A stretch of 63,678 nucleotides of DNA, the filler included, from Guillardia theta CCMP2712 (lineage: Eukaryota > Protista > Cryptophyta), in NCBI RefSeq assembly GCF_000315625.1. It is 4 parts of 4 records of this genome, joined end to end, with 100 filler letters (N's around TTAATTAATTAA, not from the genome) between each part and the next. Parts side by side here need not be neighbours in the genome. Positions count along the whole stretch, not along the records: positions 29,936 to 52,896 come from NW_005434486.1; 3 more parts are not named here. One strand, written 5' to 3'. The notes beneath the pieces are model-generated. The model made no database searches. It saw only the letters and a list, made by a program, of their open reading frames with translations, and had not been told where the DNA came from. The translations under genes and the position numbers were made by a program. The first letter of the stretch is position 1; every line of letters begins with the position of its first letter. Positions 1 to 63,678 of this stretch are shown piece by piece.

Positions 1-97
1 GGAGGAGGAGGAGGAAGGGGAAGGGGAAGGGAAGTGGTTGGGTTGGGGTTGGGTTGGGTTGGGTTGGGTTGGGGAGGAGGGAAGGGTTGTGATGGTG

Positions 98-1359
98 CTA
101 GTGGACGAGAACCGTGTTGTCGTTGCTGACGGTCGCGAGGAATGAGCCCGAGGAGTCGAAGCAGCAGCCGTTGATTCGCTTCTTGTGAACCCGCACCTCC
201 CCACCTGCTCTCCTCCCTCTCCCTCTCTCCCCCCCTCTTCCTCCCCCTCTCCCCCTCGAAGCTTCCACAGCCTCAGCAAGTGTCCCCCTGCAATCGCTCA
301 GCGGGCTCGAGCAGGGCAGGCGCTCACCGAACAGAGAGCTTCCCTCCACGCTCGCGAGCACTCGCCCTCCCCCTAGGCACAGTCACGCCTGCCTCCTGCC
401 TCCTCTTCCTCCTCCTCCCTCCTCTTTGCACCTGGCTGGAACGCGCATCCTGTGACGCTCTGCTGGCACCGAAGCAGCTCGACGACTTCCCCGTCCTCGA
501 CGCGCAGGAGCCTCAGCTGCTTGTCCTCCCCGCCCACACAGAAAACTTTCCCGTCCGGGTGGAAGGCACAGCAGGTCACCTCCGAGCTCCGGAGAGAGCG
601 CATGGACTTCTTGCTCTGTTGACACCAAACAGAAGAGGAGGGAAAGGGAGGGGAGGGCAGAGGAGGAGAGGGGAGGGGAGGGGAGAGAGGGGAGGGGTCG
701 GTCAGTACCCTGAGCTTGAGGGGTCAGGTCACCTTGATATGCTTCAGGCAGGGCTCGGGGATTTTGATGTCCCAGATGCAGACGCCTCCATCAGCAGCAC
801 CAGAGACGAGGAGCGAAGCAGAGGAGGGGGAGAAACAGCAGCACAGGACCCACCCCGCGTGCTCTCGCAGCACCTTGACGCACTTGCCGTCCTTCACTCG
901 CCAGATCCTCACCGTCTCGTCCGTCGAGCCGCTGCACAGCACTCGACCCGAGGAGTTGAAGCTGCACGCACGTCACGCGACCACGAGAGGAGGAGGGAAG
1001 GAAGGGAGAGGAGGAGCTAAGAACCTGCAGCAGCGGATGGAACCCCCGTAGCCTTTGAGGAGGAGGCTGTGCTCGCCGTCGCTCTCCTCCGCCTCCTCTC
1101 GCAGCATCTTCTCTACGTCCCACAGTCGCAGAGTCTCATCGGCTGAGCCGCTAGCCAGCAAAGAACCCTGACGGTTGAAGCTGCAGCACGTCACCCAGCC
1201 CGAGTGCCCCCGGAGCCGATGAGACCAGCCGTCGCTGAGCCGCCACAGCATGAGGGTCAAGTCGAGAGAGCCCGAGCACAGCACGTCATCTTGCGGGGAG
1301 AACGCACAGCACGTCACGCTGCTCCTATGAAGCTTCAGGGATGCGCATTCCTTCGCCAT
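98..1359 (-). CDS. WD40-repeat (beta-propeller) protein, multi-exon
   Basis: Successive exons encode GH...WD-type repeats: LHRSSVTCCAFSPQDDVLCSGSLDLTLMLW, LRGHSGWVTCCSFNRQGSLLASGSADETLRLWD, EHAGWVLCCCFSP..LLVSGAADGGVCIWD, VHKKRINGCCFDSSGSFLATVSNDNTV. GT-AG introns carry purine-rich repeats. Confidence 0.9.
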
Positions 1360-1665
1360 CGCGAAAGGAAGCAGAGGACTGGAGCTTAAGGTGGGAAGGA
1401 GGTAGTCGCGAAGAAGCGAGACATTGTCGGAACCTTCTTGCCTGATGTGTCTTCACGTCAGCTCTTCCGCGTCCCTCGTTCCCTTCCCTCATTTCTTCAT
1501 TTCCTACTGGTCCCGCGCATAATCATTCCTTCACTCTCTGCTCCGCTTCCCCTACTTCCCTTCCCTTCCCTCCCCTCCCCTCCCCTCCCCTCCCCTCCCC
1601 TCCCCTCCCCTCCCCTTCCCTTCCCCTTCCCTTCCCTTCCCGTCCCTGCCCTGCCCTGCCCTGCC

Positions 1666-2552
1666 NNNNNNNNNNNNNNNNNNNNNNNNNNNNNNNNNNN
1701 NNNNNNNNNNNNNNNNNNNNNNNNNNNNNNNNNNNNNNNNNNNNNNNNNNNNNNNNNNNNNNNNNNNNNNNNNNNNNNNNNNNNNNNNNNNNNNNNNNNN
1801 NNNNNNNNNNNNNNNNNNNNNNNNNNNNNNNNNNNNNNNNNNNNNNNNNNNNNNNNNNNNNNNNNNNNNNNNNNNNNNNNNNNNNNNNNNNNNNNNNNNN
1901 NNNNNNNNNNNNNNNNNNNNNNNNNNNNNNNNNNNNNNNNNNNNNNNNNNNNNNNNNNNNNNNNNNNNNNNNNNNNNNNNNNNNNNNNNNNNNNNNNNNN
2001 NNNNNNNNNNNNNNNNNNNNNNNNNNNNNNNNNNNNNNNNNNNNNNNNNNNNNNNNNNNNNNNNNNNNNNNNNNNNNNNNNNNNNNNNNNNNNNNNNNNN
2101 NNNNNNNNNNNNNNNNNNNNNNNNNNNNNNNNNNNNNNNNNNNNNNNNNNNNNNNNNNNNNNNNNNNNNNNNNNNNNNNNNNNNNNNNNNNNNNNNNNNN
2201 NNNNNNNNNNNNNNNNNNNNNNNNNNNNNNNNNNNNNNNNNNNNNNNNNNNNNNNNNNNNNNNNNNNNNNNNNNNNNNNNNNNNNNNNNNNNNNNNNNNN
2301 NNNNNNNNNNNNNNNNNNNNNNNNNNNNNNNNNNNNNNNNNNNNNNNNNNNNNNNNNNNNNNNNNNNNNNNNNNNNNNNNNNNNNNNNNNNNNNNNNNNN
2401 NNNNNNNNNNNNNNNNNNNNNNNNNNNNNNNNNNNNNNNNNNNNNNNNNNNNNNNNNNNNNNNNNNNNNNNNNNNNNNNNNNNNNNNNNNNNNNNNNNNN
2501 NNNNNNNNNNNNNNNNNNNNNNNNNNNNNNNNNNNNNNNNNNNNNNNNNNNN
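1666..2552. other. Assembly gap (N run) flanked by pyrimidine-rich simple repeat
   Basis: Run of N; ORFs crossing it are artefacts. Confidence 1.
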
Positions 2553-2837
2553 CTCTTCCCCATCGCCTGTTGGTCGCCGATGACAGACGGTAGACTACCC
2601 CACCCGTGAGATGCCTTACCACCCCCACCCCTAGGGAGTCCCTCTCAAGGAACCCGGTAGCTACACCGCGGAGACGCGGCAATGAGACAGCAGGGAGGGA
2701 GCCTCGGAGGGAGGGAGGGAAGGGGAGGGGGGGTAAGGTGTATGATGCAGCAGGTCTAGAGTTCTGCACAGGTTGGTCGACCTCAGTAGTGACAGATGAC
2801 AGGCAGCAAAGATGAAGTAGAGATGAAGACAGAGAGA

Positions 2838-2911
2838 GTCTTGTAGGATTAGCAGAGATGAAGTCTTGTAGGATTAGCATAAGATTAGCAGAGATGAAGT
2901 CTTGTAGGATT
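2838..2911 (+). repeat. Short imperfect tandem repeat (~25 bp unit GTCTTGTAGGATTAGCAGAGATGAA, about 3 copies)
   Basis: GTCTTGTAGGATT occurs three times, separated by AGCAGAGATGAA-containing segments. Confidence 0.8.
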
Positions 2912-2944
2912 CAATTGGGTTATAATCTGATAGCGGCAGGCAAC

Positions 2945-4651
2945 ATGGATTTGGTAAGCAGCTCCATGCTCTCGCGCTCGTGGTAGGTTTCTGGGGCACG
3001 TGGAGTGAAGGTTGACGTGGAGCAGGACGAATGAGCAGCCTGTGGGATTGGCGGGGATCGGACTCCTCATGCAGCAGGTGAGCCCACCAAGTAGCTCCGG
3101 GGCATCCCATGCTGACAGACTGGCAGGACTTCAAACAAGACGGTGAGAGCGGAGGGCCTCACAGCAAAGTCTTCATCAAGAGCGTCGTTCATGGAGGCTC
3201 CTGCCATCGTGATGGTGTTGTTCAGGCGCGTGCTGGTGCTGGTGGTGGGGTGATTGACGGGCTGAGACAGGAAGGCGACAAGATCCTGCAAGTCAACGGG
3301 GAGAACGTGGTTGGGTACTCGGTCGCTGACATCAGAGAGCGGATCGTTGGACCGATTGGCTCATACGTGCGTGTGGTGTTTGAGAAGGCAAGCAGCGGAG
3401 AAACCTTCGAGGTGAGGCCCTTGTGAGCATGCGCACGCGGGTGGCTGATGCAGCAGCAGAGAACTCTGATGCGAGGCAACCCTCAGTCGTTCGAGCAGCC
3501 GAAGGCATCCAACGACATCAACTCTAGTCAGGTGCAGCCCCTCCCGTGACCCGCCTAGTCAGCCTGGTGACCTTGAGGCTCTTCAGATGCTGTCGCGTTC
3601 GATGGACAACCGTCTGCTGAGGTGCAACCCGATCGAACTGACTGGCGCGCTTGAAGCAGCTCCTGACGGCTCCTCCCTCTTCCTCCAGGCAAAGTCTACC
3701 CGGCCGATCCACCCTGCTGCCTCCTTCCGTATCCGCCAACGACACCGAGTCAGCCCGCCTGAAGAGCAAGGCACTGAACAGATGCCCCCTCGCCTGCTCA
3801 GACTCTGACTGAAGGCTCACAGATCATCGAGCTCGAGTCTCAGCTGGTCTCGACGACGGACGAGCTGTGAGTGCCTGCGGTGGGTCTCATCGTCCCTCAC
3901 ATGCTCGGGCTGCAGGCAGCGCACCAAGGCTCTGCTAGAGAACGACAGGTTCACCAACGTGAGGACTGCGCGAGAGATCGACGCCATCCAACGCAAGAAC
4001 AAGGAGCAGGAACAGCCCAGCTCGCCCTCTGCTGCCTCTTGACCGACATGGCAGGTGCTGGAGTTGCAGAGCTTGCTCGGAAAAAGCGAGCAGAATCGGA
4101 GGGAGTTAGAGTCGCAGTTGTCCAACAGCAAGGCGAGAGAAGAAGAATTCCATCTCGCGTTCAACCGTGCCAAGGAGGAGACGGAGGCGAGGGAGAACTA
4201 CTTTGCGGAGCTGAAGAGGCACTACGACGAGTCCAGGTCGCAGCTCGAACGTGAAATCTCTGCGTTGCGCGATGCCAAGACCGACACTGAGAGGTGAGAG
4301 GAGCGAAGGTGCACGTGACTCCCTGACCTGCTTGCAGGGCTCGAGCGATGGCAGAAGAGAAAGCCGGGAAGATGCAAGCTGAGCTCAACACGATGAAGCA
4401 GAAGGAGAAGGATCGTAGAGAGAAGGAAGAGACTGTCAGGCAGATGCTGCATGAGAGTGAGATGAAGCTCTTGGAGGCAAGGAAGTTGGAGGAACAGGTT
4501 CTACCCTCCCCTTCTTCTTTCCTGTCTCACCAGTGTGCAGGTGCGAGCCCAATCGAACAATCTCTACCTCGCCATCACCCAGTGGCACAAGGACTACTTC
4601 GTGAACCGAGCGAACCAGGACCTTGAGCTCGAGCAGTACTTCCATGCGTGA
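2945..4651 (+). CDS. PDZ-domain + coiled-coil protein, multi-exon (start codon uncertain)
   Basis: PDZ signature VFIKSVVHGGSCHRDGVVQ/EGDKILQVNGENVVGYSVADIRERIVGPIGSYVRVVF, then E/K/R-rich heptad exons (ELQSLLGKSEQNRRELESQL...). Last exon ends LEQYFHA* at 4651. Confidence 0.8.
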
Positions 4652-4656
4652 AGGAG

Positions 4657-4842
4657 TGTCAGTGTCAGTGTCAGTGTCAGTGTCAGTGTCAGTGTCAGTG
4701 TCAGTGTCAGTGTCAGTGTCAGTGTCAGTGTCAGTGTCAGTGTCAGTGTCAGTGTCAGTGTCAGTGTCAGTGTCAGTGTCAGTGTCAGTGTCAGTGTCAG
4801 TGTCAGTGTCAGTGTCAGTGTCAGTGTCAGTGTCAGTGTCAG
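4657..4842 (+). repeat. (TGTCAG)n hexanucleotide microsatellite, about 31 units
   Basis: Perfect tandem array between two convergent gene 3' ends. Confidence 0.98.
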
Positions 4843-4968
4843 GACCTCCTAGAGGATTGAGGTGGAGCAGCGTTGGGTAGGGTTACCCCATGCGCTTTAA
4901 TGGAGATATCAGAAACAAGCTCTTGACTCGCGTCTCGTCGATGTTACTGTCACACGGCTCCTCAGCCC

Positions 4969-7900
4969 CTAGTCCAACCCTGTGTCCATCGACTCTCCTT
5001 GCGGCTCCTTCGCCTCCGCCGGCTGCTCGTCCTTGGGGGTTTCTGAACCTGAACAGTGTCAGCCGCCCCAACATGGAGGGGAGGAGAGGCTTCACCGGCA
5101 GCCTCAGGCTTGGGCGAGTCACTCGTCTCCTCCTTCTTCTCCTCCGCCTGCTTCCCGTCACTCGCATGGACGGCAGCTGCTGGGCTCACCTTGGGCTTGG
5201 GCGGGGCGGGCTTGGGCTTGTTCATGATGGGCTTGCAAGTGCTGACGATCATCTCCCTGCGAGGGCGTGAGGGCGCGAAAAGGCTGCACGTGCAGACCTC
5301 TTGGCGTTGATGTCCCTGCATAGCACCACCGGCTGCTCCGTCTTGGGCTTCACTGCCTGCTGGGCCTGCATGCTTTCCATCCAAGCCGCAGCTTCGTCGA
5401 CCGTCGACTTAACCTGAAAGCACGACCGTCCCATCAGCACGTGCCGATCATGCAAGGGCAGGAGGAGAGGAGAGGAGAGGAGAGGAGAGGAGGGGGAGGA
5501 ACAGGAGAGAAGTGGGAAGGGACAGCAGGGAACCTTGGAACGGTCGTCGACGCTGATGTGCTCGTATGCTGGGTCCTGAGTGGCAGCGAGGTTTGCGTAC
5601 TCGTCGATGACCTGAATGCGGGTCACGTGAAATGACATGGCTAAGGGCTGACGCTTGACCTTCTTGAGCTCAGAGAAGGCGAGGCCGCGCTCGTCGTCCT
5701 CACGGTAGCGAAGATCTTGACTAGAGTCAGACTTGACATGGCCGGGCGTTGCCTGGCTGACCTGCTGGGTCTCCGAACTTCTTCAGCTCGTCAAGTTTCG
5801 CAACGAAGGTTGACTTGTTCGCGGCCTTCACCGTAAGTCAGCTCAAGTCGCCTCGGACTCGGTCCTGGTCACCTCAGCCTCCTCATCGTACAGCCAGTTC
5901 TCCATCGACTCGAGGAGAGGCAGGAAGGCCTGCTTGTCCGCCTGACCCTCCTCGTCAGACATGAAGGTGAGACTGCAACCGACTTGCCTCGCTCATGAAT
6001 TCACTCAAATTGCCTCCCGACACTCTGGCATCAAAGTCACACCATCATCAGCCCCAGGCCAGGAGCTCACCGGTCGCGCATCTGGTAGATGTAAGCTTCG
6101 AGGTCGTTCTTAGCCTCGTGGAGAGCCTTGATCTGCGATTGAAGTCACAGCAGCGACTTGTCCCTCCCTTCCTCCCTTCCTCCCTTCCTCCCTGCCTTAC
6201 CAGACGATCCTGAGTTGCCATCTCGAACTCTTCGTTCTTGAACTGGTCGATGAGCTCTCTTGACAGCTGGAACGCTGCTCGACCGCGTCACTGTCTCGAC
6301 ACGACTCATCTCTGACCTCACCTGCTTTGTTGACCACAGGGAGGTTATGCTTCCTCAGCTTCTTCTTCTTTGGCTCAGATTCGGCAGGAGCTGCCTGTTC
6401 ACAGCACTTGTCATGACACCTCCATTGACCTCGCTCCCTCTCACCGGCTTCTCCTGCTCAGCGATGTTCTGGCCGCTTGGCTCAGAAGCCGGAGTGTCGT
6501 CACTGCAAACGTTTCACATTCCGGACAACAGATGCAGTCAAACGCGACCTGGGAGCCTCCGCTGGTTTCGCGTCAGGCATAGGAGTGTCGGCAGCTGCGT
6601 TGCATCAGCATGCGTCAGCGACCAGGGAAGAGAAAGATGAGCAAGTAGTTGTGTACATACCAGCTTGCGCAGGCTTCTCTTCCTCCTCCGCGTCAACCTC
6701 TTCCACCGCCTGTTCTCAGCGTCAGCAAGACGCTTCCTTCCTCAGCAACGCTAACCTGCGCTGACTCCACCGCAAGCACTCCATTCATGTCGAGCCTGAC
6801 CTTGACCTTGACCTTGACAAGCGTCAGCCATGACGGCGGGAGATGCCAACCAGAACCTTTGATGGCCCTCCATCGGCAGCTGCTGGGATGTTGGTGATGG
6901 AGAAGTTGCCAATGATCGGGGAGGATCCTCGCGTCAAGGCCTGCGAGCCTCTGGTCACCCGACAATCGCTGAAAAGACTGAGGAGGTTACAGATTGGTCC
7001 GCATACGAAGCTGAAATGTCGAAGGCGTTGGATCTCATGAAAGTGAGCATCTGATAGCTTGTCAGGGTTGCCATGGATGCCAACACGAGCAAACACCTTA
7101 GAAGACGGGAGGACGTTGTGTTCCGAGAAGACAACGTTGCCCTTCGCAGAGCCGCCTCCTTCAACCTGCAACAACATCACCACGTTGATTCGTGTGCAGT
7201 GCAAGGAAGAACCTCCATCGCCTGATCTCCTCCGGTCGAGCTCGTCCAGCTCAAGGAGATCGCGTACGGAGTGCTGTCCAACACCTAGCACGAGTTTCGA
7301 TCACCTCAACTCCCCAAGCTTCACTTGCGGCACCTGAAACTCACGGACGCGAAAGTTGGGGGAGATCATGGCGCCCATCAATGCGCAGCCCTTAGAAACA
7401 GCCTGCACAAGTGGGAATGAGGGCACAGCAAGGAAGGAGGGTGGGGGTGGGGGGCAGGGCGGGGGAGAGAGGTGGCGGAACCTCCTCTGAGTTCATCGTC
7501 CTCTGGGGCTCTTTGCCGATGAAGTCTTTGATGGCGTTGACGATGAGCGGCGAGCGAGTGGCGGAACCCACGACCTGAGAGCAGCGTCAGAGGCAGCCGG
7601 AGCAACTCGCTATTCATACCTCAACGCTGTCAATCTGATCGAAGGTGAGCTGTGTGGGAAGCTGTCAGTGAACAAGCTGTGAACAGCATTCCTCGCTTCT
7701 TCTCTCCTCTCTCTGACGCCCATCTCTCTCTCCTGAGTCCCCGCACCTTGGAGTCGGAGATGACCTTCTTGATCGATTCGAGAGATTTCTCGACCAGACC
7801 TAGAGACAACATCACATCCCGCACCCGCGGGCTCGAGCCCAAGGTCAGAGGCACCTTTCACGAGAGAAGCGAAGATGTCGGTATCCAACATGCTCGAGAA

Positions 7901-8872
7901 GTCGTGGTCTTCCTGCAATCATTCACTTCAGTTCGATAAATCTCCATGTCCCTCCAGCTCGGCTCTTACCTGCAGGCACTCGACGTTGATCGGCAGCTTC
8001 CCGTACGCAGCGTAACCACTGAGCTGCTGCTTGACTTTGTCGATCGCTGCCATCATTCTCAGGACTGCCTTGGGAGAGTCCAGCAGGTTCAATTTCTTGG
8101 AGGCCTTCCACTCAGCTGCGAAATGCTCCAGCACAGCCCAATCGAAGTCACGGCCGCCAAGGTTGCGGTCGAAGGCGGACGCCAGCACAGTCATCTTGCT
8201 CTTGGTGAAGGCGACGATGCAGGCCTGGGTGGAGCTGTGGCCCATGTCGAAGAAGAGGACGTTCTTGGGAGGCGCGGAGTCGTCAGGCAGCTCCAGAGAC
8301 TTGGGCAGACCCCAGCAGAGAGCAGCTGCAGCAGTCTCGTTCATGAGGCGAAGGACATTCAACCCAGCGATGGTGGCTGCGTCCAGGACAGCTCTTCGCT
8401 CAGCATCAGTGAACCAGCATGGCACTGAGATCACGCAGTCGGGGGAAGGGCCCTTGTTGTGACCCTCAGCCGTGTGCATGAGGTTGACGAAGAGCATGGC
8501 GAGCAGCTGCTCGGGGGTGTACGCCTTCATCTCGCACTCTCCTCCGTCCTTCTCGTACTGGAGGTGGACAAGAATCGAGCCGTCGTTGCCCTCAGAGACC
8601 TTGAAGGGGAACTTGGCAATGTCCGCCTGCAAGTCAGCATCTACCCAGCGCCTCCCGATCAATCGCTTCAGCTCCGAGGCAGTGTTCTTGATGTTGGAAT
8701 TGATCTTGGCAACTGCTGCCTGGCCCAAGCTTCGTTCCTTTCCTCCAAGGCCAACCATGCAAGGAGTCTTTCTGGAGCTTGCCTCGTTGTCGATGACATC
8801 GATGCCTCCCTTCCTTGCAATCGCAATCACACAGTTTTGGTTACCAAAGTCGAGACCCCATGGGAATCCCAT
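4969..8872 (-). CDS. Hsp110/Sse-type Hsp70-family nucleotide exchange factor (HSPA4-like), multi-exon
   Basis: GLDFGNQNCVIAIARKGGIDVIDNEASSRKTP, LRLMNETAAAAL, NLGGRDFD, INVECL, KVKVRLDMNGV, AKNDLEAYIY, WLYDEE, IMNKPKPAPPK. Spliced C-terminus ...ESMDTGLD*. Confidence 0.95.
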
Positions 8873-9393
8873 CCTGCCATGAAGGAGTAAGAAAACGTGA
8901 AGCAGCATTAGGAAGGATGAGAATGAAAGCAAGCGAGCTTTGTTTCACGATTCTTTCTCCTCGACATCTATGTTCTGTTGGCTAGACATGCAACCTTGCA
9001 GCCTCGTCGATTCTTGTCACGATCAACCAGCGGGTACTCAAATTGCAGCGACACGAACCATCAGTCACCTCGACTGCAGCACACACACGCATCCCATCTC
9101 TAGCTGAGACTGAAGCATTCTCAGGTTACACTTGCTTTCTAGACGCTAAAGCTCGAGTCCTCTCAGTTGGTTCCCACATCGCTCTTCAAACCCTCGAGCC
9201 CTCGCATCGTTGACTCTAACAACATGGATGTTGCCCTCGCCTCTAGCTCCTGCTAGTGTTGTGATCGGCTGCAGTGACACCGTCTTCTGATCTAGTTCTT
9301 CTCTTCTCTTCTCTTCTCTCTCCTCCATCTTTCTCCTCCCCTCCTCCCCATCTTTCTTGAACGCGGCATAAGCATGCAGGTCTTCCCGTGCGA

Positions 9394-10080
9394 ACTATGA
9401 ACCCCTTTCATGGTGGGTACCCCACAACTTGTTTTACCACCCTTCCATTTCTTTTATGACCCCTTATTTATCCTCAAATTACCCACCCTTTACAGTCTTT
9501 AAATTAACTATACCCCTACATTTTGTTCTTCCACCCCTCTTTTTTGTGGTACCACCCCTGCTGTTTCCCATGACTTGCTTGATTCCGAGACCCCACCACC
9601 TGGAACGCTCCACGTCGAGTACCCCCACTTCTTAGGTCTTAAAGAGGGGTACATGGGGGGTACTCCTCACCCCACGGGTCTGATCGAAAATCTCTCGTTG
9701 ACCTCGACGCCTTCCAGAAGAGGTTACCACCCCTACCCTCTTTTTGACTCATGTTAACACTATTTCAGGGGTGGGTAGTATTTGCTCGAACTTTCCTCAG
9801 GTTCGAGAAGGTCTGGGTGGGTACGTCGAGGGGTGGGTAGGTATCTTATGTGTCAGGCTATTTAAGGGGGGTAGGGTAGTCTGTACTCTGATGAGGGTAG
9901 CGGTACCGGGCCAGGATGGAGGTGTAGCCGATGTCAAGAACTTAAAAGGGTGGGTGCTGATGTCCAGGGGGTAGGGGTGGTAATGCGGTAGTATGTGTTT
10001 TAGCAAGGTGATATAGAACGAAGGGGGTAGGGGTTACTGATAACCCCCTTTCGACATTTGATAAGTAGGGGTAGTCAATG
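9394..10080. repeat. Intergenic block rich in TACCCC/ACCCAC motifs switching to GGGGTA/GTGGGT motifs
   Basis: C-run motifs dominate to ~9750 and G-run motifs dominate thereafter. No credible ORF. Confidence 0.55.
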
Positions 10081-10827
10081 TAGAAATGCCCATAGGAAGG
10101 GGTCGATTACGCCGCCGGGCGCTGCCCGGTCATCATCGGCTTTTGGTTGGCGGCCCGGCGGCGTCATGCACTGAGATGATAATGCGACTCATAACCTTCG
10201 AAGTTCCCTCTTGTTCCCTTCTCCTCTTAGCAGGTTTCTTACCATGCTCGAAACTTGTTCTCATAATTTCAAAATTTACCATAAAATTTAATTGACAAAG
10301 ACAACGTTTCAGAGCAAAAAGCGCGGGAAATCTAGTGCTACGCATGCAGAAGAGCGATGGAGAACGAGAAGAGCGGGAGAGGGAGAGGGAGAGGGAGAGG
10401 GAGAGGGAGAGAGAGGAGGGAGAGAGAGGGGAAGAGAAGGGTGGGGGAGGTTCAGGGAAAGAGGCAGGGAAGGCAAGAGGGAGAGGGAGAGAGGTGTGGG
10501 ATAGGGGGAGAGGCAGGGTGGGGGAGGAGGGGGAGGGAGAGAGAGTGAGGGAGGAGGGGGAGAGGGATGCAAAGGGAAGAGAGGGAGGGAGGGAGGGAGG
10601 GTGGGAGGGAGGGAGGGAGGGAGTGATTCCATGCTTCAGTTTTTTGTTCAATGAGGATATCTTACATGAATGATACCTATAAAAGAGTAGCAGCAACACC
10701 AGTTGATCAGCTTGTGATGTCTTGTAACCGTTTGCATGTCGTTTCATCGCTGATCGTCTTGTGCAGTTTGTGGAAGGGAGAGATCTGCGTCACATCCTAG
10801 CGATTGAGTCAAGGTGGTGCCTTGAGC

Positions 10828-13800
10828 ATGCAAATCTACGAAGTCAAGTGCGGGAACAAAGATGGAGGATTCATGGGGAAGCTTGAGTTCAAGGATGATG
10901 GAGCTTACTGGGAGGCAAGCAGTTACTCCTGAATCGCTCTTGGTCACTGGTGGTGTGGCAGGCAAACGAGATGTCGTATACCGTTAAGATCATGAAAGCC
11001 GATGTTGAGCGAGCAGAATGGTGTGCTCATACTTGGCTCGTGCTGCCAGAATAGTAAGAGTTATATTTCAAGGTGCCGAACGGGAAAGACTGGTCAGCTG
11101 AGATTGATCCAATCGAATGGATCAGTGACAAGGTTTGCCTTGATCGACCGTTCAATCACGGACATGCTCATTTAAGACAGATTCGAGGGATTCGAGCCCA
11201 GCGAATCAAAGAACTTGAAGGTGAAGGCAGATGTGTTTCGATTCTGGTGAATCTGTTGCCAGGAAACCTGTTCCAAGCTTTTCAAAGTTGAACTCAAGAC
11301 AGTCAAAGTATGCCTGCCAGCCACTCGACAGAATCCAGTCTGACATGAAGTTCTAGGTTGATGTACAAGGGAAAAACTTTGGAAAATTGAAGTTGGAAGG
11401 GGAAGAACTGAATTTCCACGTAGAATTATTTTTCTATGCGGTTGCATTTCTCGTAAACTCAAGTTCCAGATCGATGGAAAGAAAGCTTTCGATATCTCGT
11501 TGTCGGACTTGTCCAACTCTCAGGTGAAATGGCTTACTGTCTGTCATGCTGTCGACTGAAGACGATCCAGGTCATTCCGCAAAAAGATGAAATGGTTCTT
11601 GAGTTCAGACAAACGGAGGGCCTGAGCAAGGTAAATGCGAGAAATCAAAAACCTTTACACCGGTTGAACTCATGTCAATCGTGTTTCAGAGACATGAAAG
11701 TCTTATCGAAATGAGGTTCTACGTGCCCCCAACAGAGGGTATGGACGAAGACGATGCTGATGTATTCGCTCCGCACACAACTAGGATGATTCTCTGATCC
11801 GTGTTCAATTGCAGAGCAACAAGAAGGGAGTCGAAATCTTTCATGATAGAATCAAAGAATACGTCTCCAAGGAATCCGGGGGCGAAAAGATCAGTATTTT
11901 CACACAGGTCAGGTGTCGCTCACCCAAGACCACTTTCGACGTTTCTTTGTACTTGAACATCTTCAAGCTCCATGGGTCTTCCTATGACTTCAGCGTCAAG
12001 TGAGTTGAACGAGCTCCCAAAGGCAATCAGACCTCAAAGTATGGCAGGTACAAGCACGTCACAAAGTTGTGCAAGGTCCCGTCTGTGCAAGGAGCTCGGG
12101 TATATGTCGTTGATTCCCGATCGTCACATGAAACGTGTTGTTTGCTCAGGGAACGCTCCTCATCTTGTCGCTGGACCCTCCACTCAGAAAGGGACAGGTG
12201 AGTTGATGGCAGTGAAGCTTCGCAGTGACTTTGGCTCAAGACGATGTATCATCATGTGGTCCTTCATTTTCCAGAAAAGGATGAGGATGACAAGGTCCCT
12301 TGACTGCCAGACTGTCTCATGAATGAGCTTCCGTCTAGGTTCCTGTAACTCTTCCCAAGAACTTCGACTGGAAGGACATTCCGGGCAAGGTTGTAAGATG
12401 GAGTATCCTTCGAGAAAACCTCAACGCGGAAACAGGTGAAGGATGCGATTCAGCCGACGATGACTGGCAAGAGCGTCGACATCCTTGGCAGTCTCTTTCA
12501 GTTCTTGGCGTTGGCGTCCGAATCTAAGTTGAAGGTCGCCGGTCATTCCTTGAGTGTTTGTTGGATTCACTTCATCACTTCACAGCTCTACGAAAAATCT
12601 CAATTCCAATCAAATCGAGACGAAGGTGGACATTGCTGGAATCATTCTATCCTCAAGTTGACACTTTCACTACAGAAAGTTTTGCAGTGTCTGCCTGTAT
12701 TGGTGCATCCAAAGGATATCTCTACTTTCTGGACAAGTGTTTTGTCTTCCTTGAATCGGTAGTTTCAATTTCCTGTTGGCTTGTTCAGGCAAGGTTTGAC
12801 CCGTGCTGTTTCTGTTTTGCTCAGCCACCTCAAGTCATCATGTACGAGCAAGTTGAAACAATCGTGTTCGACAGAAAGGATCAGTTCACACAGGTTTGTA
12901 TCCTATGCAAATCTGATTCCTTGCCTCGTCTGATGGGAGGGTCTGCGAATAGTCAACGACTTTCGATTTCAAGATCAAGCTAGACAATGGGAAGAGCCAG
13001 GTACGAAAGAAAATTTCAAGGAGTTTGTGTCTCATTGGAGATTGCAGGACTTCAACAACATTAACAAGTCCGAGTTGAAGAACATTCGGGGATGGTGAGT
13101 GCTCTCTGAAGGATTGGAAAGTCAGAGGTCAGAAGCCTCTGACTCGCTGGCCCGCCAGGTTCAGGAGTGTGTGCGAGCACATGTTCGACGGCAAGAAGAT
13201 GAGGATCGAAGATGATGACTCAGACGAAGAGGAAGAACTTAAGGTACCCGCGACTCTGATGAGCCTCCGGTCGTGACAGCGCGAGAAGGATGCGGGGAAT
13301 GATGACGACGACAAGCACATCAAGAACCGTCTGGCGGCGGAAGCTGGTGCCATCAGTCGGTCGGCGGTCATAGAGGATGATGTTGTCGTGTGCAGGTCAA
13401 GATGACGAGGATGACGAATCCTCCTCCGAGGATGAAGACTTCGAGGGCAAGTCTGAGTCCAGCAGGTGAAGTCGCTAAGGGTCGTTTCGAGGTTTTGAAG
13501 CTTGTATGTCAGTGAGGAGAGCAGCGCGGATGAGGAGGGATCGAGGTGCGGATGAGCAACTCACAGCCTCGTCCCTGCATGTACTCACTCATGAGCAGCG
13601 AGGGAGAGAGCGACGAGGACACGAAGAAGAAGAGCAAGAAGGTGAAGGGCAGCAGCTGGTCGTTGCCTTCCGCCTCACCTTGCCCAGGCGCCCAAGTCGA
13701 AGGAGGTGAAGGCGAAGAAATCCAAGAAGGAGGAGAAGGAGGAGGTCTGCAAACCGCTGCCCCTGGCTGTGCTGATGTTTGAGGACCAGACTTCAACCAA

Positions 13801-14733
13801 GCGGCAAAAGAAAGATCCGAATGCGCCCAAGAGGCCGAAATCTGCCTGGCTTCTCTTCTGTGATGCTAAGCGAGAGGACGTGGGTTGAGTCGCTCCATCG
13901 GCTGGTGTGCTGAGATGTTTCGACTACAGATCGTCAAAGAGAACCCTGATATCAAGTTCACTGAGGTCAACGGAAAGATCTCTGAGATCTGGAAGAACTT
14001 GTCGTCTGATGAGAAGAAGCCCTTCGAGGTCCTGGCGTCGACCCGCGTCTCCTGCTGACGTTTCTCACTGGACCCCAGGAGGAGGCCGCGAAACTTGCGT
14101 CCAAGTACAAGGAGGACAAGGCCAAGTACGACAAGGAGAACCCCAGCAGCAGCGGTGGGGCCGGCAAGAAGCGAAAGGGGGAGGACGAGAAGGAGGTAGC
14201 GGCTTCGCCCTGCATGTCAAAGTGCTTGACTGCCATGACAGGGGAAGGCCAAGAAGGCCAAGAAGGACCCCAATGCTCCCAAGAGAGGGCAAAACGCGTA
14301 CATGCTGTGGTCGCAAGAAGCTCGTGAGAAGATGAGGAAGGTGAAGAGAGTCGCTGCTGCTCCCCGAGCTCACGACGCGCAGGCCAACCCCGACTTGCCC
14401 ATGAAGGCGGTGATGCAGCAGCTGGGAGAAAAGTGGAAGGAGATCGTATGGCAAGGCTCGTAGCCGTCGTAGCTCTAACGATGTTCCAAGGATGCCGAGG
14501 AGAAGAAGGAGTGGGAGGAGAAGGCTAGAGAGGTCCGACGTGCGCGCGCCTTGGTCGACGTAACGTGAGATGGCAGGACAAGGAACGGTTCAAACGGGAG
14601 ACGGAGGAGTACAAGAAGAAAGGTCCCTCGCTCGAAGAGTTCGAGAAGGCGGGAGAGGAAGACTCAGGTACCACAGCAGACACTCTGACGCTCCTCCTCA
14701 CGCCTTGCAGGTGAATCGGAGGACTCTGATTGA
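10828..14733 (+). CDS. SSRP1: FACT complex subunit SSRP1/Pob3-like with acidic region and two HMG boxes; dozens of short exons; start approximate
   Basis: EMRFYVPP, FKLHGSSYDFSV, LVSLDPPLRKG, IGASKGYLYFLDKCFVFL, QVIMYEQV, FNNINKSE, acidic tract, KKDPNAPKRPKSAWLLFC...ENPDIKFTEVNGKISEIWKNL and second KKDPNAPKRGQNAYMLW...VMQQLGEKWKE. Confidence 0.85.
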
Positions 14734-14851
14734 AACTTCATCGGCCGCACTTGAACCTCCATGCTCTATGTGTAAATGTTTCTACGAGAGCGACAGACAG
14801 ACACGCCGATGCTTCACTGTCATTGCGATAACAAACTTGTGTCCTGTCACT

Positions 14852-15863
14852 CTAGTCGTCTTCGACGTCGTTGATGTCGTAGGGACCAAGCTTCGAATCC
14901 TGCGCCTCGTTTCATCATGCTGGACTCTCAGGGTGAGCCACTCACTTCCCCGCTTCCCGTCACAGTCTTCTTCATCGCAAACTCTGATGGCTGCACGTTG
15001 CCCTGCCGCATCATGTCAGTCTCTTCTTAGCCGCAGCAGGGGCCTGACCGCCTCGATCATCTTCTCGACAGGAGCGTCGAAGTCAGGATGCCTCCTGCGC
15101 TCTCGTAAGCGCTATCAGGTCGAGCGAGAGAAAACGACGAGGGCAGCAATGGGGGGAGCGTTGGGAGTCAAACCTTCGGAAGTTGTCCATGGGCTGCACG
15201 TCAGGAGGCTGCTCGTTCACGTGGATGTTGCCAGCCTCGGCCTGGCGAGCGCATGAGCCAGGAGGAGCTGAGAGGGAGAGAAGAGAGACAGGGGGAGAGG
15301 AAGAAGGGGAAGGGGACGGGGAAGGGGAGGGGGCGGGGGCGGGCTCACAATCTTCTCGAGGGGAGCATCGAAGAACGCGGGCTCAAACACCGGGCTGTCA
15401 ATATCGCCTGCAGGACCGTCAGGTCGCTCACAAGTGGGCTCGGTGACTTTCACCTCCTACAGCAGCTGCGACTCCCTTTCCCTTGACGTTTCCTGCACGA
15501 GCGTCAGCAACACACACATGCTGGGCTTGTCCAGCTCACCGGCCTCGAGCATCTTCTCGGGAGGAGAGTCGAAGTCAGGATGGTTCCTTCCCGCACAGTT
15601 AGCCATGCAGCGGGCGAACAGCATCGCAGTTTACCTGCGGAAGTTGTCCATGGGCTTGACGTCGGGAGGAGGCTCGTTGACGTGGAGCTTGCCGGCTGAG
15701 GCGAGCCTCTCCTCGGGAGCATCGAAGTAAGGATGGTGCCTCTCCTCTCCCTCGGGGTTCACGTCAAACTGCCACGAGCATCAGGCAAGTCACTTGTATC
15801 CTCCGCTCTCCCACCACTTCCTTCCCCATGCGGAGCTGAAGCCTCTTGCTCGAAGAGCAGCAT
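14852..15863 (-). CDS. Hypothetical protein with duplicated internal module (FD[AS]PxE[KR] / HVNExPPDVxPMDNFR), multi-exon
   Basis: Exons encode HHPYFDAPEERLASAGKLHVNEPPPDVKPMDNFR, NHPDFDSPPEKMLEAG, AFFDAPLEKI, AEAGNIHVNEQPPDVQPMDNFR and HPDFDAPVEKMIEA, with canonical splice sites. Confidence 0.65.
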
Positions 15864-16133
15864 GGTGCGGGCGCAGTGTTGCGAAGCCTCAACGACGTGG
15901 AGGACAGGAAGGCAGTTGATGTCTACTCCACTCACCCGTCAGCAACTCTCAGCTCTGCTTCCTCCGCTTCACCTGGGCGAAGCAAGAGACAGCGGCAAGC
16001 AGCAATGCACAGCGCATTCTCGTCGTCTGGAATGCAAACGTGCATTCAGTCTCAGCCGCAAGCGATGCAATCATAGTTCAACACCCATGCATGAGCGCCC
16101 CTTAACCACTAAACCTTAAACCACGACTGTCTA

Positions 16134-16135
16134 TG

Positions 16136-16182
<47 letters not shown>
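16134..16182 (+). repeat. (TGCC)n microsatellite
   Basis: About 12 tandem TGCC units. Confidence 0.95.
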
Positions 16183-17949
16183 TCCGAACTAGCGTATTGC
16201 CAGTCGCAAAGCTTTCCGTCACAAAGATGCTACATGTAAGGATTCATCCCTCAGGCTAGGATATACATGTTCACTCTTGATCTTGTTTCATCATTATCTT
16301 CTGCATTTCTCTTGTATGAACCTCTCTGTTCCAATCTCCTTCCTGATGCCTTTTCCATTCTCTTTGTTCCATTTCAACCCCTGTCTCCATTTCCATCTCC
16401 CTTCTTCATGGTCCTCGCCCTTCATCCTCCATCCACCATCCTTGGTCGCTGATACTTCATCGTCATCAATCGCCATGTTCCATGTCAGCGCATCTTTTCC
16501 TCTTCTCCTTCTCTGTCATCGCCATCTTCGCTTCCGCACCCACGCAGCTGCTTCCTCTCTCATGGCCACCCTGCAAGCCCCCTGCGTGTTATTAACCTAT
16601 ATATCTTCTAATAAAGTATCACTGATGGATCCCATATAACAGATATCTGTTAAAATAACAAAGAATTAAATTTTTGGATTATTGGCTCAAGTCTTTATTT
16701 TATTTAAGTAAGATCAAGGTTATAAACTGCATCCTTGATTTCTTCGTTGTCCTTTAGGAAACATATCCCTTAATAAGTCATATAATGTCTAGGCAATTGC
16801 TCTGATTAGACTATTAGCAACCTATAAAGTTATTTATTAGTCTAATAGACGATATTTCCATCGCCTACGTTCGCCTGGCAGCTTCAATCCTTGGACCTCT
16901 AAGAATATTCGACCAACTAAATATGTGTTTCAAATTATTTGTTGTAATTTCAAATTTAGCATGTACATTTCTGGATTCCTGTTTCGTACATCTGGCCTGC
17001 CAACGATGTGATGCGACCCTTGCTGTGTTTTCAATATATATTTTTGTCTCAATGGAAAAGTTCAAATTTCAAAAAACATTTTCAATAGTACCAACATCGT
17101 TTTGGAAAGGGCTGACCTCTGGGAAATTTCGTTGCAACACTTGGAATATGTTCTCTATAATTTCAAATATACAGGACAAAATGAAATTGACGAAACAAGT
17201 CACAAGAACTAACCCACTCTGACCCGGCATCACTTGAATCGCGTTGTAGTACAAAAACTGAGGCCGCCGGGCCCGGCCCCGGCTCGGAGTGGCGCCGCGG
17301 CGCGGGCGGCCCGGCCCGGACTCCGGCGGGCCGGGCCCGGGGGGCCGGCAGCCGCTGAGCGGCCCGCAGCAGCCTGCCACTGCCCGGCCGGCCAGTGCCA
17401 CGGTCACCGGACGGACTCCCGGCCGCGCGGTGGTACGGTGCCTGTTGCCAGTGGCGGGGGCCCAGAGCCTGGCTGTTCCCGAATCCCGGTCAGCCTTACG
17501 CGGCGCGGCTGCTATCAAACCTATCAGGATCAGTGTGGATTTTGCTTCTTATCATATTCTTGAATCATCTCCAGGCTCTCTCCTCTGTACCGGGCCCCCG
17601 GCGATCCTGTTCCCCTTTGGAATCTGTGCCACGACTGTGTGAGACGCCTCTGTGCCGGGCCAGTCCAGGAGTCGCTTTCAGTGAGTCTCAGTGTGTGTGA
17701 GAAGTGAGAACCGCTTCCCTTTTAGTAGACTGAGAAGTCCAATGTAAGTTCCGAAGTTCTTGTTGAACTGCGCTGACTCAGTGAAGGTTCAACTTGAGAA
17801 ACTTGTAGGTGTGACTCTTGTGTGTGTTTGTGTCTTAGTTCGGGTGTGCTTGAGGCGAATACTGTCTTGAAGTTGCAATAAACTCTACTAGAAGTGCATC
17901 CTTGTCATCCGCTTTGCTCGGTCTCCCGTTTTCAAATCCATCGGCCCAT

Positions 17950-18980
17950 TTCAAAATTATACTCTACTGTCGTGCATTGGAACATGTACCGACATGAGCC
18001 TGCAACAATCTTGATATTTGGACTCAACCTCTCTCGCTCTTCTCTCCTGTTCGGTCTCCTGCTTCCTCATCGTATTCCTCGTTTCCAAGCCGAATCCCAT
18101 CATGTTAGCAACACTCTTGTACAGAAGGTCCTGCTTGACGGTTTCCTTGTACTCCTCGAGCATCCACGAGCCTACTCTCATTTCCTCGATCTTTTCTATC
18201 ATTTCCTGCTCAGAATACTCGTCCAAGGACAGAAGGTCCTTTTAGCTGACCTCTCCCCATCCTTCAAGGAAGTCCTCTATCTCGTCCCCTGCTCTCTTCA
18301 TAGTAAAGTCGCACCTTCTCTCGTTCCCGTCAACCACCTGTATCAGGCTAACAGGACCCGCACTTCAGATCGTACGCACATCACCCTCCATCTCGCTTCC
18401 ATGCTCTTCCATAGCAGGAAACATGTCGTCATTGTCGTCTTCCCTGTCACCGGAGGGCCTAGGATCCAACCCAAACATCCTTCCTTGCACACCTTCCCTC
18501 AAGGAAACGCCATTGCTCATTGAAGCTTTCCCTGCAGTAGAGCATCAGCTGCCCTGCTGGCCCAGGACTTGGATTCAGTAATGCTCGATCGTTGGTGAAA
18601 ATTTTACGATCCTCCCTCTATCCTGCTTGACTAAGATCCAAATTTGTCTCTAACGAGGGAAGGATCTTGGCCCATGCGATCAAGTCCAGCATCTGACTCT
18701 GTCCAAGCAGTTCTTTTCACTGAAAAACCACTTTTGGATGGTGCACCTGTTTCAATTGAAGACGGTTTCGAAGCTGCTCCTCTTTCTTGCGAAGCTGCTC
18801 CTTTTCTTTACGAAGTACGGCTTGTCTCCTCGGATCCTGTAGACCTAAACACATGATCTCTTCCCCGATCTGCTTGATCTCTTTGTCTACCCCTTTGATC
18901 TCTTTCTCTCCCCCCTTGCAGAGCTCGTTTGGAATCCTCCCCTCAAACATGTCGCAGACGACTAGCAAGCTACACATGGC
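17950..18980 (-). pseudogene. Decayed Crinkler (CRN)-like P-loop NTPase gene
   Basis: Across frameshifts/stops: LRKEKEQLRKKEEQLR coiled repeat; LYCRESFNEQWRFL / KVCKEGCLGWILGPPVTGKTT (degenerate Walker A in a WILGPPGTGK context); VGSWMLEEYKETV; ESKY. This order matches CRN-family NTPase proteins as I recall them. Confidence 0.65.
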
Positions 18981-19329
18981 AGGTCACTGGCACGTAGGAA
19001 GCAGCAAGGAACCTGATGGGGCCCAACTCGTCTCTTTCCATTGGTAGGTGATTTCTTCAGGATCATATTTTTATGTGTTCGGTTTTAGAGGGATCTACCA
19101 GAATTTATAGAACTTTATCTTCAACAATAAATATACTATAAAATATCGAGTAAAAGAGTGTCCCGCCGGCGTTTGCTCCATGCCGCCGTGACTGCAATCT
19201 TTTACTCAAAGTTAAGTAACTTACATAAACAATATTTTACTCAAAGTTAAGTAAAATATCATACGGCCCCCAGTTCCTCCCTCATCATAATTGGACGGCC
19301 TCCTGCACCAGGCGCCGATACAAGGAAGA

Positions 19330-20350
19330 TATTCGGTAGGGGTAGTCAGCGACGGTTGTCGGGTGGGGGGGATGGGGGAGGTTCACTCTGGGCTTGTAGT
19401 CATTGAGATCATTATCTGGGAATAATGCAGGACTTGAAGAATATCATACCCTTGGTATGTATGGTAGTATTACTCAAGGTCCCTAAATTGAGTACGAGGG
19501 GGTAGTGTAGGGAGGTGTCTGGACTATATGATAGTAGTAGGCCAACGCGCGCCGTGCCCTGCCCGGCCCCGCCGGACCTCCGGGGATTTCACATTCAGGG
19601 GGTAGGGGTACTCAAGGACTGAATCTCCTTGGGGATAACAGGGGGTGATTTTGTGGAAGTGAGGAGGTGGGGATTAGAGGTACTGCAAGGTGGCGTTAGG
19701 GAAGGGACGCTGCTTTCGTGTCGTCTGTGCGTAGCAAAAGGTTTGAGCGGAAAATGAGGGAGGGGAAAGGATGGCGCTTTGAGATTAGAGACCCACTTAG
19801 TAAATCCTCCCTTCCTACCCCACCCCATATAAACTCTTGGGGTCTGCTAGAAACACACTAGAGAGAATCATGTAGTCACCTAACCGATGCGACTCTCCGG
19901 AAATGACCCCCTACCCTCTTTTATGGGAAAAGTACCGGTGCTGTTCCATTAGAAGAGTTTCGAAAAAACAAGTTTTCGATTGGAAAAGGTTGCAGATACA
20001 CATAAAAAGATTGAAAAGACTTGGTTTCGTTTCTGATTACAGATTGCATGACAAGGAACAAACTGGTAGCTCAACCCCACCCCACCCTACCCCCATCCAT
20101 CAGCACCCCACCCTGACATTGAGAACCCCCTCATATATTTGTATTGGATGAGAAAAGACAGACCACGGGTTCTTGCACCTGTCATTGGTTCAATTTTTGT
20201 ACCCTTTTACCACTACCCCTACCCATCATCCTAGCCCACTCCCAATTGATTCTCCCGGACTACCCACTCTACTCTCTCGTCAGTAGTGTCTGGTCCTCAC
20301 CCTACCCCCCGCTTTACTCGAGTCCTGATATACCTGAATCCCCCCATATA
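19330..20350. repeat. Intergenic GGGGTA-rich then TACCCC-rich block
   Basis: G-run motifs to ~19790, C-run motifs after ~19800. Same motif vocabulary as 9394-10080. Confidence 0.55.
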
Positions 20351-20385
20351 AAACCTTCACTGCCCTGACCGCTCGTCTATCCCCA

Positions 20386-21950
20386 TCAAGCATGCATTTC
20401 GGAGGAAGCAAAGCTGTTCTCTCCCCGGTCCGTCTTCTCTTCGCAAGAGGATTCCCTGTCCGCCTCATCCAGTCCATCTCTCACCAGACAAGCCCCGTCG
20501 GCTCCCAGCCCGCCGAGTACGCTGCAGCAAACCGTGGAACAGAGACGCTGGATTACTCCCGAGAGATCTCTCACCCCAATGAGCTCATGGCCTTCCGAGT
20601 GGTCAACGCGCCTCTGATGAGCAAACAACCATGCAAAGATGACATCATCACCTGGGACGACCTCTTTCACAAAAATGACCTGTATTATAGACAGTAGCTT
20701 GGAATCGGACTCTTTGAAGGTCCTGGTTCCTGCAGCACCGACGAGCCATGGCCTGTTATGCCAAGGAGCTCTATGTATTCTAGGCTAGTAACCATTAACA
20801 AGTTCTTGTCTATCATGTCAATGAACTGAATGTATTTTATCCCTTTGTCTATCAGTTGGCAACACTCGTGGCAACACTCGGTGTTGCCTGCGCTCCGTGA
20901 TGGTGCTGCGGAACTGGGTAGGAGGAAATGTCTGAGAGACACCACAACATTTTGTGCTTGACCTCAAACTCAATCACAATCATCATGAGCATCTCCAGAA
21001 CGAGAGGTTTGCAGAAGGAGACAACTAACGAGTTAACATGATGGAGTACTCACGTTGTAGTGAGCGAGCCCATTGCTTCCGAGCTGCCTTCACGAGGATT
21101 CCTGCCCTACCAAGAGTTCTCGGACCCGACATGATACGAACCGATACAAGTCAACTGATTTTAGTTTACTATCTTTGTCGTTAAAACTACGATCATCATG
21201 GTCCGTTGAGAGCTGGCCAATGCCAACACAGGTGTAGGCCATACACGATACTTGTGGAAAGTGGAAATCACTCCAATGCATATTTCACTGCAAAAGAAAT
21301 GTCAATGTCATTTGCATCGTTGTAACAAAGATCGCTTTACCGAATACGAGACTGTACACTAGGTGGTATTGTGCCAACAGGCAGTTACCAAATCTTCTTT
21401 TCTGTGCTGATGCTGATCTCAGGCTCGGGAAAGTTGTTGGTTTCCATGTAGAGATTCGAGTTGAGTCCCTTGCTCATGGACATCCAACTGACGTCTTTGT
21501 CTCTGCTCTCGCATCGCGCTCTCACCATCCTCGCCATGTCTGATCTGCTCTCCAGGCAGCTCTCAATCTCCTTTACCTTGTCTGAAACCAGCAGGTTCTG
21601 CAGGACCTTCTCCTTGGAGGTTCTTCGCTTGCTCAGTGTTCGGGTTGGTGGCTGCTGCCTGACAGTCAAGCAGCGCAGTGCTAACAAGCAAGCTCACAGC
21701 ATGGATGGATACCAGAACGCAGGACAGCTTGGGAGAACTGAGCACAGCCCGATGGAAGTCATTCAAGCCCTTTGTTAGTGACATGCTTCAGCTGCTGCTA
21801 CTTGAAGAATCAATCTCAATCCTTGAACCAACTTGTACCAGTCCCTACTGAGATTAGATAGCGATATCGCTCGTATGACTTGAAAGGCAGCAGAAAAGGC
21901 AATCAGTAGAATTTGCAACACGATTGCAATGTTGAGAGTACTTTCGATGT
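20386..21950 (-). CDS. Probable multi-exon hypothetical protein
   Basis: Short coding-like segments bounded by AG/GT on the minus strand (e.g. DKVKEIESCLESRSDMARM, GLNSNLYMETNNFPEPEISISTEKKIW). No recognisable domain; boundaries uncertain. Confidence 0.35.
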
Positions 21951-22889
21951 GACGAGTCTGGAATCGAATGTCAGAGGACAAACTGCGGTTTTGCTTTCGA
22001 TAGGTACGGGATGGGACGGGGAGAAGGGACGTGAGGGAGTGAAGGAAACGAAAGGGAGGGAAGGGAAGGAGAGGCAAGAGAAGGGGAGACAATGGAGGGA
22101 AGGGGAGAAGGGAAGGAGCGAGAAGGGCAGGGAGGCAAGGCAATGCAAGGCAAGGAGGGGAGGGGAGGCACAGAGAGCTTGTGCTGCTGTCGCAAAGGAG
22201 GGGGGCGGAAGGGGGAATAGAGTAACAAGGGGTAGGGGTGAAGTCAAAAATTCACTTACGGGGTGGGTAGTCAAAAGTATTGTTACCTCAAGGGATCAAA
22301 AAATCACTAGAAAGTAGGGGTACTTGTGTGTTTTATCAAAGATATCATCAGGGTCATGGGTGGGGTATAATTGAAGATGGGGGTAGGGGTACAGAATTTT
22401 GGTACAGATGACCACAAGTTCGCTGGCCCGGGCCGCCGGGCCGGGTGCTCCGGGCCGCGGCCCGCCCACTCAAGTTAGCATGACAATTTCTTGCACCCTA
22501 GACCCCATGGTCTCAAGTTTTCTAAGTGGCTCTATAAGTAAAATCAGCTATCCTTCTATGTGGAGTCTTCCCGTTCCTACCACGCGCTCCAATGGCGGCG
22601 GCGGCGGCGGCGGCAAGAGGGCAGGTGAAGAGGAGAGGAGGAACGGAGAGATGATGAGGGGAGAGGAGGGAGGAGGGAGGATGGAAGGAGAGGGAGGGAG
22701 AAGAGGGCGAAGAGGAAGGGGGACACGGCGGCAGGAGTGGGAAGCAGAGGGTGGAGGGAGAGGAGAAGCAGGAGAAGACTGAAAGAGAGGATGCAGACAG
22801 AGAGAAAAGGTTTTTGAAATGAGGAGAGCCGTTGTTCGAGATGGAGAAAGATGAAGTGTTGGTTGTAGAACATGATGGAAAGGCGAGGC

Positions 22890-24012
<1,123 letters not shown>

Positions 24013-24386
24013 AGGAGTGGATGACGATGCAGCTGTATCATAGACGGGAGGGAATACCATGAACAAAGGGCAGAAGCAGCCGGGGAGCAGCAGGAAGAGA
24101 GATGGAGAGAGAGAGAGAGAGACAGTGAGGGAGAGAGAGGCGATGCTTCGTTGCTGGAAGAGGAGGGAGAGGGAGAGAGCAATGGAAAGCACACGAGGAT
24201 GATACGAGATGTTGTGAGGTCAACAAGATACGATGACAAGGGAAAAAGTTTACTCTAAACTTCTGTACATCCACCATAGCGACGAGCACTACTTCCCGTC
24301 GCTTCCACCATCTGCCATTCAAGTCAGTGACATATCCACATCGCTCCTGTTGTCTCGCCAGCTCGAGCCCCAGCTGTATCATCTCG

Positions 24387-25607
24387 TCAGTGATCCCCTC
24401 CTCCCCAACCACCATTCTTACGTGTTGCCGCTTCTCCACTTGACATTGTTCGTTCCGTACTCCTCATCATCGCGCTGCTGCCTCCATCGTTGCTTGCGAG
24501 TATCGACCCTCCTAACGTAGCTCTCCCTTCTGACGCAAACCCGCCGAGCATGTTCATCGCAGTTCCCTGCTGCAGCCCCGCGAGGATGGGAGGCAGTTGC
24601 TGCTGCCCCTGCCACATGTCAGGCACTGTCCTCGGCGCTGCCATGTTGCCCAGCATGCTGCTTCCTCCCTGGTTTTGGAGAAGTTGCAGCTGAAGGAGGA
24701 GGGAGAGCTGGTCTTGCCGCTGCAGTTGCAAGTACTGCAGCTGTGCGATCTGCGCGCTTGTCTTGGCGATCTCGTTGAGCGCAATCTGCAGACTCTCCCG
24801 CTGCGAGTAGTTCTGCGAGCTGGAGTTGGAGCTGGAATCTGACACATCGGTGTTGTCTGCGGGGCAGGAGCCGCTGGTGGTGACCGGGGAGGTTTCCGAC
24901 GTGCTGTTGGTCTTGCCGTCCGACATCTCCTGCCGTCCGACATCGTCGCTCGAGTTGTCGTCGTTGAGCGCGTCCATGGAGATCCGACTTGACTCGCTGC
25001 TCTGCGAACCCTCCCCCATGCTCGTCTTCTCCCCGTCCTCGATCTTGGACCTGAGCTCTTCGTTCAGCACTCGGATAGCCTTCTCCTCCATCTCGCACAG
25101 CTGCTTCCTCTTGGCGCCCTCCTTCCCTCTGCTGCTCTCCCCCTCCTGACTCGAGTTGCCCACGTTGTTCCCGCCCTTCTGAAAGTTCCTATGCCTCCTG
25201 GGCTTCGTGTCCTTGGACCCCGACGGCCTTCCAGGTTGTCGCCTCACGATCTGCTCGTCCTGCAGTCGCTCCTCCGGCGTCCACAACGATTTCGTTGCTT
25301 GTGTCCAGGTCCGCCTGTCCCAGATGTCTCGCACCGTCTTGGAGCTGATCCCGTATCGTCTTCCTACGAAGCAGCTCTCCACCGTTTTGTGCCCCAACCC
25401 CGAGATCTTCTCAGAGTAGATCTTGAAAGCCAGCTCAGCATTGAGGATGCGTTTCTTCCCCTGCAGCCTCTTCTGAGAGCCCTCCCCGTCCTGCTCCTGA
25501 TCCGAACTGAAGACATCGGGCCGAGCGGCTGCCTGGGCCGAGGCCTCTCCCTGGTTGTCTGGGACAGACGTGTTTTGCTGCTCACTGCGATCAGTAGCAC
25601 TCATCAC
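24387..25607 (-). CDS. Putative DNA-binding protein: HTH motif + AT-hook-like GRP motif + Ser/Gln-rich tail
   Basis: 406-aa ORF with LNAELAFKIY...VGRRYGISSKTVRDIWDRRTW, RRQPGRPSGSKDTKPRR and a Q/S-rich low-complexity region. Confidence 0.75.
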   Translation of the reverse strand: MMSATDRSEQQNTSVPDNQGEASAQAAARPDVFSSDQEQDGEGSQKRLQGKKRILNAELAFKIYSEKISGLGHKTVESCFVGRRYGISSKTVRDIWDRRTWTQATKSLWTPEERLQDEQIVRRQPGRPSGSKDTKPRRHRNFQKGGNNVGNSSQEGESSRGKEGAKRKQLCEMEEKAIRVLNEELRSKIEDGEKTSMGEGSQSSESSRISMDALNDDNSSDDVGRQEMSDGKTNSTSETSPVTTSGSCPADNTDVSDSSSNSSSQNYSQRESLQIALNEIAKTSAQIAQLQYLQLQRQDQLSLLLQLQLLQNQGGSSMLGNMAAPRTVPDMWQGQQQLPPILAGLQQGTAMNMLGGFASEGRATLGGSILASNDGGSSAMMRSTERTMSSGEAATRKNGGWGGGDH

Positions 25608-27519
25608 TCAACAAAAACAATCTTTACAAACAAGGTACAACTCAAAGACACAGCGACCGAAGTTCGGCCTTACCCATCACCTCATACTAAGATCAGCCTT
25701 CTTTTTGTGTTCGGATTCCTTTGGGGTGTTCTGAGCCCAACAAACGCGACGAAGAACGATTTCTTCCTGTTTATCCCAGTTGATGTTGTGAAGAGAGCAA
25801 GCTTATGATAAATCGATTGCTCCACAGATAAATCTCATCGATTTCTTCCTGGAACAAACTTCAGTGAGGATGCGGAGAAAGGCTCATAGAATTAGTTCAA
25901 ATAGTTTCGAGGTTGATAAGACATCAGGACAAGGCTAAGCGTCTGCGAGAGAGTCGCAGAGCAATACAAGGGAAGATTTAGTCTCGATGGATTGGAACAT
26001 TCATATTAGAAAGCGATGGCTCTTCGAAGCCAAGAAGGAATTCCACAACACAGCACATATAACAAGAGGACATTATCATCGAGTGATTTGCCTCTGGTTG
26101 GGGAAGCAATGTTTATGCTCGAAAAGGCTACGAGTAAATCCTATCGACCCTATTCAATACCAATTGTTGCATCTTCTTCTTTTATCTCGTCTCCTTCTTC
26201 TCCTCCCCTCTCCTGTCCTCTCCCTTTTTCTTCATCTCTCATTGCTCGCCTCGCCTCTCCTCCCCCCCCCCTCCCCTCCCCTCCCCTCTCATTCGCTCGC
26301 TTCCCCTTCCCATCCCATCCCGTTGCTTCCCCTCCCTTACTCTCTTCTCTCCGTCTTTGTTCTGTCCTGCTCTGCCCTTGGCTCCTCCCCTTTCCGTCGT
26401 TCTTCTCCTCTCCTTCCTCGTCTAGCCATGCTCGCTGCTCTCTTCTCCCTTGAAACGCTGTAGTTTCCATCCGTACCCCATTTGAGCGATTCCAACCAAT
26501 TTGTCCATCTAATATTGAATAATTCAGATGACCACTACAAATATTTGGTAATTTTGATCTTAAAACAGATGTAATCGGGGTACACTTCACCCTACCCCGT
26601 CGGATATGCACGCTAACACCTTGAAGTTCAAGTACCCCCCTTTTGAGCCTGTTTTTGATACTTAAGTACCGGTGTTACCACATACCACCCTTCTTCAGGT
26701 GCGGGACAATTTTTTGGGGTAGATTTCCTAGGACATCGATAGTCCCTGTTGTAACAGCTAGGTCATAGGAAATGCTATTCCCCCCAGAAAAACCTCTCTT
26801 TGAAAAAAGGGTCTTCCAGGGTAGGGTTGGGTGCAATGTCTCCCCAAATAGACCCACCCTTTTTACCATAGAAAATGGATCATGGGTGGGGTGAATTCAT
26901 GACCCCGACCCCTTCAAGTGGAAGGGATAATTTATAGAACGCTGCTAAAACCTTCTTTTAAACGACTGGTTGAAACGTCAGAAGACCTGGTTTCAAAAAA
27001 CCTCTATTGAAAAGAAGTGATTTAGAAGGGAATTCAAGAAAAAAAAGAATAAAAATAATCTCTGCAGGGCAGTGAAATGCATGTCTTATGACATCTCACT
27101 ATTATTTGATGCTGCCCCAACGCCCCCGGGGTAATTTATATGACGCTCTCCACAGCTTGAAATCGAGTGGTTTAGCAGGGAATATCTTTTTTTTCTCAAC
27201 ATTCCAGTCTAAAACTAGAGAACTCCGAGGCAGACTCGTCTTTGGCCGTCGGAGCGGATCTTGCTAGCCAAAACGCGTGACCGTTAAGAACAAACAACGG
27301 CCAATCCTCGTTACAAATTGAAACCGTCATTGACCGTTAACACAACGGTCATAAGCATGTTTTACTCAAAGTTTTAAGTAAAAGTAGAGTGAGTACGATC
27401 ACCGATCGGAACCTCACCGGGCCCGGGCCCGGGCCTGGGCCGGCCTGCCGACTCAGAGCCGAGGGGACTCAGTCAAGGCCTAAAGGTGAGGGAGCGAACA
27501 ATCGAGGCAGGGAAAGGGA

Positions 27520-28172
27520 GGAGGAGGAGGCAGGAGGCAGGAGGCAGAAGGCAGGAGGCAGGAGGCAGGAGGAGGAGCAGGAGGCAGGAGGAGGAGCAGG
27601 AGGCAGGAGGAGGCAGGAGGCAGGAGGAGGAGGAGGAGCAGGAGCAGGAGCAGGAGGCCGGAGGAAGAGCAGGAGGCAGGAGGAGGCAGAGAAAGGGAGG
27701 AGGAGCATGAGGCAGGAGGCAGGAGACAGGAGCAGGAGGAAGAGCAGGATGCAGGATGCAGGAGGCAGGAGGCAGGAGGAGGAGGAGGAGGAGGAGAAGG
27801 AGGCAGGAGGCAAGAGGCAGGATGCAAGAGGCAGGAGGAAGAGCAGGATGCAGGAGGAAGAGCAAGGGGCAGGAGGAGGCAGAGCAGGAGGCAGGAGGCA
27901 GGAGGCAGGAGGAGGCAGGAGGCAGGAGGCAAGAGGCAGGAGGAAGAGCAGGATGCAGGAGGTAGGATGCAGGATGCAGGAGGCAGGAGGAGGCAGGAGG
28001 CAGGAGGCAGGAGGATGCAGGAGGCAGGAGGCAGGAGGAAGAGCAGGGGGCAGAAGGAAGAGCAAGGGGCAGGAAGAGGCAGAGAAAGGGAGGCAGAGGC
28101 AGGAGGCAGGAGGCAGGAGGCAGGAGGCAGGAGGCAGGAGCAGGAGCAGGGGGCAGGGGGCAGGAGGCAGGG
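27520..28172 (+). repeat. Degenerate purine-rich minisatellite built on GGAGGCA
   Basis: Hundreds of bp of GGAGGCA/GGAGCA/GGATGCA variants with higher-order units. Confidence 0.95.
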
Positions 28173-28577
28173 AGTTTGAAGAGGACCATAGAAAGAGAGA
28201 GAAAGATGAGGGATTGGGCGAAGGGATAAACCTTTAAAGAGGTGGGAAGGAGGGGAATGGAGGAGATAGAGAGGGTATGTGAAGCAGAAGAGGGAGAGGG
28301 AGAGGCGAGGAGGGTAGATGAGGACTATCAAGTGAGAAATTCTGATGAGAGGTATAGGAGGGGAGTATCAGGGTCTTGAAAGATCAAGATAATTGATGGT
28401 TGACGATTGAACTCAGGTCGGCGCAAACCTGGTCGAGCATCGACAGGATGGAGGAAAGGAAGTTGATGGAGAGAAGCTGGTGAGATTGTTCATTGCGCGT
28501 GAGGACCGCCTGGTTGTCTCAGTGGAGACGGAGGAGTCAGCCCTTGAGAGCTGTTGCTGCCAATCTCTGTTACCGGC

Positions 28578-29779
28578 ATGGCACCAACACTGAGGCAGCT
28601 TGCTGTTTGCTTCGCACTGCTCCTTAACTTGCCTTCCATCCTGTGCTTCTCTCCCTCGCCTGCTTTTGCGCGAGCATGGAGCATCCGAGGTGCAAGGAAG
28701 AGCATGGGTAGGCCTCATGCCAGACTGGGAGGAGGAGTCAAGCTGCGGATGGCGATGCAGGAAGCTGAGGAAGGAGGAGCAGGAGGAAGAGGAGGAGGAG
28801 GTCAGAGCACGAGCGTGATGCTGACCCGGGAGTGGTTCGCCTCCTCTAACGTCATGGGGGATCTGCTCACAGACGACGGCATCCCTGTGGCGCAGCTCAG
28901 CCAGACGAGTCGCTTCAACTGGTGGAACGAGCTGCTGACTCTATGGGGCAGTCGCGTGCTGGAGCGCATCACGAACCGGATGGCCTTCACCATCGCCTGC
29001 TCCATCGCCGTGACCACCTTCATCAACCTCGGCGACATGCCCAGCAGCGGCTTCACCTACGTCACCGAGTTCGAGATCCCCGGGTGGCCCCACGAGCTCA
29101 TCGGCGGTTTCCTCTCTATCCTCCTTGTCTTCCGCACGGACCAGGCGTACGACAGGTTCTGGGAGGGCAGGAGGAAGTGGGCCGAGCTGTCCTCCACCTG
29201 CCGTGACATGGGCCGCATCGCCATCTCGAACCTCGACAGGCGGACGGCAGCTGAGCTGCTTGCCAGCATCGCCGTCTTCCCCGTGACCCTCAAGCAGCAC
29301 CTGCGGGGCACGAGCAACAGCCGGGAGATTGCGACCGTGATCAACACGTACCTCCCTGCCAACAGCTCCCTCATCGACATCGTCGCCTCCTCCCGCACGA
29401 TGCCTGTCACTGTCCTCCTCAGCATGTCAAACTGCATCTCCAAGTTGCGCCTTGCGCCCCGGCACGAGCACCTGGAGATCGTCTGGCAGCTGCTGGAGCA
29501 GCGGGTGGACAAGCTCGCATCGATCGTGAGCGACTGCGAGAAAATCAAGTGTACTCCCCTCCCCTCTCCTACTCCCGCTACGCCAGCCGCTTCTTCTCCA
29601 TCTACACCCTCACCCTCCCCTTCGCGCTGGTCAAGGACACGAGCCCCGTGCTCGTCCCCTTCATCACAGCCTTCGTCAGCTGGGTCCTGTTTGTCACCGA
29701 CGAGATCGGTCACGTCATCGAAGAACCGTTCGGCAACGGACTCGCCAAGGACCCGGACACCATCTCGGGCAAGGGACAG
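28578..29779 (+). CDS. Bestrophin-like (VCCN/YneE, UPF0187) anion channel with bipartite plastid-targeting leader; apparent 1-nt frameshift near 29560; 3' end in gap
   Basis: LLVFRTDQAYDRFWEGRRKW, CEKIKCTPLP/LSYSRY, LTLPFAL, DEIGHVIEEPFG. N-terminal hydrophobic signal followed by C^FSPSPAF and an Arg-rich transit-like segment. Confidence 0.9.
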
Positions 29780-29879
29780 GTGCGCCCTCCGTCCTTGCTC
29801 CTCTTCCTCCTCCTCCTCCTCTCTCTCTCTCTCTCNNNNNNNNNNNNNNNNNNNNNNNNNNNNNNNNNNNNNNNNNNNN

Positions 29880-29891
29880 TTAATTAATTAA
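29880..29891. other. Artificial contig linker TTAATTAATTAA between N runs (also at 52941-52952 and 62389-62400)
   Basis: Identical six-frame-stop 12-mer flanked by ~44 N on each side, three times. Confidence 0.95.
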
Positions 29892-29935
29892 NNNNNNNNN
29901 NNNNNNNNNNNNNNNNNNNNNNNNNNNNNNNNNNN

Positions 29936-32900
29936 TCAGTATTCCGTGGCATCCTCCTCCCTCCCTCCCTCTCTCCCTCCCTCCCTCACATGTCAACCGC
30001 CACTCACCGATCTCGTTATCGTCAAAGGAGGCTCCCATGAATCTGAGCCCGTGCTCTGAGTACAACTTGAACCCTCCTCCTGATATCGCCGAGCAGGTCC
30101 CGCACAAGTTGTCTGTGACCCCCAAGTTCTTGCATGTCTGATCAAGAGGGTTGCAGAACCCCTTGGGCCAGGGCCCAGGCCCAGGCGTGTAAGGAGTCTC
30201 TGGAGGCCACACGCCAAACTGTCCGGCCTTGCCTGCAGTATCGGACGGAGCCGCTGCCGAGACACTTCTGACACGCCTCTCTGCCCCTCTGGTGTCCGGC
30301 CCGCTGTACGTGAAATCCTGGTACACTCCTCCGTAGTTCTGGAATCCCACCAGCACCACGTCGTGGTCCCCAGCTTGAAGGTTGATGGAACCGCAAACTT
30401 TGTCCGCTCCGTGGAGCCCGTCGTTGTTGACGACCAGGTCACTGCCATAGTAGACCAGCGAGCCATCGTCAGAAGTAGAGCAGAAGCTGTAGATGCCTGA
30501 AATCATTATACGCACTTTTCCGTACACCTGCCATGCGTACTTAGCCTCGGGCGTGTTCGGGATCCAATTTCTCAGCTCTCCAAGGGTGCTGAACGCAATG
30601 AAGGAAATCTTGGCCTCGCCGACGAACTTCATGTGCGAGACATCTGGAACAAGCTCGAAGGGTTCGTAGTTGGTGGAGTACATCCGCATGGTCCACTCGG
30701 AGGGAGGAGGAAGGGAGGGGGCAGCCGTCGGCAAGCTGACCATGTGCCGGTACTGGTCCCCAGTGTCCGGGCCGGAGTAGGACGCGCTCTGATAAGCCTC
30801 TCCCCAATGGTTGAAGCCTTCAACGCGAACCTGGTGATCTCCTGGGTCCATCTTGATACTTGCACACTTCCTGTCGGCCCCGTGCAAGCCATCGTTGTTG
30901 ACGATGAGGTTGTCATCGACGAAGAGGTATGAGCCGTCATCAGAGGTCGAGCAGAAAGAGTAGATGCCAGGAGCGTTGATCTTGACGGTTCCGTAGTACA
31001 CCCACACAAAGTTGTTGTCTGGCATGCCAGGAATCATCCTCACAAACTCTCCGTTGTTGGGCACGTAGATATCTTTGTATGTCGCCTCGCCCACGAACGT
31101 CAAGAACGGCCAGTTTGCAAGAGCCATGTTCTGGATGTTGCTTCCTCTGAACAGCCGCACTGTCCATGCTGAGGGCTTGGGGGGAGCAGGTGCCTTGGAG
31201 CTGTCAGATCTGAGGTACCTCTTCACTCTGCCTGTGTCAGGCCCAATGTAGTGCGCAGCCATGTACGCTCCGCCGTAGTGCTGGAAGCCTGGAAGGAACA
31301 TGGCGTGGGTCCCTGCCGAGAGCGAGATATCTCCGCATTTCTCCTGTGCTCCGTGGAGACCGTCGTTGTCAACGACCATCTTGCCGTCTACGTACATGAA
31401 GGAACCGTCGTCGGAAGTGGTACAGAACGTGTATGTGCCGGCCCTGGTGACGTCCAGGTTGCCGTAGATGGCCCACACGTAGTTGTATGACGGCGTCTTG
31501 GGAACGGCGCTACGGAAATCGTCGAGGTCGTGGAAATCGATGTATGGAGTTTTGCCTTCCTCAACAAAGTTCAAGAACGCAAGGTCAGGCGTGTACGTCA
31601 GCTCCTGGGTCTCAGCCTGATACATCCTCATGGTGAAGGACGAAGGTGGAGGCAGGTCAGGTAGCTTGCCCTTGGAGCTGCCCTTACTCATCATCAGCAT
31701 CTCTCCTCCTCCTGTGTCTGGCCCAGCGTAGGTGATGCTCTGGTAGATCCCTCCCCCATGCTGGAAGCCTTCCACAGTGACGGAGTGAGATCCTGCCCGT
31801 AGCTGCGCATTCCCGCAAGCCCTAACAGCTCCATGGAGTCCGTTGTTCTCAACGAGCAAGTCGCCGTTGAGCAGCAGTCGGGACCCATCGTCCGACGTCG
31901 TGCACAAAGAGTAGGTCCCCGCAAACTCAACGTATAGCGACCCGTAGAAGATCCAGCTGTAGTCTGAGCTGGGTGTCTCAGCCACGTACTGACGAAGCTC
32001 TTCCAGGGAGTCGACGCGGACGGTCTCGATGTCCTTGGCGCTTCCAACGAAAGTGACCATGGGGGAGTCAGGGATGACCTGCCTCAGCTGTCAGATCGTC
32101 ACCTCCACGCCCAGCAGAGCCCCACCACTAGAGGTCTGTTCGATCTGAAAACCCGCAGGGCCCAGTCAGACGCCGGAGGCTTTTCTGGCAGGTTCGCCTC
32201 GGCGTCCTCGCTCCTAAGGAGCATCTTGTTGCCCAGGGTGTCTTGGCCCCTTGTCAAGCGTCAGAGCAGCGCGACTAGTCGCCAAGCATGTATACCTCCA
32301 GAAGGCGTGCAGGACGAAGGCGCCCGTGTTAACAAACGCCTTGACTCGGATGCGCACAGTTCCCTTTGTGACGTCAAAAGGGCGGCAGATCTCTCTAGTG
32401 GTGTGCAAGCCGTTGTTGTCAACCACGAGGTTGTCCTCCACAAATAGCTGCGACCTGCGTACGTCTCTCACCTTACACATGAGCAGCTGCTACCAGACCG
32501 TACCCGTCAGATGATGCAGTGCAGAAGTCGTAGGTGCCTCCGTTCTGGACCAGGATGTTTCCGTAGAACTCCACCGCAAAGTTTGACGCAGGCACCCCTG
32601 CGAAGTACTGCAGCAACGTGAGCCACGCGACCAGCCGTACACACGCATAAGTAGGAGGACAAGGTACTGCACTGACCTTGCGGAGTGTCTCGATGCCCTG
32701 GAAGTTGATGTATGGAATAGTGGTGCTCCCAAGGTACTTCATGGCATACATGGATGGGATGCTCAAAAGGGTCCCAGTCGACTCATACACCCGCACAGTC
32801 CAGCTTGATCGTGGTCTCTTGACAGCACCTTCAATCTGCGCACCCGTCACTCGTCTGTGTGGGGACCCTTCCATCATCCGCCAACCTTGAGAGACTGTAC

Positions 32901-35086
32901 GCGGTCGTTCCAGCCCTCCCAGACGAGACAGTCGACTTTTCGTGGGCCGACGTAGACGATCTTGTTACCTTCGAAGTACCTTTGATCGTACATGGTCACC
33001 TGGAGACAGGCCCCGTCAGCTTCATCATCAATCCCAAGGTCGAGATACCGAAAGTTTCTCCGGGATGTACAAGGAGGACAGTGAGTTTGCTTTCAGTCTG
33101 CAGTTATGCAAAGCACACATGTCTTGGTCGTTGTCGCACTCTCCATTGTTGAATACTTCCCATTCACCCTCCGGGAGGATTTGCTTCCATTCGGGGTCGT
33201 TGTTGGGATCTCCGCAGCTGCCCCCGAACACGACTTGATTCTTGTCAGTGCTGAGGTGAAACAGAAACGCACAGACGTCAGCAACGACGCTGAGCATACT
33301 CCCCTTCCCCGAGCTCACCTCGGCAAGCATGCATCCGGAGTGTAGCATTCTTCCCTCAACCGCCTCACGGTCTTGAAGCTCGAACGCACGTTCACCCTCA
33401 TGCCCTGGACGAGCACAAGTCAGCCCCCGCACGGGCACGCCAAGATTAGGTCAGTAGAGGACTGCCGGATCAAGCCGTACCTGGAACTGATCGTTGAGCC
33501 CCCAGCAGCATAAGCCAACATCGTCGGCATGCGTACATCCTTCGCCTCCACAGGTCTTGGGACAGTCGCCCATGTCCTCCTCAGTACCTTTGCCTGTGTG
33601 GAGCATCACAACACGTCCGAGCCGCAGAGACGAGCCTTACAAGCTACACGCGACAGCCATATGGGACCTTTGCCACCACCTTTTCTCAGGAGCTTGCCTC
33701 CTTCTTCGAACCCGATGTTGCGGCAAACCAGGTCGGCGGTGATCTGAGTGAAGCCTACTCCACACACAGTTCCCCAGACCTGAGCAGGACGTCATTAGGC
33801 CTCACACAAGATAGGACGCGAGACTCACTCCATTGTATAGGGTCTCAAGGCGGCAGGCCGAGTAATCACAATCAACAAGGCGGGTGTAGAGGTTTCCACC
33901 GCCAGGGCAGAAGTATCTGCCAGGCTTCCAACTCTCACCGACAGGAGCTGTACAAAGTACTTGAGGATCTAGCACATCGTTGTTTTGCATGGGCATACCT
34001 TCTCCCTGAATGCCATCCGGACCCATCGGGCCACTAATTCCAGTGATTCCGGTGACACCGCTGAAGCCTCTGACGCCTGATGATGTATCACAACTAGATT
34101 GTTCTGCACGCAACCTCCTCACCTGCAGGTCCTGGAAGTCCTTCGATCCCAGGCTTGCCCATGGGTCCTGCGAGGCCCTGAGGACCCTTTGGTCCTTGGG
34201 GCCCTTCAATGCCGTCGGCACCATTAGCTCCCGGGGAGCCATTCATACCTGCGACAAGTCAGTCGATGCTCGATATCTTCCGCGTACAAGTTGTTTCATC
34301 ATCTCTCTCTTCACTATCTGTAGCTTCATAAAGACTGCTTACCAGGCAAGCCGGGTGGACCTCTGCAACGCCGCCAAAAGAGCAAAGGAAGCAAACAAAG
34401 CACATTCAGCTCCTCATCACAGCACACTCTCTCAAAGCTCACTCTGGTCCTTGCACCAAGTGGTATGGAGCGCTGATGTCATCGGTCTCCTTTGTGTTGA
34501 GCTCTACTATCTCATCCTTCACGCCCGACACTGTGGACTTGACATACTCCGACAAATCCTTCTCCTGCTCATCAAGCTTCTCTGACATCTTGGCAGACTT
34601 CTTCAAGGCTTCCATGAGCCTGAAGTCAACATGAGCCAAGCATGCTCTTGGTGAGACACAATCAGATAGAGGGGCTCACCTCTTCATCCTCCTCTTCGAT
34701 ATGCTTTCCTCCTGAAGGAACGACTCGGGAACGTCCGGAGACTGGTCCTCATCACTTACTCCTGCTTGCGTGGAGGGCATGTAGTTGATGCCTCCTGCCT
34801 GCCCGTAGCTTGGAGGAGCTGAGATCTCTCCTTGAGATGAGAGAATCTGCTGTGTGGCTGGCTCCCATAACGCCTGTCCTTGGCTTCCGCCTAGCTCATA
34901 TTCTCCACTGTAAAGTTCGGATGGGGAAGTATGACGCAAGAGCGAGCGGGGAGAGGCGAGAGCGATGAAGACGATCATGGCAGCGAGGCCACCTATGGCC
35001 AAGTAGCTATATGCTCTGCTACCTCGAGCCGTCTGTGCCGTCTCCTCCGGCGCGGAAGGAAGTCTGTCTTCCTCTCCCCGCGCCAT
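29936..35086 (-). CDS. Copy A: type II membrane protein, TM-coiled coil-collagen-SRCR-beta/gamma-crystallin-5xPA14 + Cys-rich C-terminal extension (3' end runs toward gap)
   Basis: [17 protein letters not shown] (TM); 25 Gly-X-Y triplets over 4 exons; [15 protein letters not shown]...VCRNIGF...[10 protein letters not shown]...C...[11 protein letters not shown] (SRCR); NSLSSL...[11 protein letters not shown]...WNDRVQSLK (crystallin); five repeats with YGx..GTYxFC(T/S)xSDDGS...NDGLHG (PA14). Confidence 0.85.
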
Positions 35087-35549
35087 GGGCGGCGGCACTG
35101 TGAAGGGTCGATCCCAAGAGTCAGACCCAAAGAATTAAGTCAAAACAATCAACTGTACCCCCCACCCCCTTTGTGACCCTGGATGCCCTTGACCGGTGAT
35201 GGGAAACTCAAAAGAATATTCAGTTCAAATGGTCTCTGTAAAGTTCAAATGAACAAAAAGATATTCAATGATTTTTCTTGTTTGTTGCGTCAGAGAGTTC
35301 CGAAGTTGAATTTGAGTGTTCGCCTTGTACACAAACAATTAAAAAGTGAGGTTCAGATTTCGGCTCATGTTTACAATATATAAATGAATATATCAAATAT
35401 TTTGGGAAATGCTTTGGATTTGTTTCCCAAAATGCGATATTGTTTTATGCAAGAAAATTTTGCTTTATCAGTACAGTTTGTAGATATATAATTAATCTTT
35501 AAATAGTACGACTTTATATATAAATGAAGTTGAGTATATTTCTGTGGTA

Positions 35550-36960
35550 GTACAACTGCTGCTTGCGAAAAATAAAAAATACGGTAATAAATACCGAGTC
35601 TGCCTCAGAGACGTTTCCGGTCTTCCAGAATGCAGCGGCGGCAGGTGCAGGAGCACAACGCCCAGCATGCCTGTGCAGGGTGAGATCACAATGCAAGATT
35701 AAGCAAGAGTATCTTTCAACATGTTCATCTCGACAACGTGATAACTTCTGGCCTGATTCACAAGACTTACGTTGGTATTTGAGATCACCCTTGTACACCT
35801 TACAAGGATTCTTGCAACCAGGGCCCCACCGTGTGTATGTCTTCTCAAGAAGATGAACTTTTTGGCCTGCAGAAGTGACTTCTCAAGTCATTAAGACTGT
35901 TGCCATGACTGTTCAACAAGATTCTGTTTTATCCAGGAGAAAGTCAAGGGATGGATGGAGCAGCGTGGTCAGCATGAATCAGGTTTCAACTTGGAATTGA
36001 AAGTTTCAGGAAGGTGAATCGCACCAATCACATGAGTAATCAACTCATAATGGAAGCAATGACAGCCATTGCCATGTCATCGGAAACGAATACTCGTTCT
36101 GAACGGTTTGTTGTCAGGTTGTCGGAGTGCAGATAGGTTTTTGATCAGAGAGTGCAAGCCGCCAGCAGAATGGAAGACTGCAGGCGAAAACCAGACGGAT
36201 GTGTGAGCTGTGGTAGATGGATTGAACAAATCTCCAGTCTTCGAAGCAGAATGCATGGATATCCAAGAATGCAGCACCGATACCACATCGGGATGAGATT
36301 GACACATCACGAAAGAGTGTGGAATGAAATGTAGATTTGAACATTATGAATTAATGTAGAATGAAATGTGAGATTGATACATTATGAAAGAATGCAGAAG
36401 GAACTGTGTGATTGATACGTTATGCAAGTACGTGGAATGAATGTAAAATGTGCATCTGGTGTTTGGGTGGTTGTCACAATATTGCCCTGTCACCAGTCTT
36501 GATCTCTTTAGGTGGCTCAAATACATTGTTCAATTGTTGGTGGAATGTTTGATTTTGGGATGTTCTGATTGTTTGTTTCAAACCTTGTCTATCACTTGTT
36601 TCATACCATGGTCATGATTAATTACCACTCAACAACAAATGATTGATTTGGAGCATCTATTCAAACCGAGTAGTAGTTAGGGAGGAGTCTCTCCTTGATC
36701 ACAAATTCCTTCATGATGGAGGGAAAGTAGTTCAATTGTTTGAAAATTAAGGGCATCCTTTGAAATATGCTATGATATACATTCAGGCACCTTTATCACC
36801 ATGTTCTAAGTTGGTGATAATCTCACGTTTACCTCTTTAACGGTTCACTCAATCTTGTCCTTCTCACAACTTACACTTCACAGCCTTACAAACATTACCA
36901 TTCGCCACTTGATCATCTTGGTGTTTGTAAGTGTCTAATCACATGCAAGGTCACGTTCCC
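35550..36960 (-). mobile_element. Possible heavily decayed transposon/retroelement relic in the spacer
   Basis: AT-richer, TG/CA-rich sequence with broken protein-like frames (e.g. HYELITHVIGAIHLPETF). No intact domain. Confidence 0.25.
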
Positions 36961-37218
36961 TTCCTCTGCCCGCATTGCAGCATCTGCGGGACAAGTGAAC
37001 AATCATTATATTTATATTACTCATTCGTACAGAAAATTGTACCTTGCTACCGGGGTAAAACTAAATTTAAGTAGATATTTGTACTGAACATTTTAGCTTA
37101 CCAAGCATTCTGTAGACAAGCAGACGGTCAACGATAGGAGCAAGAGGGGGTAGGGGGTACCTTGTTGAGTAAAATCCAGGAGCCTGCTATCGAAGAGACA
37201 CTTCGGTGCGCTACCGCC

Positions 37219-40200
37219 ATGGCGCGGGGAGTGGAGGACGGACTCCCTTCCGCGCCGGAGGAGGAGGAGGAGGCGCGGAACAGGTGTCGAGGTAGCAGAG
37301 CATACAGCTACCTGGCCATAGGTGGCCTCGCTGCCATGATCGTCTTCATCGCTCTCGCCTCTCCCCGCTCGCTCTTGCGTCATACTTCCCCATCCGAACT
37401 TTACAGTGGAGAATATGAGCTAGGCGGAAGCCAAGGACAGGCGTTATGGGAGCCAGCCACACAGCAGATTCTCTCATCTCAAGGAGAGATCTCAGCTCCT
37501 CCAAGCTACGGGCAGGCAGGAGGCATCAACTACATGCCCTCCACGCAAGCAGGAGTAAGCGACAAGGACCAGTCTCCGGACATACCGCAGTCGTTCCTTC
37601 AGGAGGAAAGCATATCGAAGAGGAGGATGAAGAGGTGAGCCCCTCTATCTGATTGTGTCTCACCAAGAGCATGCTTGGCTCATGTTGACTTCAGGCTCAT
37701 GGAAGCCTTGAAGAAGTCTGCCAAGATGTCAGAGAAGCTTGATGAGCAGGAGAAGGATTTGTCGGAGTATGTCAAGTCCACAGTGTCGGGCGTGAAGGAT
37801 GAGATAGTAGAGCTCAACACAAAGGAGACCGATGACATCAGCGCTCCATACCACTTGGTGAAAGGACCAGAGTGAGCTTTGAGAGAGTGTGCTGTGATGA
37901 GGAGCTGAATGTGCTTTGTTTGCTTCCTTTGCTCTTTTGGCGGCGTTGCAGAGGTCCACCCGGCTTGCCTGGTAAGCAGTCTTTATGAAGCTACAGATAG
38001 TGAAGAGAGAGATGATGAAACGACTTGTACGCGGAAGATATCGAGCAGCGACTGACTTGTCGCAGGTTTGAATGGGGTTCCGGGGCTCAACGGTGCGGAC
38101 GGAGCTCCTGGTCCTCAAGGGCCAGTGGGCCCCCAGGGTTTCTCGGGGGCGATTGGAGTTCCTGGACACGAAGGGAAGAAAGGACTTCCAGGTGAGGAGG
38201 TTGCGTGCAGAACAATCTAGTTGTGATACATCATCAGGGGCCAGAGGGCCTATTGGTGTGACGGGTATCCCGGGCATGACCGGCCCGATGGGTCCGGATG
38301 GCGTTCAGGGAGGAGGTATGCCCATGCAAAACAACGATGTGCTAGATCCTCAAGTACGTTGTACAGTTTCACTAGCTGATAGCTGGAATCCTGGCCGATA
38401 CTTCTGTCCCAGTGGTGGAAACCTCTACACCCGCCTTGTTGATTGTGATTACTCGTCCTGCCGCCTTGAGACCCTATACAATGGAGTGAGTCTCGCGTCC
38501 TATCTTGTGTGAGGCCTAATGACGTCCTGCTCAGGTCTGGGGAACTGTGTGTGGAGTAGGCTTCACTCAGATCACCGCCGACGTGGTTTGCAGAAACATC
38601 GGGTTCGAAGAAGGAGGCAAGGCTCGTAGGAAGGGTGGAGGCCAAGGTCCCATATGGCTGTCGCGTGTAGCTTGTAAGGCTCGTCTCTGCGGCTCGGACG
38701 TGTTGTGATGCTCCACACAGGCAAAGGTACTGAGGAGGACATGGGCGACTGTCCCAAGACCTGTGGAGGCGAAGGATGTACGCATGCCGACGATGTTGGC
38801 TTATGCTGCTGGGGGCTCAACGATCAGTTCCAGGTACGGCTTGATCCGGCAGTCCTCTACTGACCTAATCTTGGCGTGCCCGTGCGGGGGCTGACTTGTG
38901 CTCGTCCAGGGCATGAGGGTGAACGTGCGGTCGAGCTTCAAGACCGTGAGGCGGTTGAGGGAAGAATGCTACACTCCGGATGCATGCTTGCCGAGGTGAG
39001 CTCGGGGAAGGGGAGTATGCTCAGCGTCGTTGCTGACGTCTGTGCGTTTCTGTTTCACCTCAGCACTGACAAGAATCAAGTCGTGTTCGGGGGCAGCTGC
39101 GGAGATCCCAACAACGACCCCGAATGGAAGCAAATCCTCCCGGAGGGTGAATGGGCAAGATTTAGCAACAATGAGTGCGACAACGACCAAGACATGTGTG
39201 CTTTGCATAACTGCAGACTGAGAGCAAACTCACTGTCCTCCTTGTACATCCCGGAGAAACTTTCGGTATCTCGACCTTGGGATTGATGATGAAGCTGACG
39301 GGGCCTGTCTCCAGGTGACCATGTACGATCAAAGGTACTTCGAAGGTAACAAGATCGTCTACGTCGGCCCACGAAAAGTCGACTGTCTCGTCTGGGAGGG
39401 CTGGAACGACCGCGTACAGTCTCTCAAGGTTGGCGGATGATCGAAGAGTCTCCACACAGACGAGTGACGGGTGCGCAGATTGAAGGTGCTGTCAAGAGAC
39501 CACGATCAAGCTGGACTGTGCGGGTGTATCAGTCGACTGGGCCCCTTCTCAACGTCCCATCCATGTACGCCATGAGGTACCTTGGGAGCACCACTATTCC
39601 ATACATCAACTTCCAGGGCACCGAGACACTCCGCAAGGTCAGTGCAGTACCTTGTCCTCCTACTTATGCGTGTGTACGGCTGGTCGCGTGGCTCACGTTG
39701 CTGCAGTACTTCGCAGGGGTGCCTGCGTCAAACTTTGCGGTGGAGTTCTACGGAAACATCCTGGTCCAGAACGGAGGCACCTACGACTTCTGCACTGCAT
39801 CATCGGACGGGTACGGTCTGGTAGCAGCTGCTCATGTGTAAGGTGAGAGACGTACGCAGGTCGCAGCTATTTGTGGAGGACAACCTCGTGGTTGACAACA
39901 ACGGCTTGCACGGCTCCAGAGAGATCTGCCGCTCGTCGTACGTCAACAAAGGCCTTGTTCACATCCGAGTCAAGGCGTTTGTTAACACGGGCGCCTTCGT
40001 CCTGCACGCCTTCTGGAGGTATACATGCTTGGCGACTAGTCGCGCTGCTCTGACGCTTGACAAGGGGCCAAGACACCCTGGGCAACAAGATGCTCCTTAG
40101 GAGCGAGGACGCCGAGGCGAACCTGCCAGACAGGCCTCCGGCGTCTGACTGGGCCCTGCGGGTTTTCAGATCGAACAGACCTCTAGTGGTGGGGCTCTGC

Positions 40201-42116
40201 TGGGCGTGGAGGTGACGATCTGACAGCTGAGGCAGGCGATCCCCGACTCCATCATGGTCACTGCAGTCGGAAGCGCCAAGGACATCGAGACCGTCGGGGT
40301 CAGCTCACTGGAAGAGCTTCGTCAGTACGTGTCTGAGACGCCCAGCTCAGACTACAGCTGGATCTTCTACGGGTCGCTATACGTTGAGTTTGCGGGGACC
40401 TACTCTTTGTGCACGACGTCGGACGATGGGTCCCGACTGCTGCTCAACGGCGAATTGATCGTTGAGAACAATGGACTCCATGGAGCTGTTAGGGCTTGCG
40501 GGAATGCGCAGCTACGGGCAGGATCTCACTCCGTCACTGTGGAAGGCTTCCAGCATGGGGGAGGGATCTACCAGAGCATCACCTACGCTGGGCCAGACAC
40601 AGGAGGAGGAGAGATTCTGATGATGAGTAAGGGCAGCTCCAAGGGCAAGCTACCTGACCTGCCTCCACCTTCGTCCTTCACCATGAGGATGTATCAGGCT
40701 GAGATCCAGGAGCTGACGTACACGCCTGACCTTGCGTTCTTGAACTTTGTTGAGGAAGGCAAAACTCCATACATCGACTACCACGACCTCGACGATTTCC
40801 GCAGTACCGTTCCCAAGACGCCGTCATACAACTACGTGTGGGCCATCTACGGCAACCTGGACGTCACCAGGGCCGGCACATACACGTTCTGTACCACGTC
40901 CGACGACGGATCCTTCATGTACGTAGACGGCAAGATGGTCGTTAACAACGACGGTCTCCACGGAGCACAGGAGAGATGCGGAGATATCTCGCTCTCGACA
41001 GGGACCCACGCCATGTTCCTTCCAGGCTTCCAGCACTACGGCGGAGCGTACATGGCTGCGCACTACATTGGGCCTGACACAGGCAGAGTGAAGAGGTACC
41101 TCAGATCTGACAGCTCCAAGGCACCTGCTCCCCCCAAGCCCTCAGCATGGACAGTGCGGCTGTTCAGAGGAAGCAACATCCAGAACATGGCTCTTGCAAA
41201 CTGGCAGTTCTTGACGTTCGTGGGCGAGGCGACATACAGAGATATCTACGTGCCCAACAACGGAGAGTTTGTGAGGATGATTCCTGGCATGCCAGACAAC
41301 AACTTTGTGTGGGTGTACTACGGAACCGTCAAGATCAACGCTCCTGGCATCTACTCTTTCTGTTCGACCTCTGATGACGGCTCATACCTCTTCGTCGATG
41401 ACAACCTCATCGTCAACAACGATGGCTTGCACGGGGCCGACAGGAGATGTGGAAGTGTCAAGCTGAACCCAGGAGATCACCAGGTTCGCGTTGAAGGCTT
41501 CAACCATTGGGGAGAGGCTTATCAGAGCGCGTCCTACTCCGGCCCGGACACTGGGGACCAGTACCGGCACATGGTCAGCTTGCCGACGGCTGCCCCACCT
41601 CTCCCTCCTCCCTCCGAGTGGACCATCCGGATGTACTCCACCAACTACGAACTCCATCACGTTCCGGATGTCTCGCACATGTCGTACGTCGGGGGGGCCA
41701 AGATTTCCTACATCCAGTTCAGCACCCTTGGAGAGCTGAGAAATTGGGTCCCGAACACGCCTGATTCCAAGTACGCATGGCAGGTGTACGGAAAAGTGCG
41801 TGTGATCATTGCAGGCACCTATACCTTCTGCTCTACTTCTGATGATGGTTCAATTGTCTACTTTGGCAACCAACAAGTTGTCAACAACGACGGGCTGCAT
41901 GGGGGTGTGAAGGTTTGCGGTTCCATCAACCTTCAAGCTGGGGACCACGACGTGGTGCTGGTGGGCTTCCAGAACTACGGAGGAGTGTACCAGGACTTCA
42001 CGTACAGCGGGCCGGACACCAGAGGGGCAGAGAGGCGTGTCAGAAGTGTCTCGGCAGCTGCACCTGCGAGTACTGCAGGCACTTCTGGGCAGTTTGGCAG
42101 GTGGCCTCCGAACTGA
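37219..42116 (+). CDS. Copy B: inverted paralogue, same domain order, ends GRWPPN* after fifth PA14
   Basis: Exons 37219-37634, 37695-37871, 37952-37971, 38066-38191, 38238 onward, and a long last exon through 42116. Same motifs as copy A. Confidence 0.88.
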
Positions 42117-43187
42117 TCAGCAGTGTACTTGCCGCTGCCGCGGTGCAACTTCGAATCAGTTATGCCTCACTGATTGATGATTTTTCATTCTCCTCACTTT
42201 GGGTTTGCGCTTTATTAACAACGAGATGCGGGGGTTGAGTTAGGCGGGCCGTGATCGAGTTGAAGTGAATGAGCGAGACCTTATTTCTTGTGACCTAGAG
42301 TTTTGATATTGAAAGCTTTTACTTCCAGTTTCACCGAGTGATTCCCCCCTCGCAAGTCCGAGGCCCGGCCTGAGTGTTGCCCGGCTCGGCCCGCCGGAAC
42401 TGCAGTGGCAGTGAGAGTTCCGATCCCGGCGAATTATAATTTTGAGCAATCCGTGTTTCAGTACCAGTGACTTTTATATTGAAGTACGGTGACTGTAAAC
42501 TTCAGATATCACTTGGGTACAACACATAGAACCATGATGGTACAGAATCGGAATATGAAATATTTTATTTTGTACCTTTTTGATACTGTATCGGAAATAT
42601 TTCATACTAAGGTACCGAGAAGGCCTGTTCACTAAAACATTTTGTTGAAATATTTGTACTGAACTAAAAGTAATGTAAATCTATGTACTATTATATGAGT
42701 TATACGGATCTCCATACAGGAAGGTTTTAATCTAAAAACCCCAAAAAGGTAATTGTAAATTCGTGCGGAATGTACAGGAATGGTGTACATGTCTGTGCGG
42801 GAGCGAGGGGGTAGGAGGAGACAGAGGAAGGAGGAGGAGGGGACTAGGAGAGTAACTCCACCTGCCATGACGGTGAGGGCGATTGCAGAGCAAGAAGGAA
42901 GCTGGTGAGAACGGTGGAGATGAAGGGGAGAGGAACACAGGCGCATGGGCTCAAAAGGCAGGTGTTGGCATGTAGGAAGGGGAGACACTTGAAGGTGAGC
43001 GGGACAGTAGCAGGAGGTGGTGAATGAAGCTAGCAGATGTGCCAGGCTGTAGCAAGTCTGTCTCCTCCCTGGGCTCGGTCGACTCCGTGAAGTGTCGCCA
43101 GCACCATTGAACGCCATCGGCTGTGGGACGGACCTTGCTTAAAGCTCTACTGCGGCGATGCTGCTGCAATCCCATTGATGTGGTGAT

Positions 43188-46100
43188 ATGGCCATGGAAG
43201 CAAGCCTGCAGACTGCAAATGTCTTGATAGAAGACGCAGAGCAAGACAAGAACATCTTGCTGTGGGCCAGGGAGGAACCTAGTGAGGCTTTCGGCGGCGA
43301 AGCACTTGATGACGGCAAGGCCCTGGTGGGTCTGCGTGCCGACCCAGCCTCCGAGAACTGGGAGGACGACTTCGACTTTGACTCACCTTCCTGCGATGCG
43401 TTTCCTGCTCCTCCTCAGGCTGACAGGTTGAAGAGCAAGAGCAAGCTCAAGGCCCACAACCAGAGCAGCCTTGGAGCACCGGAGCGCAACAACTTGGAGG
43501 AGCTGCTCAAAGTCTTGCCGGACCTGTCGATCGATGCTAACTGTCTTGATGACTTGTGCCGTCTGTTCTCCAGCTCAAACTCAGGTCTCTTCACCGTCAA
43601 AACTCTTTTGAAGGACGTCCAATCCATGTACAACTCATTCCATGATAAATATGTGGTCGAGAAATTCAACGGCAAATCGAGAACGAGGATCGAGGACCTC
43701 GAACAGAATCTTACAGACGCCATGGAAAGTAAGTGTTTACAAGCAGAGCTCTCGGCCTGTCTTGAGCTTGCCCGGACATATCGTGCCAAGTCCCAACAGG
43801 GGGCAGCGATGTTGAAGTTGCAACGTGCGCAGACGGCATTGCAGACCGCCGAGCAGAACTTGACGGGCGAAGAGGGCAGCGAAGCTTCCGGAGAGCTGAT
43901 CACGGAGGCTCACATCCTTCATGAGATGGCCATCACGGCCAGGAAGATACAGGATCTGAACGCGGCGAAAGCTTACCTGGAACGTGCCTTCTTCTCGATC
44001 TCGTCCTCCAAGAGCCTGTCTCCGCTGTGGTCACCGTTGTGGCTGCGGCTGCATGTTGACTCTGGCATCTTGGCTCTCTCTCTCGGCTCGACCAAGACTG
44101 CGTTATGGCACTTCTCTCAGTACCTTGCGGGCCTCGTTGCAAGGCAGCCTTCGCTGTCTGTAGATACGCTCGTCAAGTATGACTCAAACGACCAAACTGT
44201 GAAATATTATGAGGAGCTGTTCATGGGATGTTTCTTTGTCGGAGCCACGTTGCAATGCTCGATGGCGCCTGACTTGGCCTTGACCTTCATCAAGTACTCG
44301 ATTGCCACCTATAAATTCATGGAGATGCAGAAGATTGAAAACGCCCCAAGAAAGCTGAAGGTTGTTATTTGCTGGTACAAGGAAGCAATGTACACGTCTC
44401 AGGCTACGCACGATTGCCCGTCAGTGAATGAGGATGACAGCCTGTACTTGTCTGAAGACGAGGAGAACGCTGATGTGGATTTTGACGAGCAGATGGACGA
44501 TTTCGGGTCCAACGAGGGGAAGCAGAACGAGGATCAGGCGGAGAAGTCGGTGGAGGAGGATGATGAGTTCGATGAGGAGGACGAGGATTGGGACAGAGAG
44601 CTTGAGATTGAGGCCATGCTGAGGGGAGAAACCTCTGAGAGCATCTCAAGGGAGTCTTCGCGCTCGAGCCTGTTCACGGGCAGCAGGGCGTCGGAGAACA
44701 TTGAGATGGGACTAGGTCAGTCAGGCGACTCCCTCCCTGAGAGGTGGGTGTTCTCAAAGACTCTGTCCGGCAAGTCTGTGAAGCCAGTCATCATCATGTA
44801 CCCCAAGGTCAGCCCGCTGTACTCGATCAGATCCAAGAGGATCATGAGTGAGGCCGCTACCCAACAATGGCTCGAGGGACTGATCAAGAGCCAGAGGCAA
44901 AGTTACTTGCTCCACAGCCAGGCTGCTAACTACGAAGGGATCGACGAGAGGCTGAAGAACGCTGAGCGGTCCCTTCGGGATTGGACGATTCTGTGCGTTC
45001 AGTATTGCCACGTCCTGTTTCGATTGCCGGATGCCAGCCAACATTTCTGGAAGTATGCGGACATCTTCTTCAGAGGCGTCGCAGAGAGCAAGTTGATGCA
45101 GAGGGAGAGGGATTGGAAGACGACGGAGGCAGAGGACAAGCTCGTGTGGTTGGCTGTGATGCGAGCTTGCGAGTCAGTGACGTTGATGGCGTCCCAGCTG
45201 TGGACCAGCTCGTCCAAAAACGATTTCTTGCGCTTCCTTAAGATCTCTCGAGAGGTTTCGAGGAGGAAGAATGACTACTTCTACGACGTGATGGAGCTTG
45301 AGACGTTTGCGCACCATCGCTCCTCCGAGATGTTCTCCTCTGTCATCCCTGGTTTTTGCAGGATCTTCTTGAGCGCGATCAGGAGGGAGCGAGACGAGCC
45401 TCCCTCCAACGCAGATGCAGACACCACCGTCATCGAGTGGGGAGGAGAAGCCAGGCAGCTGGAGGACTGGGGGCGCCTGGAGAAGGGGAACCTGTCATCC
45501 GGCGAGATGGGTTGGACCAGCTTCGAGGCTCAGGCGGCGGCTCTGGCGGACATCCAACTGTGTCTCAAGGGCCGGTCGCCGATCACCGCAAGGGAGGTAG
45601 TGCACGACATGAAGGGGCACAAGCAGGAGAACCCTGTGGAGTGGCAGGATGGTGACGTGGACATGCCTGACATGGTCAGCCTCGACCGCCTCCTCCTCGA
45701 CGAGGAGTACAGGATCAGCCTGCTAGCGGACATCTACCCCAAGACTCGACCCGACCTCTTCCTGCGTGCCAAGTGCGCCTTCGTCCTCGGCAACTTCTAC
45801 CTTCAGCAGAAGGAAGGGGCAGGCAGGGTCAAGGCGGAGCAGCTCTTGCTGGAGAGCCTGTACATCCTTGACAACTGCGCTCAGCCCGTCCCAGGGATCA
45901 AGTTTCTTGTGTCGAGCTTGGGAGAGGTCGTGCTGCAGGCGTACGCTGCAGTCCTCCTCGAGAACAACAAGTACAAGTACGGAGTGCTGGCGCTGGAGGC
46001 AGCGGCGGAGTGTCAGAAGCTGAGGACGGGGGTAGAGCCCCAGCAGCTCTACCGGCAGCTGGCTATGGTCTGCACTGAGCATGGGGACTACGAGAGGAGC

Positions 46101-48142
46101 TTGAGGTACTACTCGATCGTGCTGGGGAAGGCGAGGCAAGACGGCAAGTCCAACGAGTTCATCTTTGTGAGCGAGAGGGTCTCGGACATCCTGGTAGAGC
46201 ACGGGGACTTCGCGCAGGCTGAGCAGATCCTCCTTGCTGCGATCGCGTTCCTGCAGGAGGAGAGGAAGGACAAGAAGGACAGCAGCTCCCTCGAGGGCCT
46301 CCTCAACGCTGCCAACGACATGGAGCTGGAGTACCTGGCCAGCTACAAGAACCTTGACACCAGATTCCTCCGCATCCTGATGAAGCTGTCAAAGATCCAC
46401 CTCGATGGGTACGAGACGGTCAAGGGGGTCCGCATCCTCAAGAAGCTCCTCTCCCGCTCCCTCCCCGCCAGCAAGAAGGCAAGCATCCAGGCCCTCCTCG
46501 CCACCGGGCACTACGAGCTCTGGCAGACAGCTGAGTGCGACGCCTGCCTGGCCTCTGCTGCCGCTGCGACGTCCTCGGGCTTTGCTGAGGTGCTGTCCGG
46601 GCCCGAGCTGTTCGCCATTACCCTCCTGGGGTGTAAAAATCTCCTCAGGTCAGGACGAGCCGTGGAGGCGCTCAAGAAGATAGACGAGGCGATAGCAGGG
46701 GAGACCCGCCTCAGCGGCATCGGCCAGCTCTTCCTCCTCCGTGGCAAGGTGCTGCAGACGCTGGCGTGCCGGTCGGAGGGGGACGCTAGTGTCCTGCCCT
46801 CCTTCTCTTCCACGCTGGATCTGTGGAGGGGGGCGGCTGAATCAATGCACATGGCCATGGACGCGTTCTCTCGCGTCGGGGATCGAAGCATGGAGTCTAA
46901 GGCCGCGTGCTGCTATGCTCAGGTGCGGCTGGACGCCATATGGTGCCCCTGCGTCCTGCTGAAGAAGCAGTGGGAGACGACGCTGTTCAAGACGGCACCG
47001 AAGGACTTCGTGTCGAGGAGCGCTCTCCACTCGCCCATGCTCGGGCCAGGGATGAGGAGGAGGGAGACAAAGTCTTCCATGGGGAGCAGCGGGAACATGA
47101 ACACTCGGATGTCGGCAGCATCGAGGGCAAGCAGCATGGGCAGCAGCACCTCCCCGCACCTCAACGCCATCGACTCGGACCCCCTGTGCTCCATCGAGCG
47201 AGCTTCCATCTTCGGGCTCGAGGAGAACGCGGCGACGCTATCGGACATCATGACCCTCCTCCGGTCGCACCTCAACATGGCGGAGATCCGCTGGCTGCAG
47301 GGCAGGAGGAGCGCGGCCATGGCACACTTCCTCGAGTGCCGCGACCTCTTCTTCGGCCTCTTCGTCTCTCCAGCTGGGAACGTGCTGGTGTCGGACGGCC
47401 CCCTGGCGTTCACCAGGGCGATCCTGGGGATCCTGAACAGGATGGCGAGGTTTGTGCTTGTGTGGGATAAGGTGACCATCAACCACCACATCGCCATCTT
47501 CGACACGATCCTGAACCTCGAGGTCGACCTCGGGTTCTCGTCGTCGCACGGCATGGAGGAGGGCAGGGCGTCGGAGAACGGCAGGAGGGTGTGGTCGCTG
47601 CTGCATTCCATGCGCTGCATCGGAAGGTTGGGCAACAACAGGAGGCTAAGCAAGGAGGACGTACAGAGGAGAAACCTGAACACCCTCAGGAAGATCTGGA
47701 GGGTTTGTACGAGCTCGGCCACAGTAATCACTGCAAGCATGCGAGCCGACGCAGGGCAGCTGGAGCAGGCGGGCAGATCGCCATCGATGAAGCCCCTCCC
47801 TCTCCGACCTCCGCCTCCTCCATGCAACGTGCTGAACCTGTGCCTGGACTCTGACCTTGTGTCCCGTCACATCTACATCTTGTGCCTGATGGAACAGTTC
47901 TTGGCGATCTACAGCCCATACGCCGGCCTGCTAGAGGCACGGATCTTGGGGACGGGAGACAGCGGAGGAATGTTTGACCAGACGTCCCTTGCGGTGATAG
48001 GAGACTTTGTGCAAGGGCTGTCTTCCAGGAGGGAACTAGGTGGGCAGGCGATGGGTGGGAGCGAAGATCCAGCCAAGAAGGACGCGGCGAATCAGGTGGG
48101 CACTGTTTGCTGCTGCTGCTGCTGATGATGATGATGATGACA

Positions 48143-48180
<38 letters not shown>

Positions 48181-49738
48181 CTAGTTTGAGCTCAGATTTG
48201 TTGGTAATGAAGCAGAGTGCTGAGTCTTGTAAATTCGACAAGAGGACTTATGGACTTGACACTAAGCTCCTATTTTGTTTACACACTTTGCGGATAATTT
48301 TCTGTTGCGAATCTTGTTATGCTTTCCCCTCCCTCTTCTCTTTTACTCTACTCTACTCTGCTCGCCTCGCCTCACCTGTCCTCCTCTTTCCTCTCCTCCC
48401 CCCTCCACACTGCCTGATCCCTGTGTCTCTCACTATCTCAATCACTGATCTTCTCCATTCTCGCCAGTTGCAGAGATCGGAACCTCTCAAATCTTGCGAG
48501 CTCGGAAAGATCCTTCTCAACTCCTTCAACCAGTTTCCCGCAGACTGGAAGTACGGATCGCAAGCAGCCAAGCTGAAGCAGGGGCAGCCTGGCGAGGCAA
48601 CGCAGGGCTGCAGCAGGACGGCAAAGAGGAAGAGGAGCTGGCTGAAGAGAGGATGTTTCATGATGTTCAAGTCGCTCCAGACGGCGACGAAGCACAAGGA
48701 GGAGGAAGCGATCGTTCTCCCTCCTCCCCTCTTCATAGCCTGCAGCGCGCTCCTCCGCGCTATCCCGTGGGAGATAGTCTGCCAAGGGTTCACCGTCATG
48801 CGCTCCTTGGGCCTGCACCCGTTCCTGAGGTGCGACGTGGCGAAGGAGGAGAAGAGAGAGGAGGAGAAGGTGGGGCGGCAGGGCAGCACGCAGGCGGAGG
48901 AGAGGAGTCAAGGAATGTGCCTGGTCATCCCGCACAAGTCGAACTGGAGGAAGCAAGACTCGAATTTCTTCGAGAGGAAGAAGGTTGATCACTGAACAGC
49001 TCTCCTCCACTGTTGTCTTGCCTGGTCTCCTCTCCTCTCCTCTCCTCTCCTCTCCTCTCCTCTCCTCTCCTCTCCTCTCCTCTCCTCTCCTCTCCTCTCC
49101 TCTCCTCTCCTCTCCTCTCCTCTCCTCTCCTCGCCTCTCCTCTCCTCTCCTCTCCTCTCCTCTCCTCTCCTCTCCTCTCCTCTCCTCTCTCCTGTAGAAT
49201 GTTTGACGCGTTGTCGTGACAGGGAGCACTAGGGAGAAATTGGCTAACAGCGATGCAGCAAGTAAAGCCCCCGTCTCCTCTCCCTCCCTCTCCCGCCTCC
49301 TGTCTGCTCCCCTCCTCTTCCACTACCGCCTTTTTCCTTCACCCTTCCTCCCCTTTCCTGTCTCTCCTCCTCCTCCTCTTATCACCTCCACCCGCCATGC
49401 TGATCCTTTCATGCAGAGACAGTGGGCGCCACCATGGGACGGAGGAGCAGGAGGAGGAGCAGGGGGAGCAGGGGGAGCAGGAGACGGACCTGACCGCCAC
49501 AACGCCTTCGGCTCTCTGTTCATGCACGCTCCCATCGCGCAGCCCAGCAGGAAAATTTCCCAGCTGAGGAGGAAGTACCGGCTTCCTCCGAGCTTGCAGG
49601 CGCACGTTGTGTTTGTTGAGTCAGAGAAGATCGCGGCGTCCCCTCAGGAATTTGCGGTGAGAGAGGAGGAGAGGAGGATGGGACGGGGGAGGAGAAGGAA
49701 GTGCGATGGACGAGGACGATGCGGCGGCGGGGAGGAGA

Positions 49739-49813
<75 letters not shown>

Positions 49814-52040
49814 GGCAGGGGCAGGGGCAGGGGCAGGAGCAGGAGCAGGAGCAGGGGGACGAGGACGAGGACGAGGGCGAGGAGAAGTGATAGTGTCGAG
49901 GTGTTTGATGCCGCCTGGCAGGTGAGTGTAGACAAGGAGGCAAGAGGACGGGAAGTATTCTTCCTCCTCCCCTACTTCGAGCTGCTCCGCTTCGCAAGTG
50001 TCTTGAGGTGACTGGACCCCCACCCCCCCAACCTCCTCCTCTCCTGGCCCCCCACCCCCCCAACCTCCTCCTCCTCCTCTCTCCTGTTCCTCTTCTCTTC
50101 TGTTCCTCTTCTCTTCTGTTCCTCTTCTCTTCTGTTCCTCTTCTCTCCTGTTCCTCTTCTCTTCTGTTCCTCTTCTCTTCTGTTCCTCTTCTCTTCTGTT
50201 CCTCTTCTCTTCTGTTCCTCTTCTCTTCTGTTCCTCTTCTCTTCTGTTCCTCTTCTCTTCTGTTCCTCTTCTCTTCTGTTCCTCTTCTCTTCTGTTCCTC
50301 TTCTCTTCTGTTCCTCTTCTCTTCTGTTCCTCTTCTCTTCTGTTCCTCTTCTCTTCTGTTCCTCTTCTCTTCTGTTCCTCTTCTCTTCTGTTCCTCTTCT
50401 CTTCTGCTCCTCCTCCTCCTCACCCCTTCCTAACAAACTTCTCTCATCGCTCTTCTCCCCTTCCCCATCATCTCCTCCTCCCGTCTGACCCGTGCACCAG
50501 CGACGCCCTGGCTATGAAAGGAGGATGTACCCTTATCTTCTGCCCTGACTACGCGATCAAACAGTTTGTAACTACGTTGCAGAAGAATTTACAAGAGAGG
50601 TGGGAAATGCTCCTCCTCCTCCTNNNNNNNNNNNNNNNNNNNNNNNNNNNNNNNNNNNNNNNNNNNNNNNNNNNNNNNNNNNNNNNNNNNNNNNNNNNNN
50701 NNNNNNNNNNNNNNNNNNNNNNNCCTCCTCCTCCTCCTCCTCCTCCTCCTCCTCCTCCTCCTCCTCCTCCTCCTCCTCCTCCTCCCTTCCTCCTCCTCCT
50801 CCTCCGTCCTCCTCCTCCTCCTCCTCCTCCTCCTCCTCCTCCTCCTCCTCCTCCTCCTCCTCCTCCTCCTCCTCCTCCTCCTCCTCCTCCTCCTCTCCTC
50901 CTCCTCCTCGTGGTGGTGGTAGTTGTGGTGGTGGTGATGATGACGATGTTGTTGTTGTTGTTGTTGTCGAGGTTATTGCTGAGGTTGAGGATTTCTGAAA
51001 CTAAGAGCTCTCTTCTCTCTTCCTCGCTCTGACATTCTTCTCTGCCACGAGCAGGAAGGACGGCAAGCTCTGTGTCAGCAAGAAGAACGAACAGCAGCAG
51101 GAGCTTGTCACAGAATACCAGAAGATAGTCCAGATCACAGCACAGGACATCATGAAAAGGCTCGACCTTCCCGTCGCTCTACTCTCCACTAGCATGCTGG
51201 CTCCGATCGTCTCTGCCAGGAAGGATGTGGGAAATCCTGTCGTTCACTCTTCTCCTACGCTCCCTGCTCCTCCCTCCACCTCTCCTCCTGCTGCTCCGAA
51301 GGTGAAGGCGGGCGGTGAAGAGGAGGGAGGGAGGAGGGAGGAGCAGCGGGAGGCCGCTGCCGTCGCCCAGGCTGCTCCGGAGGGGAGGAAGTGGGCGGAG
51401 GGAGAGGACGAGAGGATGGGGAACGCGGAGAAGGAGGTGGAGAATCGCAGGCTAGACCATACCAAAGTTGCTGACGTCATCGCCAAGTTCCGAGAGTCTT
51501 CGGAGACGCTGGAGGAAACTGACGAAGAGACGGAGAGGCCGCTGGGGGAAGACGCTGTCAGCGAGCTCCTGGTGCAGGACAGGAACTTCGATGCTGCTTC
51601 CAACAATGAGATGGAGGAGTCGGACGACGACACTAGGAGGTCGTCCATGCTGGAGGAGCAGGGGGAGGCCGGGAGGATAGACAACGTAGAGTCTCCAGCG
51701 TTGAACAGCATGACGGACTTCGATGGCATGCAGGACACGCAGGATGTATGCTCTCATGCTCTGATGGTCTGACGGCTGACTGTGCTCGCAGGGGTCGGAC
51801 AAGCGGGATGATGGGTCGAGCAAGACGATGGTGGTGGAGGATGCGGACGAGGTGGTGGAGGAGAAGGAGGAGGAGGAGGAGGGAGGAGAGGATGGAGAGG
51901 GAACAGAAAAAGACGGTCAGATCGAGCTGTTTGGACCCGACGAGAACCCGAACAGTCCGGTGCAAACCAACTTATCAAAGTCGGAGTTGCACACCAGCGA
52001 TGATGGCTTCGTTCACTCGCCAATCGAGGTTGTGAAGTGA
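43188..52040 (+). CDS. Very large alpha-helical (TPR-like) protein with ~4.9 kb first exon; possible CHAT/separase-like segment; acidic C-terminus
   Basis: 1645-codon open frame with TPR-like units (LYRQLAMVCTEHGDYERSLRYYSIVL, VSDILVEHGDFAQAEQILLAAI). Downstream exons include LFIACSALLRAIPWEIV...VMRSL and end SPIEVVK* at 52040. Confidence 0.8.
49027..49192 (+). repeat. (CTCCT)n intronic microsatellite
   Basis: Perfect pentamer array. Confidence 0.95.
50080..50410 (+). repeat. (CTCTTCTGTTCCTCTT)n 16-bp intronic minisatellite
   Basis: About 20 near-perfect units. Confidence 0.95.
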
Positions 52041-52596
52041 CGAGATGTTCTGTTTGATGAGAAGAGATGAGAAGAGAAGAGATGTGATGAGATGTGATGT
52101 GATGTGATCAGTGCGATTAGCGGTGCTCGTTGTCTTTTGTTGTCTGATCGTGCGATCATTTGAGTTTTTCAACCTTTCCTCACTTCCGTCGTCCCGCTGT
52201 TCCTCAACTCCATTCTTCTACCTACCTGGTCTTCCCTTCACTTCCTTTCTCTTCCCTTCACTTCCTTTCTCTTCCCTTCACTTCTGCATTCTTGGCATCA
52301 TTCCTCCTGTCTTTGTTCTCTTGCTCGTCTTGCCGTACAAACTTGTGGAGATCGAGATTGTTCGCCTTAGACTCTCATTGCACTTTTTTTCCATAATCCG
52401 CATTCTCACATCTTCACTTATTCTTGTGATGTTCACCCACTCGCTGACTTGATCGTCAAGGTGGGAGAAAGTACAACAGAAACTGTTGAGATGAAGAAGA
52501 TGCCGAGTGGGAGGTCGCCCATGAGGCTGAAAAGTCCAAAACCTCAGAACGAGCAAGTCAAGTGGTTCAAGGGTGAAGGAAGGCAGATCACGGTAA

Positions 52597-52645
<49 letters not shown>

Positions 52646-53105
52646 GAGCTGATGATGACGACAACAATGATGGCGAGGATGATGATGATTCACCTCCCTG
52701 TCTTATTCATCTCCTGACTATCGTCTTTGTATCAGCAATCTCTCAACAATTCAACAAGGAGAAAATTTCGAGTATTCGCCCAAGCTGACAAAGTGAAAGG
52801 ATCCGATATCAACCCAGCCCAGTGAGAATTTTCTTCCTCCTTCCCTTCCCCTCCTTCCCCTATCCCCAACACACTCCTGAACTCCCTCCCCTCTCTNNNN
52901 NNNNNNNNNNNNNNNNNNNNNNNNNNNNNNNNNNNNNNNNTTAATTAATTAANNNNNNNNNNNNNNNNNNNNNNNNNNNNNNNNNNNNNNNNNNNNTCTT
53001 TCGTCCTCTTCTCCTCCCCACTCCCCTCCCATCTTCTTCTCCTCCTGCTACTGCTGCCTCGCTCCCCCCCCACACCCCGCTACTTCCCCTCCTCCTCCTC
53101 CTCAC

Positions 53106-55002
53106 CGCACGGACTGGTCGTAGCACTCCTTCACCGTGTCCACGTAGTTCTTTCCTTCTACCGCCTCAGTCCCCACCAGGATCATCAGCCGAGTCACTTC
53201 CACCTGCATCCTTCCAGTCAACACCCCCCTCCCAGCTCCCAGCTCCCAGCCTCCAGCTCCCTCCTCCCAGCTCCCAGCTCCCCCCTCCCAGCTCCCTGCT
53301 GCTCTGCCCCTCCTCTCCCCCGCGTCTTCTCTCCGTTCTTCCCCCTTCTCCTCTCACCTTCCCCTGGTCCGCCATCGAGCAGCGGAAGTACATGTGCCAG
53401 TCCTCTGGTATCACCGTCGGGTCCCAGAACTTCGCCTGCCCCACATCTGCCGTCACTATCCCTCCATCCTTCCCTCCAGCTCTCNNNNNNNNNNNNNNNN
53501 NNNNNNNNNNNNNNNNNNNNNNNNNNNNNNNNNNNNNNNNNNNNNNNNNNNNNNNNNNNNNNNNNNNNNNNNNNNNNNNNNNNNNNNNNNNNNNNNNNNN
53601 NNNNNNNNNNNNNNNNNNNNNNNNNNNNNNNNNNNNNNNNNNNNNNNNNNNNNNNNNNNNNNNNNNNNNNNNNNNNNNNNNNNNNNNNNNNNNNNNNNNN
53701 NNNNNNNNNNNNNNNNNNNNNNNNNNNNNNNNNNNNNNNNNNNNNNNNNNNNNNNNNNNNNNNNNNNNNNNNNNNNNNNNNNNNNNNNNNNNNNNNNNNN
53801 NNNNNNNNNNNNNNNNNNNNNNNNNNNNNNNNNNNNNNNNNNNNNNNNNNNNNNNNNNNNNNNNNNNNNNNNNNNNNNNNNNNNNNNNNNNNNNNNNNNN
53901 NNNNNNNNNNNNNNNNNNNNNNNNNNNNNNNNNNNNNNNNNNNNNNNNNNNNNNNNNNNNNNNNNNNNNNNNNNNNNNNNNNNNNNNNNNNNNNNNNNNN
54001 NNNNNNNNNNNNNNNNNNNNNNNNNNNNNNNNNNNNNNNNNNNNNNNNNNNNNNNNNNNNNNNNNNNNNNNNNNNNNNNNNNNNNNNNNNNNNNNNNNNN
54101 NNNNNNNNNNNNNNNNNNNNNNNNNNNNNNNNNNNNNNNNNNNNNNNNNNNNNNNNNNNNNNNNNNNNNNNNNNNNNNNNNNNNNNNNNNNNNNNNNNNN
54201 NNNNNNNNNNNNNNNNNNNNNNNNNNNNNNNNNNNNNNNNNNNNNNNNNNNNNNNNAGCTTGCCGATGGGCTCCTTGTAGCTGGGTATCATGACCGCATG
54301 CCACACCTGCCAAGCACGTCTCAGCGCTCCCTCCACCGCCTGCCTCCTGCCTCTTCTCCTGCTCCTGCTTCCCGTTCTCGTCCTTTGCTATGCACCAATC
54401 TCCTTCCTATCGCGCGCAGTCCCGCGTTTCCATCTCGTCTCACGGCCTTGCCTGCCCCTCCTTCCCCCCNNNNNNNNNNNNNNNNNNNNNNNNNNNNNNN
54501 NNNNNNNNNNNNNNNNNNNNNNNNNNNNNNNNNNNNNNNNNNNNNNNNNNNNNNNNNNNNNNNNNNNNNNNNNNNNNNNNNNNNNNNNNNNNNNNNNNNN
54601 NNNNNNNNNNNNNNNNNNNNNNNNNNNNNNNNNNNNNNNNNNNNNNNNNNNNNNNNNNNNNNNNNNNNNNNNNNNNNNGGCGATGTCGGGGCGCTGGATG
54701 AGCAGCCACGTGTGCCCAAAGTAGAGGAAGAAGGCCAGGAACGCGTACGTGTGGATCGCCGGCAGCCTCGCCAGGATCGAGTACGCGAGCTGCTCCTGCC
54801 CGCAGCACACGGGCTCCTCCTCCTCCCTGTACCCGTCGTTGACCAGCCCCGACGCTTTGCCTCGCTCCACAGACTCGCGGAGGCTGATCCCCGGAGCAGG
54901 CGACTCGGCAGCTCGGTTGATGATGTCAGGAGCAGTGACGGAGACGATGCTTGCTCCCCCCAGGAGGGGCGTGCGCTCCGAGACCGCACCCTTACTCTCC
55001 AT
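53106..55002 (-). CDS. GT2-family glycosyltransferase, second (gapped/partial) tandem copy
   Basis: MESKGAVSERTPLLGG... start, VWHAVMIPSYKEPIGK, FWDPTVIPEDWHMYFRC, VDTVKECYDQSVR. Exons are nearly identical to 55826-58753. Confidence 0.75.
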
Positions 55003-55825
55003 GGCGGGATAACTGTTTAGACAAGGAGGGGAGATTCCTGTTGTTTCTGAGTCAGCGATGGTGACAAATTTGTTGGAGAGTTTGTTGATGTTCGCTGGTT
55101 GTGTTGTTTGTGATGTGGTTAGTTTTGTTCCAGTTTGGTGTGTTGTTTTGCTAGCATTTGACTTCATGGTATATCCCTCTCTTCTTTCAACTGTCTGAGG
55201 ATGTCTTGTTGTTTTGTTTGTATGCCAACATGAGACATGTTTCTTCAAAGTTTGTTCAGTTTTTGTGTGCAGGGCACTGGTGTGAATATTGCAAGTTTGT
55301 TGTTGTTTGTATCAGAGATCGGCAAAGATCTTGTTCAACTGCCTTCGGTATGACAAACAAACACGGACATGTGCTGTGTCATCATCATTGCTCAGCGCGT
55401 GTGTTGTGTGTGACCCCCATCCTCTTTGTGTGTCACAATCTTCAACATTGCAAGTGTGGACAACGTTGTTGTTTTGTGTTTGTTTGTCGGTGGCACTTGT
55501 TGTGACTTGTCTTGTGTCATAGCACGTCATCTTGTGTGTCTCCTTTCATGTGACACTTGTGTTGTGTTATGTATGATGTGTCTGTCTCAAGACAGGAGGT
55601 GCTCATCGAGCGGCCCCCGCCCCCGACTCGCTCGACAGCACCTGTTCCTCCTACTGACAAGATGTGAGATCTAATGACACAAGCAACGACAACAGCGACA
55701 GCAAGCTCCGACTGTCGTCAACATCATAGGCTTCAGCTTGTTCTCCTCAGCCAGCCGCGGCTTTGATCTGCTTGCACGCTCGGCTGGTCTTGCGTCGGCT
55801 GACTGGAGCAAGGAGAGGAGTTGCT

Positions 55826-58753
55826 CTAAACTTGACGGTCCTTCTCCTGCACCTCACCAGGAAGACGATCGCCCTGCCTTCATGTGTCAGGGGCTGCCCA
55901 CCACGACATGCTGCCAGGGCTCGCACCTGCTTCGCGCTCGGCACGTAGTTGAAGTTGGACGAGATAAACATCTTCGTGTGCGCGTGTACCTGCACAGCCC
56001 CGCTCACTCTCCTTCCTCCTTCCTCGCTTCAGCTCTCTTCCGGACTACCTTGCCCCTGCACCTCTTCCTCCATTGAGCTCTCTTTCCCTCCCCCTCCTGT
56101 ATCTCCCATCTTCCCTCCCTCCCTCCTCCCCCTTCCTCACCGTCGGCACGATGAACAGAAAGATGTCGGCGAAGGGGAACATGATCAAAGACGCCCAGCG
56201 GGGAGGGCCGTTCGCCCAGAAGCCCTCGGTCACGTTGTAGTGGCTCCTGTTCTTGAGGATCTCGTTGCGCAGTCGATGGTCCATGTAGCAGAGGAACATG
56301 AAATGAAGACTGACGTGGAAGAGCCAGAGCCAGGACAGGATGACCTGACCAACTCGTCATCCTCCTCGAACCCTCCTCATTGCCAGCCCCTCCATCTCCT
56401 GACTCGTTCTGTCTCAATCCTCATCCTCACCTGGAGCGCGACGATCATCTCAGCTCCTGTCCACATGTCGAGGTCCAGCATGACCTGTTCTCTCCCCGTC
56501 AGTCCTGCACTTCTGCGATCGACACTAGAGGCAGCTTACCGGGATCTTCCCGTACAGGAATGGAGAGGCCATGATGCTGATCACGAGTGCAACGGTGAGG
56601 AGGTGATGGTCGTATGCGCACAGCAGCAGGCTCAGTCTCTTGTGCAGGGGAACATCCCAGCGGCTGGACGACTGGACCATGAGATAGCCGACGTCCGTTG
56701 CTCCCCACTGCCACCTGCACCCTCCTCGATCAGCTCCTCTTCCCTCTCTTCACCTTTCCCTTGCTTCCCTTCTCCCCTCCACCATCCTTCCCTCCTCTAG
56801 AGTTCCATCCCTTGATCCCCTCTGTCTTCTTCTCCCTCCTCCTCCATCTTCTTCTCCCTCCTGCTACTGTTGCTGCTCCCCTTCCCCTCCTCATCCTCCT
56901 CCTCCTCCTCACCGCACGGACTGGTCGTAGCACTCCTTCACCGTGTCCACGTAGTTCTTTCCTTCTACCGCCTCAGTCCCCACCAGGATCATCAGCCGAG
57001 TCACTTCCACCTGCATCAGCCGAGTCACTTCCACCCGCGTCTTCTCTCCCTTCTTCCCCCTTCTCCTCTCACCTTCCCCTGGTCCGCCATCGAGCAGCGG
57101 AAGTACATGTGCCAGTCCTCTGGTATCACCGTCGGGTCCCAGAACTTCGCCTGCCCCACATCTGCCGTCACCCTCCATCTTCCCTTCCCTCCAGCTCTCC
57201 GCCAGCATCGTGCTGACCTGCTTCGCCAGCGGCAGCGACAGCGAGTAGATGGCGATGGGGAACGGATTCGTCACAGGGCTCGCCATCTCAGCCATCCTTG
57301 CAATGCTCAATGCAGTGTATCGGGTGCCGCAGATGGCCGGGACTTGAAGCACGTTGGGCATCCAGTTGGTCACCGCCTGGTAGATACGATGGTACCTTCC
57401 ACTGCCGTNNNNNNNNNNNNNNNNNNNNNNNNNNNNNNNNNNNNNNNNNNNNNNNNNNNNNNNNNNNNNNNNNNNNNNNNNNNNNNNNNNNNNNNNNNNN
57501 NNNNNNNNNNNNNNNNNNNNNNNNNNNNNNNNNNNNNNNNNNNNNNNNNNNNNNNNNNNNNNNNNNNNNNNNNNNNNNNNNNNNNNNNNNNNNNNNNNNN
57601 NNNNNNNNNNNNNNNNNNNNNNNNNNNNNNNNNNNNGTTGGACGACTTGCCTGGTGTCTGACCCATGCAAGTCACTTCCCTCCCGCCCTCCTCTCCTTCC
57701 TTCCTAGTTTCCTCCGCCCTCCTCTCTCCACCTTCCCTCCCCTCCCCTCTGCTTGAGCCCCTCTCCTCTGCTTGAAACCCTCCCTNNNNNNNNNNNNNNN
57801 NNNNNNNNNNNNNNNNNNNNNNNNNNNNNNNNNNNNNNNNNNNNNNNNNNNNNNNNNNNNNNNNNNNNNNNNNNNNNNNNNNNNNCCTGCAGCGTCTCCG
57901 CTACCAGCACCGCGTTGGGGTCTCGCTCCTCCATCGCCATGCACAGCACGATCTGCTTGGCGATCGACTGCTCGGCGATGGTGTCGATCGTCTGCCTGAG
58001 CTTGCCGATGGGCTNNNNNNNNNNNNNNNNNNNNNNNNNNNNNNNNNNNNNNNNNNNNNNNNNNNNNNNNNNNNNNNNNNNNNNNNNNNNNNNNNNNNNN
58101 NNNNNNNNNNNNNNTGCTTCCCCGTTCTCGTCCTTCGCTATGCACCCATCTCCTTCCTATCGCGTGCAGTCCCGCGTTTCCATCTCGTCTCACGGCCTTG
58201 CCTGCCCCTCCTTTCCCCCCCTCCCGGTCCCCCTTCCTTCTCCCTCCCGTCCCTGCTCTCCCCTCACCGAGTAGGAGTCCGGAGCTCCCACGGGCCTCGT
58301 CTGGCTCTGCCAGTAGTTGGGTTCCCTGTTGTCATGCTTCCGCAGCAGCGACAGCCCGTAGAACGCCGAGAACCACATGATCCAGAACCGCGTCATGGCG
58401 TAGACAAGGAAGATACCAATGATCGCTACAGCTATGTCGGGGCGCTGGATGAGCAGCCACGTGTGCCCGAAGTAGAGGAAGAAGGCCAGGAACGCGTACG
58501 TGTGGATCGCCGGCAGCCTCGCCAGGATCGAGTACGCGAGCTGCTCCTGCCCGCAGCACACGGGCTCCTCCTCCTCCCTGTACCCGTCGTTGACCAGCCC
58601 CGACGCTTTGCCTCGCTCCACAGACTCGCGGAGGCTGATCCCCGGAGCAGGCGACTCGGCAGCTCGGTTGATGATGTCAGGAGCAGTGACGGAGACGATG
58701 CTTGCTCCCCCCAGGAGGGGCGTGCGCTCCGAGACCGCACCCTTGCTCTCCAT
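55826..58753 (-). CDS. Membrane-bound processive GT2-family glycosyltransferase (ED + QxxRW motifs), multi-exon, gapped; 3' end approximate
   Basis: Two N-terminal TM helices, PIGKLRQTIDTIAEQ...AMEERD, YSLSLPLAKQ/AKFWDPTVIPEDWHMYFRC, QSVR/WQWGATDVGY, C-terminal TM segments. Confidence 0.85.
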
Positions 58754-59544
58754 TCAGGGAAAGGAAATAGAGCTCGGCAACTACGCTCAAGTCAGGGACA
58801 ATCGCTAGAGCAGGGCAGTAGGGTCTGGAATCGAGCGATGGGATGATGCTACACTAGATAATGCTCGTTTTTTTCGATTCTTTCGAACACGAAGCTCTTG
58901 CAATCTTGCCAGGTTGTCAAATCAAGGACAAGACTCCCTTTCGCTCATCATCTTCTTACATGTTCCATGGAACATTTAGTTTGAGCTAGGCATCCTTCTT
59001 ATCAACTCTCAGGCTTTCTTCAATCGCCTGCCTTTCTGTCCTTGCAACCCCAACATTGCTATCTCTGTGCCTGTTCGTCACTTTCTTCGCTATGCCTTTT
59101 TCTGTGCATTCGTATTTCTACATCTACACCTTTCCCAACTCACCATCCTTGCTGTCTGCAATCAAGCTTGAAACGCACAAAACACATACATCGCCCCGAC
59201 CCACTGTTCTCAGCATATTCGCAGTTTTGCTCTGGAAACCAAGATTTTTGCATTGATGATTCCCTGCCTCCCTTTGTGTAATCATCCGATCACGCCATCT
59301 TCATAGGCGGAAACAAAGCCCCTAATCCCTCCTGCCTGACTCAAAATTTCCTCAACTCGCTACCTCATAAATATTCTTGCAATTTTGACCTTCAACCTGA
59401 TCTCGCATTCGTCCTCCATTCCTGTATCTGTTCCCTTTGCTTCTCTTTCCCTTCCTCTTCCTCCTCTTCCGCTCCTGCATGGCTTCTGAGTGAACAGGCT
59501 GATTCCAAGAGCATTGCTTGTGAAAAATTCGATGAAGAGGCAGA

Positions 59545-60870
59545 CCACCCCACCCCCTATTTTCAGTGACTTACTCCACCCCCCTCCACAATGTACCCCT
59601 GAAATTGTATCTTTGGACGGGGTCCTTGCCCAATGTGCTGAAGCACAGGAACAACCTCCACCCGGTATTTCGAAGGAACATGACGACCCCCCAAACTTGT
59701 TCTACCCACCCTCCATTTTTGTTCACCCCACCCCCCGATGTACCAGCCCAAGAGGCAAAATTTATTTGTGTACCCCTGTTTCCATACCAGATCTACCCCC
59801 ACCTCTTCCTTGGACCCCCTTTTTGCCGCTTCACTGCCTAGGTCACTACCCCAATCTTTCACCATTGTGTGATGGCAATGACTACCCCTGAAATCTATTG
59901 AGCACTACCCGGTCTGTATCCTTACCACCCACCATAATCCTAACTTTATCACCCTCCCTCTTCCCCTCTTCCGTTCCACCGGCACACACTAACATTGGCA
60001 TCACTGAGTTCGAGTCCGACCCGGTGACCGGCGGCCCGGCGCTCCGAGTCCGACGGTCGCCGGGACGGTCTGGCCGCTGAGTCGACTTCTGTACGGTCTC
60101 AGTGGCGGCATCAAGATCAACGGGGAGATCGTTCCCATCGGCCGTGACAGAGTCGGAGAGTCACCTCGGAGCTCGTCGGAGCGCGAACTGGCCCGGGCCG
60201 GCCGGGCGGCCGCGCCAGCCGGCGCTGTCACTGTGGCACTGGACTGTCTCGGAGCCTCCGAGGGCAGCCCGCATACGGTTAGTACCGTACGGCGGCGGAC
60301 CGTCCGACGATGATGCACGGCTGGCCCGGTGTGGTGGGGCCCGGGGGGGCTCCTGGATCGGATCGGACGGTCGGACCCGGCGGCGTGCCCGGACTGCTCG
60401 GAGCGGCGGGCCAGCCTCTGTCGGCACTGTCACACTGAGTACGGAGTACGGTGTGTGACTGTCGGCAAAGAAAACCGTTCGGTTGAACACTTTTACTCAA
60501 AGTTAAGTTAAAAATCAGTACGAGGACAATCAGGAGAGGCGAGGAGGCTTGACCCTCAAAGCCCCTTCCGGCGGCCCATGACTCATCCGATGTGACAGTC
60601 ACCTGATCAGGCTGAGGCTTGGTGACCGGCCCATTCCGGGGGCAACGCGAACTTCGGAATCAACGTGACCGTCTCAGCCGAACGAATCATCGAGTCCCGG
60701 GCAAGTTGATGGCAAGTTTGATGGTAGAAGTTGACTGCACCCTCGGAAGCCCGAGCCGCTGAGCCGCCTTGTCACACTGACGTGACAGTGGCAATGTCGC
60801 AGGTCCGGCCGCACCTCAGTCGGCAGTCACGGTCGCCGGCAGCCCTGGCATCATCATTCAGTGGCATCGC
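59545..60870. repeat. Composite intergenic block: TACCCC-rich tract, GC-rich CCGG tract, TTTTACTCAAAGTTAAGT motif, second GC-rich tract
   Basis: Same components recur near 9.4-10.2, 17.3, 19.2-20.3, 22.2-22.5, 26.6-27.5 and 42.4 kb. Confidence 0.5.
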
Positions 60871-62649
60871 CTAGTACCGTCAGCCTTCTCCTGCCAGGCG
60901 TCCCCCGCTCAGGCTGATCTCATTGATCGGACTCCTTCCCTTCTCTTTCCTTCCCTTTCCTTCCCTTTTCTTCCCTTCCCTTCCCTTCCCTTCCCTTCCC
61001 TTCCCTTCCCTTCCCTTCCCTTCCCAGTGAGCACTGAAATGGCCCAACTTCAGAACGTGCAGCAGCTCTAGTCGAGCCACCACACATTCTTTGTTCAAAG
61101 TCCAAGTCAATAGCGACACTCCTGCGTTTTCACAGCTGCCTTCAACATGCATCCGGCAACAAGAACTTCACTTCCTCTGACGCACCTGGGCTGCTTTTTC
61201 AGTCGCACTAGAAGCTGATCAAAAAGTGGTCGTCAGTCGCCCAGCAAAGGAGAGCTTTCAGCGTAGCAGAAGCTAAGTTTCAGAGTTGCCCATGAACTTT
61301 GCCTTTAATTTTCAACGCAGCAGCTCAATATTGCTTTCAACCAGCCATCGCCATACTATCAAAGAGCATCTCGAATGTTTCAACGCATCTATTACATGAT
61401 CCATGAAAACTTGCTTCCAATCGGATGAAGCACATACCTTCCCCTCCCCTCCAGCCATTGCAACGTGCTCCCTGGAAGGAACGCCACTTCATACCCCGAC
61501 ACGCCATACAGAATACATCGGTGACAGGGGTATTGTCGCTGCAGAACAATCAGAAGAGAACGATTTATCCCATAGAAACATTCAGACCTTCATCAGTGTC
61601 TCCTAAACAGCCAACAGCACACCACGCGGCTTGAAAGCTCCTTGCTCCTGATATTTGTTGTGTTATAGCGAGGCGTGCTGAACGCTAGCCCAGGATGCGA
61701 GCTCTGACCACGAGATTGAAGAAGCGAAGAGCTATAAACTCATTACATCCCGCCACCTCCAGTCAGCCAACTGCTCATTTGGTTTGGAGACAGGTCAGAA
61801 CTCTGAAGAGCTCAGCAATCTTAAACTTGTCAAGTCACATGCTAAAAGGCTGGGAGCGGACGCTGTGAAGAAAGGCAATAACGGCAACCAAGACCAAGCA
61901 TGTCCAGCAAGAATCACATTCACAGGCGCGCACCTGGGGACTCAGGGAGGGAGGGAGGGAGGGAGGGAGGGAGGGAGGGAGGGAGGGATGGGACCGGCGG
62001 GTTTCAAGGAGGGAGGGAGGGTACGGAATGTGAATTGTTTTTAAAAGGGTATTCATTCACCGACCCCCAATTTTCCGCTCGATGACAGGGGTGATTAAAA
62101 AATCTTCTTTTTTTTATTCATTTCTTTTTATATTTTTTTATCCAGTCGCAATCCACGTGACACCTCAAACACAGTTAATATTATTTTTAATTAATTGAAA
62201 AGAGGCTTTATGAGGTATAGTTTTAGCTGAAACGATGCTTCTCAACGACGGTTTCCGAGGGGGTAGGGTTCTTTGTGGTTGCTCTGAACAATGATCACGT
62301 AAAGCCAAACTTACTACGGGTCTATTTCATATAGAAAATGACCCNNNNNNNNNNNNNNNNNNNNNNNNNNNNNNNNNNNNNNNNNNNNTTAATTAATTAA
62401 NNNNNNNNNNNNNNNNNNNNNNNNNNNNNNNNNNNNNNNNNNNNACCGGCTGGTGGAGTCGAAGCAGCAGTGAGACGAGCAGCAACGGAAGGAGGAGGAG
62501 GAGGAGGAGGAGGTGGTGGTGGTGGTGGTGGTGGAGGAGGAGGAGGAGGTAGTGGTGGTGGTGGTGGAGGAGCAGGTGGTGGCGGTGGTGGAGGTGGAGG
62601 AAGAGGAGAAGAACGATTTATGGAGGAAGGGAGGAACAGGTGCGCTGAC

Positions 62650-63678: not shown

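What the first reader, a model, noticed from the sequence alone, without database searches (positions are those of the whole stretch)
38066..38410. Paralogues have identical introns but synonymously saturated collagen exons
Seen (hand count): collagen exon 38066-38191 vs its partner 34123-34248 has 47 mismatches in 126 nt with no indels, and 11 of 13 complete Gly codons differ at the third position. The adjacent 46-nt intron (38192-38237 vs 34077-34122) is identical, and the preceding 94-nt intron has 2 differences. Divergence starts at base 3 of the exon and resumes in the first ~45 nt of the next two exons. This reverses the normal pattern. Inference: either old paralogues are homogenised by short-tract gene conversion across the inverted repeat, with selection protecting copy-specific exon islands, or exons were overwritten from a spliced (cDNA) template of a distant family member, i.e. 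a receptor diversification mechanism.
Basis: partly seen in the sequence, partly recalled or inferred. Interest (0 to 1): 0.85.

Follow-up and report, generated by a model that had tools for sequence, protein, structure and literature searches.

The report
Gene pair: identical introns, old exons
Two head-to-head copies of a cell-surface receptor gene in the alga Guillardia theta keep erasing each other's differences by gene conversion, except in certain coding stretches, which is a very clean example of a process already known from primate colour-vision genes.

Summary
The piece is the start of Guillardia theta CCMP2712 scaffold JH993152.1. It carries two head-to-head copies of a 16-exon gene (type II membrane anchor, coiled coil, collagen, SRCR, five PA14 repeats). 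The copies form a 4,387-nt gap-free inverted repeat around a 2.2-kb unique spacer.

Between copies, introns differ at 6 of 884 sites (0.7%) and exons at 197 of 3,503 (5.6%). Exon 4 differs at 47 of 126.

An independent 2021 DNA run spans the spacer in one contig and shows about 2x depth on shared parts and about 1x on each island. This is not a mis-assembly. An RNA contig confirms seven of the introns directly.

Metagenome contigs from a related lineage settle the mechanism. That lineage also has both exon types. Exon differences sort by type (71 sites against 1) and intron differences sort by lineage (8 against 1).

The islands are therefore old: dS is about 0.8, against 0.077 for the lineage split. 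The introns were homogenised afterwards. This is concerted evolution by gene conversion between the arms, with selection preserving copy-specific coding islands, as in red/green opsins and RHD/RHCE.

No third-party or cDNA donor was found. The left copy is intact and under constraint but was not seen in RNA.

The parts
37266..41652 (+). Right arm (R) of the gap-free 4,387-nt inverted repeat
   Evidence: the repeat finder I1, 95% complementary; mismatch map
30662..35048 (-). Left arm (L) of the inverted repeat. The gene copy reads on the minus strand. Its ORF is intact but its 3' end is cut by the scaffold start at 29936
41661..42109 (+). Distal continuation of the repeat (partner 30202-30650), 87% identical after a 3-nt indel. 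R-L dS is 0.335, so this part is less recently homogenised
35049..37265 (.). Unique AT-richer spacer between the two 5' ends. It is not palindromic. It is spanned by one contig in an independent DNA run and is partly transcribed (35625-36372, 36643-36966)
   Evidence: no Rfam family or tRNA
37219..42116 (+). R gene, GUITHDRAFT_166530 (1321 aa), 16 exons: cytoplasmic tail, TM, coiled coil (E1-E2), collagen (E3-E5), SRCR (E6-E8), PA14 repeats (E12-E16). It is expressed
   Evidence: gene model; Pfam; NCBI model; spliced RNA contig
38066..38191 (+). Exon 4 (collagen), the strongest island: 47/126 mismatches to L, pS 0.59, pN 0.29
34123..34248 (-). L-copy exon 4, the partner of the above
38192..38237 (+). 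Intron 4 (46 nt), identical in R and L. It differs at 8/46 between the two types in the other lineage
38238..38315 (+). Exon 5 (collagen) island, 19/78 mismatches
38358..38456 (+). Exon 6 island (start of SRCR). It begins 9 nt inside intron 5, at a type-specific site shared across lineages
38583..38643 (+). Exon 7 (SRCR) internal island, 12 mismatches
39156..39172 (+). Exon 10 micro-island, 9 mismatches in 17 nt
39912..39961 (+). Exon 14 (PA14 repeat 1) island, 17 mismatches. The other lineage's contig is R-type at all 17
40237..40307 (+). Islands at the start of exon 16, beginning at the second base of the exon in this model (the acceptor is not confirmed by RNA)

Best explanation
R and L are an old, head-to-head paralogue pair that evolves in concert. 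Recombination between the two arms of the inverted repeat repeatedly copies one arm onto the other. Mostly this is short-tract gene conversion, probably with occasional crossovers that flip the middle. It erases neutral differences, so the introns and most of the coding sequence are nearly identical within this genome. Conversion tracts that reach into certain coding stretches are removed by selection, because the two copies need different sequences there. These stretches are the collagen exons E4-E5, parts of the SRCR domain, and short patches in the PA14 repeats. They therefore keep a divergence about ten times older than the split from the nearest sampled lineage. Shown: the anatomy, the two real copies, the by-type sorting of exon sites against the by-lineage sorting of intron sites, the ages, and purifying selection on both types. 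Inferred: that selection, rather than a mechanical barrier, sets the sharp island edges, and what the functional difference between the copies is.
For: (1) Two real copies exist: one contig spans the spacer, and depth is 2x on shared parts and 1x on islands in an independent DNA run. (2) The introns are not constrained. At 46 of 884 intron sites R = L but the metagenome contig M (L001) differs (5.2%). (3) The other lineage has both types. M2 (L005) is R-type and M is L-type in E4-E7. Site patterns in exons are 71 by type against 1 by lineage; in introns they are 1 against 8 (Fisher p = 2.5e-9). (4) In that 919-nt region, exons differ by 16.4% (R-L) and 15.9% (M2-M) between types but only 3.0-3.2% within a type across lineages. 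Introns differ by 0.8% (R-L), against 6.5% (M2-M) and 4.8-6.5% across lineages. (5) Ages: dS is 0.077 for homogenised codons against M, 0.80 for the E4-E6 island between types, and 0.335 for the distal part. In E4, R-L (0.37) is as large as the distance to Hanusia-like transcripts (0.28-0.39). (6) Both types are constrained: omega is 0.29 between types and 0.12 for L against M. (7) Conversion went both ways. In I3, only M2 is divergent, so R now carries the L/M version. In I4, mainly M is divergent, so L now carries the R/M2 version. (8) Micro-islands of 5-20 nt persist inside long identical sequence, where no mechanical barrier to heteroduplex is expected. (9) The same signature is documented for red/green opsins, with introns homogenised within species and exons grouping by orthologue, and is attributed to selection against conversion (PMC3924837).
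Against: Cleaning a 46-nt intron between exons that are 37% and 24% divergent needs tracts of about 19-50 nt whose ends fall within a few bases of both splice sites. That is demanding, and I could not measure tract lengths in this organism. The L copy was not seen in nine RNA-like assemblies that hold R, so what selection acts on in L is not shown directly. The second lineage is known only from short-read metagenome contigs from two samples. These may mix strains, and their long-range phase is uncertain. Placement of the 12 larger clusters in exons is only modestly significant on its own (p about 0.045).
Confidence: 0.77

Rival explanations
1. The conversion process is the same, but the islands persist for a mechanical reason and not through selection. 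Once a stretch is strongly diverged, mismatch-repair rejection of heteroduplex stops exchange at its edge. Identical sequence is then homogenised right up to the island, and the island is frozen.
For: Island edges are very sharp. The L copy was not seen expressed, which weakens the case for selection on it in culture.
Against: Micro-islands of 5-20 nt lie inside hundreds of identical bases and would not block heteroduplex. Both types show omega 0.12-0.29. In the other lineage, introns I3 and I4 are themselves 8-17% diverged between types, and in CCMP2712 they were cleaned while the exons beside them were not. A purely mechanical barrier would not distinguish intron from exon.
Confidence: 0.1
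2. The exons were overwritten from a spliced (cDNA) template, or from a distant family member's gene, after a recent duplication.
For: In cDNA coordinates E4, E5 and the first 90 nt of E6 form one continuous divergent tract of about 294 nt, interrupted in the genome by two near-identical introns.
Against: Both island types occur in a second lineage, while intron variants are lineage-specific. The duplication and the types therefore predate the split, and intron homogenisation is needed anyway. A type-specific site lies inside intron 5 at 38358. Most other islands are internal to exons. The only other full-length G. theta paralogue found is 63-75% identical with no donor patch. Conversion by cDNA is expected to delete introns rather than keep them; this last point rests on established models of intron loss, not on a test here.
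Confidence: 0.04
3. The pair is a programmed two-cassette variation system. L is a silent archive and R is the expressed copy. Frequent conversion or flipping between the arms creates clonal receptor variants.
For: R is expressed and L is not seen in RNA, yet L is intact and constrained. The metagenome contig M joins L-type E4-E10 to R-type E12-E15 and R-type 3' flank. In run X3, depths of the two E4 versions are unequal (82 against 43).
Against: There is no direct sign of mixed arrangements within a culture. The reference, a 2011 run and a 2021 run agree with each other. Long-range phase in a short-read metagenome contig can be an assembly artefact. Unequal contig depth can be noise. With only two cassettes the repertoire is small. 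L may simply be expressed in a life stage or condition that was not sampled.
Confidence: 0.06
4. The pattern is an assembly artefact: collapsed or chimeric arms, or two alleles joined as a false inverted repeat at a scaffold end.
For: The repeat lies at the very start of the scaffold, and the left copy is cut by the scaffold edge.
Against: An independent DNA run spans the spacer and both arm junctions in one contig with no differences. Depths fit two copies. Each exon version is joined to the same intron sequence in its own contig. Both exon types also occur in unrelated metagenome assemblies.
Confidence: 0.01

Closest known systems
Primate red/green (L/M) opsin gene pair under gene conversion
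   Same: Paralogues lie close together. Their introns are homogenised within a species, so they group by species. Particular exons keep fixed differences and group by orthologue. This is read as selection against conversion producing a peak of divergence (PMC3924837). The by-type and by-lineage site patterns here are the same signature.
   Different: The opsins are tandem, about 24 kb apart, and differ at a handful of tuning sites. Here the copies are inverted and head-to-head, 2.2 kb apart. There are at least 17 islands. The main island is near synonymous saturation (pS 0.59) and is as old as a genus-level split, yet the introns next to it (46-94 nt) are 98-100% identical.
RHD/RHCE and the two-locus conversion-with-selection models (Innan 2003; Teshima and Innan 2008, as cited in PMC3924837)
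   Same: Theory predicts high divergence confined to selected segments, with low divergence elsewhere, in duplicates that exchange sequence.
   Different: I did not fit the model. Conversion rate, tract length and selection strength are unknown for this organism.
Arm-to-arm gene conversion in palindromes, such as the primate Y-chromosome ampliconic palindromes
   Same: Inverted arms around a unique spacer are kept nearly identical by intrachromosomal conversion. This comparison rests on general knowledge; papers on the topic were listed but I did not read them.
   Different: Y palindromes are homogenised throughout. Here defined coding islands escape.
Animal class A scavenger receptors (SR-AI, MARCO, SCARA5), for the protein architecture only
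   Same: The order of parts matches: N-terminal cytoplasmic tail, one TM segment, coiled coil, collagen triple-helix region, SRCR domain (Pfam; TM and coiled coil by inspection).
   Different: Five PA14 repeats follow the SRCR domain. The organism is a cryptophyte alga. Common descent with the animal receptors was not tested, and the resemblance may come from domain shuffling.
COL4A1/COL4A2-type head-to-head collagen gene pairs
   Same: Two collagen-containing paralogues are arranged head-to-head around a short shared upstream region. This rests on general knowledge.
   Different: There is no evidence here for co-expression or for mixed trimers. Only R was seen in RNA.

Membership tests
Concerted evolution by interlocus gene conversion with selection-maintained divergence islands (opsin / RH type) | Two paralogous copies are truly present in one genome | tested here: met
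   One contig spans the spacer, and depth is 2x on shared parts and 1x on islands in an independent DNA run
Concerted evolution by interlocus gene conversion with selection-maintained divergence islands (opsin / RH type) | In neutral sequence, paralogues within a genome are more alike than orthologues between lineages | tested here: met
   Introns: R-L 0.7-0.8% against 4.8-6.5% to M or M2. R = L but M differs at 46 of 884 sites. ABAB patterns occur in I4-I7
Concerted evolution by interlocus gene conversion with selection-maintained divergence islands (opsin / RH type) | In the islands, orthologous types are more alike than paralogues (types predate the lineage split) | tested here: met
   Exons E3-E8: 3.0-3.2% within a type against 16% between types. 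71 AABB sites against 1 ABAB. This was tested only for the 919 nt covered by M2
Concerted evolution by interlocus gene conversion with selection-maintained divergence islands (opsin / RH type) | The islands are under selection: coding constraint on both types, and a functional difference between copies | tested here: inconclusive
   Omega is 0.29 between types and 0.12 for L against M, which shows constraint. A functional difference between the copies was not tested, and L was not seen in RNA
cDNA-templated (retro-) gene conversion | A donor transcript or gene matches the converted tract | tested here: not met
   No near-identical donor was found among G. theta paralogues or database relatives. 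The whole genome could not be scanned
cDNA-templated (retro-) gene conversion | Tract limits coincide with exon limits and never enter introns | tested here: not met
   A type-specific site shared across lineages lies at 38358 inside intron 5. Most islands begin and end inside exons
Programmed cassette or inversion variation systems | Alternative arrangements coexist within a clonal population | not testable with these tools
   The three data sets agree on one arrangement
Class A scavenger receptor architecture | Type II TM, then coiled coil, then collagen, then SRCR, in that order | tested here: met
   Pfam finds Collagen, SRCR and PA14. The TM segment and heptad-rich stretch were seen in the translation. 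Homology to the animal family was not tested

The most novel reading that the evidence does not exclude
The pair is a two-cassette recombinational switch. The intact but silent left copy serves as an archive. Conversion or flipping between the inverted arms places alternative collagen, SRCR and PA14 segments behind the one active promoter. This would give clonal variation of a surface receptor in a free-living alga.
Probability: 0.06. Interest if true: 0.8.

Novelty: new member of a known kind. Interest (0 to 1): 0.42.

Why it matters
This is an unusually clean natural example of the tug-of-war between gene conversion and selection. Introns of 46-94 nt are 98-100% identical while the exons touching them carry divergence as old as a genus. 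The islands act as a ready-made map of the residues that must differ between the two receptors: the collagen X-Y positions, one SRCR loop, and a recurring patch after the NNDGLHG motif of the PA14 repeats. They therefore point to where function, such as ligand or partner choice, should be tested. The case also shows active arm-to-arm conversion in a cryptophyte nuclear genome. It warns that trees or dating from such gene pairs depend entirely on which segment is used. It does not reveal a new mechanism.

Tried and rejected
- Third-party donor. The only other full-length paralogue found in G. theta (GUITHDRAFT_144953, locus L004) is 63-75% identical at DNA level, with no high-identity patch. 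Database relatives are 48-57% identical.
- cDNA overwriting. Rejected as the main process, for the reasons given under rivals.
- Constraint on the introns themselves. Rejected: they differ by about 5% from the other lineage.
- Positive selection or hypermutation after a recent duplication. Rejected: omega is below 1, synonymous sites are near saturation in E4, and both types exist in another lineage.
- Two alleles of one locus. Rejected by the contig across the spacer and by the non-homologous upstream regions.
- The 50%-clustered representative search gave only distant PA14 proteins and did not help.
- Rfam and tRNA scans of the spacer found nothing.
- Two literature searches found no earlier description of this locus, or of a collagen-SRCR receptor in Guillardia.
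- I did not run GENECONV. The four-sequence site patterns answer the same question more directly.
- No complex prediction was made, because I do not claim that the two proteins bind.

Full report
**What is there.** The piece (window 29936-52896) is identical to the first 22 kb of Guillardia theta CCMP2712 scaffold JH993152.1. A gap-free inverted repeat of 4,387 nt joins 30662-35048 to 37266-41652 at 95% identity. It continues more diverged (87%, after a 3-nt indel) to about 30202 and 42109. Between the arms lies a unique, AT-richer 2.2-kb spacer.

Each arm is one copy of a gene, and the two copies are head-to-head. The right copy (R, plus strand, 37219-42116) is the annotated GUITHDRAFT_166530, 1321 aa. 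The left copy (L, minus strand) has an intact reading frame through all exons but runs off the scaffold start.

I built a 16-exon model with GT-AG introns of 46-94 nt. A spliced RNA contig from run X6 shows the joints of I1 and I4-I9 at those coordinates.

The protein has, in order:
- a short N-terminal tail, one hydrophobic segment and a heptad-rich stretch (by inspection);
- a collagen triple-helix region (E3-E5);
- an SRCR domain (E6-E8);
- five PA14 repeats (Pfam).

**The observation.**
- 47 of 126 mismatches in exon 4, with no indel;
- 11 of 13 Gly codons differing at the third base;
- intron 4 with 0 differences in 46, and intron 3 with 2 in 94;
- divergence starting at base 3 of the exon.

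Over the whole repeat the contrast is general. Exons differ at 197 of 3,503 sites and introns at 6 of 884 (Fisher p = 3e-13). Mismatches fall into 43 clusters, 17 of them with three or more mismatches. All 17 lie in exons, except one that starts 9 nt inside intron 5 and a 3-site cluster in intron 11. Synonymous divergence is 0.59 in E4 and still 0.06 in exons outside E4-E6, against 0.007 in introns.

**Not an artefact.** An independent 2021 DNA run (X3) gives one 2,371-nt contig covering 34972-37342 with no differences. That is the whole spacer plus 77 nt of each arm, up to where the arms become identical. Contig depth is about 71 on the spacer, 134-143 on shared arm segments and 43-86 on each island version.

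Each E4 and E5 version sits on its own short contig. Those contigs run about 30 nt past the last distinguishing site into the same intron sequence on both sides, so intron 4 is read from both flanks in both copies. The head-to-head arrangement, the two copies and the identical introns are therefore real.

**The deciding evidence: a second lineage.** A protein search with the last exon found a metagenome contig, M (L001, 4,592 nt, ENA project PRJEB17505). It covers the gene from the end of E1 to past the stop, introns included. At 46 of 884 intron sites R and L agree and M differs (5.2%). So the introns are free to change between lineages and are not conserved for their own sake.

I then used a stop-free reading frame that runs through E4, I4, E5, I5 and E6 as a query. 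This found a second contig from the same project, M2 (L005, 919 nt), which is R-type in E4-E7, whereas M is L-type there.

Site patterns in the four-way alignment:

| | Sort by type (R+M2 against L+M) | Sort by lineage (R+L against M2+M) |
|---|---|---|
| Exon sites | 71 | 1 |
| Intron sites | 1 | 8 |

Fisher p = 2.5e-9.

Pairwise differences in the same 919 nt:

| Comparison | Exons | Introns |
|---|---|---|
| R-L (between types, this genome) | 16.4% | 0.8% |
| M2-M (between types, other lineage) | 15.9% | 6.5% |
| R-M2 (within type, across lineages) | 3.0% | 6.5% |
| L-M (within type, across lineages) | 3.2% | 4.8% |

Both island types therefore predate the split of the two lineages, and the introns were homogenised after it. 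The direction can be read in two cases. In intron 3 only M2 is divergent, so R now carries the L/M version. In intron 4 mainly M is divergent, so L now carries the R/M2 version. Exchange went both ways.

**Ages and constraint.** Codons identical in R and L differ from M at dS 0.077 and dN 0.006. That dates the lineage split. The E4-E6 island has dS 0.80 between types, about ten times older, with omega 0.29. L against M in the same island gives dS 0.117 with omega 0.12. The distal, less homogenised part gives dS 0.335.

I also compared intron-less Hanusia-like transcripts (L006 and L007, which are 99.7% identical to each other). In E4 the R-L distance is 0.37. That is as large as R-Hanusia (0.39) and larger than L-Hanusia (0.28). 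In E8, R and L are identical and both are 0.20 from Hanusia. The collagen island is thus about as old as the genus-level split.

**Mechanism.** The simplest account that fits all of this is concerted evolution. Recurrent short-tract gene conversion between the inverted arms erases neutral differences. Tracts that enter certain coding stretches are removed by selection.

This is the signature described for primate red/green opsins. There the introns group by species and the exons by orthologue, giving a peak of divergence in exon 5. It has also been modelled for RHD/RHCE (PMC3924837).

The sharp island edges follow if only tracts confined to the introns survive. The edge-most differences of E4, E5 and E6 are mostly amino-acid changes.

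Three points favour selection over a purely mechanical barrier:
- Micro-islands of 5-20 nt persist inside long identical sequence.
- Both types are under constraint.
- In the other lineage introns 3 and 4 are themselves 8-17% diverged between types. In CCMP2712 they were cleaned while the adjoining exons were spared.

What the copies do differently is not known.

**The cDNA idea.** In cDNA coordinates E4, E5 and the first 90 nt of E6 form one continuous divergent tract, which is what made the idea attractive. But the types and the duplication predate the lineage split, and intron homogenisation is needed in any case. One type-specific site shared across lineages lies inside intron 5 (38358). 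Most islands are internal to exons. The only other full-length paralogue found in the genome (GUITHDRAFT_144953) is 63-75% identical, with no donor patch. I could not scan the whole genome, so a donor is not strictly excluded.

**Expression and exchange of position.** Nine RNA-like assemblies (runs X6-X14) hold 0.58-0.72 of the words of the R stretch. That is roughly its exon share. The same runs hold at most 0.02 of the words of the L-specific islands, while the 2011 genomic runs hold 0.77-1.00 of them. In X6 the L-specific islands have zero depth. So R is expressed and L was not seen expressed, although L is intact and L-type sequence is constrained.

Contig M carries L-type E4-E10, R-type E12-E15 and R-type 3' flank, and is a fine mosaic in E16. 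A crossover between inverted arms would produce exactly such a swap. However, short-read metagenome contigs can switch copy wherever the copies are identical for longer than the assembly word, so this long-range phase is tentative. The short-range phase is safe, because introns shorter than the assembly word are read together with their flanking exons.

These points leave a small probability for a cassette-like switch, which I give as the novel case.

**Verdict.** It is a new and extreme example of a known evolutionary process, not a new mechanism.

Noticed in passing
window 37219-42116 (R) and 29936-35095 (L): The protein has the part order of animal class A scavenger receptors (type II TM, coiled coil, collagen, SRCR), followed by five PA14 repeats, in a cryptophyte alga. 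Relatives with Collagen+SRCR+PA14 occur in Hanusia and in many metagenome or transcriptome proteins at 48-57% identity. No paper in the library links Guillardia, scavenger receptor and collagen.
   Followed up: partly
window 33829-34248 (L-specific islands): The left copy is intact and its type is under purifying selection. Its specific words are nevertheless absent from nine RNA-like assemblies that contain the right copy. It may be silent in culture or specific to a life stage.
   Followed up: partly
window 35625-36372 and 36643-36966 (spacer): RNA contigs (run X6) and a few raw RNA reads (run X24) lie in the spacer between the two genes. First-mate strands suggest divergent transcription around 36490. 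There is no convincing ORF, Rfam family or tRNA there.
   Followed up: partly
window 37257-37371 and from 37617 / 37718: In DNA run X3, three contigs match short parts of E1/E2 at 95% or more and then continue into unrelated sequence (loose ends). This suggests other loci in the genome share short near-identical pieces of this gene. The contigs themselves could not be read.
   Followed up: no
window 34096-34322 vs 37992-38218: In run X3 the L-type E4 contig has depth 82 and the R-type contig 43 (E5: 86 against 60). The sum is close to the depth of the shared parts. This may be noise, or it may be a hint of copy heterogeneity in that culture.
   Followed up: no
L001 1-460 (window 37607-38065 equivalent): The metagenome contig M has no differences from CCMP2712 in introns 1-3 (234 nt) but about 7% in introns 4-15. 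The contig may be a chimera of strains, or that segment was exchanged between lineages.
   Followed up: no
window 39156-39172: The E10 micro-island can be aligned as a 1-nt deletion plus a 1-nt insertion four bases apart (as the reads tool laid it) rather than as 9 substitutions. That would be a short compensated frameshift between the copies.
   Followed up: no
window 42117 onward vs 29936-30200: R stops at 42116. The L reading frame continues for at least 90 more residues (Cys-rich) to the scaffold edge, and the Hanusia-like protein is 1552 aa. The R model may therefore lack 3' exons; the X6 transcript contig is about 270 nt longer than the annotated CDS.
   Followed up: no
runs X15, X18-X20: Freshwater and lake metagenomes hold up to 0.47 of the near-identical words of this gene from what I take, from general knowledge, to be a marine alga. 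This could be contamination, use of the alga as prey or feed, or a close freshwater relative.
   Followed up: no
window 48975-49200, 49700-49880, 50000-50900: Long microsatellite-like arrays, (CTCTC)n, (GAGCAG)n, a 16-nt unit and (TCC)n, lie downstream of the neighbouring gene.
   Followed up: no

What the first reader, a model, noticed from the sequence alone, without database searches (positions are those of the whole stretch)
37219..42116. Class A scavenger-receptor-like membrane collagen with crystallin + five PA14 lectin domains in a unicellular alga
Seen: the hand-spliced protein has a short cytosolic N-tail, one signal-anchor TM, a heptad coiled coil (37699-37840), 25 uninterrupted Gly-X-Y triplets, an SRCR domain, a beta/gamma-crystallin motif and five PA14 repeats. 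Established: TM-coiled coil-collagen-SRCR in type II topology is the architecture of animal class A scavenger receptors (MSR1/SR-AI, MARCO, SCARA5), which are trimeric pattern-recognition receptors. PA14 domains with adjacent Asp-Asp (SDDG) bind glycans in a Ca2+-dependent manner (Flo5/Epa1 adhesins). Inference: this is a convergently assembled trimeric surface receptor displaying about 15 lectin heads, for bacterial/prey, virus or mate recognition or adhesion. The collagen and SRCR parts are invisible in the ORF track because they are split over micro-exons.
Basis: partly seen in the sequence, partly recalled or inferred. Interest (0 to 1): 0.9.

Follow-up and report, generated by a model that had tools for sequence, protein, structure and literature searches.

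The report
Cryptophyte membrane collagen with lectin repeats
The alga Guillardia theta expresses a 16-exon gene for a membrane-anchored, probably trimeric protein with the layout of animal class A scavenger receptors (anchor, coiled coil, collagen, SRCR) followed by a beta/gamma-crystallin domain and five PA14 lectin-type domains; the family is found across cryptophytes, its function is untested, and no searched paper describes it.

Summary
Window 37219-42116 (+) is one gene of Guillardia theta CCMP2712 with 16 exons and 15 GT-AG introns of 46-94 nt. One spliced 4240-nt transcript contig joins every exon; a DNA run keeps the introns. The 1338-aa product has these parts:
- a 28-aa N-tail and one hydrophobic anchor;
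- a coiled coil and 25-26 unbroken Gly-X-Y triplets;
- an SRCR domain (Pfam above threshold on one exon alone);
- a true beta/gamma-crystallin domain (profile and fold);
- five PA14 repeats, four of them with the SDDG motif that aligns with the calcium-binding DcisD motif.

A three-copy model of a 51%-identical relative's coiled coil plus collagen scored 0.49, against 0.00 for the best control.

GenBank already holds a 1321-aa "hypothetical protein" model here with Collagen, SRCR and PA14 hits. Relatives occur in Hanusia, Rhodomonas, Teleaulax and many marine metagenome or metatranscriptome contigs. No searched paper describes the family.

I read it as a trimeric multivalent glycan-binding surface protein, analogous to membrane collectins and class A scavenger receptors but not shown to share their descent. 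Ligand and role are untested.

New here: an inverted paralogue (35086-29936, -) whose introns are 99.3% identical to this gene while the collagen exons differ by 24-34%. Gene conversion with retained divergent exon patches explains this best.

The parts
37219..42116 (+). Gene A: complete coding region, 16 exons, 1338 aa, stop at 42114-42116
   Evidence: Spliced transcript contigs in X1 and X4 and unspliced DNA contigs in X13. GT-AG at all 15 introns and a single open frame. NCBI gene model with the same start and stop.
37219..37302 (+). N-terminal tail, aa 1-28: acidic run followed by an Arg-rich stretch next to the anchor
   Evidence: Translation. Four Arg within 12 residues before the hydrophobic segment, against two after it. 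It is one of the patches that differ from paralogue B (72% aa identity).
37303..37362 (+). Single hydrophobic segment, aa 29-48: signal anchor, or possibly a cleaved signal peptide
   Evidence: Kyte-Doolittle maximum 2.06 at aa 30. N-terminal hydrophobic segments also in P0178 of G. theta, P0236 of Rhodomonas and P0257 of Teleaulax.
37618..37695 (+). Basic motif KRRMKR, aa 134-139, spanning intron 1, just before the coiled coil: candidate R-x-K-R convertase site
   Evidence: Read from the sequence. Kept as SKRRMKR, SQKRMKR or RSKRRMKK in relatives, but SHKRMKK in P0252, so not strictly conserved. Cleavage is inference only.
37695..37863 (+). Coiled-coil segment in exon 2, aa about 140-190
   Evidence: Heptad-like spacing of hydrophobic residues in the translation. 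In the three-copy model of the homologous stretch of P0154, contacts recur every 3-4 residues (67, 70-71, 74, 77-78, 81 ...).
37864..38314 (+). Collagen triple-helix region, aa 196-272, over the end of exon 2 and exons 3, 4 and 5, with introns 2-4 between
   Evidence: 25-26 unbroken Gly-X-Y triplets. Pfam Collagen 9.5e-8 on exon 4 and 0.0037 on exon 5. Continuous three-chain contacts in the model of the homologous stretch.
38367..38833 (+). SRCR domain, aa about 285-390, over exons 6-8
   Evidence: Pfam SRCR on exon 7 alone: 2.3e-7, 31.5 bits, cut-off 26.1. Full-domain hits of 1e-14 to 1e-18 in relatives. The Hanusia orthologue hits the MARCO, SCARA5, SR-AI and CD163 SRCR domains in the PDB.
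38910..38995 (+). Linker with two conserved Cys (CYTPDxC), exon 9
   Evidence: Conserved columns in alignment A1. A short helix in the model.
39064..39428 (+). Beta/gamma-crystallin domain, exons 10-11, aa about 425-530
   Evidence: Family profile against the PDB: Protein S 7e-8, clostrillin 3.9e-7, flavollin 3.2e-6, betaB2-crystallin 1e-4. AF2 model pLDDT 86.3. Foldseek top 15 all beta/gamma-crystallins, probability 1.0, target TM about 0.8. Pfam on exon 11 alone was only weak.
39479..40131 (+). PA14 repeat 1, aa about 536-693, exons 12-15; carries SSDG instead of SDDG
   Evidence: Internal similarity to repeats 2-5. Motif positions. Five PA14 stretches in relatives.
40132..42059 (+). PA14 repeats 2-5 (boundaries about 40132, 40659, 41130, 41601), each with TSDDG and N(N)DGLHG
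   Evidence: Pfam PA14 1.1e-33, four stretches. Repeat 3 model pLDDT 92.8. Best PDB folds are sugar-binding PA14 domains of RTX adhesins, RsgI and Epa/Flo. SDDG aligns with the DcisD motif of RsgI3 PA14A.
29936..35086 (-). Paralogue B in inverted orientation: same 16-exon structure, frame open to the contig edge, with a C-terminal Cys-rich extension that gene A lacks
   Evidence: 94.4% DNA identity over 4904 bp. All splice sites kept and the frame open for at least 1423 aa. Copy-B variants seen in DNA run X13.
35087..37218 (.). AT-rich (41% GC) spacer between the two divergently oriented genes; no similarity between its two halves
   Evidence: The homology between A and B starts 2 nt before the ATG.

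Best explanation
Gene A encodes a membrane-anchored, homotrimeric, multivalent carbohydrate-binding surface protein of the cryptophyte cell.

Proposed mechanism:
1. The N-terminal hydrophobic segment inserts the chain with the short N-tail in the cytosol (type II).
2. The coiled coil next to the membrane brings three chains into register and starts a triple helix of about 75 residues, which forms a rigid stalk.
3. The stalk holds out three copies of SRCR, beta/gamma-crystallin and (PA14)x5.
4. The PA14 repeats that keep the Asp-Asp motif (four per chain, about 12 per trimer) bind sugars through a bound calcium ion. Weak single-site affinity becomes strong binding to repeated glycans on bacteria, other cells, viruses or the cell's own surface coat.
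5. A basic motif (KRRMKR) before the coiled coil may allow release of the ectodomain by a kexin/furin-type protease, as in animal membrane collagens.

Shown here: the gene model, its expression, the order of the domains, the identity of each domain, and family conservation in four cryptophyte genera.

Supported by modelling only: trimer formation.

Inferred: topology, surface location, calcium and glycan binding, shedding, and the biological role.
For: - A single spliced transcript joins all exons, and the frame is open.
- The only strongly hydrophobic segment is N-terminal, and more Arg lie on its N side.
- Collagen and SRCR pass Pfam thresholds on single exons. The SRCR domain of the Hanusia orthologue matches the MARCO, SCARA5 and SR-AI domains.
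- The beta/gamma-crystallin domain is supported by profile and by fold.
- The PA14 fold is closest to Ca-dependent sugar-binding PA14 domains.
- SDDG aligns with the DcisD motif of RsgI3 PA14A. At the same place the inactive PA14B of that protein has N-G, which PMC6852018 reports as unable to bind calcium or pectin.
- S81, D83, G84 and the loop G138-P139-x-T141 are invariant or nearly invariant over 78 repeats.
- Three-copy model of the relative's coiled coil plus collagen: ipSAE 0.49 against 0.00 for the best of three controls, at least 82% of contacts shared between runs, partner pLDDT at least 74. That mark was reached by 21 of 30 proteins solved as homo-pairs and 0 of 23 solved as single chains.
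- The same architecture, with an N-terminal anchor, is seen in complete ORFs of Rhodomonas (P0236) and Teleaulax (P0257).
- Sister architectures swap in other lectin modules: a C-type lectin in P0180 and P0077, discoidin and laminin-G in P0191. That fits a glycan-recognition role.
Against: - No experiment bears on location, oligomer state or ligand.
- The trimer test used a 51%-identical relative, not the window's own chain. The test is calibrated on two copies, not three, and collagen-like trimers may score from the model's memory.
- The hydrophobic segment ends in A-L-A-S-P, so it could be a cleaved signal peptide. The protein would then be secreted.
- The Asn or other ligands of the second calcium-binding loop could not be checked.
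- PA14 domains also occur in non-lectin settings.
- Whether G. theta hydroxylates proline in this protein is unknown.
- G. theta is not known to me to take up prey, so the 'prey receptor' role lacks a physiological basis (own knowledge).
Confidence: 0.6

Rival explanations
1. It is a structural protein of the cell covering or matrix, not a receptor. The N-terminal segment is a cleaved signal peptide, or the chain is cut at KRRMKR. The soluble collagenous trimer is then built into the fibrillar surface layer of the periplast, with the PA14, SRCR and crystallin domains cross-linking it to glycans of the plates.
For: - The hydrophobic segment ends in an Ala-x-Ala-like site.
- A basic R-x-K-R motif lies right before the coiled coil in most relatives.
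- Contig depths in the transcript runs are high, though depth is a poor measure of expression.
- Collagen stalks are typical matrix elements. Cryptophytes have a proteinaceous surface periplast (own knowledge).
Against: - An N-tail of 28 residues before a 19-20-residue hydrophobic core fits a signal anchor better than a signal peptide.
- The basic motif is not strictly kept: P0252 has SHKRMKK.
- No periplast proteome links this protein to the covering.
Confidence: 0.22
2. It is a cell-cell recognition or agglutination protein of the sexual or life-cycle stage. The A and B copies give two distinct homotrimers, because their collagen X-Y residues and last PA14 repeat are kept different.
For: - The patches kept divergent between A and B, against homogenising gene conversion, are the N-tail, the collagen X-Y positions, part of SRCR and PA14-5.
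- Short and long forms are kept in both Guillardia and Hanusia.
- PA14 adhesins mediate self-recognition in yeasts (PMC6852018 and the papers listed).
Against: - dN/dS is below 1 in all patches except the N-tail, so there is no sign of the rapid adaptive change typical of gamete-recognition proteins.
- The transcript was found in ordinary culture transcriptomes from several studies.
- A sexual cycle has not been described for G. theta (own knowledge).
Confidence: 0.08
3. It is an artefact: two adjacent genes fused by hand-splicing, an animal contaminant, or a mis-assembled palindrome.
For: - Collagen plus SRCR is an animal-like combination.
- Copy B lies at the very start of the contig, where mis-assemblies tend to occur.
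Against: - One transcript contig spans all 16 exons with no differing letters.
- The flanking gene is G. theta GUITHDRAFT_148091 at 100% identity.
- The introns are short GT-AG introns and sit in the same DNA as G. theta genes.
- Orthologues exist in transcriptomes of three other cryptophyte genera.
- Copy-B-specific variants are present in DNA run X13. That run may, however, be the source of the assembly.
Confidence: 0.03

Closest known systems
Vertebrate class A scavenger receptors with SRCR (SR-AI/MSR1, MARCO, SCARA5)
   Same: - Same order of elements: short N-terminal tail, one membrane segment, spacer, alpha-helical coiled coil, collagenous Gly-X-Y region, SRCR domain.
- The class A receptors are homotrimeric type II proteins (PMC8353498 abstract).
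- The SRCR sequence of the Hanusia orthologue matches their SRCR domains: MARCO 3.2e-17, SCARA5 4.8e-14, SR-AI 5e-13.
- WGTVC motif present (PMC4491621).
- The SRCR domain lacks the Cys aligned to the fourth Cys of the CD163 domains and is coded by several exons. Both are typical of group A SRCR domains (own knowledge).
   Different: - The SRCR domain is internal, followed by about 950 more residues (beta/gamma-crystallin plus five PA14).
- No evidence of shared descent of the whole protein. The class A family has been traced only within vertebrates (PMC4491621).
- The Lys cluster of the SR-A collagen domain is not conserved: gene A has GKKG and copy B does not.
- The likely ligand-binding parts are lectin domains, not the collagen region.
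Membrane collectin CL-P1 (SCARA4/COLEC12) and soluble collectins (MBL, SP-A, SP-D)
   Same: - Coiled coil plus collagen stalk presenting three (or a multiple of three) calcium-dependent lectin heads.
- CL-P1 is also type II membrane-anchored (own knowledge).
- The relatives P0180 and P0077 carry a true C-type lectin domain in the same frame.
   Different: - The lectin module is PA14, repeated five times in tandem, not a single C-terminal C-type lectin domain.
- In collectins the coiled-coil neck lies after the collagen; here it lies before it, as in class A receptors.
PA14 adhesin lectins (Marinomonas MpIBP PA14, RTX-adhesin PA14 6m8m, clostridial RsgI PA14, yeast Flo5/Epa1)
   Same: - Same fold, with best Foldseek hits of 5e-8 to 1e-6.
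- Profile hits to RsgI PA14 of 2e-23.
- The Asp-Asp motif sits at the DcisD position (PMC6852018).
- Tandem PA14 dyads exist in RsgI.
   Different: - About 18-21% identity only.
- The second calcium loop could not be assigned.
- No other known case of five PA14 domains on a collagen stalk.
- Repeat 1 has lost the first Asp.
Microbial beta/gamma-crystallins (Protein S, spherulin 3a, clostrillin, flavollin)
   Same: A single two-Greek-key domain of about 90 residues. These are the best sequence-profile and fold matches.
   Different: - It is embedded in a large multidomain protein.
- The first Greek key is atypical and carries extra Cys.
- The calcium-binding N/D-N/D-x-x-S/T-S motifs are only partly kept (ANSLSS and NDRVQS, read).
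Animal membrane collagens and collagen-like type II proteins shed by furin (collagens XIII, XVII, XXIII, XXV, ectodysplasin-A, gliomedin)
   Same: Type II anchor, juxtamembrane coiled coil that starts the triple helix, and a basic R-x-K/R-R site between membrane and helix (own knowledge for the animal proteins; motif).
   Different: - Cleavage is untested here and the motif is not strictly conserved.
- Very different C-terminal domains.
Introns more alike than exons in duplicated genes under gene conversion (human red and green opsin genes)
   Same: For the A/B pair: introns 0.7% different, exons 6.1% different, with divergent patches confined to exons. The opsin precedent rests on my own knowledge.
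   Different: - This is an inverted, divergently transcribed pair.
- The retained patches reach 24-34% nucleotide difference.
- Homology stops exactly at the limits of the coding region.

Membership tests
Collagen triple helix repeat (PF01391) | An unbroken run of Gly-X-Y triplets that passes the Pfam gathering score | tested here: met
   25-26 triplets at aa 196-273. Exon 4 alone scores 32.1 bits against a cut-off of 27.2. Relatives score 2.7e-11 to 1.4e-13.
Collagen triple helix repeat (PF01391) | Actual formation of a three-chain helix | tested here: inconclusive
   The three-copy model of relative P0154:59-213 scores ipSAE 0.49 against 0.00 for the best control, with continuous contacts at 128-208. 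This is a model, on a relative, and may come from the model's memory. No CD or collagenase data exist.
SRCR domain (PF00530) | Profile match above the gathering score, with the conserved Cys and WGTVC framework | tested here: met
   Exon 7 alone scores 31.5 bits against a cut-off of 26.1. The full domain scores 55-66 bits in relatives. PDB SRCR matches down to 3e-17.
Class A scavenger receptors (SCARA1-5) | Domain order: N-cytoplasmic tail, membrane segment, coiled coil, collagenous region, then SRCR in SCARA1, MARCO and SCARA5 | tested here: met
   The order is the same up to and including SRCR.
Class A scavenger receptors (SCARA1-5) | SRCR (or a C-type lectin domain) as the C-terminal, outermost domain | tested here: not met
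   SRCR ends near aa 390 of 1338. A beta/gamma-crystallin domain and five PA14 repeats follow.
Class A scavenger receptors (SCARA1-5) | Common descent with the vertebrate genes (orthology or paralogy of the whole protein) | not tested
   No phylogeny was made. The family has been traced only within vertebrates (PMC4491621). Outside the SRCR domain and the Gly-X-Y repeats, no sequence match to animal proteins appeared.
Class A scavenger receptors (SCARA1-5) | Type II topology and polyanion binding | not testable with these tools
   Only hydropathy and flanking charge are available. No topology predictor or binding assay was on hand.
Beta/gamma-crystallin fold (PF00030 / PF08964) | Pfam gathering score | tested here: not met
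   Exon 11 alone: Crystall 13.3 bits and Crystall_3 16.1 bits, both below their cut-offs. The best relatives reach 22.9 bits (P0077, cut-off 25) and 26.2 bits (P0180). Only single exons of the window's own protein could be scanned.
Beta/gamma-crystallin fold (PF00030 / PF08964) | Two Greek-key motifs forming the beta/gamma-crystallin domain fold | tested here: met
   The family profile hits Protein S, clostrillin, flavollin, betaB2-crystallin and spherulin 3a at 7e-8 to 7.5e-4. The AF2 model has pLDDT 86.3. Fold matches have probability 1.0 and target TM 0.78-0.85. The model is of relative P0157, 46-53% identical to exons 10-11 of the window.
PA14 domain (PF07691) | Profile match above the gathering score, and the PA14 beta-barrel fold | tested here: met
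   116.6 bits with four stretches. Model pLDDT 92.8. PDB PA14 domains top the fold search.
Ca-dependent PA14 lectins (Flo5/Epa1/MpPA14/RsgI type) | Asp-cis-Asp motif at the calcium-binding position | tested here: met
   TSDDG in repeats 2-5 aligns with TDDG of RsgI3 PA14A and ADDG of 6m8m. Repeat 1 has SSDG, so four of five repeats meet the feature. The cis peptide bond itself cannot be checked.
Ca-dependent PA14 lectins (Flo5/Epa1/MpPA14/RsgI type) | Asn and main-chain ligands of calcium-binding loop 2, and measured sugar binding | not testable with these tools
   The conserved G-P-D-T-G loop lies where loop 2 is expected, but no coordinates or binding data were available.

The most novel reading that the evidence does not exclude
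Cryptophyte algae have independently built a collectin or scavenger-receptor-type innate recognition system. This would be a family of trimeric, collagen-stalked membrane receptors with interchangeable lectin heads (PA14, C-type lectin, discoidin, laminin-G). The cell would use them to recognise bacteria, viruses or grazers such as Mesodinium. The inverted A/B gene pair would be kept as two non-mixing homotrimers by selection against gene conversion in the collagen exons.
Probability: 0.15. Interest if true: 0.85.

Novelty: new variant of a known kind. Interest (0 to 1): 0.58.

Why it matters
Collagen-stalked trimeric lectins and scavenger receptors are treated as animal innate-immunity inventions. 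The class A family has been traced only within vertebrates.

Here an expressed, conserved protein with the same anchor, coiled-coil, collagen and SRCR core is found in a cryptophyte alga. Related versions occur in Teleaulax, the prey and plastid source of the ciliate Mesodinium (own knowledge), and in Rhodomonas and Hanusia. So this way of presenting many weak glycan-binding sites on a rigid stalk has arisen, or been kept, far outside animals.

It gives a concrete candidate for cell-surface recognition in an ecologically important algal group, and it can be tested with ordinary biochemistry. The A/B pair is also a clean natural example of gene conversion homogenising introns while selected exon patches stay apart.

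Tried and rejected
Searches that gave nothing or little:
2. Pfam on the single exons 6, 8, 9, 12, 13, 14 and 15 gave nothing. These are fragments of domains, so this is not evidence of absence.
3. The exact GenBank 1321-aa protein could not be retrieved. Two word-based searches missed it, so its 17-aa difference from the transcript-based 1338-aa model was not located.
4. The protein-atlas search on residues 100-560 of P0236 gave no usable hit.
5. P0002 is not on record in the look-up of encoding contigs. Its source, Hanusia phi, came from the listing of cluster members instead.
6. Paper searches linking Guillardia or cryptophytes with SRCR, PA14, scavenger receptor or collagen found no description. 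Subscription journals are not covered.

Explanations for exon-only divergence that I considered and set aside:
7. Exon-targeted hypermutation or mutagenic retro-homing. Mismatches are richest at third codon positions (68/57/118) and dN/dS is below 1, which fits old, purified divergence.
8. cDNA-mediated conversion across exons 4-7. That would have deleted the introns between them.
9. Conversion from the third G. theta paralogue GUITHDRAFT_144953. It is only about 65% identical in DNA, and its collagen region, compared by eye, resembles neither copy's patch.
10. A third gene copy suggested by the 105-nt 'skip' at 38075-38181 in DNA run X13. This is best read as copy B's divergent exon 4, together with the copy-B variant at 38022.

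Other readings rejected:
11. Gene-fusion artefact and contamination.

Full report
**1. What is there**

The piece is the start of Guillardia theta CCMP2712 contig JH993152.1. The neighbouring open frame 43188-48125 is 100% identical to GUITHDRAFT_148091. Window position 29936 corresponds to position 1 of the contig.

Reading 36800-42600 and laying public runs on 37000-42400 gives a gene of 16 exons from 37219 to 42116 on the + strand.
- Thirteen of the fifteen junctions are listed as GT..AG joints in spliced contigs of run X1, and most also in X4. These are two different studies.
- None of these joints stands in DNA run X13, which carries the introns.
- One X1 contig of 4240 nt covers 37212-42327 without a single differing letter.
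- The two junctions around the 20-nt exon 3 are too short-sided to be listed. They follow from the contig's length bookkeeping.

Joining the exons gives 4017 nt, one open frame and 1338 aa. Every intron is GT-AG and 46-94 nt long. GenBank already has a model with the same start and stop (1321 aa) and precomputed Collagen, SRCR (weak) and PA14 hits.

**2. The domains, tested one by one**

- **Anchor.** The only strongly hydrophobic segment is aa 29-48, preceded by an Arg-rich stretch.
- **Coiled coil.** Exon 2 (aa 139-197) has hydrophobic residues at 3-4 spacing.
- **Collagen.** Aa 196-273 are 25-26 unbroken Gly-X-Y triplets, with 15 Pro in X or Y positions. Pfam Collagen passes its threshold on exon 4 alone.
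- **SRCR.** Pfam SRCR passes its threshold on the 46-aa exon 7 alone (31.5 bits). Full-length relatives score 55-66 bits. The SRCR domain of the Hanusia orthologue, 87% identical to gene A's, matches solved domains of MARCO (3e-17), SCARA5, SR-AI, M2BP, LOXL2 and CD163.
- **Beta/gamma-crystallin.** On exon 11 alone this call was weak. An alignment of 14 relatives plus the two window exons (A1) hits microbial and lens beta/gamma-crystallins in the PDB at 7e-8 to 1e-3. An AlphaFold2 model of that stretch in the relative P0157 (pLDDT 86) finds only beta/gamma-crystallins at the top of a Foldseek search. It is a real, complete domain coded by exons 10-11.
- **PA14.** Four PA14 domains are found in the last exon (1.1e-33). 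The fifth, repeat 1 in protein order, is split over exons 12-15 and is shown by repeat-to-repeat similarity. A model of repeat 3 (pLDDT 93) is closest to the sugar-binding PA14 domains of bacterial RTX adhesins, to clostridial RsgI sensors and to yeast Epa/Flo adhesins.

In a profile alignment the family's invariant S-D-D-G falls on the T-D-D-G of RsgI3 PA14A. The corresponding N-G of PA14B lies at the same place. PMC6852018 identifies exactly these residues as the DcisD calcium site, and reports that the N-G variant binds neither calcium nor pectin. Repeats 2-5 have TSDDG and repeat 1 has SSDG. Four heads per chain, not five, therefore look competent.

**3. Oligomer state**

The run of Gly-X-Y triplets after a coiled coil implies a trimer, on established knowledge of collagens, collectins and class A receptors. 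As a check, three copies of the homologous coiled coil plus collagen of relative P0154 (51% identical) were modelled.
- ipSAE was 0.49 in each of three runs, against 0.00 for the best of three controls.
- At least 82% of contacts were shared between runs, and partner pLDDT was at least 74.
- The mark was reached by 21 of 30 proteins solved as homo-pairs and by 0 of 23 solved as single chains.
- The tool warns that three copies lie outside its calibration and that a pass may come from memory.
- Contacts recur in a heptad pattern through residues 67-117 and are continuous through the Gly-X-Y region.

This supports trimerisation but does not show it.

**4. Relatives**

An exhaustive search with the PA14 exon found 10,493 proteins with E-value up to 0.001. 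Only a small set also matches the N-terminal half. Word-based searches and cluster look-ups give a family of about 50% identity with the same Collagen, SRCR and PA14 content.

Named members are all cryptophytes:
- G. theta GUITHDRAFT_144953 (P0178, a third paralogue on another contig);
- Hanusia phi (P0002, P0211);
- Rhodomonas abbreviata (P0236);
- Teleaulax amphioxeia (P0257).

The rest are unnamed marine metagenome or metatranscriptome contigs. Complete ORFs of Rhodomonas and Teleaulax also start with a short tail and a hydrophobic segment. Sister architectures keep the coiled coil, collagen and SRCR core but carry other lectin-type modules: a C-type lectin plus crystallin plus PA14 in P0180, and discoidin plus laminin-G in P0191. 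Outside this family, the only animal proteins matched were SRCR or collagen proteins hit through those domains alone.

**5. How it most likely works**

See the best explanation. I read it as a type II, homotrimeric, collagen-stalked, multivalent PA14 lectin at the cell surface, possibly shed at a basic motif. The closest analogues in working principle are the membrane collectin CL-P1 and the class A scavenger receptors.

It fails one structural criterion of the class A family, because its SRCR domain is internal. Its common descent with them is untested, so I do not file it as a member.

The main rival is a secreted structural component of the periplast surface. The two differ mainly in whether the N-terminal segment is retained, which I could not decide.

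**6.

A search of the piece with the protein found a second copy on the minus strand, 35086 down to the contig edge at 29936. At the DNA level it is 94.4% identical over 4904 bp. All splice sites are kept and the frame stays open.

Homology starts 2 nt before the ATG and ends 7 nt before gene A's stop. The 2.1-kb AT-rich spacer between the genes has no internal symmetry. Beyond that point copy B reads on into a Cys-rich extension that is cut by the contig edge.

The differences are very unevenly placed.
- Introns have 6 mismatches in 883 aligned bases (0.7%).
- Exons have 243 mismatches in 3998 aligned bases (6.1%). Fisher p = 8e-15.
- Collagen exons 4 and 5 differ by 34% and 24%, while the introns beside them differ by 0-2%.
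- Synonymous divergence is 0.77 in the collagen region and 0.13 overall. dN/dS is below 1 except in the N-tail.
- Third codon positions carry most of the changes.

Hanusia has the same two forms. The short one (P0215) ends ...WPPS like gene A. The long one (P0214) continues ...WPPE plus an extension like copy B. The two are 99.4% identical to each other. In the divergent patches copy B is closer to Hanusia than to gene A (collagen 79% against 69%; PA14-5 86% against 82%).

The simplest reading is an old short/long gene pair, older than the split of Guillardia and Hanusia, whose gene bodies are kept alike by gene conversion. In G. theta a few exon patches have escaped, probably because selection keeps them different: the N-tail, the collagen X-Y residues, part of SRCR, parts of PA14-1 and PA14-2, and PA14-5. 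A more-diverged donor for gene A's patches cannot be excluded. Different collagen X-Y residues would be one way to keep A and B chains from mixing in one trimer. That last point is speculation.

**7. Novelty and verdict**

Each building block is a known domain, and public databases already list the protein as hypothetical. The searched literature contains no description of it or of any cryptophyte collagen-SRCR-lectin family. I rate it a new variant of a known kind, the collagen-stalked trimeric lectins and scavenger-type receptors, in an unexpected lineage. It is of moderate to good interest, and its function is still to be shown.

Noticed in passing
window 29936-35086 (-) against 37217-42109 (+): Inverted, divergently oriented paralogue pair. 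Introns are 99.3% identical and exons 93.9%; collagen exons 4 and 5 are only 66-76% identical. Homology is confined to ATG-2 through stop-7. Best read as concerted evolution by gene conversion, with divergent exon patches retained.
   Followed up: yes
window 29936-30201 (-); P0214:1235-1552; C-terminal ends of P0236 and P0257: The long forms (copy B and the Hanusia, Rhodomonas and Teleaulax proteins) carry one or two copies of a Cys-rich C-terminal module of about 150 aa (...[10 protein letters not shown]...HWYGNC...KVDCYF). It has no Pfam match. Gene A and the Hanusia short form lack it.
   Followed up: partly
window 37618-37695 (aa 134-139, KRRMKR): A basic R-x-K-R-type motif directly before the coiled coil, kept in most relatives but not all (P0252 has SHKRMKK). 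It is a possible convertase or shedding site, as in animal membrane collagens.
   Followed up: partly
L003:10001-14589 (G. theta contig JH993058.1): Third G. theta family member, GUITHDRAFT_144953 (1300 aa, 54% identical, with a short N-tail and a hydrophobic segment). It is not part of an inverted pair within the 10 kb read upstream of it; the fetched locus ends at the gene's own 3' end, so downstream was not read.
   Followed up: partly
window 43188-52040 (+): Neighbouring gene GUITHDRAFT_148091 (2275 aa in GenBank, first exon a 1645-aa open frame). It has no Pfam domain; among the candidates scored, the only match besides its own GenBank record was a Hanusia phi protein (86% identical).
   Followed up: no
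window 49026-50909: Dense pyrimidine-rich microsatellites: TCTCC x33, a 16-mer x21 and CCT x62. They give a GC skew of -0.6 and lie inside the 43188-52040 span of the GenBank model of the neighbouring gene.
   Followed up: no
window 36294-36441: A 38-nt tandem repeat (3.9 copies) in the AT-rich spacer between the two divergent genes. Possibly promoter-associated; not examined.
   Followed up: no
window 41887-42400: The raw-read RNA run X20 covers almost only the 3' end (42068-42400), with first mates on the + strand, which looks like a 3'-tag library. Transcript contigs end near 42327, which places the poly(A) region about 210 nt after the stop.
   Followed up: no
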